A DNA stretch of 64,000 bases from positions 32,001 to 96,000 of the IMG/VR virus record IMGVR_UViG_2593339199_000003. One strand, written 5' to 3'. The translations under genes and the position numbers were made by a program. Positions 1 to 64,000 of this stretch are shown piece after piece. The DNA comes from a virus (taxonomy: Duplodnaviria; Caudoviricetes). The stretch's first letter is position 1, and each line of letters begins with the position of its first letter. The notes beneath the pieces were generated by a model that was not told where the DNA came from, made no database searches, and saw only the letters and a program-made list of their open reading frames with translations.

Positions 1-302
1 TGCGTTGTTTCCAGCTCCGCGATGTTCGCTTCCATTGTGGCCAGGTAACCCTGGTTCTGCTCCAAGCGCTTGGTGGCTTGAACGATCTGCGGGTGCGCCG
101 TGTCACCGCCGTACTTGTCGAGCATGGTCAGGATCAATTCGTTTTCGTCGATCGTATTCTCCCTGAGATCATTCGCGTTACCCCGGATTTTGCCGAGCAG
201 CGTTTCCACGCGCAGCTTGTTGACCGTCATGCGGGCAACGAAGTCCCGCAAGAATGCTTGCTGCTCCTGCGGCGTGGTCGATTGAATCTTGATTTCATCC
301 AC
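1..302 (-). CDS. Hypothetical helical/coiled-coil protein, truncated at the window edge (not in ORF track)
   Basis: AGGAG RBS at 311-315, GTG at 302, open frame to the edge: MDEIKIQSTTPQEQQAFLRDFVARMTVNKLRVETLLGKIRGN... Confidence 0.7.
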   Translation of the reverse strand, partial: MDEIKIQSTTPQEQQAFLRDFVARMTVNKLRVETLLGKIRGNANDLRENTIDENELILTMLDKYGGDTAHPQIVQATKRLEQNQGYLATMEANIAELETT

Positions 303-313
303 GTTAAACACTC

Positions 314-1405
314 CTATCCTTGATATATGAGCGAAGCATAGCGGCGGCCGGCCTCTGGCGTCGATTCGACGCTGTACGAGAAGTCCGGGATGAACTCGTA
401 GAACTTCGTTCCCTTGAAGGAGGAATGTTTGTTCTTTCCGAACTTCGCCTCGATAACCGGCATCTTCGCATCGCTGTCTTCCTGCAGCCAGTAAATCTGC
501 GCATTTTCTTCCTTCACGCCAACCTCGTTGAACATAAGCACGATCAGCGTGGCTTCATACTGCAGCGTAATCGTATCCTTGAGGTCATCGACTGTTGGCC
601 GGCGCCCGTTGGTTTTACGCAAGTGAGCCGTGCACATGACCGTCGCATTGTATTGCGTGGACCAGCTCTTAATCGTCTTGGCGACATGTTCGTTGCGGGC
701 ATCGTTGTTGTTGAAGTTGATGCTCTCGACGGTGATATCGTTGAAGGAGTCAATGGCGATGACGATCTTCGTGCCTTCAGGCTTGGTCATCAGCACCATC
801 TTGAGATGCTCCTCCAGCCCTTCGAGCGACGTCGTGTAATTGGAATCAAACATGCCGAAACGGTCCATCCGACGGTACATGTTCTTCATGCCCTCGTTAC
901 GCTTCTCCATGATCTTCGGATCCTCGGCAAAGCGCTCCGGCGTCTTCGCCTGGGCGATCGTGATCTGTTGGTCACAGGCGATGTAACGCGGCATGAGCTC
1001 GTTGTTCGAGTCATCAAGGGAGTGGTAGGACACGTATACGTTATCATTGCATTCCGCGACGTCCTTGCTGAGCTGGAGCATAAACGCAGACTTACCAACG
1101 TTCGGCGCGGCGGCAAACAGGATCAGGCCTGGCTGTATACCGCCCTCGAGTCCTTCATCGAACTGCGGGAAGCGGCTGCGGAGTCCACCACGGCTGCCTC
1201 GGCTCCAGGAGTAAGCGTCCATGTTCTGGATGTTCTGAAACATCCGCTGCTCCAGCGGCGACAGCGGCCGGCCAAAGATGGCCTCATGATTGAGGACCTT
1301 CAGCTTGAGCGGGTTGCTTTCCTCGGCTCCGAATATGGAGGTGTCGGTTTGCATCTGCTCGTTGACCTGGCGCATGATATCTGCGAAGTTGATTGATTCT
1401 GACAT
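314..1405 (-). CDS. DnaB-like (SF4) replicative helicase, mainly the RecA-fold domain
   Basis: Walker A ILFAAAPNVGKS, Walker B IAIDS, HLRK...RRPTVDDLKDT..LQYEA motif and GKNK finger; adjacent to a primase. Confidence 0.9.
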   Translation of the reverse strand: MSESINFADIMRQVNEQMQTDTSIFGAEESNPLKLKVLNHEAIFGRPLSPLEQRMFQNIQNMDAYSWSRGSRGGLRSRFPQFDEGLEGGIQPGLILFAAAPNVGKSAFMLQLSKDVAECNDNVYVSYHSLDDSNNELMPRYIACDQQITIAQAKTPERFAEDPKIMEKRNEGMKNMYRRMDRFGMFDSNYTTSLEGLEEHLKMVLMTKPEGTKIVIAIDSFNDITVESINFNNNDARNEHVAKTIKSWSTQYNATVMCTAHLRKTNGRRPTVDDLKDTITLQYEATLIVLMFNEVGVKEENAQIYWLQEDSDAKMPVIEAKFGKNKHSSFKGTKFYEFIPDFSYSVESTPEAGRRYASLIYQG

Positions 1406-1423
1406 GGCTATCTCCTCTCTGCT

Positions 1424-2512
1424 TTATCTGCGTGTTGGTTTGGCTGCCGGCTTCCGGAACAGCGGACAGGTTTCGCCCTCGCATACACCGCTCAGCCTGT
1501 GATAGGTTTCGCAGCCATAGCGGTATTGCCCGTCATAAACTGAGTTGACGACGACTTCGATGTCGTTGCTCCGAAGCGGTGGAACGCAGTTTTCCTCTCC
1601 CCATTGCACCATGCGGGCGAGTGCCTCTTCCCGCTCCGTCCCGCGCTGCATTAAGAAGCTAGTCAGGGCCGTAGCAGAGTTGTTTCGTTCATCGATCGTC
1701 TCACGAAAGATCTTCTCAAACATGGTACTGATGCAGGCCGGCAGCTTCTCCAGTTTCATGAGCTTGCCGGAGAACTCTTTGCGGCGCGTCGCCGCCTGCG
1801 ACCATTTCTCGATATATTTATCCAAGGCGAGCTTTGCTTTTGGACTTGTGATCGTTGTCGGCTTCTGGATCTCCCTCGGAAACTGGGCCAGGAAGCGGAT
1901 CTCCTCGAGCGAAAGCTTGCACAGTTCTTCGTAGGTTATCGGAATCTTAAAGCGCTGCCCCTTGTAGTTCCAGGTGTTGATCATCCGGAACATCCGCTTG
2001 TCGTCATAAATTTTCACGTCCAGCGTTTTAAAGAGCGTGTATTTGGCGATATCGGTGGCGATATCCTTATAGATTTTGTTCAGTGAAACATGTGGCGTCA
2101 GGCCGAGCACCTGGGCATCCACCGTCAAATGAATGCCCTTGCTGCCAGAGAAGAACAGGTTGATCTGCGTAGGATCAACCGACAGGATAACCTTGAGATA
2201 ACGTATGGCCGTCTGGACGTCCGAGCGGATCTTATCGAAGTCGTCGTCGCTTTCCAGCGGATAGTCGAAGTCCAAATAGAAGTCTCCGTATTTCAGTGAG
2301 TCCGGCGCATTGATGATCCACTTACCCCGGGAGTTGTGCATCCAGATGGGGTTGATGTAGCGCATCACGGTTTCGTATACGCCAGCATTGTTGTACTGCT
2401 TGCGAAATTGCTCTGCGTATTCGACCGGCATGAAGTGCTTGCGGGTGAATTGAAACTTCGGATCCCGATTCCAAGGCAGATCGGCGCCGCATTCGATAAA
2501 AACTTGATCCAC
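1424..2512 (-). CDS. Archaeo-eukaryotic primase (AEP) with C-terminal PriCT/PriL-like Cys domain
   Basis: Motif I FYLDFD, motif II FSGSKGIH, motif III LDVKIYDDKRMFR; C-terminal LPAC...RNN...PPL...YGC...VC...TCP. Confidence 0.85.
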   Translation of the reverse strand: MDQVFIECGADLPWNRDPKFQFTRKHFMPVEYAEQFRKQYNNAGVYETVMRYINPIWMHNSRGKWIINAPDSLKYGDFYLDFDYPLESDDDFDKIRSDVQTAIRYLKVILSVDPTQINLFFSGSKGIHLTVDAQVLGLTPHVSLNKIYKDIATDIAKYTLFKTLDVKIYDDKRMFRMINTWNYKGQRFKIPITYEELCKLSLEEIRFLAQFPREIQKPTTITSPKAKLALDKYIEKWSQAATRRKEFSGKLMKLEKLPACISTMFEKIFRETIDERNNSATALTSFLMQRGTEREEALARMVQWGEENCVPPLRSNDIEVVVNSVYDGQYRYGCETYHRLSGVCEGETCPLFRKPAAKPTRR

Positions 2513-2515
2513 TCG

Positions 2516-3190
2516 TTATTCCTCCTTCCGGACGATCTTGTTGATCCCTTCCTGAATGTGAACGTTCTTCTTGCCCTCGATGAACTTCCGCGCATCGTCC
2601 ATGTAGCGCTCGAGATCGAACGCATTGCGAAGCGGGAGCAGCTGCATCTCCGCCCGCATGGAGCGGGCCACGTCAATGGCAAACAGCAACTCGTCGATGT
2701 TATAGATGCCAAGCAGGTACTTGAACTTGCCCTCGTCCTGCCGGCGCATATGGTCGTTCGGCGTGATACCGTTCGTCTTGTACCAATACTCCTGCAGTTC
2801 GTCCATCGTGAAGCGCTTCTTGATTTCCAGGTAGAAGCTCTCCTCGATCCGCTTCACGACGCCATCCTTGATACTGATGCGCGGCGCCGGCGGTACGTTG
2901 CGCAGGACGTTGTGATAATAAAACACATCCGGCTCGATCAAATTATTCGGCGGCTTCTTGTTTCCGATGATCTCCTCCAGGTGATACACCCTCTTTACGA
3001 GCTCGGGATGAATGCGGGCGAACTCGCTGATCTCGAATTGCAGATCATGGATTGTCCATCCCGCCTCCGTCGCCTTGCGAATCGAAGCTGTCGCGCGCTG
3101 CAGCCGTGCAAGCATGGCTTCATCGGTGCCGATTGCTTGCACGGCCTGGAACACGAACCATTCGGCGAGCTGATAGATTTGTTCCTCCAT
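2516..3190 (-). CDS. Hypothetical protein in the replication operon
   Basis: 224-aa ORF tightly packed between SSAP and primase; no motif recognised. Confidence 0.75.
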   Translation of the reverse strand: MEEQIYQLAEWFVFQAVQAIGTDEAMLARLQRATASIRKATEAGWTIHDLQFEISEFARIHPELVKRVYHLEEIIGNKKPPNNLIEPDVFYYHNVLRNVPPAPRISIKDGVVKRIEESFYLEIKKRFTMDELQEYWYKTNGITPNDHMRRQDEGKFKYLLGIYNIDELLFAIDVARSMRAEMQLLPLRNAFDLERYMDDARKFIEGKKNVHIQEGINKIVRKEE

Positions 3191-3201
3191 CTGCTGGCCC
3201 C

Positions 3202-4455
3202 CTATGCCGTGAACTTCTCAAGGAAATCGTTAAACCCCTTGAGGGAGTCTGGTGTCAGATCCTGCAGCGTGGCCGTTTCACTCTTGAGGAAATCGCGGAT
3301 ATACGGATTAAGCTGGTCGTCTGTTGCGAGCTTCAGCCGCTGACGATGCGTATGCGTCCGCATGATCTCCGCTTGATTCCATTCAGTCGGGATGGCGCTT
3401 GGGCCTTGGTCGGCCGGCGCGGCTTGCTCCGCTTGTGCAGGAGGACCATACTGCGTAGCTTGCGGCTGTGCCTGATAACCCTGCGGCTGTACGTTCCCTT
3501 GCGGCTGCACGTCCCCTTGCGGCTGTGCGCTTGCCTGCGGCTGTGCTTGGTAGCCCTGCTCCTGCGCGGTGTTTGGCTGCTGCGGCATGTTCTGTTTGTC
3601 CCACTGCGCAGCTTCCGGTGTGCCTTCGTTATGCGGGTTGAACGGGAAGTCATTCGGATTCATCTCGAAGTTTCCGTTGGCCTGCTGATTCACGTCTACT
3701 GCCCAGGATTGTTGCTGCTGTTGCCCTCCCCAACCATTTTGCTGTTGGTTAGGAAAGGGCACTACGTTTCCCGAGTTCTGTCCACCATAACCAGATTGAT
3801 CCCAGCCGCCCTGCTGCTGCTGGTATCCGCCTTGCTGGCCCCATCCTTGTTGTTGCTGACCGCCATAGCCTTGCTGCTGTTGCTGGTTGCCCCATTGCTG
3901 CTGGCCTTGCTGTTGCTGCTGGTACCCGCCCTGTGGCTGACCGAACTGGTAATTCGGATCTTGCTGCATCTGGCTATACTGCTGATCGTCTTCCATATCG
4001 ACTTTAATCTTCGAGTAGATTTCTTCGCCGACACCGAACATCGAGGCGCATTTAACGAGACAGTTGGACGCCGCGGCTTTGTACGCCGAGTCCTGATTGT
4101 CCTTGCCGCCAATCGCGATCTTACATCCGTACTGCTCGCGGTATCCGAGGCCCGGGATGAACAGATAGCCTTTGACGTGATACACGTAGCCGTCGAACGT
4201 CCAGTTCGTGGTGTTCTTCTCGTTGCGGTATACTTCCTCCCGCCACTGATGAAGCAGGCCGGAATCCCAATATGTAACTCCGTCTACCGTATGATCGAGA
4301 ATCTGGCGGACCGTGTTGACCCCCATGTATTTGCTGTCCGGCTTGTTGCGGCCGCCTGGCTTCGTTTCGAGCCATTCGTCCTTACAAGCCTTCAGCGATT
4401 TTCTCATGCTGCTAATCTGCTCTAGCGACGGCAGATATTTTTCAATGACTTGCAT
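3202..4455 (-). CDS. Rad52/Rad22-like single-strand annealing protein with Gln/Gly-rich linker
   Basis: Y(M)GVNTVRQILD...REQYG...SAYKAAASNCLVKCASMFGVGEEIY resembles the Rad52/Sak core. GAGGAG RBS favours ATG 4455 over the track start 4506. Confidence 0.8.
   Translation of the reverse strand: MQVIEKYLPSLEQISSMRKSLKACKDEWLETKPGGRNKPDSKYMGVNTVRQILDHTVDGVTYWDSGLLHQWREEVYRNEKNTTNWTFDGYVYHVKGYLFIPGLGYREQYGCKIAIGGKDNQDSAYKAAASNCLVKCASMFGVGEEIYSKIKVDMEDDQQYSQMQQDPNYQFGQPQGGYQQQQQGQQQWGNQQQQQGYGGQQQQGWGQQGGYQQQQGGWDQSGYGGQNSGNVVPFPNQQQNGWGGQQQQQSWAVDVNQQANGNFEMNPNDFPFNPHNEGTPEAAQWDKQNMPQQPNTAQEQGYQAQPQASAQPQGDVQPQGNVQPQGYQAQPQATQYGPPAQAEQAAPADQGPSAIPTEWNQAEIMRTHTHRQRLKLATDDQLNPYIRDFLKSETATLQDLTPDSLKGFNDFLEKFTA
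3455..3960 (-). repeat. Low-complexity Gln/Gly-rich coding repeats (QQQQG, QPQGxV units)
   Basis: Degenerate tandem units, e.g. QPQGDVQPQGNVQPQGYQAQPQ and GGYQQQQ. Confidence 0.7.
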
Positions 4456-4511
4456 GCTTTCATCTCCTCGCTGTTTTATTATGCCGCAAGTTGCAACATA
4501 GTTCAAGGATA

Positions 4512-4533
4512 ATAATGTAATGCATTACATTAT
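4512..4533. promoter_or_regulatory. Perfect 22-bp palindrome ATAATGTAATGCATTACATTAT, probable operator
   Basis: Exact inverted repeat directly downstream of the -10 of the replication-operon promoter; its core recurs elsewhere in the window. Confidence 0.75.
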
Positions 4534-4534
4534 A

Positions 4535-4563
4535 ATAGTAACATGCGGGAGTCGCTATGGCAA
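4535..4563 (-). promoter_or_regulatory. SigmaA-type promoter of the replication module
   Basis: Minus strand TTGCCA-17 bp-TACTAT with extended TG, located just after a terminator. Confidence 0.7.
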
Positions 4564-4574
4564 GCTTAGACACG

Positions 4575-4619
4575 AAAAAACACGAGGTTTCTTGAGATTA
4601 CTCAAGATCCCTCGTGTTT
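4575..4619 (-). terminator. Rho-independent terminator ending the structural/lysis transcript
   Basis: Stem AAACACGAGG..TCTTGAG / CTCAAGA..CCTCGTGTTT followed by a T run on the minus strand. Confidence 0.8.
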
Positions 4620-4634
4620 ACTCTGATTTTCGTT

Positions 4635-4928
4635 TTAAGCCTTCGCTTCTGCGGACTTGAAGATGCCGACCAAGTTGTAGAATTTGACGGCAATATCGAT
4701 GCAGCGTTCGGCGATCGCCATAACGTACTCCTTGGATACTTCCATCGTCATGACTTTAGCCAGCTCGTCATAAGCGCCGGCAACCGAATCGAGCACGGCT
4801 TGCTTCTTCGCGTCGCCATTGCCATCGACCTCGAAAGCTTTGACCAGTTCCAGGACCAGGATCAGGATGCCCGGCGTAACGGTCAGGTACTGCAGGATAG
4901 ATTTAAGCTTCTTGCTCATCGTCTCCAC
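4635..4928 (-). CDS. Small protein with hydrophobic N-terminus next to the holin (possible lysis accessory)
   Basis: 97 aa, ILQYLTVTPGILILVLELV; start could be ATG 4919. Confidence 0.6.
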   Translation of the reverse strand: METMSKKLKSILQYLTVTPGILILVLELVKAFEVDGNGDAKKQAVLDSVAGAYDELAKVMTMEVSKEYVMAIAERCIDIAVKFYNLVGIFKSAEAKA

Positions 4929-5424
4929 TCTCCTTTTTACTTCTGGTGCGCGATGAAGTCGCGCGTTTTTGCTTCGCGTTGATTTCCGACTGAACGCTCT
5001 TGATGATGGCTTTCGGTATCCATTTCTCCCATCCGGCGCGGACGGAGTTTGCGGTTAAGCTGTTCCAGGTATGAAAGATAAGGCCGGATGTGACGCCGTA
5101 AAAGAAGACGCCTGGAGTGTGAAAGACGAAATCCAGCATATTAGCTGCTGCCGGGAAACATAGGATGAAGATCGTCCGGAGAATACCATTGATCCCGTAT
5201 TCAGAAGCATAGCTGCCGTCCTTTTTGGAAGCTGCGACACCGCTGATCCAATCCATAAAGATGAAAAATGCATAGATTCCGATTAAGGACATTCGGTCCT
5301 CCCCACTCCCGTAAATAACTTCAGCCCCTGATCCGATAAGGGCACCGAGCGCAGCGATGACTAGCTTTACGGGCGTGACGATGCTTTCGACATCAAAGGG
5401 TTTGTTGGTGATAAAACGCTGCAT
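4903..5424 (-). CDS. Phage holin (toxin secretion/phage lysis holin-like family)
   Basis: Several TM segments; FMDWISGVAASKKDGSYASEYGINGILR motif; basic C-terminus. Confidence 0.8.
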   Translation of the reverse strand: MQRFITNKPFDVESIVTPVKLVIAALGALIGSGAEVIYGSGEDRMSLIGIYAFFIFMDWISGVAASKKDGSYASEYGINGILRTIFILCFPAAANMLDFVFHTPGVFFYGVTSGLIFHTWNSLTANSVRAGWEKWIPKAIIKSVQSEINAKQKRATSSRTRSKKESGDDEQEA

Positions 5425-5440
5425 TGAACCTGCCTCCCTT

Positions 5441-6682
5441 CTATCTGGAATAATTGATCTTTACTGCGTGCAGACAAGGGTTTACGCCATTGTAAGGGAT
5501 CAGTTTCGTTCTGACCCACAGCCGCACAGCAGACTGGCCGGACCATTCGGTGTTACGGATGGGTGTCAGCATGCCGTCATCCATTTCTTTCAAGATGTCG
5601 TATTCCAGAACTCGTCCTTCAAGATCATGATCCAGATCAATTCCGAATGCCGTGCGATTCAAGAAGACGTGCTCGACGGATTCAATATTGTACAGGCCAT
5701 CCATCTCGAAAGGTGTCAGGATGATACCACCTCCCGGCTCGAATAATGAGAGGAAGACGCCGATCTCTTGTGCGCCCAAGATGAAGACCTTCTTCCCATT
5801 TATATCAAGGGGATTCTTCTGGACGAGCGTGACCCGAATCTTCTGCACCGGCACGCTGCTGAATACCCAGCGCTTGCGCGGCGAATATTCGTAGCTGCTG
5901 ATGGCAGCCAGATCCTGCTGAAGGAAGCCGTCAATCTGCTGCCAGGCATTCTGGTACTGGATCTCGACATTCTTGATTTGTACGCCCCGCTCCGGATGCG
6001 GATGGATCGTAATCTCATTGATGTTCAAGTTGTTCACGAGATGGCTCGGAAGCGTAAGCTCAATGATGACGTCCTCTTGATCCGGGCAGTCGGCGAAGTT
6101 GTAAGTGACCGTCCGCTGCCAGTAAGATTCATTATCCCCGTTGAAGCAGTTCAGCAGGTTGTTGTCTACTACCGTGCCCTTTGTGTTGGTCCGGCCGACC
6201 TTCAATTCAAGCTCACTTGGAATGACGACTTCGCCCGTCTTCTCGTTGACCGTATGCGTCTTCGGGATGAGGTGAATCAGCGGAACCAGCGCGCAGCGGT
6301 TCTGCATGTCGATATCGCATCGCAGCGATGTGTCGCCGTTCTCTTGGGAGATATTCGGATAGGCTGCCGTCATGTCATGGATGAAGCCGGTCTTAAAGAA
6401 GATCGGATCATACGGCGCAGAAGCCTCCATGTTCAGCAGCTTCGTTTCGAGGTCGCCCATTCGGCGCTCGAGCATCATGATGTAGTTGCCGAGCGCCGTG
6501 TTCTCCGCGAGCACGATCTGATGCGCCTCCGTGAGACTCTGGAGATTTTGGTTACTCTGTCGATACAGCTCCACCATCTCCAAGTATTTGTCGTCTTCAT
6601 TCTGGTTGTAGGCTTGGGAAGAAGTGGGGCCGCGAAAGCGGGCCCCTCCTCCTTTACTGGTAGGCATTCTCATAGCGACCAT
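5441..6682 (-). CDS. Virion structural protein (paralog family, coiled coil plus beta-sandwich)
   Basis: AAGGAG RBS favours ATG 6682; N-terminal RFRGPTSSQAYN motif shared with neighbours; NCFNGDNESYW discoidin-like motif. Confidence 0.65.
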   Translation of the reverse strand: MVAMRMPTSKGGGARFRGPTSSQAYNQNEDDKYLEMVELYRQSNQNLQSLTEAHQIVLAENTALGNYIMMLERRMGDLETKLLNMEASAPYDPIFFKTGFIHDMTAAYPNISQENGDTSLRCDIDMQNRCALVPLIHLIPKTHTVNEKTGEVVIPSELELKVGRTNTKGTVVDNNLLNCFNGDNESYWQRTVTYNFADCPDQEDVIIELTLPSHLVNNLNINEITIHPHPERGVQIKNVEIQYQNAWQQIDGFLQQDLAAISSYEYSPRKRWVFSSVPVQKIRVTLVQKNPLDINGKKVFILGAQEIGVFLSLFEPGGGIILTPFEMDGLYNIESVEHVFLNRTAFGIDLDHDLEGRVLEYDILKEMDDGMLTPIRNTEWSGQSAVRLWVRTKLIPYNGVNPCLHAVKINYSR

Positions 6683-8615
6683 ATCTCCTTTCCATCTCTC
6701 CGAGACGTTCATCCATCATCTGCATGCGAGATTTCAGATCAAAGATCCCTGACATCTTCTGTTCTTCCACGCTGAGGGTGACTGTATAAGAAACCAACAT
6801 TATTCCGTTTTGTAATGCATTACGTTCGATTATGAGGTAACCGTCAGAAATATGGAACTGGCCGTCGGCTACTCTTTCTCCATTTAATTGTATCACAAGG
6901 CCTGTATACTGGCTTTCCGGGGTGCCGGGGTTCAGCGGATATGCAGTCTGATCTACAAAAGCTGAGAAGGTTTTTGTTTGAGCAATCGTAATATTTTCTG
7001 CAGGAGCTTCGTTTTCCCCGCGAAACCACGATTCTATTAACGATTGCTGCAACTCCGTAAAGCTGCCGATGTCCACGTATTGCTGGCGGATGTCATAGAT
7101 TTGCTCCTGATGATCACTGAGCACCTTCTCCGATTCCCGCTGACCACGGTAGCGACTGTTGCGCTTCATCGTGTTCGGCAGCTTTGTTGCGTTCTCAGCC
7201 GGGTTATAGATTTCGAGCGGGTACTCCGGTTTCTGCTGCGCGAACCACTTCAGCTCGTAGAAGCGAGTTAGGCTCTGCCCTTGGTCATCCTGAACGACGC
7301 ACTTGATGACAATCGTGTACTTGTTCGTGTCCTTGAAGTCTTGAATGAGCGCCTGCAGGGTATAGTCGGCGCCGGGCCCGCGCGTCAGCGTGTTGCTGTG
7401 CGTCGTCGTCCCGTCCTGGAACTTGAAGCTCTCCCGGCCGACATCGATCGAGAAGCTTTCCGTCGTCCACGTCGACTCCCCACTATTTCGAAACCGAAGC
7501 TTAATGTTGTCCTTGTTCACCGCGTAATCGTTTAGCGTCACAGATGGATTGACTTCAATCTGCTGTGTGCCAAGGTCCAGGAGCAAGGCCTGATCGATTT
7601 CCTTCTTCGGTGCCTCAACAACCGTGATGACAATGGAGTCGTAGGCTTCCTGAGCATCTTCGTTGCGAGCGCCGAATTTGATCTCATACGTGCCGATTCG
7701 GTTGAAGGAGAGGATTGCCGTGCTCTCGTTCTGCGATTGCACGTCCACACCGTAGGGGAAGGTCCACGCGCGCGCGGTGATGATGCCGACCGTCGTCACG
7801 CTGGCATGGAGCTGCAAGCTGCTGCCTTTGAGCAGCTGTTGGCTGTCCTCGACGATATCGACGCTGATCGGATATAAGTCGCGGACGTTCACGATGGCCG
7901 TATCCTGTCCAGTCTGGTTGTCGCTGTTCAGCGCCTGCAGGTTCACCGTGTACGTGCCTGGTTGCGGGAACTCATAGACGGCCTGGGTCATGCCGGCTGA
8001 CTGCTGCACCGCGGCGCTGTCTGCTGACCAGCCGTAGGAAACGATCCCGGCTTCCGTCGTGATCTCGCCGTGCAGCGTGGCCGTGTCACCCTTCTTGATG
8101 TTCAACGTGCTCTCGATGATGTTCACCGTAATGGGATGTATGACTGGCGGATCCGGCGGCGCGGTAGGCGCAGTGTAATCCTCGATGCGGTATTCGGCAT
8201 AGTCTGTCGCGTCCGCATAGCCAATGTACGGCTTCGCATAGTGCGAGTCTGCCTTGGCCTGCGCATACGTCTTTCCGTCCACCCAGCTGCCGATCGCGAC
8301 CGTTAGATTGGATGCGTTCGGGCCGGTGCGCGTGACGTCTTTCACCCAGGACTTCGCGCCGTTATCATAGACGTAGGCAATCGCTAGAATGCCTCCGAAC
8401 TTAGAGCCGGGGCTCGATGGCGGAGGTGCGAAGTTGACAAAGCGCAGCGTAAGATTGTCTGCACTTTTAATCTGCGGGATGATCGTCGAGCCATCCCCGG
8501 CGACGATCCCGGTGCTTCCTTGAATATCGGTGAAGTCTACTTCCACCGGGAAATTGTTGGCATCATCTAAATAAATAAGAGCTTTCTGTATGCTCGCCAT
8601 GCCTTGCCACCTCAT
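6654..8615 (-). CDS. PKD/Ig-like domain structural protein
   Basis: Two PKD-like repeats (IVSYGWS...FPQPGTYTVNL; ARAWTF...FNRIGTYEIKF); C-terminal paralog-family motif; start 8615 or 8600. Confidence 0.7.
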   Translation of the reverse strand: MRWQGMASIQKALIYLDDANNFPVEVDFTDIQGSTGIVAGDGSTIIPQIKSADNLTLRFVNFAPPPSSPGSKFGGILAIAYVYDNGAKSWVKDVTRTGPNASNLTVAIGSWVDGKTYAQAKADSHYAKPYIGYADATDYAEYRIEDYTAPTAPPDPPVIHPITVNIIESTLNIKKGDTATLHGEITTEAGIVSYGWSADSAAVQQSAGMTQAVYEFPQPGTYTVNLQALNSDNQTGQDTAIVNVRDLYPISVDIVEDSQQLLKGSSLQLHASVTTVGIITARAWTFPYGVDVQSQNESTAILSFNRIGTYEIKFGARNEDAQEAYDSIVITVVEAPKKEIDQALLLDLGTQQIEVNPSVTLNDYAVNKDNIKLRFRNSGESTWTTESFSIDVGRESFKFQDGTTTHSNTLTRGPGADYTLQALIQDFKDTNKYTIVIKCVVQDDQGQSLTRFYELKWFAQQKPEYPLEIYNPAENATKLPNTMKRNSRYRGQRESEKVLSDHQEQIYDIRQQYVDIGSFTELQQSLIESWFRGENEAPAENITIAQTKTFSAFVDQTAYPLNPGTPESQYTGLVIQLNGERVADGQFHISDGYLIIERNALQNGIMLVSYTVTLSVEEQKMSGIFDLKSRMQMMDERLGEMERRYGRYENAYQ

Positions 8616-10678
8616 CCCCCAACGAGCTGCAGGGCTGTGATCTTCGGCGTCAGATACGGCGTATCTTCGCTCCGATTGAACACGGCCTGAAGCACGATTT
8701 GATTGTTCGCCGCGTCTTCAGTGTCCACCTCATAGGAGAGCTGGAAGATGCAGTTCTGCGGCTTGTAGTTTAAGACGACCTGACTTTCGCTGATGCTGAA
8801 GTAGTCGTGATTGTTCGGCGAGATATTGTGGTACAGAGAGTGCGTGTCCACGTAAGTCATGGGCGCCAGATCCGCGCGAACCTTTGTCTCCTTCATGAAG
8901 TTGAACTTGCCCAGGTAGGTTTCGTTCGGCAGCTCGCTCTGCGTGAAGTCACGGCGCAGCTGCATGTCGCCCCAGTGATACAAGATCTGAATTTCATTCC
9001 AGCCGACCTTCAGCGTCATCGTGACTTCTTCATTGGTCGGCACCATGCGCTCGCTGTTGACATAAACGGCAAATGCGCCGAGTCGTTTTCGGGTATCGGC
9101 TACAGTCTGAATCACCGCCAAGCTGAGCGGCTCGACGCGGTTCTCCTCGGAATAGATGCAGGCTGTGAACCGGTAGAAGTTGTCGTTTGGTCCGCCGTTA
9201 CTACGGCGCAGACTCAGCGTGTTACCGATCGGCAGGTAGTCTGTGATGACCTGATCCGGCCGGTTTGTCAGCTGCTCCTGCCAGGTGCTGTTCAGCGGGA
9301 CCGTGCCGTCGAATTTTACATACGTCCGCTCGCGGCGCCACTGGTTGATCCCGCGGAGCAGCAGTGGATTGTGGATCGCATCGAAGCTCTCAGGCAGCGT
9401 GCCGTCTCCGGAATCATTCGCCAGCTTGAAGACTTGCATGCCGTTGATGATCTGGCCGGTCGCCTCGCTCTTGTTGAACTCCACGTACTTCACGCCCCGC
9501 ATATTGAACTCCACAACCTTGGCGTACTTCGGCGCGCTATCGTCCTGGGAGCTGATCGGATACCAGACAAGCTCGCTGAAATCCTGCCTATCCTGCATGA
9601 GGGCCACGGCGTAATCGATCGAGGTATTGTACGGAATGTCGTGGCTCGCCTTGAGGCTGACCATATTCAGATTCTGCGTCTCGAACACGAATGGATTCGT
9701 GATGAGGGTGCCAGATCCCAGGTAACTCTTGCAGTATGCCGAGATGTTCTTGGCCCCGAAGTAATAGTTATAGACGCCAGCTGAATTATCGTCATGCTCT
9801 TTCTTCTCATAGACGAATTTGATGGCCCTTACAGTCATCTTCGGAAAACTCCAGACGTCCGAATCTACCACTGTTTTTTGGTTGTTCTTTCCTGGGAGCG
9901 GGCTGAATGTCGTGCCGTCCGTAGACGTCTCCACCTGAATCAGAACCGGCTTGCCGTGATGCGCCACATACTCGATCTCGGTCAGCTCTGTGTCGGTCGC
10001 CAGCTTCACGACGAGCTCGCCGCGAACCGTGCCCGGGCCGCTGGTCTTCAGTACCTGCCACCACGCCGAATTGATATCATCGTCAAAGGCATTGTTCGTG
10101 GACTCCAGTGCGGCCGACTTCACGTTCGGCGTTAATGGGTTGAATTTCGCCTGCGAGCCGACAAGCAGGATCTTCTCGGTGTCGCGCTTATTCTCGCTAA
10201 GCGTGATCGCTTGGTTTATAACATCCACAAAGACCGAGCTTCTTGTTTTATCGACGCGGCTCATATCCGTGAACTGCTCCATCAGCACTTCGCCGCCGGC
10301 GCTGTTTACGAGCAGCAGCTGGTCGATTTTCTTGGCAATAGCCATCAGGTCATGATAGATTTTGCTGCGCTCCGTATCGGCAAATTGAAAGTCGCTCATG
10401 ACTTTCGTGGTCTGCTCGATCGTTGCTTGATAGGCATCGCTGATATCATCATGAATCAAACGGACGTTCTCATTGTAGCTGTCGGCATCCGACTTCGATT
10501 TACGCAGCACGTGCAGCGGCGTAAAGGAGGGGGCTCCGGGAACATGTTCCCGAAGCCATTGGCTAAAATGATACGTAATAGTTTGAAGCGTCGGATATCG
10601 GCCATGCACCAGATAATAGCGAACGATGCGCTCCATCGTTCTGCCGATTTGACTTTGCCGAATGCCCACGGTCGTCAC
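8612..10678 (-). CDS. Virion structural protein (paralog family, discoidin-like domain)
   Basis: 688 aa; SDADSYNEN motif, coiled coil, NNAFDDDINSAWW...ETSTDGTTFS. Confidence 0.65.
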   Translation of the reverse strand: MTTVGIRQSQIGRTMERIVRYYLVHGRYPTLQTITYHFSQWLREHVPGAPSFTPLHVLRKSKSDADSYNENVRLIHDDISDAYQATIEQTTKVMSDFQFADTERSKIYHDLMAIAKKIDQLLLVNSAGGEVLMEQFTDMSRVDKTRSSVFVDVINQAITLSENKRDTEKILLVGSQAKFNPLTPNVKSAALESTNNAFDDDINSAWWQVLKTSGPGTVRGELVVKLATDTELTEIEYVAHHGKPVLIQVETSTDGTTFSPLPGKNNQKTVVDSDVWSFPKMTVRAIKFVYEKKEHDDNSAGVYNYYFGAKNISAYCKSYLGSGTLITNPFVFETQNLNMVSLKASHDIPYNTSIDYAVALMQDRQDFSELVWYPISSQDDSAPKYAKVVEFNMRGVKYVEFNKSEATGQIINGMQVFKLANDSGDGTLPESFDAIHNPLLLRGINQWRRERTYVKFDGTVPLNSTWQEQLTNRPDQVITDYLPIGNTLSLRRSNGGPNDNFYRFTACIYSEENRVEPLSLAVIQTVADTRKRLGAFAVYVNSERMVPTNEEVTMTLKVGWNEIQILYHWGDMQLRRDFTQSELPNETYLGKFNFMKETKVRADLAPMTYVDTHSLYHNISPNNHDYFSISESQVVLNYKPQNCIFQLSYEVDTEDAANNQIVLQAVFNRSEDTPYLTPKITALQLVGG

Positions 10679-10681
10679 CTC

Positions 10682-13600
10682 TTAAACTGGAGTCAAAGAA
10701 CCACGTTGTTCTTTCCTTATTGTAATGTCTGACAATGTGGTTTGACCAGGATTTTTCAAATTAATATCGCAGATGATCATATACTGCTGCGTCCAGGTTG
10801 CCTTATCCAAGGCAATCGTTTTTAGCAACGCACCATTCGCCGCATTGATAATCTCAACCTGCGGATCTTTGTCCAGATCATCGATCTGCGCCATGGCGTA
10901 CCGGTCCACGACGAGCGTAAGCTTGCGACCGACGAAACCGTCAATCGTGATGATCTCGACCTCATTGTCCCAGGCGGTCGCCGCGGTATGGCTCGTATAG
11001 TCGAAGTTCAAGTAAACGGCATCCGCGCCCTCCTGATAGACGTGATATGTCGCGCCACTGATTGTGACCGTTGGCGAGTTGTAGGCGACATGCTTGGTTA
11101 CGTCTTTGTCGATAAAGGCATGAAGGTCGAGATCGCAAGCGCCGCTGGCCCGGTAACCCCAGCGCAACCGGAACAGCATGTCATAACTGTTCTTAATCGT
11201 GCCTTCATCCGGGCTTCCCCCATCGGTCGGAGGCGGCGAGCAGTCGATGACATTGATGGCGATCGTAATCGACTTGGTTGTGCCGTCCGGACTGGTCGCC
11301 GTAATGACCAGATCGCCGGAGTTGAGCTCGCCGGCATCGTGAGAAATTTCGCCTGAGATGCTGGCGAGCTGCGAGCCGTAGTCACCGAGGATATCCACGT
11401 ACTGGCCGCCGGTCGCGTCCACCAGTGGCTTCAACTGATCCATGACCGACGCATTCGTGGATGCTGTTGGACCGATCACGGAAATCTTGATGCCGCGGCC
11501 TTGGCATGCGCTTGCGACCTCAGCAACCGTATAGGCGCCACCATCGCTTGTGGTATGCACGTGGGCGTCGGTTAGCATGATGATGTACTTGGCCGCATTG
11601 CTACGGAAGTCGAAGCTGAGCGCCCCGTTCGTGCCGTCCATAATCCCTTCGAGTCCGGACTCCGGTTCATCGCCGCCACCACCCACGAGAATGTATTGAA
11701 GCTGCGTCTTGAACAGATCCTTGTTCGTCGTATAATCATTCTTGAAGAGCCGCTCCCCGTAGGTCACATCGCCGAACTGAACCAGGCCGAGGCGGTAATC
11801 TACGCCATCATTGGCAAGCCGTGTGATGAACGCATCCAGGTTATTGGCCACGTTTGTGATGTAGCTCGACATGGATCCGGTATAGTCCACAAGGAAGATG
11901 ATGTCGGCTTTGCCACCAATCGTTGCTCCGCCATCAGTGCCGAATGCAGTCGCCGGGATCGTGAACGCGAAATCCTTATGCGTCCCGCTCCCCGTTCCCG
12001 CATACACCTCCTCGCCGCGGTACGTGGCATTGACCGTCGAAACGCTTGGGTAGATGTCCGCATAGCCGGCAATATTTAGCGGCTCGTTGTTGCACTGTGT
12101 GAGCGAGGTTGGGTCCGCCGATGGAGCCGTCACATGCAGCTCGGGAACCGGGTTCACACCCGTTTCGGGATCGGAGTTATGCGAGCTGTCGATAGGACAC
12201 ACCTGCGACGTGAAGACATCGTAATGCTTGCTGACCACGAAGTCCCCACTTTTGCCGATGCATGGTGCATTGGCATAGTTGCCAGTGACCACCTCGGAAA
12301 TCCATGGCAGATCGCCGATGGCTTTCGGACCACCTTTCATCCACTCCGTATTCTTCGCGCCGGCCGATTTAAAGTTGAGGTTGGTCGCCCATGCCGTCTG
12401 CACGACATCGTAGAAGTCTTTGAACATGACGCCGATTCCCGTCACCTGCAGGTTTGTCTGTCCGGTGCCATTCTTCACCATGACGGATACGCCTTTGAAA
12501 TAATCCGACCAGCCCACGACCACATCAATCGGGCCAGCCTTGGACTGCACCGTGATTTGCTCCGTCACAAGCCAGGACAGCGGCACGATGACTGTCTCCA
12601 GATCATTCGTGATGTCGCTATAATACTGGAACGCCACCTTATCCAGCAGCAAGCAGTTGCGAACCGGATTTTTGGTTGGATCATACGGCTCGACCGGTGG
12701 CTGCGTCGGATCATTCGGTGTCGTCTGGCCCTCATCCGGATTCAGGAGCTGCTTATTGATTGGACACTGGTTGATGTTCCAATTGCCGCCGAATGAGAAG
12801 TTCACGTAATCGTTAAGCGATCCAATGCTCGGGCTTGCCGAGTAATCGCCATTGTTTATGATCGGCTTCGTCCAGTTGTCCGTCGTCTTGGTCGAACCAT
12901 CGCCAAGCATCAGATCGGCGTTCTTTACCCCGTCCGTCTGCTTAATGATGCTCGCAGCCCATGTTGTCTTGCTCAGGTTCTTCTCGTCCAGATAATTGAT
13001 GGCGATGGAGCTGAGCTGGAATCCATAGCCGGTTGTGTTCGTTCCTGCCTTAAACCAGGCGATGATGCCGTTGCTTGATCCCCAGCCGAAGGTCACCTTC
13101 GCGCCGTTGCCATTGTCGATTTCATACGGCAGCCAGTCGGATGGAATGTCGAGGGGGATGATCGCTTGCTGCGTCGCATCGAAATACTCGATGTGTAGCG
13201 AGTCGAACAGCAGGCAGTTACGGGCATTCGGTTCTTCATCGGCCGGCAGCTTAGTCGAGATCACGAAGCTGTCCGAAGCTTGGCGGCCTTGATCATCGAA
13301 ACCTTTTACCTCGACAGCAATCGTGTCACCCGCTTCATAGCCATCGGTCGGCAAACTGAAGCGGAAGGACTTCTCATAGCCCACCGCGGATGTAACCGTT
13401 GGCAGACTATAGTCGGTATGGTCCACTTCGGTTCCGTTGACGAACACGACCGCTTTCGTAATCGGATAGGCGCTATCAACTACGCCGAGGACCACGATAT
13501 CCTCACCCTTGGGTACGCTAGTTGGCTTCGGGCTGATCGTAACTTTGATCGGTTTGTCGCCTGGGTGTGGGTCGGTCGGGTCCGTTGGATCATTAGGATC

Positions 13601-13972
13601 ATTAGGATCATTAGGATCATTCGGGTCATTAGGGTCATTAGGGTCACTCGGATCATTCGGATCATTAGGGTCATTGGGGTCATTGGGGTCATTCGGGTCA
13701 TTCGGGTCATTCGGGTCTGTGCCCCCTCCTCCATTGCCCGGGTCGTTCCCGTCGCCGCTTCCCGGGTTGGAGCCCCCGCCCCCGGTATCATCTCCATTTG
13801 GATCAGGCGGCGTTGGCGGGAAGTACGGGATATCCGTATCTCCGCCGCCCGTGTCCCCGTCGTCTTGATTATCCGCCGCGCGCCGTGTCGATGCTTCCAT
13901 GTCGACTTCATCACCAGCGACATGTGCTTTAATGTTAAAGCTTTTCAGTATAGGGGTTGAAAACTGGTTCAT
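10682..13972 (-). CDS. vWA-domain structural/adhesin protein with DPN tandem repeat and Ig-like domain
   Basis: DIIFLVDYTGSMS MIDAS, RLGLVQFGD, GGGDEPES, IIMLTDA; ATGA overlap with the upstream stop and an RBS support start 13972 rather than 14167. Confidence 0.8.
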   Translation of the reverse strand: MNQFSTPILKSFNIKAHVAGDEVDMEASTRRAADNQDDGDTGGGDTDIPYFPPTPPDPNGDDTGGGGSNPGSGDGNDPGNGGGGTDPNDPNDPNDPNDPNDPNDPNDPSDPNDPNDPNDPNDPNDPNDPTDPTDPHPGDKPIKVTISPKPTSVPKGEDIVVLGVVDSAYPITKAVVFVNGTEVDHTDYSLPTVTSAVGYEKSFRFSLPTDGYEAGDTIAVEVKGFDDQGRQASDSFVISTKLPADEEPNARNCLLFDSLHIEYFDATQQAIIPLDIPSDWLPYEIDNGNGAKVTFGWGSSNGIIAWFKAGTNTTGYGFQLSSIAINYLDEKNLSKTTWAASIIKQTDGVKNADLMLGDGSTKTTDNWTKPIINNGDYSASPSIGSLNDYVNFSFGGNWNINQCPINKQLLNPDEGQTTPNDPTQPPVEPYDPTKNPVRNCLLLDKVAFQYYSDITNDLETVIVPLSWLVTEQITVQSKAGPIDVVVGWSDYFKGVSVMVKNGTGQTNLQVTGIGVMFKDFYDVVQTAWATNLNFKSAGAKNTEWMKGGPKAIGDLPWISEVVTGNYANAPCIGKSGDFVVSKHYDVFTSQVCPIDSSHNSDPETGVNPVPELHVTAPSADPTSLTQCNNEPLNIAGYADIYPSVSTVNATYRGEEVYAGTGSGTHKDFAFTIPATAFGTDGGATIGGKADIIFLVDYTGSMSSYITNVANNLDAFITRLANDGVDYRLGLVQFGDVTYGERLFKNDYTTNKDLFKTQLQYILVGGGGDEPESGLEGIMDGTNGALSFDFRSNAAKYIIMLTDAHVHTTSDGGAYTVAEVASACQGRGIKISVIGPTASTNASVMDQLKPLVDATGGQYVDILGDYGSQLASISGEISHDAGELNSGDLVITATSPDGTTKSITIAINVIDCSPPPTDGGSPDEGTIKNSYDMLFRLRWGYRASGACDLDLHAFIDKDVTKHVAYNSPTVTISGATYHVYQEGADAVYLNFDYTSHTAATAWDNEVEIITIDGFVGRKLTLVVDRYAMAQIDDLDKDPQVEIINAANGALLKTIALDKATWTQQYMIICDINLKNPGQTTLSDITIRKEQRGSLTPV
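13565..13717 (-). repeat. 17 x 9-bp coding tandem repeat (Asp-Pro-Asn/Ser/Thr/His)
   Basis: Counted in protein order: 7 DPN, DPS, 6 DPN, 2 DPT, DPH, with synonymous variation. Confidence 0.95.
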
Positions 13973-15807
13973 GCACTTTCCTCCTCTGGCCGTTGAAACA
14001 AGATTCGGATCCGCAGGCTGTACACCGGATACTCGGATTCCAGATATCCGTCGCTGGCGGTTGCCTGGCTGGACTTTGATACTTGCTGTACCGTGTAAAT
14101 CTTCGGCGGCGCCGGCTCCCCACCGCTTACAAAGGGCTGACGCTCCAGCGGTGTGATCGGATGCCATGTCGAGCCATCATCGATCGACACAAAGTATTTG
14201 ATCCACTTGTACTTCTGGGATGGATCGTCGGCATAGAACGGCGCCGGAATATCCTCATCCACGGAGAGCGTGATCTTCTCGAGCGGCTTGTCGAAGTAGT
14301 ATGGCTCGGATACAATTTCGGCGGATTGCTCGTATTCGCAGGACCAAATCTCAATGTCCCGCACGCCGATGCAGTAACGCCAACCTTCAAAGCGTTCGAC
14401 GCCTACATCGATATTTTCGTTATTGATCGTGCGGGTTAGATTGTAGATGACGTCATCCATGGCGATTTGATCTTGATCGCTGCCGCGGAGCGGGTAGTTT
14501 GCATCCACCGATGCATCGCTAATCTTGACGTTGACGCCGAGATCCTGCAGTCCGATGACCGGTCCATTGATCCGCGGCTGCTCGGCGGCGTCCGTCTTCT
14601 TCGTGAGCGAGTCAAACACATAAGCTGTGCCGTCCTCGACCTGCATCTTCTGCTCGTAGTAGATGTGCCCGATGTCGGTGTAATACTTCGCCGGCTGCTC
14701 GAACAGGATCGAGATGACCTTGGCATTCTGCGGCGTGAAGATGAATGTGGTGTCCTCGTCCTTCTTGCTGGCGCTTAGTACCGACTTCGGTGCGTTCTGG
14801 CCGTCTGAGATCAACACGTCGCGAATGATCGCCGGCTTGGCGCCGTAGTTCGGCGGGGTGTACAGGTTCACGTTGACCTTATTGATCTGCTTGGCTTCCG
14901 GAAGCACGACCTGCATATGCAGCCGCAGTACGCCGTCCGCTGGGTCCTTGGCCCAAGAGAGTGTCTGGTTGCCGCTCACTTGATAGTCGAAGCCGAGGTT
15001 CTTAGCCACTTTCTGCTTATCAATATCTCGGATATTCACGAGCTCGTATTCAAACCAGGTGTTCGCGTTGCCGTCGAGCACCGCGCCATAATTGGCATGG
15101 CTGTTCTTCTGGCCAACGAACGCATACGTGTAATCGGCTTCTGTCAGTGAACTGCCCGGCGATACCGTTACCTCGTGGGTGTTACCGGGGAAGCCATTGG
15201 AGTCGGAGCCGATGATGAACTGGTCATAAGTTTTGTTCCCGATGACAATCGCTACCTGCGCATCTTCGGCCACGTTCGTCGCGCTTTTTTGCTGGAGTGT
15301 GACAGCACCGTTCTCGATGTGCGCCGGCGAGCCAACAATTCGGTCGAAATCGATCTTGTCCTGATTAACAAAATCGTTTCGATGAAACGTGATGCGGCCG
15401 TTGCTGGCCGCATTGGTTGTCAGCAGTTCCAGATCCTTCAGCTTGTCGGCGATCTGCGTGAACTGATTGTCGAGGATGGAATGCTGCACCTGATTGTAGT
15501 TGAAGTCGGCATACAGTGCCTTGCTCAAGATGTCCGCTTCCTGGAACATGATCTGCAGATCGCTCTGCAGCTCGTCCATCATGTTGTTGTAGTCGTCGCT
15601 CCATGGCGGCCCGTCAATCGGAGCCAGCCGGAGCTGCATCAATGGCTGCCCCATGCTGACGAAGAAATCTTGGAAGGATTGGAATACGCTCTTAATCAGC
15701 GAAGTGTCCGTCTTAATTGAGCCGTTCTCGAAGGCGGTCTTCGCTTTGTCGAACTGAGCCACCGCTTGCTGATATAGGAGCTGGGAGTTGTTTTTGAGAT
15801 TAGCCAT
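13969..15807 (-). CDS. Virion structural protein (paralog family)
   Basis: 612 aa; GPPWSDDYNNMM motif, AVLDGNANTWFE, SIDDGSTW Asp-box-like motif. Confidence 0.65.
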   Translation of the reverse strand: MANLKNNSQLLYQQAVAQFDKAKTAFENGSIKTDTSLIKSVFQSFQDFFVSMGQPLMQLRLAPIDGPPWSDDYNNMMDELQSDLQIMFQEADILSKALYADFNYNQVQHSILDNQFTQIADKLKDLELLTTNAASNGRITFHRNDFVNQDKIDFDRIVGSPAHIENGAVTLQQKSATNVAEDAQVAIVIGNKTYDQFIIGSDSNGFPGNTHEVTVSPGSSLTEADYTYAFVGQKNSHANYGAVLDGNANTWFEYELVNIRDIDKQKVAKNLGFDYQVSGNQTLSWAKDPADGVLRLHMQVVLPEAKQINKVNVNLYTPPNYGAKPAIIRDVLISDGQNAPKSVLSASKKDEDTTFIFTPQNAKVISILFEQPAKYYTDIGHIYYEQKMQVEDGTAYVFDSLTKKTDAAEQPRINGPVIGLQDLGVNVKISDASVDANYPLRGSDQDQIAMDDVIYNLTRTINNENIDVGVERFEGWRYCIGVRDIEIWSCEYEQSAEIVSEPYYFDKPLEKITLSVDEDIPAPFYADDPSQKYKWIKYFVSIDDGSTWHPITPLERQPFVSGGEPAPPKIYTVQQVSKSSQATASDGYLESEYPVYSLRIRILFQRPEEESA

Positions 15808-18268
15808 TGCGAACCTCCTGATCGTAGGTTTGACAGCGAAGCGAATAGCTGAAGACAGCCGGGGTCACACTTTCGTATCCAGCGCTGTTACGGCGCAGGA
15901 TCGCCTTTAGGCGGACGTCCGTGGTCAGGTAATAATAATCGACCGTGATGTTCTTCAGTTCGTCCCCGAATGCTGCTATCGGGAAGATGATCTGATTGCC
16001 GATCTGCGCAAAGACATGTCCTTCATTTTCGATCTGCAGTCGGCTGGTATCGTAAGTACCGCTTGAGTAATCGGTGATGTTCTTGTACTCCACCCCGTTT
16101 ACCCGGACGATAACCGGGTAGTACAGGTCTTCGGCCTGCAGCTGCGTATCGTCTTGGTTGTACCGCTCCAGCGTATCGTCATAAGCGAATAGCTGATTGC
16201 GGAAGACGAAGGGCACATGCTTGATCGTGACGGTGTTGTTGTCATCCACCGCAGCGAACGTTTCCCCTGTCTCACCCTGGTCATTGATATATTGCATCGG
16301 CTGGATTTCCGTCTCGTCGATGCTGACGATGTATGCATCTTCGACCGGCTTATAATCCACCGTGTAAATACTGGAGGCCGAATAATATTGGCTGATGATG
16401 CCGAGCTTCTTCCCATCAGTCGAGATGACATACTGCGCGCGCGGCACCGGTATGCCGTCGCGTCGGAGGACTACCGTGTCGGCTGAGATGATCGGGAAGC
16501 GGAAGCTAAATTGGATGGTGCCCAACATCTCCGGATAGCTCTCGGTCACGCTGCTGCCAAAGAGGAGTTCGCCTTCGACGTAATCCTTGTTAGCCGGCAG
16601 GATCGGCTTCCATGCGCCCACGTCCGGATTCTTCTTGTAGGCGATGTAATATTCTATGTCTGTTATGCGGACCGCATCGCCATTATCCATCGTTACATTG
16701 TGGTGCTTCTCGTCCGTCATGAGACTCAGCATCTTCATGTTCCCGTTTATCGGTAACGGCTTCGATACGTAGATCGAACGCTGCTGGAACTTGCGGCCAG
16801 TCAAGCTGATGTTATAGAATCCGTACAAGTAGGACAGCTTCGACACCGCCGTCCATTGCTGGCTTAGGTTATCCGGGATCTGCTGCGGCTGCCCGGTCGC
16901 CGAGATGGACCGCAGCGCGAGCTGCATCGGGTTCTTATAGTTGCCCGTCCGGACGACATCCATGGCTGCCTTCGCCGCATCCACGACGCTGTTTGCCGCA
17001 TTGCCAGCCGTGGCCGCCCAGTTCTTGAGCGCCGATAGATACCGGTTCCAGCCTGTGAGCTCGTTTTTCTTGTCGAACTCCGCGATGGATTCGCCCGGGC
17101 TTACTTTATCGGCGATGGCATCGGTGCCGAGTGTCAGCAGTTGATTGTCGTTGACGATCTTCTGCCACAGCTCCGCTTGGTTGGCTTCATCTATGCTGAC
17201 GATGTAATTTTCTTTGACGTAATTCTCCTGCCGCATCAAGACGCGAAGCATGGAGATGTCCACCGAAGGGAACTGAAAGCTGATCAGACCAACTGACTTC
17301 TTGCTGCGCTGCGACGGATTATCGTGATCCGGCGTGATAAGGGCGTACATCTTCGCATCCTTGTCGGCCGACTCGTAACCATGCACGGCGACGATCTCGA
17401 GCGGGTATGCGCAGTACGGATCGAACTGGATTTCGGATACCGTGGTCAGGCCGCTCAGCTTGATCTCGATCTCCGTCATCGCGCCGTCCTTCGGATAATC
17501 CGTATAGTCGTGCGTCCAGATATCGCTGATGTCATGTGTGATCGGCTCATCAGAGAGAACGACTTCAGCCCAGTAGCTTTCAAGCGAGCCGTCGATCGCA
17601 TAATCCACCGGATGCTCTGGGTTGGTTGCCATGTCACCGGTGCGGTTGACGACGCGGATGTCAGCCAGCTTGCGGCCGTAGGGGTTCTTCAACTGATCGA
17701 TCGTTTCATAGCTGGCCAACTGTAGCCGGTCGGCGACGATTTCGCCCTGGTACTTATCGGCGAGGTATTGACCGTAGCGATCTTTGCGAAGCAGTGCGAG
17801 CGCTTCACTGTCCGTCTCCGTATACTGCTGGGCCTGGAACTGCTCATGAACGCCTTCGACGAAGCCGTCCGTGTTCTGCATGATGAGCTTGTAGCGTTCC
17901 ACCTGGCTGTCGAGCATTTGCACTTTCTTCTTCAACTCGGCCAGCATCGAGCGGGACAACTGATGATTGTCCGTGATAATCTGATCGATCTGCCCGGACG
18001 CGGAGAAAAGCGTCATAAGGTCGAATGCAATCTCATCGAGACTGCTGTTATAGTCGGCGGAATTAGTCTTGCCGGTTTGGTGACGAGCTTTGAATGTCGG
18101 CACGCCCTTGTATTGATTGAGCTGGGCCATGAGCCGGTCAAGCTCGGCCTTGAGCTCGTAGTCGCTTTTTATGAGCCCTTCTTGTTGTTTGATCTCCAGC
18201 AGCTCCATCAATTTTTTTCGCTGCGTATCAGGCATGGTTAAAAGAAAGTCATCAAGGTACTTCCCCAC
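15800..18268 (-). CDS. Virion structural protein (paralog family)
   Basis: GKTNSADYNSSL motif, coiled coil, YAIDGSLESYW; AGGAGG 8 nt before GTG 18268 (track start 18277). Confidence 0.65.
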   Translation of the reverse strand: MGKYLDDFLLTMPDTQRKKLMELLEIKQQEGLIKSDYELKAELDRLMAQLNQYKGVPTFKARHQTGKTNSADYNSSLDEIAFDLMTLFSASGQIDQIITDNHQLSRSMLAELKKKVQMLDSQVERYKLIMQNTDGFVEGVHEQFQAQQYTETDSEALALLRKDRYGQYLADKYQGEIVADRLQLASYETIDQLKNPYGRKLADIRVVNRTGDMATNPEHPVDYAIDGSLESYWAEVVLSDEPITHDISDIWTHDYTDYPKDGAMTEIEIKLSGLTTVSEIQFDPYCAYPLEIVAVHGYESADKDAKMYALITPDHDNPSQRSKKSVGLISFQFPSVDISMLRVLMRQENYVKENYIVSIDEANQAELWQKIVNDNQLLTLGTDAIADKVSPGESIAEFDKKNELTGWNRYLSALKNWAATAGNAANSVVDAAKAAMDVVRTGNYKNPMQLALRSISATGQPQQIPDNLSQQWTAVSKLSYLYGFYNISLTGRKFQQRSIYVSKPLPINGNMKMLSLMTDEKHHNVTMDNGDAVRITDIEYYIAYKKNPDVGAWKPILPANKDYVEGELLFGSSVTESYPEMLGTIQFSFRFPIISADTVVLRRDGIPVPRAQYVISTDGKKLGIISQYYSASSIYTVDYKPVEDAYIVSIDETEIQPMQYINDQGETGETFAAVDDNNTVTIKHVPFVFRNQLFAYDDTLERYNQDDTQLQAEDLYYPVIVRVNGVEYKNITDYSSGTYDTSRLQIENEGHVFAQIGNQIIFPIAAFGDELKNITVDYYYLTTDVRLKAILRRNSAGYESVTPAVFSYSLRCQTYDQEVRNG

Positions 18269-18285
18269 CTGCTTCACCTCCTATG

Positions 18286-18310
18286 TATAAAGGACAGCCT
18301 TTCGGCTGCC
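18286..18310 (-). terminator. Hairpin with GAAA loop, weak terminator
   Basis: GGCAGCC-GAAA-GGCTGTC then CTTTATA, just after the stop at 18317. Confidence 0.5.
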
Positions 18311-18316
18311 GCTTTG

Positions 18317-19369
18317 TTACTTTGCGATGATTCCGTGGTCGCCGTCATACGGCTTCCAGTCGTTGGCGTCCTCGTCCCATTTCTCCAAAATGAAATGGCT
18401 GAGAAGCGGGTGCTCATTGTACGAGAACGTGGCGTGCGCCATGCCATCCTGCACCGTCACCATGAGCCCCTTCGGTGTAATAGATTCCGTTACGATCTCC
18501 TTCTGATTTCGCATAATGGAGAAATCGGCGGTCCACTCGACACCTTTCATCGCTTCAATGTCCGTCAGCACCCCGGTCAGCATCTTCTCGAAGCGCTGCA
18601 GCATTTCCATGAGCGGGCTTGTCTTGGACACGACCGTCTCCAGGAGGAAATACAGGAAGTCATCCGGCACATCTTTGAATTTCATCTGCACGGGGAAGTA
18701 CAGTCGGACCGGCTGTTTCGGCGCTTCGTCCAAAATGATTTGACCCGTGACGTCGATTGACCCGAGCAGCAATCGGTTACTGGAAGTCAGGAAGCCTTTT
18801 TCGCCATTCTCGTCGAGAACGGTGACTAATCCATCCAGGAAGATGATGCCTTCTTCGGCCGGCACCTGAATGACGGTCTCCGTCACGTTGTGTGTCAGCT
18901 CCAGCTTGTAAGGCATAACAATATCCCGGTTGATGAAATCAAGACTGTCCTGTGCCATCTCTTGAATCCGGCGGAGCCTAAAGTCCAGCTTTAGGCCGTC
19001 ATCGACAACCGAATCCACTTCGGCAATGGCGTTATTGACCTCATCCTTAATGTAAGACTCGACTCCAGTACCAGATGCATTCTCCGCGATCTCCACGACT
19101 TGAGCTTTCAAGTCTTCCAGCAGCTTCTTCAACTTCTGCCCCTTCGCTGCCACGACACCAAATGTCGCCGTGTTGAGCTCGGCCAGCGCATCTTCAGCCT
19201 TGACGATCGCTGTAATGGCATTCGTTTTATTGATCGCAACCTGCGGGACCGCGGCCAGAATCGCGCCTTTATTCTGCTGCCAAGAAGACATCGATGTGCT
19301 CAGGTCATTCAGCTTCGCTTCGAGCTGATTCACAAATGGAATCAGCTCATTCGTGTTGCTCACTGGCAT
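18317..19369 (-). CDS. Hypothetical coiled-coil structural protein
   Basis: AAAGGAGG RBS before ATG 19369 (MPVSNTNE); the track extension to 19411 runs through a hairpin. Confidence 0.7.
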   Translation of the reverse strand: MPVSNTNELIPFVNQLEAKLNDLSTSMSSWQQNKGAILAAVPQVAINKTNAITAIVKAEDALAELNTATFGVVAAKGQKLKKLLEDLKAQVVEIAENASGTGVESYIKDEVNNAIAEVDSVVDDGLKLDFRLRRIQEMAQDSLDFINRDIVMPYKLELTHNVTETVIQVPAEEGIIFLDGLVTVLDENGEKGFLTSSNRLLLGSIDVTGQIILDEAPKQPVRLYFPVQMKFKDVPDDFLYFLLETVVSKTSPLMEMLQRFEKMLTGVLTDIEAMKGVEWTADFSIMRNQKEIVTESITPKGLMVTVQDGMAHATFSYNEHPLLSHFILEKWDEDANDWKPYDGDHGIIAK

Positions 19370-19384
19370 AGGGATTCCTCCTTT

Positions 19385-19420
19385 AAAAAAGCGGCTGGCG
19401 ATTATCACCAACCGCTTTTT
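19385..19420 (-). terminator. Rho-independent terminator (bidirectional type)
   Basis: AAAAAGCGGTTGGTGAT-A-ATCGCCAGCCGCTTTTTT on the minus strand. Confidence 0.75.
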
Positions 19421-19429
19421 ATTTTAACA

Positions 19430-19443
19430 TGAAAGGCATTACA
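19430..19443. promoter_or_regulatory. Operator-like copy TGAAAGGCATTACA
   Basis: 12/14 match to TGTAATGCATTACA, intergenic. Confidence 0.55.
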
Positions 19444-19451
19444 ATTTCACT

Positions 19452-22400
19452 CTAAATCTCAATGACTTCTAGGTCTTCGTCCGTATCCAGCACCGGCGTC
19501 ATCTTGACATAATCAACGTACATCAGACCCGTAGACTGGTCGATGGTATGATTAACAAGGATGTTCACCTGGTTGGCATCGGCAGGAAGCTCGACTTCCG
19601 CCGTGTAAACCATCCAATCGCCCTGCTCGACAGCCGGAAGCATGATACTTCCGACGAGGCCGGCAGTGCTGAAGATTTGGATCTCACCGCATAGGCGCTC
19701 CGAGGCGCTTGGATCAAGTCGCGCTTTCACGTCCACTCGGTACTTGGTCTTCGTGAGCTTCGTGCCAGGGAGCGTGATGGCATATTCGGCGTCATTGAAC
19801 AAACTCAATATACTGTCCTCGCCGTTGCCAAGGTCTGTCTCGTCGATGAAGTAGACGCCGCTCGAGAGCTTCTCGTTGTACTCGGTGATATGCTTCGCGC
19901 CCTTGAACTCGCTGTTGCCGATGATGTTTAAGTCTTCCTCCTCCGGATCCACGTATTCGATGATCGGCAGGTTGCCGTATGCTTTGTACTTGGCCACGGC
20001 CGCCTGGATCTCTGACTCGTGGAAGCCATCTGGATTGTTTGGCGATCGCAGGATGGACCGTGGCAGCCGGATGATGAACACGCCGTTCTCCTGATAGGCT
20101 TCACCGTCGAAGTAGCCGATGTCCCAGTTGTACAGCGACTCCTGATTGACGCTCTTGATGATCGCTTTGGAGAGCGCCTCATCGAGTCCGCCGCCGCGGC
20201 TCCGTGTATCCAGGATGATCATGTCCTTCTTGGCCGTGCTGTTCGGCTGCACCGTGAACTTGCCGATGCGCAGCATGGACGGATCGTAATAATAATCCTC
20301 CGGATCGAACCAGAAATCCTCGTCCGTATGGAAGATGCCCGTTGTCCTGCTCGTGCCTTCGATCAGCGTAAGCTCCGTCCCCTGCCGCACCCAGATGGAT
20401 GTCGGCCGCAGGTAGATGTGCATCTGGCGGACGAGCAGCTCGTTGCTGACATGCTCCTCGACCGTGTAGTCGCCAGCCACCATATCCCCCGGCACCCAGC
20501 GGCGTAGGCCGCGCATTGCCATCGTGAACTTGTGCCCCGGGCTTGGATTCAGATCCAAGTGGAAGAAATCGGTCTTCCCTGTCGTTTCGTTCTTGCGCTC
20601 GAAGCCGCGGTACGTATACCAGTCTTCTTCATAAGCGTATTGTACGATTACTTCATCCTGATCCCGGATCTTGTCATGCAGGTAAATGATACCCTTCTTG
20701 GCGTCCACGTCGGCCACACGGAGCTTCCGGGAATTGTTGATCCGCAGCGCCTCGACTTCCAGATAGCTGATGCCGACGTCCGACGACAGTACGATCGGCG
20801 TGAAGCGGGTCTGAATTGTCTTCTCGTTTAGGATGATCGGCGTCTCCCGCTCCACCAGCATGACCGGCCGTTTGTAGAACGACTGGTTCGTGTATTCGGG
20901 AATCGTGTAATCCATGACAATCTCCGTGGTCAGCTCCGCACTGCGCGGCGCATAGGAGATCAGCTCGGGATACGACATGTAGATCTGCGGCACCTTCTCC
21001 GCAGCCTCGAAGTACGGCAGCTGCAGTCGGCGCTTCACGCGCCCGTTCTTGACGCGCACGTACCAGTTCTGCGTCTCCATCTCGCTCATGGCGACCTTCG
21101 GCTTCTCGACTTCAATCTTGCGATTGTCGTCCAGCTTGATGGCCAGGATTGGCACTGCCTCGAGCTCCTCGAAGTTAGTCCATGCCGCCAGATCGACGAC
21201 CAGGCCATCCAGCAGATCGGAGGAGCCCGGCTTCAGGACGTTCTTCAAGCGCATGCGGTTCACACCGGCGTAAGCCTGATCAACCTCGAATTTTTCCATG
21301 CTGCCCAGCGTATAGCGCCAGCGGTAATTGACGCGGAACTCCTTGTTGCGGCCACTGATGTCGCCGCGCTCGATTCGAAGCAATACCTGATCCTTCGGCA
21401 CATCGCTCGGGATACCGAGTTTGCTATAGATGCCCTCCTCCGCAAACAGTGCGCCAAGCGACTTCACGTCCTCGTGCTTGTAGATCATGTCTGCCGTCTG
21501 CGGCCAGGTGATGGGCGTACCGACCGGCACAATCGGCGGCACATTTGCCTGCGCATTGACCTCATTAGACGGACCTATGGAGAGACTCACAGTGTCGCCG
21601 CCGGTGATCCAGATGCGGTTCCAGGAGAAGTTTTCGACATCGGCCGGGATCGCCGCCTTGGATAAGGTCGCCGGCGAGAGCGTGTAGCTCATGGAGCCGT
21701 CCGCCATGAGGTAGGCTTTTCCCGTTCCCTTAATGTTGATCGCATGCTCCGACGTCTTCCACGGCGTGATCTCCGTGCCGCCTGCCGTATAGTTGTTCGT
21801 TTGCGCATACGGATAGCCGTCTTTGATCCGTACATTCAAGTCGGCCGGATTCTTCTCGAACTGGACCGCGGCGGATGGATACGGCTGATAGGCAAACAGC
21901 GTGCCGTAGGTGGCCTTGATATAATCCTCGACCTTCCCTTTCAGGATATCTTCCGGCTTATCGTCCATCATCTTCACTTCGCCATTGCTGGTCAGATTGA
22001 CGTCCACCCAGTCCGTGTATTCACGATGCAGGTTCAGTTCCTGGAACGTCATTTTAGACCATGCACAGCCGGCCTGCGAGATGTTGCAGAGTCCATAGCC
22101 GCCCGAAGCGTAATCATTGTCAATTGCTTCAGCCACGAGCGTGCCGAGTGCTGCATCGCTAATATCGCGGCTGATGTAAACCTTCATCTGGTTGCCTTGG
22201 CAGATGACCGTGATCTTGACCGTTTCATTGGCATTCCAGCCTTGGTTGGATGCCGTCGTCGGGTTCGTGATGTCCGTGAAGGAGTTGCCCGAGTTGTCGG
22301 ATTTGTACTGGCAGTTTGGCGCGGCGAGATCACTGTATGGCGGCAGCGAGCTCGGTGACGCTTTGAAGATCCGTGTCTTCTTGTTGCCAAAGCCGGTGTT

Positions 22401-24647
22401 GTTCAGGTACTGGGTCATGTCGTAGACCGCATCGTAATTCGGATCCGGTACGCCCGGCAGCGTCTGCTGGTAGGCCGTATAATACTGGGCTGCAGAGACG
22501 CCGCGATTGCTGAGCAGGATGCGGCCGACGCCATTGCCGTCCGGTGCAGTAGCCTGCCACATTTGCTGGCGCTCCCAGGTGAACATATAATAGTGGTGCT
22601 CGTCTCTGACGCGGAACAAGAAGCCGATCACGTCATCGTCGTTGGAATCCTGGATCGAGACGACCGCCGAGAACTTGTAATCCGTCTTGCTAACATGCTC
22701 CCGGTTCCAATAGCCACTGACTTCTACCGCGTTCGTCACGAGTTTCAGCACATCGGACGAATTGTTATAGAACCATTTGTTCTTCGTGGCGCTGGTACCG
22801 ATGAAGTCCCAGCCAGTAAAGACGTCGAAGACCTTCGTTTGATTCTGCAAGGCAATCGAGTAATCCTGGAAGCAGCGGAACTGGCCGTGGTAGCTGAGCG
22901 TACTGGATATCTGACCTTCTCCGCTTGCTTCCCAGTTGAAGCTGAGCTCTGTCTTCTGCTTCTCGGGAATAATCGTGCATTGATGTGAGATCGGATTGTT
23001 CTTAATACGCACGTTTGGCTGCGCAGCTTCGCTCCAGTCGTCCGTCGTCAGGTTGCTCTTGGCCTGCGGCGCCTCGCTGCCGCTTGGGCCTACCTTCGTA
23101 TCGACGCTGCCGTTATCCGGGCTCGACGTTACCGTGTAGAGGATGTTGCCGTCTGCGTCTTCAATGGCGAAGGTGGCGTCGGCCGGCAACGACGGCATGT
23201 CCATCGGCAGGACCGTATTGATTAGGCTGCGCGCGCTCAGGAAGCCGGCGCCGGTGCGCATGCCGATCGACTTCCAGGCCTCCGAGTAATCCAGCGCCTC
23301 GTGCGCCAGAAGCGCTTCCGGATTGATTACCCAATCCGTGACATAGCCGAACGTGAGCCGGCGGGTGCTGCCCTCGTCATCTTGGAAGCTGGCTGTCAGT
23401 TTATAGTTAAAGATCTTCTTTACGCGCGGGTCGTATTCGGACTTCTGTGGCACTGTGATTTTATAGCCATCCTTGTCCGGGTACTCCTCAATCATGTAGA
23501 CTTCTTCGGTGTCATCTGCTGCTGCCAGCTGCTCCGAAGAGACTTCCTGATAGGCGCTTATGCCGTTGATGACTCGCAGCTTGCCTCCCTCGACATACAC
23601 CTTTCCGTCCTTGACGTTGATGGTATTGTCGTAAAGCTCCACGGCCTTGTTCACGCTTTTGAGCACTTCGTCCGAGACAACCTTATCTACATGATTGTAG
23701 CGGACCTTGTAGGTCTGCTCCTCGTCGGTGTTGAGCTGCAGATAAATCTTCGCCCAGTAGATTTTCGGATTGCCTTCCATCGCGCGGACATAGATCAGCG
23801 ACTTGATGCTGTCACCAAGCACGTTGCCATTCTCGTCCGTGATCTGAATCTGATTGCCGCGGTACCGAGTCACCTTGCCCGGTTCCCCCGGATCGCTATC
23901 GTAATGATACAGCAGCTCGAACTTGTAATAGAGTGCGGAGCTGATGCTCGCTTCATTGCGCAGAAAGCGCCGTGTGATGTTAACCTGGTTCGAGGGGAAC
24001 CGATCATACGGCGGACGCTTCACGATCGGCTGATCATCGGATATGATGTCGGCATACGAAAGGACGCCATTTTCGTCCGGCACAACCAGGCTTTCGATTT
24101 GCTCCATCGGTATAACGTTCTCATTGACGTAAGCCGTGTCGATGAATGAGACGTTTTCACTGCTGTTAATGCGCGGTGTATGCACGAAGGCCAGATTCAC
24201 ATCGCCCTCGGGCACCTGTTCTCCGACACGAAGCGCGAACGTGTTGTTCGGCAGCTTGCTGATGTACTCGTAGAGCTCGAGACCGTAACCAAGATTCATA
24301 TCGGGATGATAGTAAGCGATCGCCGTGCAGGCATCCGAGGTCGTTTCAAGCTTATGCTCGGCGCCGTCCCAGAAGGAGACAACGATATCCGGGCTGCCGG
24401 AGGAAGCCAAGTATTTGGTTACCTGAACATCTTCCCGCTGCAGGCCGTAGCTGCTTGCGTATTCCTGTATCAGCGGCTCGAACAGGTCGTGCATCGTTTT
24501 ATTTTCAGCCACAGTCTTGCTGGCTGTTGGGCGATTGAAGGTTTCATTGATGGAAAAGTTATCGGCCTCGTAATGAAAAGCATGCGCGAGAATTTCTTTA
24601 GATGGAACCGCAACGACGCAGCTGATGCGGTATGAAAACTGAATCAT
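19452..24647 (-). CDS. Giant virion protein with thrombospondin-C-like lectin domain and C-terminal CBM-like domain
   Basis: AAAGGAGG before ATG 24647; DDDVIGFLFRVRDEHHYYMFTW; C-terminal IGNSEF...W...MYVDYVKM. Confidence 0.7.
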   Translation of the reverse strand: MIQFSYRISCVVAVPSKEILAHAFHYEADNFSINETFNRPTASKTVAENKTMHDLFEPLIQEYASSYGLQREDVQVTKYLASSGSPDIVVSFWDGAEHKLETTSDACTAIAYYHPDMNLGYGLELYEYISKLPNNTFALRVGEQVPEGDVNLAFVHTPRINSSENVSFIDTAYVNENVIPMEQIESLVVPDENGVLSYADIISDDQPIVKRPPYDRFPSNQVNITRRFLRNEASISSALYYKFELLYHYDSDPGEPGKVTRYRGNQIQITDENGNVLGDSIKSLIYVRAMEGNPKIYWAKIYLQLNTDEEQTYKVRYNHVDKVVSDEVLKSVNKAVELYDNTINVKDGKVYVEGGKLRVINGISAYQEVSSEQLAAADDTEEVYMIEEYPDKDGYKITVPQKSEYDPRVKKIFNYKLTASFQDDEGSTRRLTFGYVTDWVINPEALLAHEALDYSEAWKSIGMRTGAGFLSARSLINTVLPMDMPSLPADATFAIEDADGNILYTVTSSPDNGSVDTKVGPSGSEAPQAKSNLTTDDWSEAAQPNVRIKNNPISHQCTIIPEKQKTELSFNWEASGEGQISSTLSYHGQFRCFQDYSIALQNQTKVFDVFTGWDFIGTSATKNKWFYNNSSDVLKLVTNAVEVSGYWNREHVSKTDYKFSAVVSIQDSNDDDVIGFLFRVRDEHHYYMFTWERQQMWQATAPDGNGVGRILLSNRGVSAAQYYTAYQQTLPGVPDPNYDAVYDMTQYLNNTGFGNKKTRIFKASPSSLPPYSDLAAPNCQYKSDNSGNSFTDITNPTTASNQGWNANETVKITVICQGNQMKVYISRDISDAALGTLVAEAIDNDYASGGYGLCNISQAGCAWSKMTFQELNLHREYTDWVDVNLTSNGEVKMMDDKPEDILKGKVEDYIKATYGTLFAYQPYPSAAVQFEKNPADLNVRIKDGYPYAQTNNYTAGGTEITPWKTSEHAINIKGTGKAYLMADGSMSYTLSPATLSKAAIPADVENFSWNRIWITGGDTVSLSIGPSNEVNAQANVPPIVPVGTPITWPQTADMIYKHEDVKSLGALFAEEGIYSKLGIPSDVPKDQVLLRIERGDISGRNKEFRVNYRWRYTLGSMEKFEVDQAYAGVNRMRLKNVLKPGSSDLLDGLVVDLAAWTNFEELEAVPILAIKLDDNRKIEVEKPKVAMSEMETQNWYVRVKNGRVKRRLQLPYFEAAEKVPQIYMSYPELISYAPRSAELTTEIVMDYTIPEYTNQSFYKRPVMLVERETPIILNEKTIQTRFTPIVLSSDVGISYLEVEALRINNSRKLRVADVDAKKGIIYLHDKIRDQDEVIVQYAYEEDWYTYRGFERKNETTGKTDFFHLDLNPSPGHKFTMAMRGLRRWVPGDMVAGDYTVEEHVSNELLVRQMHIYLRPTSIWVRQGTELTLIEGTSRTTGIFHTDEDFWFDPEDYYYDPSMLRIGKFTVQPNSTAKKDMIILDTRSRGGGLDEALSKAIIKSVNQESLYNWDIGYFDGEAYQENGVFIIRLPRSILRSPNNPDGFHESEIQAAVAKYKAYGNLPIIEYVDPEEEDLNIIGNSEFKGAKHITEYNEKLSSGVYFIDETDLGNGEDSILSLFNDAEYAITLPGTKLTKTKYRVDVKARLDPSASERLCGEIQIFSTAGLVGSIMLPAVEQGDWMVYTAEVELPADANQVNILVNHTIDQSTGLMYVDYVKMTPVLDTDEDLEVIEI

Positions 24648-24695
24648 AATGGATCCTCCTTTTGGGCCAATATGTAAAGAAAGCAATAGGGGGTG

Positions 24696-27600
24696 TTACG
24701 CCCCTATCACTTTTAGAAAGATAAAGTTACTCGATTCTTCCGCGCCCACAGTGCATGTTGCCGTTACCGCGAACACCCCTTGCTCTTGCGAGAGCCCCGA
24801 AATTGTAATCGAGGTCTGACCATAATCATCCGTCGTGGGAACGAAAGATCTTGTAACACCCTTCGTATCCTTATAAGCAACCCGAATTTGTTTGCCCGTC
24901 AGCACACCCCAGTTTTCATCCCGAAGCGTAATCGTGATGGTTGCCTCGTCATTCTGGCCGGCTAGCAGTACGGCTTTGCTGGTCTTCATTTCGAGGTAAA
25001 CTCGATTCGCCACGTTTGGCGCGTAGAAGCTCAGCTGCTCCATATTACTCAGATCAGCGCAGACGATCTGGTAGTTGGTGATATTGTCGCTCGGCATTAT
25101 TGGCTGATCGTACAGATAGACTTCGCCGGCCCGGTTCGTCTTGCCGGAGAACATCAGCTCGCCGTCGCGGTAGATGTCCACTTCCTTGTTCTGAATCGGG
25201 TTGTTGTATTTGTCGAGCGCTCGGCCTGTCACCAGAACCTTGCCCGTGCTGCCAGCTGGCAGCGACTTCGGCGAGATGCTGATCTCCAGCACCTTGGGAT
25301 CCTGATCCACCTTATTGGTCAGGCACAGGAAGCCGCGATGATTATGATTCAGGATTGGGTTAAACGAGACTTCCTCCGCCCGGTAGAACGGCGTGTCCTT
25401 CGCACCCTCATAGATAATCTCCATATCCTGCATCATGGTTGGATCGTAATTGTTGTGCAATACAATCCGTGCCACATCATTCTCTACATCATAGTTGTAA
25501 TCGACATAGAAACTATACAGCAGCTTATACCTGAACTCCATTATATCATCAAATCCCAAATTGTTCATGAACTCAATCGAAGAATTTTTAGGATTGAAGA
25601 TATATTGTGTTGAACTGATTGTAATGCCATTCAATGTGACAACCAGCGTGTCTGGATCGATAGCCTTGTACTGCAGGTAGTATTTCGCGTACCCGTTGCC
25701 GCTCATGGATTCGATGTTCTCGAGTGTCTGATTCACCCCGGTCAGCAAGCCTGCTGCGTTTCGGACCTCCTCGAAGAAGGCGACCTTACGTAGATTATTA
25801 CCCTCGTTGTCCCGGACGATGAATGCGGCGCCTTGCTGAGGCCGAGGGCTGATCAGGATCTGCTGATCCACCGGCGTCTTGACGAGTCGGATCTTCTCGG
25901 CGAACAGGTACTGCTCCTTCTCTTGGAAGTAGTAATAGCCGTTATGCAGCATCGGATTCCACGGCAGTGGAGCGGCACTGCGAACCTGCGCATTGATGGC
26001 GTAGCCGAGGAACGGCGCAAGCCGGCTGGATGGCACGATTTCCTTGGTTCCGCCTGGCTGCGTCCACTCCAGCTTCACCATTGCGCTTCCCGTGTTCTCG
26101 TAGTACGTTGCGCTGATTTCGTACCAGCGGCCGCCTTCGAGATTGATCGAGCCCGAGTTTGTGTCCGGCTCATCACGCCATGCGTCGATGACCTGCACCC
26201 TGTTCACCCAGAGCCTGAATCCATCGTCTGACGTCGAATGGAATTGATAGAGACCGGCAGTCGGCGCATAGATGTTGCCCCGCCAGCTGATGGCAAACCC
26301 ATCGCTTGGTGATCCGGACGCCGGCACCTGGATCGGTGCGATATATGGCTCCGGCAGATCCGGCGTATACACGTCGAGCGGCGCGTTCGGATCCAGGTAC
26401 GTCCGCGGAAGATGGCGATAATCGCTCCAGTCCGGTGCGTCCGGCGCGCTGGCCGGCTTCGTCGTGATCTCGGCGACAACCCTGCTCGTGCCGTCAATCG
26501 TCAGCGTGCCATGTGCGGCCGCCTTGTCGAAGCTGGTCTTTGTGATGCTGGCATCATTCATAATCTTGAACGAGCACGAGATGTCCGCTTCCGTCATCCC
26601 CGGATGTGCGGCAAGGAAATTGTTGATTTCCTGCAGGAACTCGTCATGGATGCTGATGTCCTTTACGATGACGGTCAGTGTCTTCGGCGAGTCCGTAATT
26701 GGCCGATCCACTTGTGCCGAAATCGTATGACGCTGGCCTGGGCTTTGCACGAACGTGTTCAGCAGCATCCGCGATGCCTTGAAGTCCCAGAAGTACGTTT
26801 TCGGTTGCGACGCGGTGACCGGCCCCCATGCTCCTTTCAGGATGGCATCCGGTGCGCTGTCGACGATGCTGAACTTCTCGGTGCCGTTCACCCAAACCGT
26901 AATCGAGCGGCCGACCAGCTTAACCTTGATTTCGTTTGTCTCGTCCGCGCCGAACGTCCATCCCTCATCGAGATGCGCCAACATAACTTTGGTGTACTGC
27001 AACTTGGCCACGCCGTACTGCGACGGGTTGAGGCAGATGTTGCGGTAGATGCCCATGCCCTTGGCGTCGGTTCCGCCGACCATATTGCGCGACCAGTATG
27101 CGTCCATCTCGAACGAGTAGAAGTTCAGTGTGCCCGGGTCGAATCGGAAGATGGCGCCGTACATGTCGTCATCCCCGGAGGCTACTTCCTGCACCTTGAA
27201 GCTAAAGGTATAATCGGTGAAGTCCCGATGGTTCGGATTGAAGAACCCCGAACGGTAGCTTTGGTTGGCCAGGTTTGTCACCTTGCTGTATCCATCTTCC
27301 GGAGGTCCATGCCAATCCCCCACGTCCGCGCCAACATTTTCATCGAACTTGATCCATTCCCCGGTGAAGTTCGAGATGTCGATCACTTCATCGGACGGAT
27401 AGCTAATGTCCAGATCGACGTTCAGATTAAAGGACATCTGGTCTAGGATCACCGATTGGCTCGTGAAGGCTGCGGCATTTGTGCCGACCGGCTCCGTACT
27501 GACGAATGGCGATTGGCTGCCCCAGTTGAAATCGATGCGAGCATCGACGCGAGAGAACTGAACATCGCCCAGGTAATTCGCCTTGCTCGGATCGAAGCTT

Positions 27601-30600
27601 CCCGTGACCTCATAGGATTGAACATGAATCCAGTCCTTCGGATTCAGCATGCTGCGGTCCACGACAAGCGTGCGGCCGCTCAGGCTGTACTTGCTCGGAT
27701 CGAGCTTCACGCCGTTCAGGTAAACCGTGACTCCAAGGCCCGGATCCTGCGTCAACTCGAACAGGTTGGTGATGCTGCCCGTCGCATAACGCACCTTCAC
27801 GTCCCCTGGCGTCACATACGAGCCATGCAGCTGGAACTGCTGGCCATCAACCGTGTAGCCTTCCGTCGAGCTCTGCGGGATCTCAACGCCATTGCGCTGC
27901 ACGGATAGAATCGTGAATGGCTGCAGGTCGTTGAAGCTGAACGTGCTCTGCATCGGTAGCTCGTCGATCTGATAGCCGCCAGCGGTGTAGTTGATATCCA
28001 GCAGGTCGGTCTTCAGCAATACCGGCCCAAGCGTAATCCGCTTGTCATCAACCACGAAGTCCGTGATGGAAATGCCGTTCACTTTGATCTGCACATTCCA
28101 TGGGTCTGCGGCAAAGTCCGTATAAAACTGCTGCTGCACGGTATTGCCGATGTTGCTTGTGATCGCGTAATCGGTATCCGTGATCCCTTGGTTATAGACC
28201 TCCACCATCCAAGAGCCTTCGATTGGCCGCGTAAACGTCATGAGCTCATACACATCCGCGCCGCCGCTGTAGTCGTACTTGGAGGCAGCCGTGATTAAGT
28301 TGCCGTTCTCGAAGATCGTCTTGCTGATGGCTGTCTGCGCCCAGGTGCCGTTATTGGCGGTGATGCCAAATGTCTCGCCGTTTGGCGCATGCACGATCAT
28401 GTCCGGGAACGTGTCTCCCGTATTCTGCATGAAGGACGTCAGAATCTTGAGCGAGCTCTCCCCTGCCGGCACGTAGATCGTGTGTGCGGTCTTCTGCTCC
28501 GTCGCTGCTGCGCGCCCACGGACTGCGGCCTGGCCTGCCAGGAATACTTCGCGCGCCGGCTCGCCGTCTTCTCTGTGAGCTGCGACTGCCTCCTGCACGG
28601 TGAATAGCTGCTCCTTTACATGGTAGTCGCCGCCGACGACGAATGATTCCTTGAGGATCTTCGTCTGAAGCGGGTACCGGTAATAGGTGCCGAGCAGGCC
28701 GCTGGTGTCGCCATCCTGCTTGTCGAGCCACACCGAAACAAATGGATTCGAGCTGATCGCTTCGATCTTCTCGATAAAGACGTTCTCATCATAATTCGGG
28801 TCGAGCATCGGGTTAATTGAGATCGTGTCGCCGATCGTTGTAACCGACTCATTGTCCGCGTAGAAGCTGCGCGGGTCTTCCACCCAGTCGGTGTACCAGT
28901 CGGTATACCATACGTAAGCATCCTGGTAATCGGACATGAAGTTCACGGTCTTCTTGAAGGTGTCATATTCAATGGTGACGTTCTCGTTATCCGTCTCGAT
29001 GAACGGCCCCTCAATGTGGGTCAGGTTCGGCGGCAGGAATACGGTGTCCGTTGGGACATCTACCATATTCGCTTTGCCGGCGCCGGAGCTGAAGAACGGA
29101 CGCTTGCCGTTGACCTTGCCCTGCCCGATATACTTACCGCTGATCCAAGGTACATACCGCGGATCCGCATCACATTTGATGACGACGCGATCGTTCTGCC
29201 GATCGGTGAACAGCAGCGGTTCGCTTGTAATCACGTTTACCGACGAGCTTGTGTTGCGTGTGGTCTGTCCCGGCTTCGATTCCCAATACATCCAGAGGAA
29301 GCTGAGCTTGCCGACCGGATACTTATGCAGCACGTAATGCACGTTGGCGTAGACGGCCGGCATTGGCGCTCCGGTATACGGATCGACATAATGCTCATGG
29401 TTTGGCGGTACGTCCACGTATGTGGGCTCGTCACTGTTGGCCACGCCTTCGTTCTTGATGTCGGCCGGGAACGTGCCTTGGTACCATTCGGTCGTCTTCA
29501 GCATGAGCACATCGGTCGGATCGTGATGCGTCGTCACCGTGCCAGCCTTCGCCCATTTCCATGCATGATGCGCCGGGTCGATAGTATATTCTCCGGAGTC
29601 CTGGAGCGTCAACGTGTACGTCGCCCACTTACCGCCGACGAACTCTTTCAGGTCACGAGCAGCCACCCAGCCGTCATACGCATAGACCGAATACTCGTAG
29701 GTCTTCTCCGTGATGACGTGTTCCGGATCGCCGTGCCAGAAGATCAGCTTCTTATTGTTCTCGAAGGCGAACTCCGTATCGCTCGATGCTGGCTTCACGA
29801 TCGTGTAGGTTGCCGTAATGGCATCCGGACTCAGATCGGCATGGCTTGCCAGGAAGTTGCTTTTCTCGGCCCGGAAGAAGTCATCGATATCCTCGAAGAC
29901 GACCGCGCCGCTCGTGTTATCGATGTTGTCCGGCGTCACCTCGAAGGTGCCTTTCTTGGTATAGGTGAACGACTGCGTGGTCCCGGCGTTCGGGCTGTTG
30001 AACGTCTTCACCGTGACTGGCTGACCGACGCCCGCGAATGCCGCACCCGCCGTGGAATCTTTCACCTCTGCCGAGATGCTGCCGATCGTATACGCCTTGC
30101 CGGTCACGCCCAGTTGCGCCATGCGTGCAAGCAGGTTGACCTTGATGTAGTCGGACGAGCTTGGATTAATCGTCTTTGGCGAAGGCGTAATCTCGTCGAA
30201 CTGTGCCCAGCCCGTTTGTGGTTCACGGCCGGTGAACTTGATCCAGTGCTTGACGCGGATCCCGTGGAACTCGACGGCTTGGGACCAGTTGCATGCGCCG
30301 AAAGCTCCGTTTTCCCAATCCGTATCAAACTCGAAGACCTTGGCGTATTCCTCAGTCAGGCTGTGTCGGACGAAAATTTCTGCATGCTTCCCCGTACAAC
30401 GTACTTTCATAGACTCCATCGTTTGGTAATCCCATCCGTTGCCGCCGCCCAGGTCGGTCGCGTTGACCTTGTACATCTTGCCATCCGTGACTTTGTAGAT
30501 GCGGCGGTGCTGCGTCTTCCAGCCGGTGCCGGTTTGATACGCACTCCAGAGCGAATCAGAGCTCAGGTAGTTTCGTGAGTACGCCATGTGATTGCCGTCA

Positions 30601-33233
30601 TTCCAGACCGTCTCGTCGGCCGTGAAGATGTTCGTACCATCGATGTTTGCGCCGATCCGATTCGAGCCTTTCACGCGATAGTCGGATTCCCAAATCATCA
30701 TGTAGAAGTTGCGCTTATCCTTGGCCTTGAAGATGATACCGATGACGTCATCGTCCTGTGGGCCGACAGTTGGATCCGGGTTGCCTTCTCCGATCGTCTT
30801 GAAATCGAACTCAACTTCGTAGCTATCCCACCCATAATACTCGCCGCCGGCCCCCTTGGCGATGATGCCGCTGAAACACATACGGTTCGAGTTGTCATAG
30901 ATGTATTTGCCGTCGCTGCTTTTCTTCCAAACGTCGCTGCTGCCGTAGCCAACATAATCACCTGCAGACGAGGTGAACAGATCCTTCACGTCGCCCTGGT
31001 CCTGCACTTCGTAGAAGGCCTCGTAATTGACCGCCCATTCCAGCGTCTTCTTGCCGACCGCGCCAGCGATCTCCATGTTGATCTCGTATTCTTTCTGGAT
31101 AGGAAGCATCCGGTCTTCCTTAATCGTGAAGCCAAACTTCTTCGGCGGGTAGGCATCGATGCCAATTTTGTAAGGCGATTCATTGTAGGTTACATAGAGG
31201 TCGCCTTTGTACCAGATGCTGTACTGGAAGTTCAACTCTGGATAAATCAGGATCTGATGCTTACGTTTCCCCCGGAGCCGCGCGGCATATTGGAATGACT
31301 GAACGGCCACTTCATGTTGCGGCTTCTTAACCATGAGATCATCATGATCGCCGATACCGGACTTGATCGCATGCGCCATATCGACGCTGCCGTGGGAGCG
31401 GCCGTACAGTGTGGTGCTGAAGCCTTTACCATCCACGTAGTTCGATTCAAATTTCGGATCGCTCCACTGTTCATCCGTGTCCTCTGCAGGGAAGTAGGTC
31501 TGCTCGGAAGAGCCATCGGCTGGGAGCGGGTCCGGTGTAGCCATTATGCTGATCATCTCTTCGCTGACCGTGACCACGACTTGCTTAGCCAGCGATCCGG
31601 CCTTGGCCATGATGGTAGCGGAGCCGTTGACGACACCCTCAAGGGTTAAGGCGCTTTCGGTTTGCTTGTTGATCTGAACGATGCCATTGTCCTGCACTTC
31701 CCATGTTACCGGAGCAGCGTCCCCATTTAGCACTTGTGCAAAGAAAGTCAGTGACTGCCCGGGTGCGATATGCGCGCTTGCCGGCGTGACATTCAGGATG
31801 GGCTGCATTTGACCCTGCGCCGTGATCGTCGTGATCGACTGGCTGCCGTAAGCGGTGGCTCGGACTTGAATGTCCCCGGCGCTCAGTGCCTTGATGGTGA
31901 CACCTTTCCCGCTCCGGCTACTGATGCTTGCGATCTCCTCACCCTGCACGATGTCCCAAGTAATCGCAGAATCCACATGACCCATGTCCTCGAACATGAC
32001 ATCATAGAAGGCCGTAACTGTCAGCTCCTGACCCACGACAAGCGTGGATGTCTCCGGCAGCGTATGGAACCGGTAGAGCTGCTTGTTCCATACCGGTACT
32101 TTGACCGTTGCCGCTACTTCCTCTCCCCTATCGGAGCGGACGAGAAGATCAAACGAAAGGATATCGGAAGCCTGCGGCGTGATCTTGTAATCCGTCTCGC
32201 TGACTTTCTCGACAAATGCATTGCCATTGGTCAGCGTGAGTGTCGAGAGCTGGATAGCGAAACGATCGCCATTCTCATACTCCGCAGCGACATGTAGTGC
32301 CACCGTGTCGCCGACAAATGCACGCTCCTGGGAGCGGGAGATGGTGAGGCGTCCTTTCGGATCAACTACTGTGATCGCAATCGGCTTCGCATAAAAGTCA
32401 TCGTAACGAAGCATTAGATTCGTCGTGCCGGGCGCGATGCCCTCGAGCATCACCTGGCTGCCGTCGAAGCTGATAACCCTGGCTACTTTCTGTTCATCGA
32501 ATTTCCATCCGAGAGCTTCAGAGGCTACACCGCCGGCACCCTTCGTTTCCATATCCACGCGGATCGCCTGCTGCAAGCCCACTACGAGCTGCAGGCTTGT
32601 CGTCTCCGGCGTAATGTCGAGTACAAGATGATCACTGATGTCGAGGCCATAGGCATAAAGCTTATCGCTGTACGTCAGAACAATCTTGTCATTGCTGCTG
32701 GTGGCTTCGAGCTGGATGACCGTATAGTCGGCCGGCATCGGCGTCAGACTGTTGCGGCTGATCAGCGGCTTAATGTCCATGCCAGATACCGGCAGCTGTG
32801 TCTCCGGACTGCCCGCAGTCAACGTATCGATCTGCGGACCGTTAATCCAATCCGTCTCTACGTTCACATCTTCCTGCGGCAGCGCATTGGTCCATGCGTA
32901 AGGGCTGTCGAGTCCATCCGGCAAGCACACGATCGAGACGCGAGTGTCCGGGCTCCAGACATAATAAGCCTCCACGAGAAGATCCGGATCGGTCGCTTGG
33001 AGCTCTGCGAGCGTAGCCGCACCGAGCATAGCGGTACTCAGGTCTGTCAGCTTCTTGCCAGCCGCGAGACTGTCATTCCAATTCGTGATGATGGCTGTGT
33101 CCCTATAAAGGCAGACGTCCTGCTGGCTGCCGTCTCCGTGCTTCACCGTCGCAATGACTTCATAGTGGAATGAGAGCGAGATGATTGGGCGGATCACGGC
33201 TTGCAGTTTATAATCGAAATTTAAGATTGCCAT
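24696..33233 (-). CDS. Giant adhesin-like virion protein (Ig-like repeats, two TSP_C-like domains, interrupted PA14, C-terminal Big-1-like domains)
   Basis: VTPASAHIAPGQSLTF (Ig); DDDVIG/DDDMYG; SDDGFRLWVN...YYENTGSA (PA14); LRDENW..TTDDYG; ATG 33233 with GGAGG. Confidence 0.75.
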   Translation of the reverse strand: MAILNFDYKLQAVIRPIISLSFHYEVIATVKHGDGSQQDVCLYRDTAIITNWNDSLAAGKKLTDLSTAMLGAATLAELQATDPDLLVEAYYVWSPDTRVSIVCLPDGLDSPYAWTNALPQEDVNVETDWINGPQIDTLTAGSPETQLPVSGMDIKPLISRNSLTPMPADYTVIQLEATSSNDKIVLTYSDKLYAYGLDISDHLVLDITPETTSLQLVVGLQQAIRVDMETKGAGGVASEALGWKFDEQKVARVISFDGSQVMLEGIAPGTTNLMLRYDDFYAKPIAITVVDPKGRLTISRSQERAFVGDTVALHVAAEYENGDRFAIQLSTLTLTNGNAFVEKVSETDYKITPQASDILSFDLLVRSDRGEEVAATVKVPVWNKQLYRFHTLPETSTLVVGQELTVTAFYDVMFEDMGHVDSAITWDIVQGEEIASISSRSGKGVTIKALSAGDIQVRATAYGSQSITTITAQGQMQPILNVTPASAHIAPGQSLTFFAQVLNGDAAPVTWEVQDNGIVQINKQTESALTLEGVVNGSATIMAKAGSLAKQVVVTVSEEMISIMATPDPLPADGSSEQTYFPAEDTDEQWSDPKFESNYVDGKGFSTTLYGRSHGSVDMAHAIKSGIGDHDDLMVKKPQHEVAVQSFQYAARLRGKRKHQILIYPELNFQYSIWYKGDLYVTYNESPYKIGIDAYPPKKFGFTIKEDRMLPIQKEYEINMEIAGAVGKKTLEWAVNYEAFYEVQDQGDVKDLFTSSAGDYVGYGSSDVWKKSSDGKYIYDNSNRMCFSGIIAKGAGGEYYGWDSYEVEFDFKTIGEGNPDPTVGPQDDDVIGIIFKAKDKRNFYMMIWESDYRVKGSNRIGANIDGTNIFTADETVWNDGNHMAYSRNYLSSDSLWSAYQTGTGWKTQHRRIYKVTDGKMYKVNATDLGGGNGWDYQTMESMKVRCTGKHAEIFVRHSLTEEYAKVFEFDTDWENGAFGACNWSQAVEFHGIRVKHWIKFTGREPQTGWAQFDEITPSPKTINPSSSDYIKVNLLARMAQLGVTGKAYTIGSISAEVKDSTAGAAFAGVGQPVTVKTFNSPNAGTTQSFTYTKKGTFEVTPDNIDNTSGAVVFEDIDDFFRAEKSNFLASHADLSPDAITATYTIVKPASSDTEFAFENNKKLIFWHGDPEHVITEKTYEYSVYAYDGWVAARDLKEFVGGKWATYTLTLQDSGEYTIDPAHHAWKWAKAGTVTTHHDPTDVLMLKTTEWYQGTFPADIKNEGVANSDEPTYVDVPPNHEHYVDPYTGAPMPAVYANVHYVLHKYPVGKLSFLWMYWESKPGQTTRNTSSSVNVITSEPLLFTDRQNDRVVIKCDADPRYVPWISGKYIGQGKVNGKRPFFSSGAGKANMVDVPTDTVFLPPNLTHIEGPFIETDNENVTIEYDTFKKTVNFMSDYQDAYVWYTDWYTDWVEDPRSFYADNESVTTIGDTISINPMLDPNYDENVFIEKIEAISSNPFVSVWLDKQDGDTSGLLGTYYRYPLQTKILKESFVVGGDYHVKEQLFTVQEAVAAHREDGEPAREVFLAGQAAVRGRAAATEQKTAHTIYVPAGESSLKILTSFMQNTGDTFPDMIVHAPNGETFGITANNGTWAQTAISKTIFENGNLITAASKYDYSGGADVYELMTFTRPIEGSWMVEVYNQGITDTDYAITSNIGNTVQQQFYTDFAADPWNVQIKVNGISITDFVVDDKRITLGPVLLKTDLLDINYTAGGYQIDELPMQSTFSFNDLQPFTILSVQRNGVEIPQSSTEGYTVDGQQFQLHGSYVTPGDVKVRYATGSITNLFELTQDPGLGVTVYLNGVKLDPSKYSLSGRTLVVDRSMLNPKDWIHVQSYEVTGSFDPSKANYLGDVQFSRVDARIDFNWGSQSPFVSTEPVGTNAAAFTSQSVILDQMSFNLNVDLDISYPSDEVIDISNFTGEWIKFDENVGADVGDWHGPPEDGYSKVTNLANQSYRSGFFNPNHRDFTDYTFSFKVQEVASGDDDMYGAIFRFDPGTLNFYSFEMDAYWSRNMVGGTDAKGMGIYRNICLNPSQYGVAKLQYTKVMLAHLDEGWTFGADETNEIKVKLVGRSITVWVNGTEKFSIVDSAPDAILKGAWGPVTASQPKTYFWDFKASRMLLNTFVQSPGQRHTISAQVDRPITDSPKTLTVIVKDISIHDEFLQEINNFLAAHPGMTEADISCSFKIMNDASITKTSFDKAAAHGTLTIDGTSRVVAEITTKPASAPDAPDWSDYRHLPRTYLDPNAPLDVYTPDLPEPYIAPIQVPASGSPSDGFAISWRGNIYAPTAGLYQFHSTSDDGFRLWVNRVQVIDAWRDEPDTNSGSINLEGGRWYEISATYYENTGSAMVKLEWTQPGGTKEIVPSSRLAPFLGYAINAQVRSAAPLPWNPMLHNGYYYFQEKEQYLFAEKIRLVKTPVDQQILISPRPQQGAAFIVRDNEGNNLRKVAFFEEVRNAAGLLTGVNQTLENIESMSGNGYAKYYLQYKAIDPDTLVVTLNGITISSTQYIFNPKNSSIEFMNNLGFDDIMEFRYKLLYSFYVDYNYDVENDVARIVLHNNYDPTMMQDMEIIYEGAKDTPFYRAEEVSFNPILNHNHRGFLCLTNKVDQDPKVLEISISPKSLPAGSTGKVLVTGRALDKYNNPIQNKEVDIYRDGELMFSGKTNRAGEVYLYDQPIMPSDNITNYQIVCADLSNMEQLSFYAPNVANRVYLEMKTSKAVLLAGQNDEATITITLRDENWGVLTGKQIRVAYKDTKGVTRSFVPTTDDYGQTSITISGLSQEQGVFAVTATCTVGAEESSNFIFLKVIGA

Positions 33234-34669
33234 ACGTTTGAGCCCTCCCACCGTTTCGGGTTAAAGGTATAGTCCTTCCAGTTGTCGATGCTTGAATCCC
33301 AGATGTTCGGCAGATATCCGAGGCCGGTCAGATCTTTGCTGATCGTATCCCAGTAGCCTTCATCCCAATTGAAGCGGCCCCACATGATCGGCGCCACCGT
33401 ATTGATATAGTTCACCCAGCGCTTGAGTGTCTCAGATGCTTGCCCGTCATCCTGGAACATGATGCGGTACAGCTCCTCGTCGCTCTTTTGATACAACTCA
33501 TGCTTCTCGACGTCCTTAATGAAAGAGACGGTTCGCGTCCGGCCGGAGCTCTGCGCTTGAATCAGGATATAGCCGAACTCGTCTATAGCATAATCCAGTG
33601 GCTCAAGCGGCTGCCCATCAATGCGAATCGTATAGGGCTCGACACCCTTCCCTTTCAAGTACAAGTTTTTGTTGTCGTCCTGCCAGGTTACGCGGCGAAT
33701 CAGATTTAACTCACGTGCGATCGCGAAGGTAAGCCCTTGGTCACTGCTGTTGCCGGGATATCGGAACACGTCCTTGATGCGCTCGCGATATTCGGCATTC
33801 TTCTCTCGGTGCAGCCGCGGCGTCCCCGTGAGCAGCCCAAACTCATCGAACGCGTTCCAGATTTGATGCGGCAGCGCGGTCACTGTGAAGCTGCTCCGCC
33901 GGTCAATGTTCTGGATTTCCCCGCGGAATGCGCCGTATTCTTTGCGTGTGTACATCCGCCGATTATCGAAGTCAATGATACCGCCGCCGTCGAGCTTGTT
34001 GAAAAAGAAATCCCGCAGCGAATCGATTATGGGGATAGGTTCCTCATCATCATAGAAGGCAAGCTGGTCGGATGTCCGGATGTCCGGCAGATCATAGACC
34101 CACACCCAATCAAGTATCTGCGGATCAAGAAGATCGATGAACTTCTGGCTTTTGAGCTCGTCGTATTCATCCTCGACCGTTTCCAGCATCATGGCGTACC
34201 AGTTGAAGAAGCGCTGACCGTTGGACTCCCGCGACTGCCGAATCCAAGTCCAAAGCGGATATTCATTGGCGATGCGCTGCGTAATCTCCGAATACCAGTA
34301 ATCGTTAAGAAAGATACCGTAAATACCTGTTGCATCGCCTGTTGCCGTGAGCGTCTTTTCGCCTTCATCGAGGCTTGTGTCGAGCACGCGCCACATACTG
34401 ATGCCATCATAGCGAACGATACGGCAATACTTCGCTTCCGTATTGGTCAGCTTGTTGGCATAGGGGATTGTGATGACCAGCTGCTGTTCTGGTAAGTCCG
34501 ATAAGATTTCAAATTGCATCGCGGTCGGAATGTATCGCAAGTAAGTTTGGTCATCCACAAAGACCGTCTGCCCCTGAATGTCCGGGTCCAGTTTACGCGC
34601 GCAGGTCACCGGATACGAACTGGAGATCGTAATCTCGTCATTCGTGTATAAGTATCGGGTGTCAGCCAC
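33221..34669 (-). CDS. Baseplate wedge-like protein
   Basis: FDEFGLLTGTPRLHREKNAEYRERI matches the LD..G...G..R...E....YR.RI wedge motif; AGGAGG before GTG 34669. Confidence 0.6.
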   Translation of the reverse strand: MADTRYLYTNDEITISSSYPVTCARKLDPDIQGQTVFVDDQTYLRYIPTAMQFEILSDLPEQQLVITIPYANKLTNTEAKYCRIVRYDGISMWRVLDTSLDEGEKTLTATGDATGIYGIFLNDYWYSEITQRIANEYPLWTWIRQSRESNGQRFFNWYAMMLETVEDEYDELKSQKFIDLLDPQILDWVWVYDLPDIRTSDQLAFYDDEEPIPIIDSLRDFFFNKLDGGGIIDFDNRRMYTRKEYGAFRGEIQNIDRRSSFTVTALPHQIWNAFDEFGLLTGTPRLHREKNAEYRERIKDVFRYPGNSSDQGLTFAIARELNLIRRVTWQDDNKNLYLKGKGVEPYTIRIDGQPLEPLDYAIDEFGYILIQAQSSGRTRTVSFIKDVEKHELYQKSDEELYRIMFQDDGQASETLKRWVNYINTVAPIMWGRFNWDEGYWDTISKDLTGLGYLPNIWDSSIDNWKDYTFNPKRWEGSNVWQS

Positions 34670-34689
34670 CTTGTCGCACCTCCTTTTAT

Positions 34690-34719
34690 TGCAAGGCATT
34701 ACATTTTTCTATTATATCA
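34690..34719 (-). promoter_or_regulatory. Extended -10 promoter (TGATATAAT) with downstream operator-like TGTAATGCCTTGCA
   Basis: TATAAT at 34711-34716, motif at 34690-34703, then RBS; no clear -35. Confidence 0.6.
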
Positions 34720-34731
34720 GAACCCGAACAT

Positions 34732-34774
34732 AAAGAAAGAACATTTCCGCACGGGGCAGAAATGTTCTTTCTTT
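34732..34774 (-). terminator. Rho-independent terminator
   Basis: AAAGAAAGAACATTTCTGC-CCCGT-GCGGAAATGTTCTTTCTTT. Confidence 0.8.
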
Positions 34775-34783
34775 GGGACTGGA

Positions 34784-35422
34784 TTACAGCGAGTTATCAA
34801 TCGCCGAAACCACGTAGCTATACTCGCTGCCGTTGACAACCGTAATGTCGTCGTACAGCGTTACGTCGCCGGCCACTTGTGCCAGGAACGCATGCGCACT
34901 TTGATCCGAAGACAGTTTACGGTATACGCGGTAGCCGCCCAGGTTCTCATTGAGCTTGGCGTCCTCGGCGTCCGTAACCGTGTTCCAAGTGATGCGAACC
35001 GTCGCGTCGCCGGAAGTCGTTTGCAGGTTTTGAGGAACCGATGGGATCGTCTTCACGGCAAGGTCGTCGGACTGCGCGCCTTCGTTCGGCGTAACTTCGT
35101 CGTCATATGCGGAAACCGCATAGATGTAGGAAGCACCGTCGAGCATCGTTGCGTCCTCGAACGTCGTTACCTGTGCATCAACAGATGCCGGTACGTTCGA
35201 TACGAGGGCGAATGAATCTCCAGCGCTGGCTTTGCGGTAAACGCGGTAGCCGGCCAGATCGGTCAGTGCCGAGGCGTCAGCATCTGTGGTAACCGGATCC
35301 CAATTCAGGGTTACCTTGCCTTGGGAAACCGCGAAATTGAGGTTCAGCACTTTTGCAGGCGCAAGCGTGTCGCCTGCCATCGCAGTCACGGGGGACGATA
35401 AATTCGACTCTAAAACAGCCAT
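34784..35422 (-). CDS. Tandem fibronectin type III domain protein
   Basis: Two repeats V.L.W...LAGYRVYRK...F/YDD...G..Y.Y.VSA.D; AAGGAG before ATG 35422; has its own promoter and terminator. Confidence 0.85.
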   Translation of the reverse strand: MAVLESNLSSPVTAMAGDTLAPAKVLNLNFAVSQGKVTLNWDPVTTDADASALTDLAGYRVYRKASAGDSFALVSNVPASVDAQVTTFEDATMLDGASYIYAVSAYDDEVTPNEGAQSDDLAVKTIPSVPQNLQTTSGDATVRITWNTVTDAEDAKLNENLGGYRVYRKLSSDQSAHAFLAQVAGDVTLYDDITVVNGSEYSYVVSAIDNSL

Positions 35423-35493
35423 GTCTATCACTCCTTATGAATCTATTTATGCCAAGGCAATGCCCTAACAATAGGAAAAACTTGCCTTTTTAC

Positions 35494-35522
35494 ATCATAG
35501 CGGGAAGCTCCATATAGTTCAA
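35494..35522 (-). promoter_or_regulatory. SigmaA-type promoter for the FN3 gene
   Basis: TTGAAC-17 bp-TATGAT; operator-like TGTAGCGCATTACA at 35533-35546 just upstream. Confidence 0.6.
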
Positions 35523-35541
35523 GCGCCCTAATTGTAGCGCA

Positions 35542-35988
35542 TTACACTCTTCCGATGATATTCTTCTTTTTCTGGATATAATCCGCGCGATTAGCCAGAA
35601 TTGCTTTTGCATTCTCGCTTGCATATCCGAGATAATCGAACAGCCAATTGGCCTTTAACGTTTGTCCATTCGTGATCTCGTGCGTCCCCATAACTGTCTT
35701 AATGCCGGCAAGCACTTCCTCGTCTTCCGCGGTTAAGCTCATACCGTCCAGCCTCTTCATAACGACTCGCATGAAGGAGAACAGCGTGAACTCCAGGATC
35801 GATGCACTGACCGCTGGGTTCACCTTCTCAGCCGCGATGTCGAATAGGATCTTATTGACCAGCTCCTGCTCGTCGGCCGGCAGCACCGCATAAGATTCTG
35901 CGTTTAACTCGCCGCTTTCGATTTTACTGCGAAGCGTCGCTTCTGTTTTTACTTCTTCAGGTACAAGGCTGATACGTTCTCTTGCCAT
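35542..35988 (-). CDS. Hypothetical helical protein (possible fibre chaperone)
   Basis: 148 aa, AAGGAG RBS, at the end of the RBP cassette; chaperone role is only positional inference. Confidence 0.65.
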   Translation of the reverse strand: MARERISLVPEEVKTEATLRSKIESGELNAESYAVLPADEQELVNKILFDIAAEKVNPAVSASILEFTLFSFMRVVMKRLDGMSLTAEDEEVLAGIKTVMGTHEITNGQTLKANWLFDYLGYASENAKAILANRADYIQKKKNIIGRV

Positions 35989-36001
35989 GACAATCTCTCC
36001 T

Positions 36002-36616
36002 TTAGGACCATGTGAGTCCGTAATTTAATAGCTGTGCATTGGCAGGCAACACTGCTTTGAGTCGAAGTTTCTTATCCTGCGGTGACTTAGCGGTAAAGTA
36101 GAATAAGGATTCGGGTGAGATCGTTTCCCATGTGACGCCATCGTCGCGAGAAATGGAATACGTGCCGGCAATAGTTGGACTTTCGTTTTCTTCAACCACC
36201 AAGATTGCCTTTTCTGGTACAACATCGGCAAGCTCCTGTGTGGTGACAATCGTATAGCTCCCGCTCCCGCTTGCTTTCACAAGGCCATTCGTTGTATCCA
36301 GTGTATAGCTGGAGCTTTTCCCCGCATCGATCCCGCTTGCATCCAGAAAATCCTCAAAGATCATATTCTGATGCTTGTAACGTATCGTCTTGGCAACCAC
36401 GTTGAGCTTGGCATTCGCCTTCATAATGTTGATCGCATCATTAATGATCAGCTCGTTAGCTTTCGCCACCGCATTCTGAATACCCGCCTCTAGGGCATCG
36501 ATCCGGTCTTTGGCGTGCGGATAAGCTCCCGTCACGCCAGTCCCCAAGATATTATTCCTCGTGTTCTTTTCGTCTTTCGCAGCCTTGTTGGCCACGCCGT
36601 AAGCGATAATATCCAT
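36002..36616 (-). CDS. Tail fibre/RBP adaptor-like protein
   Basis: MDII N-terminus, IFEDFLDASGID and SRDDGVTW modules shared with neighbours. Confidence 0.6.
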   Translation of the reverse strand: MDIIAYGVANKAAKDEKNTRNNILGTGVTGAYPHAKDRIDALEAGIQNAVAKANELIINDAINIMKANAKLNVVAKTIRYKHQNMIFEDFLDASGIDAGKSSSYTLDTTNGLVKASGSGSYTIVTTQELADVVPEKAILVVEENESPTIAGTYSISRDDGVTWETISPESLFYFTAKSPQDKKLRLKAVLPANAQLLNYGLTWS

Positions 36617-36629
36617 GTCCTTTCACTCC

Positions 36630-38930
36630 TTACACCCAAGAATACGAGACACCTTGAAGCTCTTGTCCAGTGCTCAGAATCGCTTTGACCCGAAGCGATT
36701 TACCGGCTGGCAAGTTGCTCAAGTAGGCTAATTGATCCGGCTGCACTTGCTTCCATGTCACGCCGTCATCGCGGGATACGTAAAGCTCAGGCATTAACGG
36801 CATCAACACATTGAAAACCACGGACAAATCACTCACAGACGGTGACAGGGTGTAGATTTTGTTGTTGACTTGCAGTTGATCAATCTTAGCGGTGTCCGTG
36901 CTCGACGATTGCTCCAAGTAATAAGCAAGCCGGAGCTTGCCGCCATTTACAATGCTGGCCCATTCGGATGCAGTGAGTGCATTGATCTGATCCGGCGTCA
37001 TTCTGTTCGCTTTCACACTGACTAGATCCGATATATCGATGGACTGCCACGCGCCCGATGCATGAGACATCCAGGTTACTCCGCCGTCTCCACTCGCAAG
37101 CACGCCAATCGCGCCCGCGCCGGTGACCGTCGCTGAGAGGCTGAGCGAGACGATGTTCTTCACAATTAGATCATCTTTTGGCATGAGCAGCCTGCCCGGC
37201 GGCACGGCCGTTATGACCATAAATCGCGACGCGTCATCTTCATCAGTCCAAACCAGCAGCTCCGGCGCTGCAAGCTTCCGAATGGCCGCGTCATCGACAA
37301 GAAAAAGGCTGTCCATCCCGTTAGCATCAAACATCGCTTTGGTTACAGGAGCGGCTCCGATGGTGGACCAACCTTGAGATGCCGGCTCTATCAGCTCCAG
37401 TTCGCCAATGGCTACATGACCAGTCGAAGAATACGTGGCCGTAATATAGATTCGATAATAGCGATATGCTGCTGGCGTGGCAGAAAAGTCATACAAGGTT
37501 CGGCGATTGGCCGTCTGGTCTGCACCGGTGATGCTATGAAGATTATCCCAGACCAGTGCATCGTTGCTACCTTGAAACACCCAGTTCTTTGGCGACTGCG
37601 GGAACGACCCGTTGTTTCGAGTCGTGATCGCGTACTTGCCGATTCGCTTTTGGTTGCCTGCTCCAAAATCAACTTGAAGCCACTGCTTTCCCGTGTCGGT
37701 ATTGTTGGAATGCCAGCAGTCATCGGTGTCAACGTTCGTATTATTAAACGCCTTCCAGCAATCGTTATTCGGAATATAAACCGACGATGCCGAAAGTGAT
37801 ATCGGACTTGGCGCAGTATTGGACGTCATCTTAGGCACGGCATCGGTTAATCCGTCAGATGCCCTGAAATACATTTTTATGTCATTGCCGTCCTGGAATA
37901 AGAACTTGTTCATGTATACGGTGGCCATGGCTGACATGAATGTTCCCGCTCCCCCGATGCCACCATCTCCGGATTCTGCCCCACGGGTACCAATCCCGCG
38001 CGCGCCGCCGACGACAGAAGTGGTGCCGATTTTAGTCGGTGTGACTTCTGTCGTCACTTCAATATGGCCACCTCCGCTACCTCCACCACCAGCACGATAC
38101 GCGTTGCCACCTGCAGATCCATTGGAAGCTAACGTGCCATTGTTGATGATGTCTTTGGCGTGCACAATCAGTAGGCCGCCGGTTCCGTCCGCTCCAGGCT
38201 GGCCATCCCCCCGGTTGCCGGCCGCTCCTGCACCTCCTGGATTACCGGCTCCACCGCCAGAGCTGTTGGAGAATGACGAGGTTGAATAGCCATAACCGCC
38301 TGCTCCTCCATTAGCCGCGGCGTTGCCGCCCGCCCCATTGTTGCCGCCACCGCCGCCCGATCCGCCTGAATAGGATGTTGCAGCAGCACCGGATCCACTG
38401 GCGCCGCCGCGGCCAGCACCTGGAGCACCGCCGCCGAGCTGCCGGCCCGCACCTGCGATACCCGACAATGCCGATGTATGGCCTGACGTCTCGCTGCCCT
38501 GACTAGCTTGAGCAAGTCCCGCCGCTCCAGCCGCCGGCACAAAGCATAGGTTTCCATTCAAGTCCTTATACATATAGACATTCTGACCTGCCGCTGCGGC
38601 ACCACGGGCCGTCATGGAAATCGTACCGTTGTTGGCCAGTATGCCATTGACGAAGATCATCATCCCCCGCTTCCGTACTTGTGGCGTAATGGTTACGCCG
38701 CTGTTAATGGTCAAGCTGCCGTGATATTTAAGGATCAGCATGCGTTGATCAGCAGTCGTGTTGCCGAGGACCGGCGTTGCCGCATACACCGTGTCACCAT
38801 AGATGTTGACGAACTCAACTTGGAGATCAACTATTTCACTATTTGCGGTTGTCTGGAAGATGTGATCTCCATCCGGGATACTCATCATGATATATTCATA
38901 CAAGGTTGCCTTGCCCGTATAAGTTGCCAT
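36630..38930 (-). CDS. Receptor-binding protein: Gly-rich fibre domain plus F5/8 (discoidin) domain
   Basis: GGGGSGGG repeats; WKAFNN...WLQVDFG...PKNWVFQGSND..W...YRYYRI...IGELEL; ATG 38930. Confidence 0.75.
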   Translation of the reverse strand: MATYTGKATLYEYIMMSIPDGDHIFQTTANSEIVDLQVEFVNIYGDTVYAATPVLGNTTADQRMLILKYHGSLTINSGVTITPQVRKRGMMIFVNGILANNGTISMTARGAAAAGQNVYMYKDLNGNLCFVPAAGAAGLAQASQGSETSGHTSALSGIAGAGRQLGGGAPGAGRGGASGSGAAATSYSGGSGGGGGNNGAGGNAAANGGAGGYGYSTSSFSNSSGGGAGNPGGAGAAGNRGDGQPGADGTGGLLIVHAKDIINNGTLASNGSAGGNAYRAGGGGSGGGHIEVTTEVTPTKIGTTSVVGGARGIGTRGAESGDGGIGGAGTFMSAMATVYMNKFLFQDGNDIKMYFRASDGLTDAVPKMTSNTAPSPISLSASSVYIPNNDCWKAFNNTNVDTDDCWHSNNTDTGKQWLQVDFGAGNQKRIGKYAITTRNNGSFPQSPKNWVFQGSNDALVWDNLHSITGADQTANRRTLYDFSATPAAYRYYRIYITATYSSTGHVAIGELELIEPASQGWSTIGAAPVTKAMFDANGMDSLFLVDDAAIRKLAAPELLVWTDEDDASRFMVITAVPPGRLLMPKDDLIVKNIVSLSLSATVTGAGAIGVLASGDGGVTWMSHASGAWQSIDISDLVSVKANRMTPDQINALTASEWASIVNGGKLRLAYYLEQSSSTDTAKIDQLQVNNKIYTLSPSVSDLSVVFNVLMPLMPELYVSRDDGVTWKQVQPDQLAYLSNLPAGKSLRVKAILSTGQELQGVSYSWV

Positions 38931-38931
38931 T

Positions 38932-40416
38932 CTACTCCACCCCGATCCTTTCAATCACTTTAAATGCGCTCTTGTCGATGACCTTTCTTAGCACCGTTCC
39001 ACCTTCCACATAATCAGCATCTGCTGTCATTGCATCCTTATACAACGTCCGAAGATATGCGGACCCATCGAGAACGACGCGATTATCGTCTTGAAATTGT
39101 ACTGACTCTCCGGCAGTAAAATCATTCAAGATGCTGTTTTGTATTACAGATCCGGCAACCATATCCACTTTCATTTTGATGTAACGGCCAGCTGGCGAAG
39201 CAATTGTGCCATCTGAGTTAATCGGCATGAAGTCAGAAAATACGCCTCCGTCAGATGAGGTAGCCGTTGAAATCGTCATCGCTGTTCCCGCTGGAACTAC
39301 CACCGATTTCCCAACATTGACAAATGACTTATAGTTACTTCCCAAGTCAATGACGGGCGTTTCATAAGACCCAGATGGAGCATAAAAATACTGAACACCG
39401 CTCTCCATTAACTCCATTTGGCCGATCATGACGCTGCCTGAAGAAGGCACGGTTATATTAATCCTGTAGTAGCGGTACTTGGACGTGTTTGATATTGGAT
39501 ACATACGCTTCTGACCGTAAGTTGTCCATGACTCGTTCACTCTTGTATCAAGCACGGTCCAGTTAGCATTATCCGCACTTCCCTCAAACGTCCATGATTT
39601 AGGCATCGTATTGTAAGAAAGCGAGCTGTTAAGATTCCTCGTTTGCAGCGTATACTGCGCAATAGCCTTTTCATTTCCTGCGCCAAAGTCAACCATTAAC
39701 CATCTGGCAACAGTGGTTGTTTCCCAGCAATAGTCCGACCCTAATGGTACATTATCACTGAATGCTCTCCATGCCGCATGAGTGGTCGTGTTATATTCGC
39801 CTGATGCCGAAATTTTGATCTGCGGATCGTTCAAGTTACCCGTGAGCGCAGGCACTACGTCGCTTGTATATCCGAATACTTGCGATCCTGTCACATGTAA
39901 CTGAATTTGTCCATTCATAACATCCACATTTGTCTTTACGCCGCCAACCAGATCAGCATCTTGGCTGTCCGTCTTCTGCTCATTCGTGGCCAACGATACG
40001 ACGACTGCAATTGGGTCCGCGGAGAGAGACTCTGCCGTAGTGACAACCGTCGCTTGCGCCTGGCCGGCTCCAATCACGACCTTTTTGCCAGCGGCATCAT
40101 ACTGGTAACCGTTGGATTTTGCTGCGTCGATACCGGTAGAATCGCCAAAGTCATCCAAGATCAGATCGGTTAAACTGAAACGATTTTGGTTCACAATAGT
40201 GTTCATGCGCAGACTATGTTTATTCATGTTTGCCGCGGTAACCGCTTCAAGGTCAGATACTAATTCGATTGCATTAGGAATCTTGTGGGATTCCAGTTCA
40301 ACAAGCCGATCATCCATATCAGCAAAGACATCTTGAACGCCAGAGCCAAGACGATCTGAAACGCCCTTCATTTTATTTTTTGCCTTCATCGCTTTAGAAA
40401 GCGAAATAATGTCCAT
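38932..40416 (-). CDS. Discoidin-domain tail/RBP protein
   Basis: WRAFSD...WLMVDFG...PKSWTFEGSAD..W...YRYYRI...IGQMEL. Confidence 0.75.
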   Translation of the reverse strand: MDIISLSKAMKAKNKMKGVSDRLGSGVQDVFADMDDRLVELESHKIPNAIELVSDLEAVTAANMNKHSLRMNTIVNQNRFSLTDLILDDFGDSTGIDAAKSNGYQYDAAGKKVVIGAGQAQATVVTTAESLSADPIAVVVSLATNEQKTDSQDADLVGGVKTNVDVMNGQIQLHVTGSQVFGYTSDVVPALTGNLNDPQIKISASGEYNTTTHAAWRAFSDNVPLGSDYCWETTTVARWLMVDFGAGNEKAIAQYTLQTRNLNSSLSYNTMPKSWTFEGSADNANWTVLDTRVNESWTTYGQKRMYPISNTSKYRYYRINITVPSSGSVMIGQMELMESGVQYFYAPSGSYETPVIDLGSNYKSFVNVGKSVVVPAGTAMTISTATSSDGGVFSDFMPINSDGTIASPAGRYIKMKVDMVAGSVIQNSILNDFTAGESVQFQDDNRVVLDGSAYLRTLYKDAMTADADYVEGGTVLRKVIDKSAFKVIERIGVE

Positions 40417-40466
40417 CACGTCTCACCTCTTTCATGAAGTAAGGAAAAGCGGGAGTAGGTTTTCCC

Positions 40467-42821
40467 CTACGCCCACGAGCATGCAATGCCGGTCAGACTC
40501 GATGCGACTGCAGGAAGAGTCGCTTTCACCATGAGGTCATTTCCTGTCACTGTGCGAATGTCAGTCACGGTGCTTGCCGCGATCGTCTGCCACGTTGCAC
40601 CATCATCCAGGGAGAAGTGCAAAACAACATCTGTGCTGCCGTCCAGCACAACAAGAAGTGATTTGCGGCCATCCTGCAGAGGTCCTGCAGCCATGACCAC
40701 ATCGCCGGCGCCATTATACCTTTTGTTAATTGTATCATAGGTCGCCGTTGTGGCCGAACTGTCAACGCCATCGCTGGTGTCGAATGTATCAACGACCATC
40801 TCGTATAAGCTGTATTTTGCTGATGCGAGCAGCGCATTGCTCTTAAAATTGAGCTTTGCCATATTGATTGCGTTGATCTGCTCCAGATCTTTCAGTCTTC
40901 CAGCCAATGTCACTTCATCGAATGTAATGCCTACCGATTCAATTACCGGTGTTTCATTAGCGACATCGCTTGGTTGAATTGTAATTTGATCCGCATAAGC
41001 AACATCCCCACTGTTCGATTGTTCAAGATAATAAGCGAACCGAATTTTTCCAGTCTCTCCGATCAGCTGTTGCCATTGGCTAACGGGTACCGCATTAAAT
41101 ACGGCCGGCGTCATACCATTTGCTTTTGCTGAAGCAGCGTCTGCTGCAGATGCTGTCCAGGTGGACCCATCCCACGTCATCCAAGTTGTGCCGCCATCAA
41201 TGCTTGCCAGGATCTTTAGCTCCCCTGCTCCCGATAATCCGGCAGCAAGTTGCAGACTTTTGAAGCCTTGCGGCGGAAGAGTGATGTCGTCCGTTGGTAG
41301 AATGACGCGACCAAACGGAACAGCTGTCATGGAGGAAGAAACGGTAGACGCATTGGTCGAGGCAAGAACTTTGGGCTGATCGGATACAAGGGATTGGATG
41401 GTTTTATCGTTTATGAGCTCCAAATCAACCATGCCATCGGTATCAAACATGGATTGCGTGACAGGCGCGTCGCCAACCTTCACCCATGTTGCGACCAATG
41501 TTGTTCCAGGCAAAATGCGAACCTCTGATAGCTGCATCCAGTTAAAATTATTGAATAAATCCACCTTGTAATACCTGTAGGCTGTATCGTTAGAGAAGCT
41601 GAATGACCGTTTTTCATATAACGCCCCCGTGAATCCACAACTAGGGATGTTAGTGATAAGCGTGTAATTCGCCCCATCATTGCTTCCGTATAGCGTAAAG
41701 CTTGCCGGCACGTCTTGGGCCTTTCCTCCAGTGGTAAGATCCAGGCTTGCAATGGCGAATGCCGATGACAATCTGAATACCAGAGATTGGTGTCCACTGC
41801 CATTCGACCACCATACTGTGCCTGTGTTTCCATCGATCAAATTGGATGCTGACCCTTGATATGTGCTTGTAGCAGTCACGGACTCGATACTAGGCGGCGT
41901 CGCTTCAGTAAGAACGCACTTCTTAATATCCGATCCATCTTGAATCAGATAGCTGATTGGGTCAACCAAGCGGGCACTTTCATTTACGTCAATCGCATCC
42001 AAATTGAAATCTGTGCTGTACGCACCTTGATCAATCTTTGTTACGTCAACGTGATGGAGGCTGTCAGAAAGTCCTGTTTTCTGATAGACAAGCGTTTGGT
42101 TGATGTCACCGCCATTGAGAGTGAAGTATTCCACCGCTCCTCCATCTATGGTAACAGCCACTTTGCCTGAATATCCCGGATAGATCGAAGCAATAATTCG
42201 GAACTGGGTTCCCATTAATAAGAACCGATAACTGGAGTTGGCGGTTGTGTTCGGCGCCCAGTGACGGCCTCCCCCAGAATAGGCGCTATTCGGATCGTCT
42301 GCCGACCATCCCGCTCCCATATATCTAATGCTCGGGTCGGAATCTTCAATCCGCTTCCAGCCGCTTTCTGGACCAGTGAGTGCTCCTCCAATTAAAGCGA
42401 AGCTTCCTTTAAGATCGATTGCATCAAATTCAAAGATAGAAAAAAGACCGGAGTTACTTGCCGAGATCGTGACGGTGTGATTGCCGTCCGTCAGCCCATC
42501 CTTCTCGAACAGCAGAATCTGGCTTCCTGCTGCACCCCTCGCAGAATAGCTATAACTTACACCATCGATGACAACCGAGATATTCGCCTGCCGATCCGAA
42601 TCTCGATACGAAATGATCCGCAGCCCGGAGCCGTTAAATGCAAACGAAACAGAATGCAGGTTTGCACCAAATGTATACTTGGCAGATCCGCCTGAATAAT
42701 TCGCACCAGGATTGTCAGCCCAGCTATCGCCAGCAAATACGAAATGTACATCTGTTTGCTCAAATCGTGTCCACCCTGACTCAGGAGCCAATAGTTGCTG
42801 TCCTACTGTAGCCATGCTCAT
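40467..42821 (-). CDS. RBP with two CBM-like repeats and a discoidin domain
   Basis: Repeat PESGW.R.E..D...YSGG...FDAID twice; NLIDGNTGTVW...GSNDG...YRYYK. Confidence 0.75.
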   Translation of the reverse strand: MSMATVGQQLLAPESGWTRFEQTDVHFVFAGDSWADNPGANYSGGSAKYTFGANLHSVSFAFNGSGLRIISYRDSDRQANISVVIDGVSYSYSARGAAGSQILLFEKDGLTDGNHTVTISASNSGLFSIFEFDAIDLKGSFALIGGALTGPESGWKRIEDSDPSIRYMGAGWSADDPNSAYSGGGRHWAPNTTANSSYRFLLMGTQFRIIASIYPGYSGKVAVTIDGGAVEYFTLNGGDINQTLVYQKTGLSDSLHHVDVTKIDQGAYSTDFNLDAIDVNESARLVDPISYLIQDGSDIKKCVLTEATPPSIESVTATSTYQGSASNLIDGNTGTVWWSNGSGHQSLVFRLSSAFAIASLDLTTGGKAQDVPASFTLYGSNDGANYTLITNIPSCGFTGALYEKRSFSFSNDTAYRYYKVDLFNNFNWMQLSEVRILPGTTLVATWVKVGDAPVTQSMFDTDGMVDLELINDKTIQSLVSDQPKVLASTNASTVSSSMTAVPFGRVILPTDDITLPPQGFKSLQLAAGLSGAGELKILASIDGGTTWMTWDGSTWTASAADAASAKANGMTPAVFNAVPVSQWQQLIGETGKIRFAYYLEQSNSGDVAYADQITIQPSDVANETPVIESVGITFDEVTLAGRLKDLEQINAINMAKLNFKSNALLASAKYSLYEMVVDTFDTSDGVDSSATTATYDTINKRYNGAGDVVMAAGPLQDGRKSLLVVLDGSTDVVLHFSLDDGATWQTIAASTVTDIRTVTGNDLMVKATLPAVASSLTGIACSWA

Positions 42822-42899
42822 TCACCTCTTATTCCTTGTATTCAAAGACAGCACAAAGCCCAATGTCTGCAGCTGCCGAAGTTTGCAGGAGCTGCCATA

Positions 42900-43577
42900 T
42901 TACATCACGCTCACTTTCTCAATGGACTTGAACGTTACCTTGTTCAAGGTGACGGAGAATAAATTGCTTGCTTCAAGCGCCCCTTCGTTATCGACATCAG
43001 GCGCATAGCTCGTTTTTAGATGAAGCGTTCCGTTTGCCTCTGCATACTCGTCGAGCACGAAGGTGTTCTGCGCATCGCCCTGATTGAAATCCAAGCTGAC
43101 GGGATCTGTTGGCCCTGCTGGATTCGTAAGCGTTGCCTTGAACTTTACCCATCTTGCTTCAGGCGGGCTATCCAGTTTGAGTGCTGCGTATTCGGAGAAG
43201 GTCTGCCCGTTTGCAGATGTTGCAACTTCCCATGACACGACTGAGCCACTCATACTCACCGCTCCGGTTTCGATCCATCCCTTTCCAAGATCCGTTACGT
43301 TGGACTCCCATGTCCCAGAAGGAAAATATGAGTCCACGCCGAGCTTCTTGAGCTGCAGCTTTCCATTCACCAGCTCGGTATTCACGAATGTGCCCTGCTC
43401 CAACTGCAACGCTACTGCCGTTGTTTGCTTGATTTGATTCGCCTGGCCCGCCAGCCAATCCAACCGCGCATCGACGGTTGGAAAGCGGCCTTCAGCTTGC
43501 AGGGCGATCACGTTGGTATCCAAGTCGGTAATTTTGTTGACTGCTTGTGTTCCTTTACCAAGGGATATAACGTCCAT
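42900..43577 (-). CDS. Tail fibre/RBP adaptor-like protein
   Basis: MDVISLGK N-terminus; SGTWES...DLG and C-terminal FKSIEK shared with 38932-40416. Confidence 0.6.
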   Translation of the reverse strand: MDVISLGKGTQAVNKITDLDTNVIALQAEGRFPTVDARLDWLAGQANQIKQTTAVALQLEQGTFVNTELVNGKLQLKKLGVDSYFPSGTWESNVTDLGKGWIETGAVSMSGSVVSWEVATSANGQTFSEYAALKLDSPPEARWVKFKATLTNPAGPTDPVSLDFNQGDAQNTFVLDEYAEANGTLHLKTSYAPDVDNEGALEASNLFSVTLNKVTFKSIEKVSVM

Positions 43578-43592
43578 GATGCTTCACCCGCC

Positions 43593-44042
43593 TTAAACGA
43601 TAGTCGTTGTCGTATCTACACCAGTAATGTTGCCCGTTACATTGTCATAAGTATAAACCTTATGAACAATCACGGACTGTCCATTCGCCGTGTATTTCTT
43701 GTCAGAGTAATTCAGCGTGCCGGCTACGGGATCTGCATAAACGTAATCGACCGTATAGTTCAAGTCGCCCGCCACCGTCTGCTTGATGACATTGCCATTT
43801 CCATCGTACTGGTAAATCTCGCTAAAGTTACCCTCGTCATTGATCATGACCATCTGCGATTTCAGCGCCGAAATATCGGACGTGTTTGTGGCAATGTTCG
43901 AGCTGTTGACTGATACGGCTGCTTCAATGCTATCGAGTCGGTCCGGCAGGTTTACCTTCGCTCCTTTGGCATTCTCCAGGTCCGTGACCAGCTGCTGCAG
44001 ATCGAATCCAAGGTCGCCCTTCAGAATCTTCGTAAGTGCCAT
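43593..44042 (-). CDS. Coiled-coil plus YD-like repeat tail protein
   Basis: LPDRLDSIEA coiled coil; YQYDGNGNV, YTYDNVTGNI. Confidence 0.6.
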   Translation of the reverse strand: MALTKILKGDLGFDLQQLVTDLENAKGAKVNLPDRLDSIEAAVSVNSSNIATNTSDISALKSQMVMINDEGNFSEIYQYDGNGNVIKQTVAGDLNYTVDYVYADPVAGTLNYSDKKYTANGQSVIVHKVYTYDNVTGNITGVDTTTTIV

Positions 44043-44086
44043 CGGTTACCCCTCCTTAACTTCGCATACGCTTTCTTGTAGTTGAC

Positions 44087-44938
44087 TTACAGAATTTCTA
44101 TATATGTTGGAACAATGAGTTCATCACTAAAGACAGTCTGATTGGTCAGCAGCGCGGGCCCACCGTTCAAGTAAAATTTCATCACTGTGAAGTCTACGAT
44201 CTTGGCATTGGTATCCATTACTTGCTGCACGAGTTCGTTATAGATAAGGCCTTGGCCCATTGTGAACTTGCCGAAGTATTGATACAGATTGGTCTTGGCA
44301 TCAAGGCGTGCCTTGTCTTTGTCGGCTGTCGTGGCCGACTCATGAAATACGAGCTGGATACGCAGCTCCAAGGGGATTTGCGACGGCAGCACGATAAGCG
44401 GTCGGTTGCCGTAAGCCTTCACTTGCTGTACAGCCTGTTCGACGCCCGCGCGGACGGTATCGAAATTGTAGCCGTAAAGCGGGATGACCACGAAGCTGAA
44501 GCTGCCGGTACCCTGCGTGTACTCCGTGCCGATGACATCGGAGACGCCTTCTGTAGCCAAGCAGGCAATGCGCAGTGCTTGATAGTTAGCGCTCGCCGCG
44601 GTTAGGACGCGCTGCGAGATCTCATACCGGTACGTCTTGGCATCCAGCGGCTTCGTCGTCGTCGCTCCAGTCTTCGGGTCGTAGGACGTTACATTGCGCC
44701 TTGGGTAACTGAACAAGGCACCAATCAGATCCAGATACTCATCAGGTGCCTTGCTGAGGAATCCCATGTTGGCAATTGCTTCGCCGTAATCGTACAGTTT
44801 TGGAAACTCCGGTCCGATGGCTTCGATGATCGAGCGCGCAATGGCGCCGGCCCTGTAGTTCGTAACAGGTGAATACGTTTGGAGATGCGTCATCGCATCG
44901 GCTAGAATATCGCTGACTGAGCGTTTCAATAGGGGCAT
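44087..44938 (-). CDS. Baseplate J-like protein
   Basis: TNYRAGAIARSIIEA...YLDLIGALF..R...ACLATEGVSDV; follows a gp25-like gene. Confidence 0.8.
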   Translation of the reverse strand: MPLLKRSVSDILADAMTHLQTYSPVTNYRAGAIARSIIEAIGPEFPKLYDYGEAIANMGFLSKAPDEYLDLIGALFSYPRRNVTSYDPKTGATTTKPLDAKTYRYEISQRVLTAASANYQALRIACLATEGVSDVIGTEYTQGTGSFSFVVIPLYGYNFDTVRAGVEQAVQQVKAYGNRPLIVLPSQIPLELRIQLVFHESATTADKDKARLDAKTNLYQYFGKFTMGQGLIYNELVQQVMDTNAKIVDFTVMKFYLNGGPALLTNQTVFSDELIVPTYIEIL

Positions 44939-44951
44939 GTTTGCACCTCCC

Positions 44952-45359
44952 TTAGAGGTTACTGCCGTTCGTCACAACGATCGGCTCGTCTTCGCCGGCA
45001 TTGAGGAACGTGTAATAATCGATCTGATAAATACTCACGGGTACCGCACGCACCTGAAGATCAGCTGCTCGGAACCGCCCATCATACGTCAGCGTGCTCA
45101 TGATTTGGTTGACGCCTCTGTTAGCCGTCTCCCGCGTGTTAGGCTCACCCTCCAGCAGCTCAAGATCGCCGCCGATGTTCGGATGGCTTCGCCAATCCTT
45201 GGTCTGTGTGCGGATACGGTTCGCGATGTCCTGCTTGGCCGACTCGTAATTATCGGTCAGTCGGAAGTCCGTGGTACCCACTGCATCACTCGGTCCGAGA
45301 TCGAAATCCCCGTCGTGCGCGCCGTAAAAGGCAATGTCCTTCTCATCATACTTAGGCAT
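44952..45359 (-). CDS. gp25/gpW-like baseplate wedge (sheath initiator)
   Basis: KQDIANRIRTQTKDWRSHPNIGGDL..L.G...L..DGR motif. Confidence 0.75.
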   Translation of the reverse strand: MPKYDEKDIAFYGAHDGDFDLGPSDAVGTTDFRLTDNYESAKQDIANRIRTQTKDWRSHPNIGGDLELLEGEPNTRETANRGVNQIMSTLTYDGRFRAADLQVRAVPVSIYQIDYYTFLNAGEDEPIVVTNGSNL

Positions 45360-45705
45360 GCTTGTCGCCTCCGATCATATCCAAAATAGCCTTGTAGTCC
45401 TCACTAACCGGATCGAAGCCGGCTTCGCTCGCATTTACCACCTGGAAGTTATTGCAGACGAATTGGATGTTTGGTGCATAGACAGAGAACATCATCTTGG
45501 ACGGATCCATGCGGAAGCCGAGATGATAGTACGCAAACCCCTCGACGACGCCTGTGTCTCTAGCCAAAATGCCCGCTCCGGATACGGAGTTGATGAGGCC
45601 GATGTCATGCGTCTTCGCCTGTGTCGATTGCTTCAACAAGTCGTCCAGATTCTGCTCGTCCGAGAACATGAGCTCATTCAGTTGCTCCATCCAATTCGCC
45701 ATCAT
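45352..45705 (-). CDS. Hypothetical baseplate-region protein
   Basis: 117 aa, GGAGG RBS; beta-strand-rich middle. Confidence 0.6.
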   Translation of the reverse strand: MMANWMEQLNELMFSDEQNLDDLLKQSTQAKTHDIGLINSVSGAGILARDTGVVEGFAYYHLGFRMDPSKMMFSVYAPNIQFVCNNFQVVNASEAGFDPVSEDYKAILDMIGGDKHA

Positions 45706-45814
45706 CTTGTTCCTCCAATTGGCTTTCGGTAGCCATGCAGTCTGGGCAGAAGCTCTCCCGGCAGCAAGGGCATGCTATTAAAAAGGTTTTACAATCCGGG
45801 CATTGCGTCATCAT
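45674..45814 (-). CDS. Small Cys-rich zinc-binding-like protein, 46 aa (not in ORF track)
   Basis: GAGGAGG RBS; MMTQCPDCKTFLIACPCCRESFCPDCMATESQLEEQDDGELDGATE. Confidence 0.65.
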   Translation of the reverse strand: MMTQCPDCKTFLIACPCCRESFCPDCMATESQLEEQDDGELDGATE

Positions 45815-45823
45815 GTTTCCTCC

Positions 45824-46219
45824 TCAGAAGTGGAACAGGCTATGGAAGAACTCACTCACGCCGTACTTCAGGTCATTCCAGAACATCTCGGCCTGGCTCG
45901 GGTCACGGTAGAATGCCGTGACGATCGGCTGCTTTTGGTCCCCGTTAATAAACTGGATCCAAACGCGATCGTTCTCCGAGAGGCCGTGATCAATGATTCC
46001 CTGACTATAGACGAAGCAAGGGACATTGTTGTACTTGGTGACCTGCTGGCCGGTACGTACTTCCACGTCCACGGTATGATTGATGGCCGGATCATTGAAG
46101 TGATTTGGCCCATAGTATTTAGTCACATAGCCGATCAGGCCGGGGGAGCTCAGATCAAGAGCTCCCTCCTTGCCCTGGCCGGCGATGCGTTTGCTGATTT
46201 CGCTTTGCTCATAAGCCAT
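45824..46219 (-). CDS. Baseplate spike gpV/gp5-type OB-fold protein
   Basis: DRVWIQFINGDQKQPIV matches the V.V.F..GD...P.V OB-fold motif; position after the hub. Confidence 0.65.
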   Translation of the reverse strand: MAYEQSEISKRIAGQGKEGALDLSSPGLIGYVTKYYGPNHFNDPAINHTVDVEVRTGQQVTKYNNVPCFVYSQGIIDHGLSENDRVWIQFINGDQKQPIVTAFYRDPSQAEMFWNDLKYGVSEFFHSLFHF

Positions 46220-46232
46220 GCGCGATCGCTCC

Positions 46233-49200
46233 TTACTTTGTCGGATAATGGAGATGGACGTGATTGTAGTGGTCCGCGCGCGTGGTGAAGGTGTTCTTCG
46301 GATACTTCTTCCGCATCTGATTCAGCAGATCATCGTCCGCATGCAGGATGCCATCGAAGCCTGCCTGGACCGCCAGGTCGATTACCATTTCCACCATGTC
46401 CCGATCGGCGCTGTTCGTGAAGCGCAGCTTGCCGGCTACCACTTTCATGTCCGGCGTGTCGATATCGACTGCAAAGCCGGTATTGTGCCAGCTCAGCGAT
46501 CCGTCCGGTTTTCGATACGTCGAGGTAACCATGAGCTTCTTGCCGCCGCTTTTCGCCGTGTATACCGCGCCTAGTTGCTGCAGAAGATCTGCAGATGCTT
46601 GGCGGATCAGTGGTGCCTGCATGATCGGCTCATAGAAATTGACACTCGTTACCTTCGTCGTGCTGACCAGCACGCTCTTGGCTTGCTCAGGCGTCAACGA
46701 GTATTGTTTCATCCCGGCCGACCCAGTTGTCGTTGGCACTTCCGCGCTAGTCCCGTTCGTCCCACTCGATGCCTTCGGAGCGTCCGGAGTCGGCGGCAAA
46801 AAATTCGGATCGTGCTTGGCGATCTTGGCCATGATCTGCGCAATCCCGTTGTGCCAGTTCTTGTCGGAGGCATACTTAATGTTCATGCCAACAAGTGTTG
46901 AGCCATTGTAATACTTGCCGCCTGCGGTCAGGTAATTCGTCTTTATCTTATTGGCTGCATAGTAGATGCAATCCTGTGGCGTCGCAAACGTATAGGCGCC
47001 ATCATATGGATTGCTATCGACCGCGCCGTAGCCAAAGAGGTTGTTCTTGTCCTTGAAGATCCTGGATGTCCCCCACCCTGTTTCCCACGCCGCATGCGCT
47101 GCGAGGTAAAGTCCGCTCATGACGCGAGCACTTCCCGCTCCGTCCCCTTGTAATGCGAGAGGCGATGGCGCTGAAGGAATGGAGATCTCAAGTTGCTTAA
47201 AGTATTTGCCGAGCCCCGCAAGACCGGTTCCTTCAAAGGCAGCATCGATTGCGTCAGCTGAAATGCCGCTCGGCTGATTGAGGTCCATTGTGTCAAAGCT
47301 GGTGCCGGCAGCGTAGCCAGATCCCCCGCTTGAGTCGCTGCCACCCAATGAGGACGTCAGGTCATCTGAGGTCAGAAGCGTTCGATCTTCTTCATAGGTT
47401 GGCTTCCGATTGAAATCCGCCTCTTGGCGTGCGACTTGTCCCTGCAGCTGCTTGGTCGCTTCGCCGACCTCGAAGTTATACACCTCGGCGGCCTGCGTAT
47501 CCGCGATCACCTTGTAGCGATGCTTCTCGAAGAAGCTGGACGCAAACTGCGAGAAGTCAACGGAACTGCCGCTGGCCTGCATGGAGAGATCGTCATCGGA
47601 GGCGATCGGCGCATACTGAGACGTGTCTGCGCCCAGGAATCCGGCGAGAACACCACCGACCACATCGTTAGTCAAGAACCGCTGCCAGAAGTCTGGAGAG
47701 TCGCCGATCACCGAGCCCATATGGCCATTGATGCCTGCAGAGAACTCGATGCCGTCGCGGCGGAGCACCGCAATGATGCAAGACTTCCGCGTGAACAAGA
47801 AGCGCTCGATGAACTCGGATATGCAGGCACAGGCAATCTCGACGACGGCCGTTTCAATCAGATAGGCTGCAATGCCAACCGGTCCGCCAAAAATAGCGAG
47901 CGCACCCGTGGCCATCTCCCATCCTCGCTTCCCCCAGCGGCCGGCCTTGGCCGTAACCTTAAAGCCAGTCGCCATCATTTTGCTTGCACCTGTCTTGAGT
48001 TTCGCGAGTTTGGCAGCGTCTATTTTATTGTAGCCCTTGAAACGCTTGTCGTACAAAGCTTCGTACAAGTTATCAAACAGCGCCTGAGCGTCTTTTTCGG
48101 TGAAATTCTCGATCTTAGACGCCATATCCTTGAGTATTCCGCTTTTTGTCCAGCGATTCTTCATTTCATCTGTAACAGGATCGTAACGCCTTACTTCTTT
48201 GGTTACAGGATCAATCTCGACACGATAGTTCTTCGTTTCGATCGTTCTTGGTTTCGAAAGTTCCTCTCCTGCCGCCGTGGTCCATTCCATCAGCTTGGAG
48301 CCCACTTTGGTCGCATCGAACTTCCCTTTCATCGCTTCATAGCGCCGCTTGACCACGGACCAGATCGCATTCATGACTGGGAATGCGCCTTTATAGCCCA
48401 TGTTCCGGAGGACAGCACGCAGCGTATACGACATAATCATGTAGGCGGCTGTGTGCGTCAGTCCCTGCAGCATCGTCATGACATGACGATCGCTGTTGAC
48501 GACGACGGCATCCGGCTTGATCATCGTGATGTAACCCGTCTCAAAATTCAGCAGATGGTTCACTTCACGAACCTCGATTGGCCCGCTCATATTATTGAAC
48601 GTATCGTTGAAATAGCAGATGTCGTAAGGCTTCACGCTTGGATCACCCATGACCGTCAGATAGCCGTCGTACATTTGCTTCACGTAATCCCGGAGGCCAG
48701 CTGCGGCGATCTTGATGGCCGTCCATTCATCGAAGTACCATTTCGGCAGCTTGTTCAGGAAGTGTCCGATGATCGGGATATTCTCGATCAGCCGGATACC
48801 CTGCGCATTCAGCTGCGTATCAATCTGCACTGTCCGCTGCATCTCCGGCCAAATGTTCGTGTCTACGTAGATCGCCTGCGTCGTATCGAGGTTGCCCTCG
48901 TTGCTGTAGACGCCGACCGCGACCGTGTACATGTTCTCCGTCGTGGCGATGATCTGATTCTCGACGATGGACGTCCAGCTGTCATAGATGTGATACTGCC
49001 GGAATGGCTTCGACACGGCTTGGATATCATAGCTCGCCAGGTTCGTATCCTGCATGCTTTTCCCGCCGGCGACGTCGTAGGCATACGCAATCGGGAAGTA
49101 TGGCTTGCCCATGAAAATCGTGTTGCGGAAGTCGTAGGGATGAACCGCGACTATGAAGTCCTCGCCCACCGCAGCGCAAATGTTCAGCACGTCCCATACC

Positions 49201-52200
49201 GTCTTGTCGTACAGGCTAATGTTGATACCGTCCTCGTCGCCCTTGCCGATTCCGAAGAAATTGCCGAGCTTGTTCCAGAAGCTGTTCTCCTGGAAGCGCA
49301 GCAGACCGGTCGTCTTGTAAATGTTCTGCGTGATCTCATTGCGCTGCCGATCCTCAAAGGCGCCGTTGAAATTGATCGCAAGGTGACTGACTGGCGGCCC
49401 CGGCATGCCGAAGTGCATGATGCCGAGTGAGTGCTGCTGGTAATCCGCATTGCTGAACTGCGTCTTGAGGTCCCCCCAGAAGCCGGTGTGGTCCGTCAGG
49501 ATCTCATCGAGGATCTCAGTCGGTTCCTTCTTGCTGAACACCCAGCCGCGGGTCGTATCGCCCGGAGAGGCTTTCAGTTTGTGCGTCAACTCGATGCCGT
49601 CGTCCTGGCAGACGGCTGTGATTGTTTCGCCGTTGTTTTGCAGCTGCGTGATGACGCCGTTCATCATCGTCGGCATGTTGATGGCGTTGGATCCATACCC
49701 CATTCGGAAGTGAACGCGGGCGCCGGTGCGCAAATAGATCGAATTGTACCAGTTCGGATTACGACCGCGGCGCGCCTTCTCTGCTTCACGCGCGAGCGAA
49801 GCGGGATTGAACATGAGCTGCACGATATCCCAGCCGTTCGTGTTCGTCAGGTCAAAGCTTTTAGCCGCGTCATCCAGCGAACCGAAGACGTTCGACATCT
49901 CGAGCACCAGCGTGCTGGAGGCTGTCTTTCGGCTGTTCGTATACATGATATCCATGACAGCCCGGTAATTGAAGTAGTTGTCGGACATCTTGGTCGCCGC
50001 TACGAATTGCCCCTCATCAATGAAGAACAGCAGGAACGTCGGGAACGCCCTCACCAGCCGGCCGCGGCGGTCGTACTTGCGCATATCATGAAAGCTCTCG
50101 CGGAAGGTCACGTCCATATCGGCGTAATCTTCCTCCGTCAGGTTGCTCTCCTGGAACTGCGCTGTGTCACTCGTGGCGCTTGCCGTTTTGTAGTCGGCCA
50201 CCGGCAGCGTACTGTATTTCTCCGTGAGCTGCGCTTCGGTCCACCTGCCGATCTTGTCCACCTTGCTGAGCACTGTCTTGATCAGATTGACGATCAAGTA
50301 CGGCATCTTCTTGTTGCTGTTCAGCAGTAGATTGTATTCCCGCTCGTAGCCGAGATACATGGCGATCGCGCCGACCCAGATAGCCTTTTGCTTCTGTGTG
50401 CTCGTCAGGCCGAACGTCGTATAGATGTTGTCTCCGACCAGATTGACGCCGGCGACAATATCCAGGTAATGCTGCATCAGTTTACATCCTTGCTCAACGT
50501 TGTACTCGATGTTGCGTGCAAGGCTGTTCGGATCCCCCATGAGCGGGCTGACGCGCATGACGCCGATGAATGATGCCTCCCGGATGAAGTTCTCATCCTT
50601 GAAGTAGCGCAGGTCATGCATCTGTAGGATCGGCACAGACGCTGTGGTCACTTCGATATTGCCGAGCTCTTTATTCGCTCCGGGCCCGACCGTGTAGAAC
50701 TGGCGCATCTGCGGATCAAACGTTTTGGCCAGCGCCAGCATCAGCACTTGATCCACGCGAGAGACGGTATTGTCGGACTGCGCGTTGGCCACGTCCTGCG
50801 ATTTCTTTCGAATCAGCGTCTCGATGTCTTGAACGGACAAGTTTACGGTATCGACTGAGCTCGGTGTTTGCGTGGACGCGACGGGCGACGGCGTGGTCTG
50901 CTGCTTCGCTGCAATGTCATCCGTGACTACTTGGCCAGGCTCGACGCTTCCCGGCACGACCGAGGCCGATCCATTCATGGAGTCCCGCCACTCCGATGGC
51001 GTCGTCGAGTTGGCGTTCATGTACTGATCGAGTTCTTCCCCATAATCGATCGGGTCATTGTAGATCAGGAAGAAGTCAGGATCGACGTAGACGCCATTGT
51101 TTAGATTCGGGATTACGAAGCCGGCATCCGCCACCTCTTTGTACGTCGGCAATTCGAGGTCTGGATAGAGCTCGACATTCTTCATGAGTTCCTTGACCTT
51201 TGATTCGTAGATCGCCCGCTTCTGGAAGTCTTGGTCGCTCGTCCAGTCGGCGAGGCCGGCAAACTGCAGCCAGTCCCGTGAAGCAGGATCATCAAACGGA
51301 TTCCACCAGGCGTAGTTACTGAGCTCGAACGGGATCGTCTTGTTATTCGCCGAATCGTAAAGCATCTGCGTTTCTTCCAGGCGCTTGGCTGCCCGGTTGA
51401 AAGCGGAGAGCGTCAGCGTGATTTCATGCACGCCGGGCTGCCCTTCAACCGTGCTGGACACCATGTCTTCAATGACGACATACGTACAGCCAAACAATCG
51501 GGTAAGCTGATGGTCGAACTCGATAAAGCCATTCGACAGCACCGAATGATATTCCCGATTCAGATACGTAGAACGGCGAACCAGATTCTCCAAGCTTCCA
51601 AGGGCTTCTGGATCATCGGCTTTGAAACGCGCAACATATACGGCATCTTGCGATCCTAAGTATTGATGGGTTGGCGATTCATGCATCTGAATCTGGGTCG
51701 GCGTGATGATATTCTGGTAGCCGACGCTCAGCTCCTGCAGGTACAGGCCGGGGATATCCCAATTGTCCATTCGAAACTCATTCGTCTGCAGCAACTTATA
51801 AATATCATCGCCGTACATCTTGTCGATCTCGCTGTCAAACATGACCTGCTTGGCTTCATCATAGAAGCCGTGTGGCACGCCATCCTCATCCTTGCCTAAT
51901 GGCTTTGGCACTGGGAAGATACCGCCGATCCAGGTCCAGTCTTCTTCATCGAAGCCGGCCTTGTCGGTTTTGTCATCCATCCATAGCTTGATCAGCTTGT
52001 CGCGCTTGTCCTTCCAGTCCTTCATCGCTTCCAGGTCTTCTTCTGCGGCAATACGAAACATGTATTCATTATGCAGGTCGATCTGCAGTGGCTCATAGAA
52101 GACAAGGTTTCGTTTTGGATTCGGCTCCAAGCTGCGACGATAATGCCAGCGAAACAGCGGCCAGTTGAACATCTCCTCGTAGCTGCGCTCCGACTGGTCG

Positions 52201-52631
52201 AAGATGTAGGAGAACGGATTGAACGCGTACATCTGAACCTGCGCCATGAGGCAACCGGGGAAGCCATCAACCGTCTGCACAGAGATCGATGAGATTGTGA
52301 CAGCCTCTACCTGATACGTGTCGTTCAGGAGCATGTTCGTGACAGGCAGGAATGGACACTTGCGGACCTGTGCCAGAAGCGGACGCAGCTCATTGTTGAT
52401 GCTCTGCAGGCCCGGGAAGAACAGATTCAGTTCAATAATATGGTCAAAGTGCCCGGCCGATTTCACCATACTGCTACGGCTGCGGAGCACATTGACCTTT
52501 TCGTTTTTCATTCGCTTGGTTACGGTGATTGCGGTCGGGGGCACATAATACTGTGAATCCCCGATGCGCAAATGATGATCCCGTAACGCCCCATAAAGGG
52601 CGTCACGGTCATCCACTCCGATCGTAGACAT
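46233..52631 (-). CDS. Giant baseplate hub / tail-associated lysin (GH73 glucosaminidase, M15-like peptidase, degenerate SLT-like domain)
   Basis: AAHAAWETGWG..NNLFGYGA.D..YASD..W; VTSTYR..SWH..G.AVDI..HVHL; hub-like RMGYGS....MMNGVI..L. Confidence 0.8.
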   Translation of the reverse strand: MSTIGVDDRDALYGALRDHHLRIGDSQYYVPPTAITVTKRMKNEKVNVLRSRSSMVKSAGHFDHIIELNLFFPGLQSINNELRPLLAQVRKCPFLPVTNMLLNDTYQVEAVTISSISVQTVDGFPGCLMAQVQMYAFNPFSYIFDQSERSYEEMFNWPLFRWHYRRSLEPNPKRNLVFYEPLQIDLHNEYMFRIAAEEDLEAMKDWKDKRDKLIKLWMDDKTDKAGFDEEDWTWIGGIFPVPKPLGKDEDGVPHGFYDEAKQVMFDSEIDKMYGDDIYKLLQTNEFRMDNWDIPGLYLQELSVGYQNIITPTQIQMHESPTHQYLGSQDAVYVARFKADDPEALGSLENLVRRSTYLNREYHSVLSNGFIEFDHQLTRLFGCTYVVIEDMVSSTVEGQPGVHEITLTLSAFNRAAKRLEETQMLYDSANNKTIPFELSNYAWWNPFDDPASRDWLQFAGLADWTSDQDFQKRAIYESKVKELMKNVELYPDLELPTYKEVADAGFVIPNLNNGVYVDPDFFLIYNDPIDYGEELDQYMNANSTTPSEWRDSMNGSASVVPGSVEPGQVVTDDIAAKQQTTPSPVASTQTPSSVDTVNLSVQDIETLIRKKSQDVANAQSDNTVSRVDQVLMLALAKTFDPQMRQFYTVGPGANKELGNIEVTTASVPILQMHDLRYFKDENFIREASFIGVMRVSPLMGDPNSLARNIEYNVEQGCKLMQHYLDIVAGVNLVGDNIYTTFGLTSTQKQKAIWVGAIAMYLGYEREYNLLLNSNKKMPYLIVNLIKTVLSKVDKIGRWTEAQLTEKYSTLPVADYKTASATSDTAQFQESNLTEEDYADMDVTFRESFHDMRKYDRRGRLVRAFPTFLLFFIDEGQFVAATKMSDNYFNYRAVMDIMYTNSRKTASSTLVLEMSNVFGSLDDAAKSFDLTNTNGWDIVQLMFNPASLAREAEKARRGRNPNWYNSIYLRTGARVHFRMGYGSNAINMPTMMNGVITQLQNNGETITAVCQDDGIELTHKLKASPGDTTRGWVFSKKEPTEILDEILTDHTGFWGDLKTQFSNADYQQHSLGIMHFGMPGPPVSHLAINFNGAFEDRQRNEITQNIYKTTGLLRFQENSFWNKLGNFFGIGKGDEDGINISLYDKTVWDVLNICAAVGEDFIVAVHPYDFRNTIFMGKPYFPIAYAYDVAGGKSMQDTNLASYDIQAVSKPFRQYHIYDSWTSIVENQIIATTENMYTVAVGVYSNEGNLDTTQAIYVDTNIWPEMQRTVQIDTQLNAQGIRLIENIPIIGHFLNKLPKWYFDEWTAIKIAAAGLRDYVKQMYDGYLTVMGDPSVKPYDICYFNDTFNNMSGPIEVREVNHLLNFETGYITMIKPDAVVVNSDRHVMTMLQGLTHTAAYMIMSYTLRAVLRNMGYKGAFPVMNAIWSVVKRRYEAMKGKFDATKVGSKLMEWTTAAGEELSKPRTIETKNYRVEIDPVTKEVRRYDPVTDEMKNRWTKSGILKDMASKIENFTEKDAQALFDNLYEALYDKRFKGYNKIDAAKLAKLKTGASKMMATGFKVTAKAGRWGKRGWEMATGALAIFGGPVGIAAYLIETAVVEIACACISEFIERFLFTRKSCIIAVLRRDGIEFSAGINGHMGSVIGDSPDFWQRFLTNDVVGGVLAGFLGADTSQYAPIASDDDLSMQASGSSVDFSQFASSFFEKHRYKVIADTQAAEVYNFEVGEATKQLQGQVARQEADFNRKPTYEEDRTLLTSDDLTSSLGGSDSSGGSGYAAGTSFDTMDLNQPSGISADAIDAAFEGTGLAGLGKYFKQLEISIPSAPSPLALQGDGAGSARVMSGLYLAAHAAWETGWGTSRIFKDKNNLFGYGAVDSNPYDGAYTFATPQDCIYYAANKIKTNYLTAGGKYYNGSTLVGMNIKYASDKNWHNGIAQIMAKIAKHDPNFLPPTPDAPKASSGTNGTSAEVPTTTGSAGMKQYSLTPEQAKSVLVSTTKVTSVNFYEPIMQAPLIRQASADLLQQLGAVYTAKSGGKKLMVTSTYRKPDGSLSWHNTGFAVDIDTPDMKVVAGKLRFTNSADRDMVEMVIDLAVQAGFDGILHADDDLLNQMRKKYPKNTFTTRADHYNHVHLHYPTK

Positions 52632-52644
52632 AGGCTCTCATCTC

Positions 52645-55600
52645 CTACGAGTATTGCTGGACTTTATCTCGATACCAGATACGATTCAGCCTGTTGGCGT
52701 TATCGGATTGGTTCACGGACATGTTAATCTTCCCGCCGTTATACCCGGATCGCTGCATAGCTTGTCCGAGCATCGGGCCAAAGTTCTGCGACCCGCTCCC
52801 CTGCGCGGAAATCTTAATATTAGCGCCGGAGTTGCCGGCATCAATCGGGGCCATTGCGGGAGCTGGTGTTCCGCCATATAGGGCTGCTGCATCTGCTCTC
52901 GCTTCAGTTTCAGACTCGGGATTGTAAGGCATTACAGGATCTTTATCATTAAATGTATTGTACCCCATTATACCTGCAAGCGCTAGACCTCCGATGAGCG
53001 CCGCCTTTTTATTTCTGGGCCCGTTCTTACCGTTAAAGAACTTGTCCATCGCCCCCGAAATCTTCTCGTAGGCCTTCGGGCCGAGCATCCCGCCGGTGCC
53101 GTCTTCGATCATCTCGGCAATGGTGCCGGCCGGTCCCTCAAGACGCTTGGTCATCGGCGAGGAGCTAAATGGCTCCAGCGGATTCACCTTGCGGTATTCG
53201 GGCGTCAGGCTCGGTTGTTGCGGCCTGTCGATCGTCATTCCGCCTTCGCTACGCAGGATGTCTTGCAACGGATTCAGGAATGGATTCGCCGTCGTGGCGT
53301 TCGGGTTGCGCCCCATAATCGTGTCTACGATTTCCTCCAGGCTGTGATCGCCCAGTCTCATGCCTTGGCTCGTGCCGGCCCGCAGCTCCGGATTGTCCAT
53401 CCCCTTCTTCATAACATCGAGCGCGCGGGTTAGGTGCCCCATCGCCAGTTTCAGGTTGTCTCCGAATTGACCATTGAAGTATTTGTTGTCCACCTCGATG
53501 GCCTGCTTCGTATTTCCTCGCTCAATGGCACTCAATAGATCGGCAGCGCCTGACTTCGTAAATAACCCCTGGCCGGTGCCGTGCTTGGAGGAGATCGTTA
53601 AGTCTTGCTCCAGGCCTTGCCCCAGTTTATAGATCTGCCCTTTGACTTCGGGGCTATCGGCGTAGAAGGTGTCCGCAACCTGACGCATCCGATAGTTGAG
53701 GTCCGATGCGCGGCCGATGAACTCCTTACCGGATTTCGCCATGATCTCCGGCAGCTGATTGGCCTCAAACCGATCCACGGACTCAAGGCCTTTCTCTTTT
53801 CCGCTTCGGACATTGTAATCCTCGAAGATGCTTTTCAACGAGAACTCTCGAGAGCTATCAAGCTTGAGTTCGCCCTCGTTAAGCGCCTGCTCATACGTCA
53901 TCGAGTTATTAAGCGCATTCTGGTAAGCCTGCTCGTGACGGGCCGCTCTTACCTCCCGCTGCTCAGCATGATTACGGGCCAGCTCCTCTTGCACGCCCTG
54001 ATCGTGAATTGCGACGATGTGGTTGTAGTCACCGTCTGAGTCTTCCTTCAGCAAGGATGCAAGCAAAGACGTCGTATTATGGAAGCCGGCAGGCACTGAT
54101 GGATCCATCTTAATTTTGACAGACTGGATGGCGTTCTCCGTAAAGGTTGGAAAGCGCAGGTCCGGCGCATAGAAATCTTTCTGAAGCGCTGGATTATGAA
54201 GTGCGCCTTCATTGCCGCCGAGCAGGTGCTCATAAATCCCCATCGTCTTCGCTTCGTTCGGGTTAATGAAGACCGTTTCACCATCGAGCCGCATCGATTC
54301 TTCGATCGGCATGACCTTTGCAAGGCCGCTGGAGGATGTCGGCATATTCACCTTCAGTACGCTGTTACCCGTTTGATCACTGGATGCCGTCACGGCAGAT
54401 ACGGTTCCTGCGAAGTATTTGCCCAGGCTTCGATTCAAGCCCTGCATGGCCTTCACTTGCGCTGATTCGCCGTCCGCCTTGGTTACCGCCTCGGCGCGCC
54501 GATAGATGTCTGCAATGTGGCGCCGCATATCACGCAGCCAGATTTCTTCCCCTTTGCCGTCCGTCTTCGTGAACGGGATGAAGACCCGATCCATTTTACG
54601 GCCTTCCACTTCCGGCAGTATGGCTTCTTTCTGCCCGTTCACATGAATGTTCGGGAGCTCCATCCAGAAGCCATGGTAGTCATTTTCACCGACCAGCTTC
54701 CGGACGTGTTCGTCATCCAGAATCGTGCGTGAGATCGTCGTGAGGTTCGTGTCCAACGTCGGCAGCGCATGGAAGTCGTGGAGGCGCAGCGTCCGGTTTT
54801 CGAAGTCAGGATCGAATCCTGGCCCTTCAACAGCACCGCGCAAAGCATTGACCATGCCGATCGCTTCCTGCAGCCGGCCGGTTTCTTTCGACTGATCGAC
54901 AAGGTAACGGAACATGTGCTCCCTGGTCTTGTCGAGCCCTTTGACTTGCAGCATGCCTAGTTCACGGAAGCCGTACTTGACGCCCTTCACATCGCCGCCT
55001 TCTTTATAGGCCACGTCGATCAAATTGCCGTTGTCATCCACATTGTACTTAAGGACGGCTCGGCGCTGCTCATCAACGACGGTCGAATAGTTTTGCACCT
55101 GCGCGATCCGCATAGCCTGCACACCTGTGATGTAGCCGGCGCTATTGGATTCGGCAAGCCCAAGCCCGAATCGATCGTTCAACTTTCCGTAGAGCCGACC
55201 GAAGTTTCGGTAGTCCATACGCTTGTATTTCGCACTCACGTCATCGAACAGCAGCTCGCCATTCTTGTACGATGCATTCACGCCGATCCGGCCCTGGTTG
55301 ATCATCCGCATCGCTTCTTGGATATCTGCCTCATTAAGCACGTTCTCTTTTATCGCGTTCTGCATGGTGTACATCAGCTTGTTGGCCTGACCGCGCAGCG
55401 CGCCACCAAGGTCACCGTGCTTGCCGATATTCGGGTTGTAGACGACACCGACGTTTTCTTCGCCGAACAGCTCCTTCAAGAACTCGGATCCGTAGCCGTA
55501 TTGGCCGTTGTGCATGTTGCCGCCGATCGTGCCCTTCTCGATATCGAGGTAGACCTTGTTGGCCTGCTCGGTATATTCAATGGCAAAGGCGTTGTCGGTT

Positions 55601-58600
55601 GATCTTGCCGATGCGATCCGGCCGGCATACTTCTGATCATAGAATACGGACTGCCGTTGCCCGTCAACGATGCGGGTACCCAACCGGTCTCCCGGGCTGA
55701 TCACCATGTCTCGCCGGAGCTGCCCGTCAGCATCCAGGTACTTGCCATCCCACTTGATCTCATCGCCTCGGTAATACTTGTAGTTCTTCGTCTGCAGGCG
55801 ATTAACGAGATCCTTGTTAAAGATCATCTGCTGTTCGTAGACGTTCGGCTTCCGGAGTACATTAACGCTTCCGTCCGCCCGTAGTATCCCTTCTTCTGTC
55901 AAGATACGACGTATGTTATCGTCGCCCTGCGCCTGCGCGATCAAGTCATCTACCCGGCGGGTAACATCTGCCTGGTTGGCCATGACAGTATTCACGTAGA
56001 CCTCCGGCTTGTACGGATAGAGCTTACTGTGCTGCCGCTGAACAGCCGTTGATACCATGTGGTTGGTCGAAGCCACGCCTTCTGCCTCTTTCAAGGAAGC
56101 TTCCAAGTCCTTGTCGATCCGGTAGCTGTTCATCGCCTGAACGGAGTTGTCTCGATTCTGTACCGTGAAATGGCCGTAGGCGAATAGATTTCGAGCATCT
56201 ATGGAGCCGATGCCGCCCCTTGCTACGACGTCTGCTTTAGCCGAGGAGTAGAAGCCCCGTCCGAAGCCGTTCTTCTCCAGCCACTCCGGCATGTCGCGAC
56301 GGATCATAAACTTGGCTTCGTCATGCAGGTCATCCAGTTTGACGAATGGAATCAACTGTTTCTTGCCGGCATTCAGAATCACGTCCGTATTTCGGAAGCT
56401 CCGGTCGGTCAACGTGCCGTCTTCATAATACTGCTGAATCATCGCGGCTGCCGGATACTTGAGGCCCTGCTTGAGCAAGTCGGCTTCTGTATTCGTGACG
56501 AGCAGGTTCTCGTTAAAGTCCCGCTTCACGCCGGAGAGCTCGCTGACAAAGTTGTTCATGAGTCGGCGGGCCGAGGCCGTGGCCTCCGATAGCTCCCCAT
56601 CCTTCAGCTGCTGCGCCATCGTATTGATGTTCCATTCCGATCTGTGATCGAGCAGGCGCGGATCCGCCAGCATATGCCCCATCTTCTCCACGGTGGAAAT
56701 CTCACTATTCACGCCGTTGACGCGGATGATATCGCGTGTGGCATTGAAATGTCGGTTGCCGTAGACCAGCGTGCCCTGCTGATTAATCAGCGGTACCGTG
56801 AACTCGAACGCTTTCGGATGCGCCTCCGATGCGCCGCCGGCCATATGGCGAAGCACGCTTGCACTGTCATCTGGATGGAACATTGTGATGAAGGCTTGGG
56901 TCGCCTCCGGATTCATCGAGAGCGCCATGTTCAAGCTTGGATTCATCTTCTTCAACGTGCCCATCATACCTTCGATGGCCTGGCGATTATTCGGATTCAT
57001 CCCCGTGAACTTGTGCTGACGATCCAGCTTAGCGAACATATCGCCGATATCTGTCCCTGGCCCCGGGATAAAGCCGTTATTTAAGAGGTAGCCGCGCATA
57101 CCTTGCGTCTGCTTGATGGCCGATTTCACCAGTTGCTGGCCCGCTTGTTTGGAAATCCTCTCCACGGATTCCCGGCGCCCCAGCGACTCCTCTGTAATGC
57201 GGCGAATCGTCAAGTGCTGTTGCTCCATCAGATCAAGTGCCAGCTGCTCAATCGATGCCGGGATCGTCAGCTTGCGATCATGAATCCCGGTGATAGCGCC
57301 CTGCACATAATCGTCGTCGATGATGCCAGATCCCTTCAGCGAGGAAAGCAGGATCTTAAAGCGCTCGGCCCGCTCCACAGCTTTCTCTGTCTCTGCCAAG
57401 TCTCCTGTCCCTTTGAAAACATAGCTTCGGAATGAATTGATGGCATTGTTGGCATTCTGTAGCGACACGCTGACGCTCTTGCCGGTTAGGCGGTCACGGA
57501 ACTGGAAGCCATTCTGCTCGTAAGGAAGCGAGGCACGAACGGTTTTATGCTGGCCGGCCGATTCATTCACGCGCTCATGAAAGAGTGACCAGGCAATGTT
57601 TTTCTGCTCGGCTTCCATGCCGGAAGCGTCGATGGCCTCGATGGCGCCTTGGTACAGCGAGTGCTCGGACATGAGGCGCGGGAGCATCTTCCAGAATGCC
57701 TTCTCCTCGTCCGGATTGTAGACGAAGGACTTGCTCGTGCCATCCCATAGGGAATTGAAGTTCATCATGCCCTTCATTTCATCGCGGCTGATACGCTGCT
57801 TGAGCAGGCGGCCGATGATCTTTTCGCGTGCCTGATCGTATTGCTCTGGCGTCCAGGAGCGCATGAACTGCCCGTTCTTCATCGTCAGCTCGTCCAGCTT
57901 GCGGGAGGCCTCTGCCTCGATTGCGCTCCAGCGGCCGGAAGTAAACTTATTGTAGACTGCGGCATTGGCGTACATCCGCTTAGCGGCATCGAAGCCGGCG
58001 GTCGATTTCTTGTCGAGACTGAACAAGCTTTCGTACCGGCGGCGCCCGAGGTCAGACTCACGCAAGTGCTGGATCTGCTTGCGCATCTTCTTACTAATGT
58101 TGCTCATCGGCGTGAAGCTGCGATGATAGAAGTCGGCAATCTCATAGGCGGCATTCTCGCCCTCACGGACAACAAACGAACGGAGCTGCGGATTGTCCTG
58201 GTTCACGAACTCAATCGCCCATTTCGGGACACCACCAGAAGACAAATCGCGAACGCCAGCCACCCGGTAGAAGGACTCGGCATTGATGACGTTCTGGTTA
58301 AAGCCCGGACGGAAGATCTTATAGGAGCCGTCTTCCGTAAGCTCCGCTTGATAATCCAGCTGGCTGCCCTTGTAGTTGCGCACGCCGCGCGTGGCAAACA
58401 GCAGATCGCTCGTCGTGAGCGGCTTATTGCTGTGCATGAGATAAGGCGTTCTCTGCCCCAGCTGCCTTGGCTTGTAGTCGGCCTTGACCTCCGTGGATCC
58501 AAGCAGATCGTCAACGTAATTCCAGGTGTTCGCGACAAGTCCGCCGACCCCATTCATGCCGGTATCGAAGCTTGCGGAGTGGGAGCCTGCTGTGCTCATG

Positions 58601-59694
58601 CCGAGCGTGCGCCGCCATTCGGCAAGCGACCATGGGCCCTCCTCGAACGGAAGCGACGATGGACGGCCGTGCTGCTCGTGAAGTTTGATCGGATTACGCG
58701 CCACAGACTGCATCACGCGGTAATAGTCCATGTGATTCTGCGGCAACACCATTTCCTTTCCGGTGATGGATGAGAACCGGCGCATCCGCTCCAAGTCGAA
58801 GCTGTCGCCATTCATCGTGACGAAGTAGCTGTTCTTGTGCTTGCCGACGAACGCATTATACTCATCAATGGCACTCGCATAATCTGCACCGTGCTTCACC
58901 AGATTCTTAATTCCATCTCGCATATGACGCAGATACTGCGTCTGGTTGCGCGTGATCTCATCGGTCAGAATGGTTTTGCCGCTCAAAACGGAGTTGATAG
59001 CCGAGTTATGCATCACTTCAGCCCCAAACGTAGCAGCACTGATTCCGTTACCGCCGATCGAGGAATACCGTATCAAGTCGACGACTGTCCGCTGTTCGCT
59101 TGGATTCAGCAGTGCAAATTGCCCTATCTGCACCTTACGGATCAGCTTGTTAAGCTCACCTTGCATGTGTTTGTTTGGAGCAACCAGCTTATTGAATCGA
59201 TGCGTCTTGGATTCGCCCGTGTATTGACCCCCGCGGTAATTAATGCCATTGGCTGAGATCTCTGAGATGAAGAAGTTCTTCGAGTCCGTATCTCCGAGCG
59301 TCTCGATGTCGAGGCCGAAGAACCGGCCAGGACCACCGCCTCCCCCCTTGGCGCGTCGTGCAAAATCGCGAAACGACTCGATATGACGCTGCGCATCAAT
59401 CGCGAACCCGCTATAAGGGTCAGCGCTGCCGACCGGGTTCAGGAAGCTCCAGATGTTGGTGCCGCCCATATTGATTACGCCGCTCTGGGTAGGCAGCGCT
59501 GGCATCTTATTGATGGCATCATTCAGCCGGATCAGAGATGGGTTGACGCCAGACCGCTCCGTGGCGGGCCGGGTTATCGGGTTGTATGCCGACAGCATGA
59601 CCCGCTTATGGCGATCGGCCGGCACATATTCCAGGCCGGCTCCGATCCCCGCGTTAACATTTGAATAGAGTTGATCGTAATTTGTTGTCGCCAT
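52645..59694 (-). CDS. Putative virion-associated single-chain two-barrel RNA polymerase fused to a DEDDh exonuclease
   Basis: DIE / NGDSFD / HSASFD exonuclease motifs; beta-like KVYLDIEKG, VGVVYNP, GVKYGFRE; beta'-like LRFPT...EDSDGD; C-terminal hydrophobic segment. Confidence 0.72.
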   Translation of the reverse strand: MATTNYDQLYSNVNAGIGAGLEYVPADRHKRVMLSAYNPITRPATERSGVNPSLIRLNDAINKMPALPTQSGVINMGGTNIWSFLNPVGSADPYSGFAIDAQRHIESFRDFARRAKGGGGGPGRFFGLDIETLGDTDSKNFFISEISANGINYRGGQYTGESKTHRFNKLVAPNKHMQGELNKLIRKVQIGQFALLNPSEQRTVVDLIRYSSIGGNGISAATFGAEVMHNSAINSVLSGKTILTDEITRNQTQYLRHMRDGIKNLVKHGADYASAIDEYNAFVGKHKNSYFVTMNGDSFDLERMRRFSSITGKEMVLPQNHMDYYRVMQSVARNPIKLHEQHGRPSSLPFEEGPWSLAEWRRTLGMSTAGSHSASFDTGMNGVGGLVANTWNYVDDLLGSTEVKADYKPRQLGQRTPYLMHSNKPLTTSDLLFATRGVRNYKGSQLDYQAELTEDGSYKIFRPGFNQNVINAESFYRVAGVRDLSSGGVPKWAIEFVNQDNPQLRSFVVREGENAAYEIADFYHRSFTPMSNISKKMRKQIQHLRESDLGRRRYESLFSLDKKSTAGFDAAKRMYANAAVYNKFTSGRWSAIEAEASRKLDELTMKNGQFMRSWTPEQYDQAREKIIGRLLKQRISRDEMKGMMNFNSLWDGTSKSFVYNPDEEKAFWKMLPRLMSEHSLYQGAIEAIDASGMEAEQKNIAWSLFHERVNESAGQHKTVRASLPYEQNGFQFRDRLTGKSVSVSLQNANNAINSFRSYVFKGTGDLAETEKAVERAERFKILLSSLKGSGIIDDDYVQGAITGIHDRKLTIPASIEQLALDLMEQQHLTIRRITEESLGRRESVERISKQAGQQLVKSAIKQTQGMRGYLLNNGFIPGPGTDIGDMFAKLDRQHKFTGMNPNNRQAIEGMMGTLKKMNPSLNMALSMNPEATQAFITMFHPDDSASVLRHMAGGASEAHPKAFEFTVPLINQQGTLVYGNRHFNATRDIIRVNGVNSEISTVEKMGHMLADPRLLDHRSEWNINTMAQQLKDGELSEATASARRLMNNFVSELSGVKRDFNENLLVTNTEADLLKQGLKYPAAAMIQQYYEDGTLTDRSFRNTDVILNAGKKQLIPFVKLDDLHDEAKFMIRRDMPEWLEKNGFGRGFYSSAKADVVARGGIGSIDARNLFAYGHFTVQNRDNSVQAMNSYRIDKDLEASLKEAEGVASTNHMVSTAVQRQHSKLYPYKPEVYVNTVMANQADVTRRVDDLIAQAQGDDNIRRILTEEGILRADGSVNVLRKPNVYEQQMIFNKDLVNRLQTKNYKYYRGDEIKWDGKYLDADGQLRRDMVISPGDRLGTRIVDGQRQSVFYDQKYAGRIASARSTDNAFAIEYTEQANKVYLDIEKGTIGGNMHNGQYGYGSEFLKELFGEENVGVVYNPNIGKHGDLGGALRGQANKLMYTMQNAIKENVLNEADIQEAMRMINQGRIGVNASYKNGELLFDDVSAKYKRMDYRNFGRLYGKLNDRFGLGLAESNSAGYITGVQAMRIAQVQNYSTVVDEQRRAVLKYNVDDNGNLIDVAYKEGGDVKGVKYGFRELGMLQVKGLDKTREHMFRYLVDQSKETGRLQEAIGMVNALRGAVEGPGFDPDFENRTLRLHDFHALPTLDTNLTTISRTILDDEHVRKLVGENDYHGFWMELPNIHVNGQKEAILPEVEGRKMDRVFIPFTKTDGKGEEIWLRDMRRHIADIYRRAEAVTKADGESAQVKAMQGLNRSLGKYFAGTVSAVTASSDQTGNSVLKVNMPTSSSGLAKVMPIEESMRLDGETVFINPNEAKTMGIYEHLLGGNEGALHNPALQKDFYAPDLRFPTFTENAIQSVKIKMDPSVPAGFHNTTSLLASLLKEDSDGDYNHIVAIHDQGVQEELARNHAEQREVRAARHEQAYQNALNNSMTYEQALNEGELKLDSSREFSLKSIFEDYNVRSGKEKGLESVDRFEANQLPEIMAKSGKEFIGRASDLNYRMRQVADTFYADSPEVKGQIYKLGQGLEQDLTISSKHGTGQGLFTKSGAADLLSAIERGNTKQAIEVDNKYFNGQFGDNLKLAMGHLTRALDVMKKGMDNPELRAGTSQGMRLGDHSLEEIVDTIMGRNPNATTANPFLNPLQDILRSEGGMTIDRPQQPSLTPEYRKVNPLEPFSSSPMTKRLEGPAGTIAEMIEDGTGGMLGPKAYEKISGAMDKFFNGKNGPRNKKAALIGGLALAGIMGYNTFNDKDPVMPYNPESETEARADAAALYGGTPAPAMAPIDAGNSGANIKISAQGSGSQNFGPMLGQAMQRSGYNGGKINMSVNQSDNANRLNRIWYRDKVQQYS

Positions 59695-59709
59695 AGTTCA
59701 CACCCTCGC

Positions 59710-62700
59710 TTACATCAAAGATCCCATATTGTTGCGCAGATAGTTATCAATTTCGCCGCTGCGATCTTGCTCGTACTGCACGCCAACTCGTGTCGCAGCC
59801 CCGCTTGAAGGCGTCACGGTCACGTTGACGTTCTTCAGTCCTTGTCCTTGGAGCACGTCTTGGATATTGCGCTCCATTCGCTTGTAGCTGAAATCCGATT
59901 GCTGGTACATATTGTTGCCCTGGTTCGTCAGGTTCGGAGTCATGCGCGAGGCTTCCACGTCGTCCGGCCAGAAATTGAAGTCACTCAGATCCAGTTTCTG
60001 ATTCTGCACGACCTTGAGCTTGATGCTCTCAAGATCGAAGTCCGGCCGCCAACCGGCCCAGTTTGCATCCGGCAGCGCGTATTTCTGGAAGTAGTCTTCA
60101 AGTGGCGGCACGTATTCGTCCCCATAATCCCAAAGTGCTTTATAGATGCGCCTTTCATTTTCAGGCACAAGCTGCAGGATACGTTCCCGGTCCCGCTCCG
60201 GTGCATTCACGAAGTCATCGAAGAACCACTTATCCTTGGTCGGAAATGCTCGGGCCACCTTCATCCGATCGTCGTATGGATCGATCGCATATAAGGTTTC
60301 TTCACTTTGCTCTTTATATTGTAATGCCTGACGTACAATATCGGGAAGCATTATTTCGTCCCAGCCGCCCTCTTGCATGTCATTCAGTTCTTGATTGATT
60401 GCTTTGCGGCGATCGACCCATCCATCCGGCTGTTTTAAATAAAGCTGTCGCTTTTCTTCGTTAAGCTGTTGGCGCCGCTCCTTTGTGTTCGCCTGCTTCT
60501 GCTCGATGTCATTGATGAAACCATCGACATCGTAGCCCGACGCTTCAGCTTCCCGCTTTGTCGCTTCATAGAGTCCGGAGTATTTCATATACTTCAAGAG
60601 GTCGAAGTATTCATTGATCTCGTTCTCTTTGCGCCGGCGCTCCGGGATCCACGTCTCGCCGTTATGCGTGTATTCATAATGCCTTGCATACCCGTGGCCA
60701 AGGCCGCCAACCAGCGCGCCTATAATGGCGCCCGCTGCGACCCGCTTGCTGCCGCCGCCCCCGAGTACGCCCATAATGACCCCGCCGGTGATTCCGCCGC
60801 GCATCATCGATTCCAGTGTGTCGTGCCGGAAGGCCGACTGAAAGCCTGGAATTAGATAGTCGCTCGTCAGGAAGTTGCGCCAGGTCGCCCAGTCCTTGCC
60901 GTAAACTTGATCCCGCTCGTATTCTTCGAGTGCAGTGCGCACCTGCAGGAACTTCGTATTAAGCGGCGATTCGTAGTGGGCGATCGACTCCCACCGTGTG
61001 CCCTCTGCAATCTCGTCCGGCGTGAAGCGGGCGAAGACTGATGGTGCGGAGAAGTCCGTCAGGTTCTCCTTCATGAGGCCACGGCGCAGGATGTCCTGGT
61101 TGATATTCTTGAGTCCATCGAAGACAACAGCGCGCATCGTGCCGTACTGGTCATCGGAGATCCGCTGGCTCTGGTCCGCATTGATCCCCACCGTTACCTT
61201 ATCCCCTACCCCGATGTACGAGTCGAGCACCCCGTGTGCTGCCGGCTTGTAATCCATACCGGCCAGCCGGATCGGCGTATCGCCGTATTCCTTTGTAAGG
61301 AAGGTGTAGTCGTCGAGCATCTTGGTGACCGTCACTTGCTCTTTTTCCAGTTCGGCGTATTTAAAGCGATACTCCGTGAAGTCGTATTTCTGTTTTCGCT
61401 TGGCCACCTGACGCTTGATCTCAGCGGCCTGCTTTCGGACCTCCGGATCTGTTTCATTGTCGACCACATAGTCCCGCCAAAACTTGTACTCGTCGCTCCA
61501 CGGCGCCACGTCGGCCAAGATCTTGAACTTGTCGAAGCTGCCGTAGCGTCCGGTCTGATCGGGATGAAGCGGGTTCAGCTTCTCATAGGCATCGCCAGGC
61601 AGCCGGTAATCCCCGTGGGCCACTTTTGTATAGGGATCGCCTACCTGGAAGTTGATGAAATAATCGCCCCCCGGCAACCAGTCCGGCATCGTGTTGCGAA
61701 TCGGGTTGTATTCGTCCAGCTGGCCATCATCTGCGCGAATGAAACGACGCCCGATCTCGGAGATCGGTCCGCCAACAGATCCGAGGTTCATGCCCCAAAA
61801 CCGGTTCGACAGGTTGTTCGCGGCATCCGCCTTCTGGATGACCATGTTACCGGTGTACGGGTCGTCGCCGGCCACTTCATCAGCAATCCACTTGTAGACG
61901 CCGAGCGGCTCCGCCCAGTTCTGCGCGGATTCCTGCAGCCGCCAGTTGATGCTGCTCGGATCCTTCATCTCCCGCAGCTTACGGTTTCGAACTTCATTTC
62001 TGTAGGCGTACTCCTCCGCATGCATTGCGCGCGGCTTTGTCTCGACCATAGGCTCGTCGGTTCCGGCCATAGCAAACATCCGATCCATGCTGTAGCCTTC
62101 TTTGGCGATGTTGGCTGGCACGTACATGGCCTGGCCAGAGGTAATGTCCTGCGCCACGTAGGCGCCCGTTTGATTGCCCTGCTCATCCAGCTCGCTCGAG
62201 ACGAAATACTTCACCGGTGCGGCAACGGCACCCGGATTCACATCACCGGTTCCGGCCCATTTGCCGCTATATGGCGCGCCGTAGCTGGTTGGCCCTGCAT
62301 AGACGACATCCTCGGTCCGGCCTGCCGGCGACACCCGTGTGACGACCGGTTCAGTCGGACGATTGCCGAGCCCTTCATTCTCCTGCTCGATGAGTACCGG
62401 ATCACCCCAGTAATCCGGATGCATGCGGCGGCTTGGTTTCACGAGCTGCCCGATTGTTGCATTGCCGATATCGCCAAAGAACATTGTGTTCGGATTGAAC
62501 AAGGAGCCGGTCATCATGTAAGGCCGGTCATAGTAATGCTTCTGCTCCCAATAGTATTCATTTCCGTCCAGCATGCGCTTGAATATCCCGAGTGGATTCT
62601 CGAAGGTCGGAAGGATATTCATCTCACCATAACGTTCTTCGCCGGTGAGGCTTGTATTGGAATACTCCCAGTCGCTCATCGCCAGGCGCCAGTCGTTCGG

Positions 62701-64000
62701 CCTGAACTCGGAAATGCGGTCGCCACGGAAAGCTGTCTTGGATCCCCATAGCCACCAACGACCTTTGCGCACTTCCTCAACGCCATTTTGCAGGTAGTTC
62801 TGATATTCCTCGCCAGTGAAGGTGTCTTTCTCGTCAATCGGCGTGCCCGGTGCGAACAAGGCGCCTAAGACGTGGCCGGGCCCAAATTCCCCGACGCCGG
62901 GCAGATACCAATCCGGCATGGCGGCGAAGTGCTCAATGCCCGGATGCAGCATTTGGCGGTGCGCCAGCCCCTCGTTCGTGCCCATGGCATCACGTGTGAA
63001 GGCTGCCGAGAGATCACTGCGAGCCCGCATGTTCTGCCAGCGCGCCGTGATGCCCATGCCCGTATGCTTGTCCACCTCGTAGTCTGCATACTGGTAGCCT
63101 TCGTACGCCCCGTAGAGCGGCAGGAACCGTTTCAGGAACAAAGAGGACACCATCTTCAGCGGACTCGATAGGGAGTCATCTGAGAAGCCTAAGCCCCAGT
63201 CCCCGAGCGCATCCTGTAGACGGAACCATGGGTACTGACCGCCGAAGATCGAGAGCGTCGTCACATCTTCCATATTGCGACGGCCGGTCGTCCAGCTGAG
63301 CTGCTTGGCGATGTCCTTAATCGTGCCAATGCCTTCCCAGCCATTGATCGCTTTGTTTACGTAGAGGAACTCGTCGTTGACCGTGTTAGGCGGCTTCTGT
63401 CCGGTGAACTTTTCATAGATCGGGTTGTTGCGCTTCACGGCTTTCATGACGTCGCTTCGGAACTGCGATGAGAAGGCGCCCTGGCCAAGAATCATGTGAT
63501 TGACTTCATCGACGGCAGCGGTTGGGTTTCCATAGGCATCTCCACCCGCCTCCCGAAGGAAGTGATAGTTCAGCAGAAAGTTGGCATTCTCCGCTTCATC
63601 GGTATGAATGTGCCGGCCTTCATACAGGTCATTGAAGACCTTGCGAAGGTTCAAGTTGCGCGGGCTTGTGCTGTTCGGCGCCGTGATCTGCCTGATAAGT
63701 TCCATGCTGACATCTCGCTTGATCTTATCCTGTCCGGTTTGAATGCGGGTGTGTTCACCAAGAATCAGGTTACTTTCACCGATCGGACGCTTGGCGGCCA
63801 GGAATGAATCTGGGTCGCGGCTATAATTGCGCCACGTCCGCTTGATCGCGGTGTCACCTGGAATGTCAGTGGCTTCACCCATGAACCTGAACAGCTTCAT
63901 AATGTGCTCCTCATTCGAGAAGCTGATCTCGTTGTCATCCAGAAACTGCTGAATGTTGCCTGGCAAGTACGTGCGGATCCGATTCAGTACGCGCGGGGAG
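59710..64000 (-). CDS. Giant tape-measure/ejection-like protein with SNase-like domain (5' truncated)
   Basis: Frame stays open past 63966 to the window edge; VTKMLDDYT..IRLAGMD..DQYG..NINQDILRRGL; Gly-rich hydrophobic hairpin. Confidence 0.6.
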   Translation of the reverse strand, partial: SPRVLNRIRTYLPGNIQQFLDDNEISFSNEEHIMKLFRFMGEATDIPGDTAIKRTWRNYSRDPDSFLAAKRPIGESNLILGEHTRIQTGQDKIKRDVSMELIRQITAPNSTSPRNLNLRKVFNDLYEGRHIHTDEAENANFLLNYHFLREAGGDAYGNPTAAVDEVNHMILGQGAFSSQFRSDVMKAVKRNNPIYEKFTGQKPPNTVNDEFLYVNKAINGWEGIGTIKDIAKQLSWTTGRRNMEDVTTLSIFGGQYPWFRLQDALGDWGLGFSDDSLSSPLKMVSSLFLKRFLPLYGAYEGYQYADYEVDKHTGMGITARWQNMRARSDLSAAFTRDAMGTNEGLAHRQMLHPGIEHFAAMPDWYLPGVGEFGPGHVLGALFAPGTPIDEKDTFTGEEYQNYLQNGVEEVRKGRWWLWGSKTAFRGDRISEFRPNDWRLAMSDWEYSNTSLTGEERYGEMNILPTFENPLGIFKRMLDGNEYYWEQKHYYDRPYMMTGSLFNPNTMFFGDIGNATIGQLVKPSRRMHPDYWGDPVLIEQENEGLGNRPTEPVVTRVSPAGRTEDVVYAGPTSYGAPYSGKWAGTGDVNPGAVAAPVKYFVSSELDEQGNQTGAYVAQDITSGQAMYVPANIAKEGYSMDRMFAMAGTDEPMVETKPRAMHAEEYAYRNEVRNRKLREMKDPSSINWRLQESAQNWAEPLGVYKWIADEVAGDDPYTGNMVIQKADAANNLSNRFWGMNLGSVGGPISEIGRRFIRADDGQLDEYNPIRNTMPDWLPGGDYFINFQVGDPYTKVAHGDYRLPGDAYEKLNPLHPDQTGRYGSFDKFKILADVAPWSDEYKFWRDYVVDNETDPEVRKQAAEIKRQVAKRKQKYDFTEYRFKYAELEKEQVTVTKMLDDYTFLTKEYGDTPIRLAGMDYKPAAHGVLDSYIGVGDKVTVGINADQSQRISDDQYGTMRAVVFDGLKNINQDILRRGLMKENLTDFSAPSVFARFTPDEIAEGTRWESIAHYESPLNTKFLQVRTALEEYERDQVYGKDWATWRNFLTSDYLIPGFQSAFRHDTLESMMRGGITGGVIMGVLGGGGSKRVAAGAIIGALVGGLGHGYARHYEYTHNGETWIPERRRKENEINEYFDLLKYMKYSGLYEATKREAEASGYDVDGFINDIEQKQANTKERRQQLNEEKRQLYLKQPDGWVDRRKAINQELNDMQEGGWDEIMLPDIVRQALQYKEQSEETLYAIDPYDDRMKVARAFPTKDKWFFDDFVNAPERDRERILQLVPENERRIYKALWDYGDEYVPPLEDYFQKYALPDANWAGWRPDFDLESIKLKVVQNQKLDLSDFNFWPDDVEASRMTPNLTNQGNNMYQQSDFSYKRMERNIQDVLQGQGLKNVNVTVTPSSGAATRVGVQYEQDRSGEIDNYLRNNMGSLM

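Follow-up and report, generated by a model that had tools for sequence, protein, structure and literature searches.

The locus raises the question of why a giant protein in a phage tail module should carry the motifs of an RNA polymerase, and at which stage of infection such an enzyme would act. The window, the whole stretch of 64,000 nucleotides that was analysed, contains the gene for a giant multi-domain tail-module protein of 2349 aa (P0001), encoded as one ORF at 52645-59694 on the minus strand, as are all features below. Its ATG lies 15 nt past the stop of the preceding gene and has an RBS-like GAGGGTG upstream. The family comprises 104 representatives at E<=0.001, and 15 homologs have lengths of 2226-2729 aa. 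With moderate confidence, we favour the reading that this is a giant virion protein of a 0305phi8-36-like Bacillota jumbo myovirus, and that it is a single-chain DNA-dependent RNA polymerase that is packaged, ejected and used for early transcription.

The preliminary description had placed polymerase motifs along this ORF in the order of cellular beta and then beta', and the coordinates recomputed from the translation retain this order. DSDGD (aa 1885-1889, 54028-54042), LRFPT (aa 1846-1850, 54145-54159) and NKVYLDIEKGTIG (aa 1379-1391, 55522-55560) are found exactly where it had put them, and YEQQ..., VGVVYNP and GVKYGFRELGML a few bases away at most. The first element is Y-E-Q-Q (aa 1286-1289, 55828-55839), in which E1287, invariant in alignment A1, may correspond to the beta-type barrel's acidic residue. 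It is followed by the basic pair of this barrel, K1380...E1386-K1387-x-T1389 (55528-55557), which is invariant in alignments A1 and A3 and located in strands 231-234 and 237-241 of the AF2 model, and by a beta C-terminal-like motif G-V-x-x-G-x-R-E (aa 1571-1578, 54961-54984) with G1571, V1572, R1577 and E1578 invariant. The beta'-type barrel contributes the R-x-P motif R1847-x-P1849-T-F...A1855-x-Q1857 (54124-54156) and the metal-binding Asp triad D1885-S-D-G-D1889, placed by the model in the loop that leads from helix 727-732 to strand 741-745. The conservation counts cover the 90 representatives with a length of 1000 aa or more; the 20 shorter stored proteins were excluded. All three Asp as well as R1847 and P1849 are kept in 90/90, G1888 in 82 and K1380 in 73 (13 gaps); of the same 90, 68 have K at position 1387, 9 have R (77 with K or R) and 12 a gap. 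DxDGD is present in 12/12 related viral loci, as DSDGD (8), DADGD (3) or DNDGD (1). Asp triad, R-x-P and lysines are among the residue classes that PMC2919709 lists as superfamily invariants. When the window's stop-free frames with 100 aa or more (41,443 residues) are scanned for R-x-P followed after 30-45 residues by DxDGD, this ORF gives the single occurrence; shuffling the protein 2000 times produces the pattern in 2 cases.

The span of 53550-55860 originally given for the polymerase includes the catalytic core; the folded module is wider and covers aa ~1150-2150 (about 53245-56247). Its AF2 model is confident (pLDDT 86.2, pTM 0.85). With this model, Foldseek returned 457 PDB matches at E<=0.001, and the 50 of them that were listed are all beta/Rpb2 (second-largest) or beta'/Rpb1 (largest) RNAP chains, headed by 9ex9_B (8.4e-7) and 5x22_D (2.9e-6). 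The 29 BFVD matches at E<=0.001 include phage tail proteins and giant-virus RNAP subunits. C-terminal to the second barrel, a 30-residue helix (aa 1981-2010, 53665-53754; model helix 832-861) with invariant K1987, K1990, G1994, A1996, S1997 and L1999 would, by its position and length, be the bridge helix. The adjoining helix-flexible tip-helix element (aa 2015-2058, 53521-53652; model helices 866-884 and 897-909), in which E2029, Q2030, I2034, K2037 and H2038 are invariant and pLDDT falls below 50 at model 888-898 between the helices, may be the trigger loop.

At the sequence level, the link to known polymerases is transitive. The distant family members P0106, P0046, P0068 and P0099 match phrog_2987 or phrog_3295, 'RNA polymerase beta subunit' (E 1.6e-6 to 4e-4), and P0106 and P0068 match Pfam RNA_pol_Rpb1_2 below the cut-off (E 0.003-0.006). 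A Pfam search of the 2349-aa protein itself gave no RNAP family, and no sequence-level match to solved RNAPs was found, including by a family-profile search of PDB sequences. In hhalign, the family profile pairs R-x-P with R-A-P-T-L-H...D-F-D-G-D of E. coli beta' 417-483 (non-significant, Prob 0.3) and aligns best with E. coli beta at 1265-1291, on G-G-Q-R-F-G-E-M-E (non-significant, Prob 0.18). Motif invariance, the model with its Foldseek matches and the transitive PHROG and Pfam links together support the single-chain two-barrel RNAP that had been proposed from the motifs, and the predicted structure supports a complete enzyme of cellular type in aa ~1150-2150.

The surrounding genes are ordered as sheath, tube paralogs, two chaperone-like genes, a 1952-aa giant, the polymerase gene, hub-lysin, baseplate J and fibers, which is a myovirus tail module. 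The upstream 1952-aa giant (59710-63999, extending beyond the window end) has no PHROG or Pfam family; it is a homolog of Moorella phage MTATph1 CDS0026 and takes the position of gp145 in Bacillus phage 0305phi8-36. Downstream lies a 2132-aa baseplate hub with a glucosaminidase domain (46233-52631; phrog_20474, E=0; PF01832), matched in tblastn by 0305phi8-36 ORF147, 'baseplate hub protein'. The slot between gp145 homolog and hub is occupied in 0305phi8-36 by gp146, a 'hypothetical tape measure protein' annotated as 'identified as virion protein by mass spectrometry'. Because the 0305phi8-36 description in PMC2147016 names this gene tape measure, our ORF lies in the tape-measure slot as annotated in that phage. 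The preliminary description had set it between a tape-measure-like gene and the hub; the slot of the ORF is itself that of the annotated tape measure, and the ruler could be either giant.

Gp146 is of similar size (2537 aa), has an Exo I-like L-D-I-E-T-T motif and resembles our protein weakly in its last 60 aa, but it shows no polymerase signature and no similarity across the polymerase module. MTATph1 CDS0027 likewise lacks a polymerase signature, so that a polymerase role cannot be read from position by itself; the slot protein is not conserved. A distant member of our family fills this slot in Bacillus phage vB_BceM_WH1, where gp095 is labelled 'virion structural protein' (Prob 96.1 and E 3e-9 in hhalign), and another does so in KLEB27-3, under the label 'structural protein'; these labels may have been copied by homology rather than measured. 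Virion packaging, as suggested at the outset, is supported by two lines, gene order and the annotation of relatives; the enzyme probably travels in the virion and is delivered into the host to begin the infection.

The modelled fold, the catalytic residues with their conservation, the gene order and the second polymerase in relatives are results of the analysis; for packaging, ejection, template and timing we infer the scheme below. From N- to C-terminus, the protein comprises a DEDDh exonuclease-like domain, some 750 aa of globular domains, the beta-type barrel (basic pair K1380/K1387), the beta'-type barrel (R1847-x-P1849 and, binding Mg, D1885-x-D-G-D1889), the putative bridge helix and trigger loop, a hydrophobic segment of short length and a conserved tail of 60 aa. 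The Gly/Ala/Leu-rich segment (aa 2231-2245, 52960-53004) is a conserved alignment block with a similar stretch in WH1 gp095; it is not a strong transmembrane helix, since no 19-residue window reaches Kyte-Doolittle 1.4. The tail (52648-52827, ending W-Y-R-D-K) is the part that matches the end of gp146 (end-to-end, E 0.047 in a single comparison). Made late together with the tail proteins, the polymerase protein would be assembled into the particle via the tail-lumen/hub line, in the slot between tail chaperones and hub. Sheath contraction would drive it out into the host, before the DNA or along with it, and it would transcribe the first-entering genes without need for the host RNA polymerase. 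Later, a distinct polymerase of YonO-like type, whose gene lies elsewhere in the genome, would take over, the two-polymerase logic shown for gp96 and gp64 of Thermus phage P23-45. Such a YonO-like gene of about 1160-1280 aa is present in 5/5 complete relatives, identified by PF05183 in G003 (E 2.4e-10) and by protein search in G001, G002, G004 and G005 (E 1e-134 to 1e-161); in the window's own record, which is 53% complete, no second polymerase was found.

Both halves of the protein are predicted by AF2 to be compact and globular, which fits poorly with passage through or storage in the tail-tube lumen unless the protein is kept unfolded. A globular fold of about 2150 aa as awkward lumen cargo would suit an active but unpackaged polymerase, a late intracellular enzyme merely sharing an operon with tail genes. 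We consider this unlikely, as the gene is tightly packed between two genes with virion-protein counterparts in 0305phi8-36, its last 60 aa are similar to the end of gp146, which was detected by MS, and a free-standing polymerase already exists in all complete relatives, which leaves the early, pre-expression step as the role to be filled. A small probability goes to an ejected motor, in which the tethered polymerase, by transcribing, draws the 200-kb genome into the cell and the RNA made is secondary. In line with this, the polymerase is fused to a protein whose hydrophobic segment could hold it at the entry pore, the P23-45 study proposes that transcription accompanies DNA translocation (PMC10770324), and Hardies et al. 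brought up injection driven by a polymerase in the case of 0305phi8-36 orf99 (PMC2147016). A motor is, however, compatible with early transcription by a packaged enzyme, and the sequence does not tell the two apart.

The protein's N-terminal portion contains a DEDDh 3'-5' exonuclease-like domain (aa ~100-400, 58495-59397), which does not appear in the preliminary description. Its motifs are Exo I D129-x-E131 (59302-59310), Exo II N295...F299-D300 (58795-58812) and Exo III H372...D377 (58564-58581), and D129, E131, N295, F299, D300, H372 and D377 are invariant in 31/31 aligned sequences. Homolog P0006 matches PF13482 above cut-off at aa 271-334; the window's own domain gave no Pfam, NCBIfam or PDB sequence match. 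The AF2 model of aa 1-1149 (pLDDT 83.7, pTM 0.69) consists of globular domains and has no PDB fold match at E<=0.001 in Foldseek; its best rows are CRN-4 and ERI1/3'hExo (weak, E 0.06-0.6). The middle region (aa ~401-1149, 56248-58494) is predicted to form globular alpha/beta domains. With an exonuclease in the same chain, all five DEDDh residues invariant, a proofreading polymerase other than a transcriptase comes into view, for primer synthesis, QDE-1-like RNA-templated synthesis or archaeal PolD-like DNA synthesis; two-barrel enzymes do include RNA-dependent and DNA polymerases (PMC10770324, PMC9508822). This is quite improbable. The 50 of 457 Foldseek matches listed are all subunits of DNA-dependent RNAPs, with no PolD or QDE-1 among them, and the model predicts bridge-helix-like and trigger-loop-like elements. 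In the comparison given in PMC10770324, these two elements occur in all RNAPs compared, and PolD shares no conserved elements with them beyond the two barrels. WH1 gp095 keeps the polymerase signature but lacks an Exo I motif of the form D-[IVLFT]-E-[TS], so the polymerase does not always come with the exonuclease, and exonuclease motifs also occur in slot proteins without polymerase. That the polymerase fold is a catalytically inactive relic, retained for a structural role within a tape-measure or ejection protein, is very improbable despite the plasticity of the slot protein and the variant triad D-H-D-Q-D in ME3_36, because Asp triad, R-x-P and basic pair stay invariant over 90 representatives at an overall family identity of 25-30%, the pattern of purifying selection on an active site.

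Among known systems, the cellular and giant-virus multisubunit RNAPs (beta/Rpb2 and beta'/Rpb1) give the best structural matches of those listed. Motif order and spacing are alike, with 38 residues from R-x-P to the Asp triad here and 35 in the Rpb1 numbering of PMC2919709. The differences are a single chain of about 1000 aa instead of more than 2500, the lack of a detectable Pfam RNAP domain in the 2349-aa protein, and a distance of only 93 aa from E1287 to K1380, which leaves little room for the beta flap insertion described in PMC7824862. YonO of SPbeta, orf99 of 0305phi8-36 and the QDE-1-type family (PF05183) are likewise single-chain two-barrel enzymes of Bacillota phages. PF05183 has no match on our protein or on the window's own record, and hhalign against the YonO-like protein of G003 found nothing. 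YonO-type enzymes are free-standing, of about 1200 aa, lie outside the structural module in 0305phi8-36, and coexist with the giant tail-module polymerase gene in the complete relatives.

In crAss-like phi14:2 gp66 and the coliphage N4 vRNAP, the latter a T7-like right-hand enzyme, a polymerase also lies in or beside very large virion proteins; these are packed in the head of podovirus-type particles, and gp66 is not among the 50 of 457 Foldseek matches listed. Both polymerases are described as entering with the DNA (PMC10770324; bioRxiv 10.1101/2020.03.07.982082). The precedents first named, YonO and the crAss-like virion RNAP, did not include the closest one, P23-45 gp96 (Chaban et al. 2024, PMC10770324), in which a virion RNA polymerase is fused to the tape measure. 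Since this kind of enzyme is known, the suggestion of an undescribed lineage is restricted to the sequence family, for which our searches found no description. Similar to our protein, gp96 holds a single-chain two-barrel polymerase with a DxDGD triad inside a giant tail-module protein, is concealed by annotation as a tail or structural protein, and comes from a phage whose other two-barrel polymerase is not a virion protein. In hhalign, the family profile found nothing in gp96 aa 1-1200 or in gp64. The polymerase lies in the C-terminal half here and at the N-terminus in gp96; our protein carries its DEDDh exonuclease-like domain N-terminally, yielded no metallopeptidase, and is predicted to be globular throughout, not mostly extended. 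The partner polymerase here is YonO-like and unrelated by sequence, in contrast to the reported paralogs gp96 and gp64. P23-45 has a siphovirus tail, whereas the lineage described here, with its sheath gene, sits in contractile-tailed jumbo phages, in this case a large phage of Gram-positive bacteria (Bacillota).

The preliminary description had placed a single-chain two-barrel RNA polymerase inside the 2349-aa protein encoded at 52645-59694 on the minus strand of the window. It had proposed AlphaFold and Foldseek on roughly aa 1150-2080 as a check. An AlphaFold2 model of aa 1150-2150, built from a 32-row alignment, reached a pLDDT of 86.2 and a pTM of 0.85. In a Foldseek comparison with the PDB this model gave 457 matches at E<=0.001, and every one of the 50 matches listed is a second-largest or largest RNA polymerase subunit. 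On the beta/Rpb2 side, the matches listed include the vaccinia chain 9ex9_B (8.4e-7) and the B chains of Pol I and Pol II; on the beta'/Rpb1 side they include bacterial beta' chains (from 2.9e-6) and Rpb1. The predicted module would therefore have two barrels matching the beta and beta' cores, the fold by which the superfamily is recognised. Ranked by Foldseek, the solved structures closest to it are multisubunit polymerases, and single-chain phage and RNAi enzymes do not occur among the 50 matches listed. Around the beta'-like motifs, the model runs through a strand, the R-x-P loop, two strands, a short helix, the Asp-triad loop and a strand, a succession that corresponds to the beta' barrel pattern. 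This barrel is followed by a 30-residue helix with six invariant residues (aa 1981-2010) and by an element of helix, disordered tip and helix with an invariant E-Q...K-H (aa 2015-2058). By position, these two elements are read as a putative bridge helix and a putative trigger loop.

The observation was confirmed: all motifs named in the preliminary description were found in place or a few bases off, and in the translated ORF the beta-like motifs indeed precede the beta'-like ones. The combination of R-x-P, 30-45 residues and DxDGD occurs once in the 41,443 residues of the window's stop-free frames, and shuffling the protein 2000 times produces it twice. Conservation was counted over 90 proteins with a length of 1000 aa or more, aligned to the family profile, with 20 shorter fragments dropped. 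The aspartates of DxDGD, whose retention in homologs had been set as a test, are present in every representative (D1885, D1887 and D1889, 90/90) and at 12/12 loci. R1847 and P1849, 38 residues ahead of D1885, are equally complete (90/90), and G1888 is kept in 82 of the 90. For the beta-type barrel, K1380 is found in 73 representatives, with 13 gaps, and at position 1387, 68 of them have K, 9 have R and 12 have a gap; within the close family this basic pair, for which the superfamily spacing is 7-8 residues, is invariant. E1287, invariant in 16/16 sequences, is a candidate for the acidic residue of the beta-type barrel (Rpb2 D837 class). According to Ruprich-Robert and Thuriaux, the invariants of all two-barrel polymerases include residue classes that are kept here, and an R-x-P about 35 residues before the metal-binding triad is a feature of the superfamily (PMC2919709).

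At the sequence level the connection is made through distant family members. The 2349-aa protein searched against Pfam, PHROGs, NCBIfam and PDB sequences (phmmer), and the family profile searched against the PDB, gave nothing useful. Aligned by hhalign to single E. coli sequences, the profile scores are non-significant (Prob 0.3 for beta' and 0.18 for beta), though the best local placements, beta' 417-483 and beta 1265-1291, are the pairings proposed in the preliminary description. Four distant profile matches (P0106, P0046, P0068 and P0099) match PHROG families labelled 'RNA polymerase beta subunit', and for two of them, P0106 and P0068, there is also a match to Pfam RNA_pol_Rpb1_2 with a score under the cut-off. 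These matches tie the family to known polymerases by sequence. In the ESM Atlas, where scores below 0.9 are leads only, the module reaches at best 0.85 with unnamed clusters, and the nearest named cluster is an RdRP family at 0.78. In the viral structure library BFVD, the module best matches a 'minor tail protein' from an uncultured siphovirus (1.3e-20), followed by an unnamed protein (6.5e-20) and a protein of Acinetobacter phage vB_AbaM_ME3 (3.7e-12). In silico, the polymerase reading of aa ~1150-2150 is strongly supported.

The gene lies within a tail module. The 105-kb IMG/VR virus record that contains the window is judged 53% complete, and nearly all long ORFs of the window are on the minus strand. 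Long plus-strand ORFs of 505-668 aa (47424-49430, 61234-62751 and 29016-30578) lie opposite giant genes and are most likely coding-strand shadows at 54% GC, not genes. The 2349-aa ORF starts 15 nt past the stop of the preceding gene, with a GAGGGTG ribosome-binding site ahead of it, and ends 13 nt before the next gene. In the order of transcription, a tail sheath gene (phrog_16991, E 5e-182), which indicates a contractile tail, is followed by three small tube-like paralogs, two paralogous chaperone-like genes and a 1952-aa giant. Then come the 2349-aa ORF, a 2132-aa hub, a baseplate-J-like gene and three neighbouring paralogous fiber-like genes of 774, 495 and 784 aa with F5/8 type C (discoidin) domains (36630-42821, minus strand). 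One of these three also carries an N-terminal carbohydrate esterase domain. Further downstream are more giants matching 'virion structural' families; in two of them, of 2851 and 1744 aa (19452-33251, minus strand), only small parts match 'virion structural protein' or unknown PHROGs. The 1952-aa giant has no assigned family and gave no usable match in the ESM Atlas; it matches CDS0026 of Moorella phage MTATph1 (E 9e-157). The hub combines phrog_20474 with a PF01832 glucosaminidase domain and matches ORF147 of Bacillus phage 0305phi8-36 and the MTATph1 'endolysin'. In the part of the record outside the window, the small genes right after the sheath (L025:8267-9564) match phrog_9206 'major head protein'. 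Their position makes tail tube paralogs the likelier identity, and the PHROG label looks misleading.

The same arrangement is known from 0305phi8-36, where the chaperonins gp143/144 are followed by gp145, gp146 and the hub gp147, and where the annotation of both gp145 and gp146 records detection in the virion by mass spectrometry. The 2349-aa ORF likewise sits between chaperones and hub, one gene off the chaperones (PMC2147016), in a region that houses two giant genes, of 1952 and 2349 aa. Because of this gene order, and because tail length led Hardies et al. to name gp146 as the tape measure (PMC2147016), the ORF occupies the tape-measure slot of that literature. We reject the reading as a classical extended tape measure since both halves of the protein are predicted to be compact and alpha/beta (pTM 0.85 and 0.69), and tape measure families, those of Pfam among them, were not found on it. 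A second alternative is that MTATph1 CDS0027 and gp146 are diverged orthologs; they show no similarity across the polymerase module. The last 60 residues of gp146 weakly match the end of the 2349-aa protein (E 0.047), and nothing else is alike, a pattern that Hardies et al. also describe for gp146 and its BtI1 counterpart (PMC2147016).

The gene content of the slot is plastic. In MTATph1 (OR602862, L014:7772-15128) the product of the slot gene is an unrelated protein of 1309 aa that carries an RNase_T exonuclease domain (E 5.4e-5). Between this gene and the hub stand an annotated transposase and two small ORFs, so that an insertion sequence may have struck this slot. In gp146 (L015:7573-15186), an Exo I-like L-D-I-E-T-T lies mid-protein at aa ~1223, and Pfam finds nothing. 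Exonuclease signatures are also seen in slot proteins unrelated to the polymerase, CDS0027 and gp146. In phage ME3, gene 36 (L028:6473-11284) encodes a 1603-aa hypothetical protein in the same slot. It has R-E-P at aa 1174 and, 43 residues later, D-H-D-Q-D at aa 1217, making it a possible Gram-negative-host counterpart with a variant triad. The BFVD model matched at 3.7e-12 is that of an ME3 protein, which may or may not be the gene 36 product.

The N-terminal half of the 2349-aa protein is predicted to contain a nuclease domain. The model of aa 1-1149 (pLDDT 83.7, pTM 0.69) shows alpha/beta domains and no long helical rod. Within aa ~100-400, the DEDDh residues D129, E131, N295, F299, D300, H372 and D377 are invariant in 31/31 sequences, with the Exo I DxE, Exo II NxxxFD and Exo III HxxxxD motifs all present. 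PF13482 rises above cut-off on the homolog P0006 only, and the window's own sequence gave no exonuclease family match in Pfam, NCBIfam or PDB sequences. The top Foldseek rows for this half are weak (E 0.06-0.6) and include the DEDDh nucleases CRN-4 (0.064) and ERI1/3'hExo (0.55). The fused exonuclease may add a nuclease function absent from other virion polymerases, for example trimming of transcript 3' ends or attack on host nucleic acid, and slot proteins may commonly carry an exonuclease as cargo. Near the C-terminus, a conserved 15-residue Gly/Ala/Leu-rich segment is too weakly hydrophobic for a transmembrane helix, and beyond it lies a conserved 60-residue end.

A word-indexed search retrieved 15 homologs, 2226-2729 aa long and 25-50% identical across the polymerase region, and a scan of IMG/VR found 12 loci that all share the synteny of three giants. 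With a profile built on aa 1150-2150 of 12 sequences, 104 proteins were recovered among 1.84 billion cluster representatives at E<=0.001, 40 of them at E<=1e-30 and most of 2100-3100 aa. The family comprises at least 90 unannotated clusters at 50% identity. The names that homologs carry point to Bacillota, with Bacillus velezensis, B. atrophaeus and B. licheniformis alongside phage-sized contigs in assemblies of Alicyclobacillus shizuokensis and Oceanobacillus profundus. Tblastn of the 2349-aa protein against 50,697 phage records gave no match. With the distant member P0058, it matches the Bacillus phages vB_BauM_KLEB27-3, Edson and vB_BceM_WH1, where the proteins are labelled 'structural protein', 'hypothetical protein' and 'virion structural protein' (gp095), respectively, and none is annotated as a polymerase. 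In WH1, the one locus inspected, the gp095 gene is flanked by a gp145 homolog and the hub; for KLEB27-3 and Edson, coordinates put the matches ~1.1-1.2 kb from hub matches. WH1 gp095 aligns with the family profile over 834 columns (hhalign Prob 96.1, E 3e-9) and carries R-Y-P-T followed 38 residues on by D-H-D-G-D.

The complete relatives encode a further polymerase. In G003, a gene matching PF05183 (RdRP/YonO-type, E 2.4e-10) has orthologs in the four other complete relatives searched (E 1e-134 to 1e-161). This YonO-like gene of ~1160-1280 aa lies distant from the structural module in 5/5 genomes (G001-G005; L017-L021), so that each, with the slot polymerase, has two two-barrel polymerases. 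No ortholog of the G003 protein was found in the window's record, probably because that record is half complete. 0305phi8-36 has the YonO-like orf99 and lacks the slot polymerase. Membership of the slot polymerase in the YonO/RdRP family is dismissed, as it has no PF05183 match and no relation to the YonO-like protein at profile level. When G003 was searched for a promoter set specific to the phage, all that emerged was an intergenic palindrome, scattered and not gathered at one end of the genome. This perfect palindrome, TGTAATGCATTACA (L030-L040), is an exact 14-mer with 6 intergenic copies and 16 genome-wide, and it could be bound by a regulator or belong to a promoter or terminator.

We conclude that the 2349-aa protein represents a probable tail-module virion polymerase of cellular type, joined to an exonuclease, in jumbo myoviruses of Bacillota; the kind is known and this form is new. 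From gene order and precedent we infer that it would be packaged in the virion and act in early transcription. A wider proposal, which we hold tentatively and at somewhat less than even confidence, is that the 0305phi8-36-like slot is a cargo slot for injected enzymes. In this family of at least 90 clusters, it would deliver a single-chain RNA polymerase of cellular type with a DEDDh exonuclease coupled to it. Among contractile-tailed phages this would be the first two-barrel polymerase delivered by the tail; it would have arisen independently of P23-45 gp96 and would reach a Gram-negative host through ME3 gene 36. If true, tail-delivered two-barrel polymerases would be a recurrent solution, not a single curiosity of a Thermus siphovirus, and contractile tails would be shown able to carry such a polymerase. 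It would account for how infection by these jumbo phages starts ahead of synthesis of the YonO-like polymerase, and it prompts the question of how a tail could store and expel a globular enzyme of ~260 kDa. With nearest folds among cellular polymerases, an enzyme of ~1000 aa could serve as a compact model of the minimal core of the cellular enzyme. The 'structural' and 'hypothetical' proteins of WH1 (gp095), Edson and KLEB27-3 gain a testable function, and direct testing is feasible in these three cultured phages.

The preliminary description had suggested an undescribed lineage. For the sequence family this stands, as the literature searched gave no description of it, although the supplementary survey of viral two-barrel polymerases and 23 family alignments of PMC10770324 might list the family; for the kind of enzyme it does not, given P23-45 gp96. 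A beta::beta' fusion protein of C. glutamicum is named in PMC2919709. In Thermus phage P23-45, a two-barrel polymerase makes up the first 1200 aa of gp96, a tape measure of 5002 aa (Chaban et al., PMC10770324). The same source reports that virions contain gp96 and that it transcribes pre-early genes, among them the gene of a second, non-virion polymerase. Homology to gp96 or to gp64, the second polymerase of P23-45, is rejected at the level that these comparisons reach: hhalign found nothing (gp96 Prob 0.17), and the profile had no PDB match at E<=10. By sequence the 2349-aa protein is not a member of the gp96 family. On paper, the two systems are alike in having a two-barrel polymerase in the tail module and, in the complete relatives, a separate second polymerase. 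In contrast to gp96, the protein described here shows no sequence similarity to it, has the opposite domain order and is encoded with a contractile tail. It also differs in carrying an exonuclease domain within 2349 aa, with no peptidase found, and in a chain that is predicted to be globular throughout.
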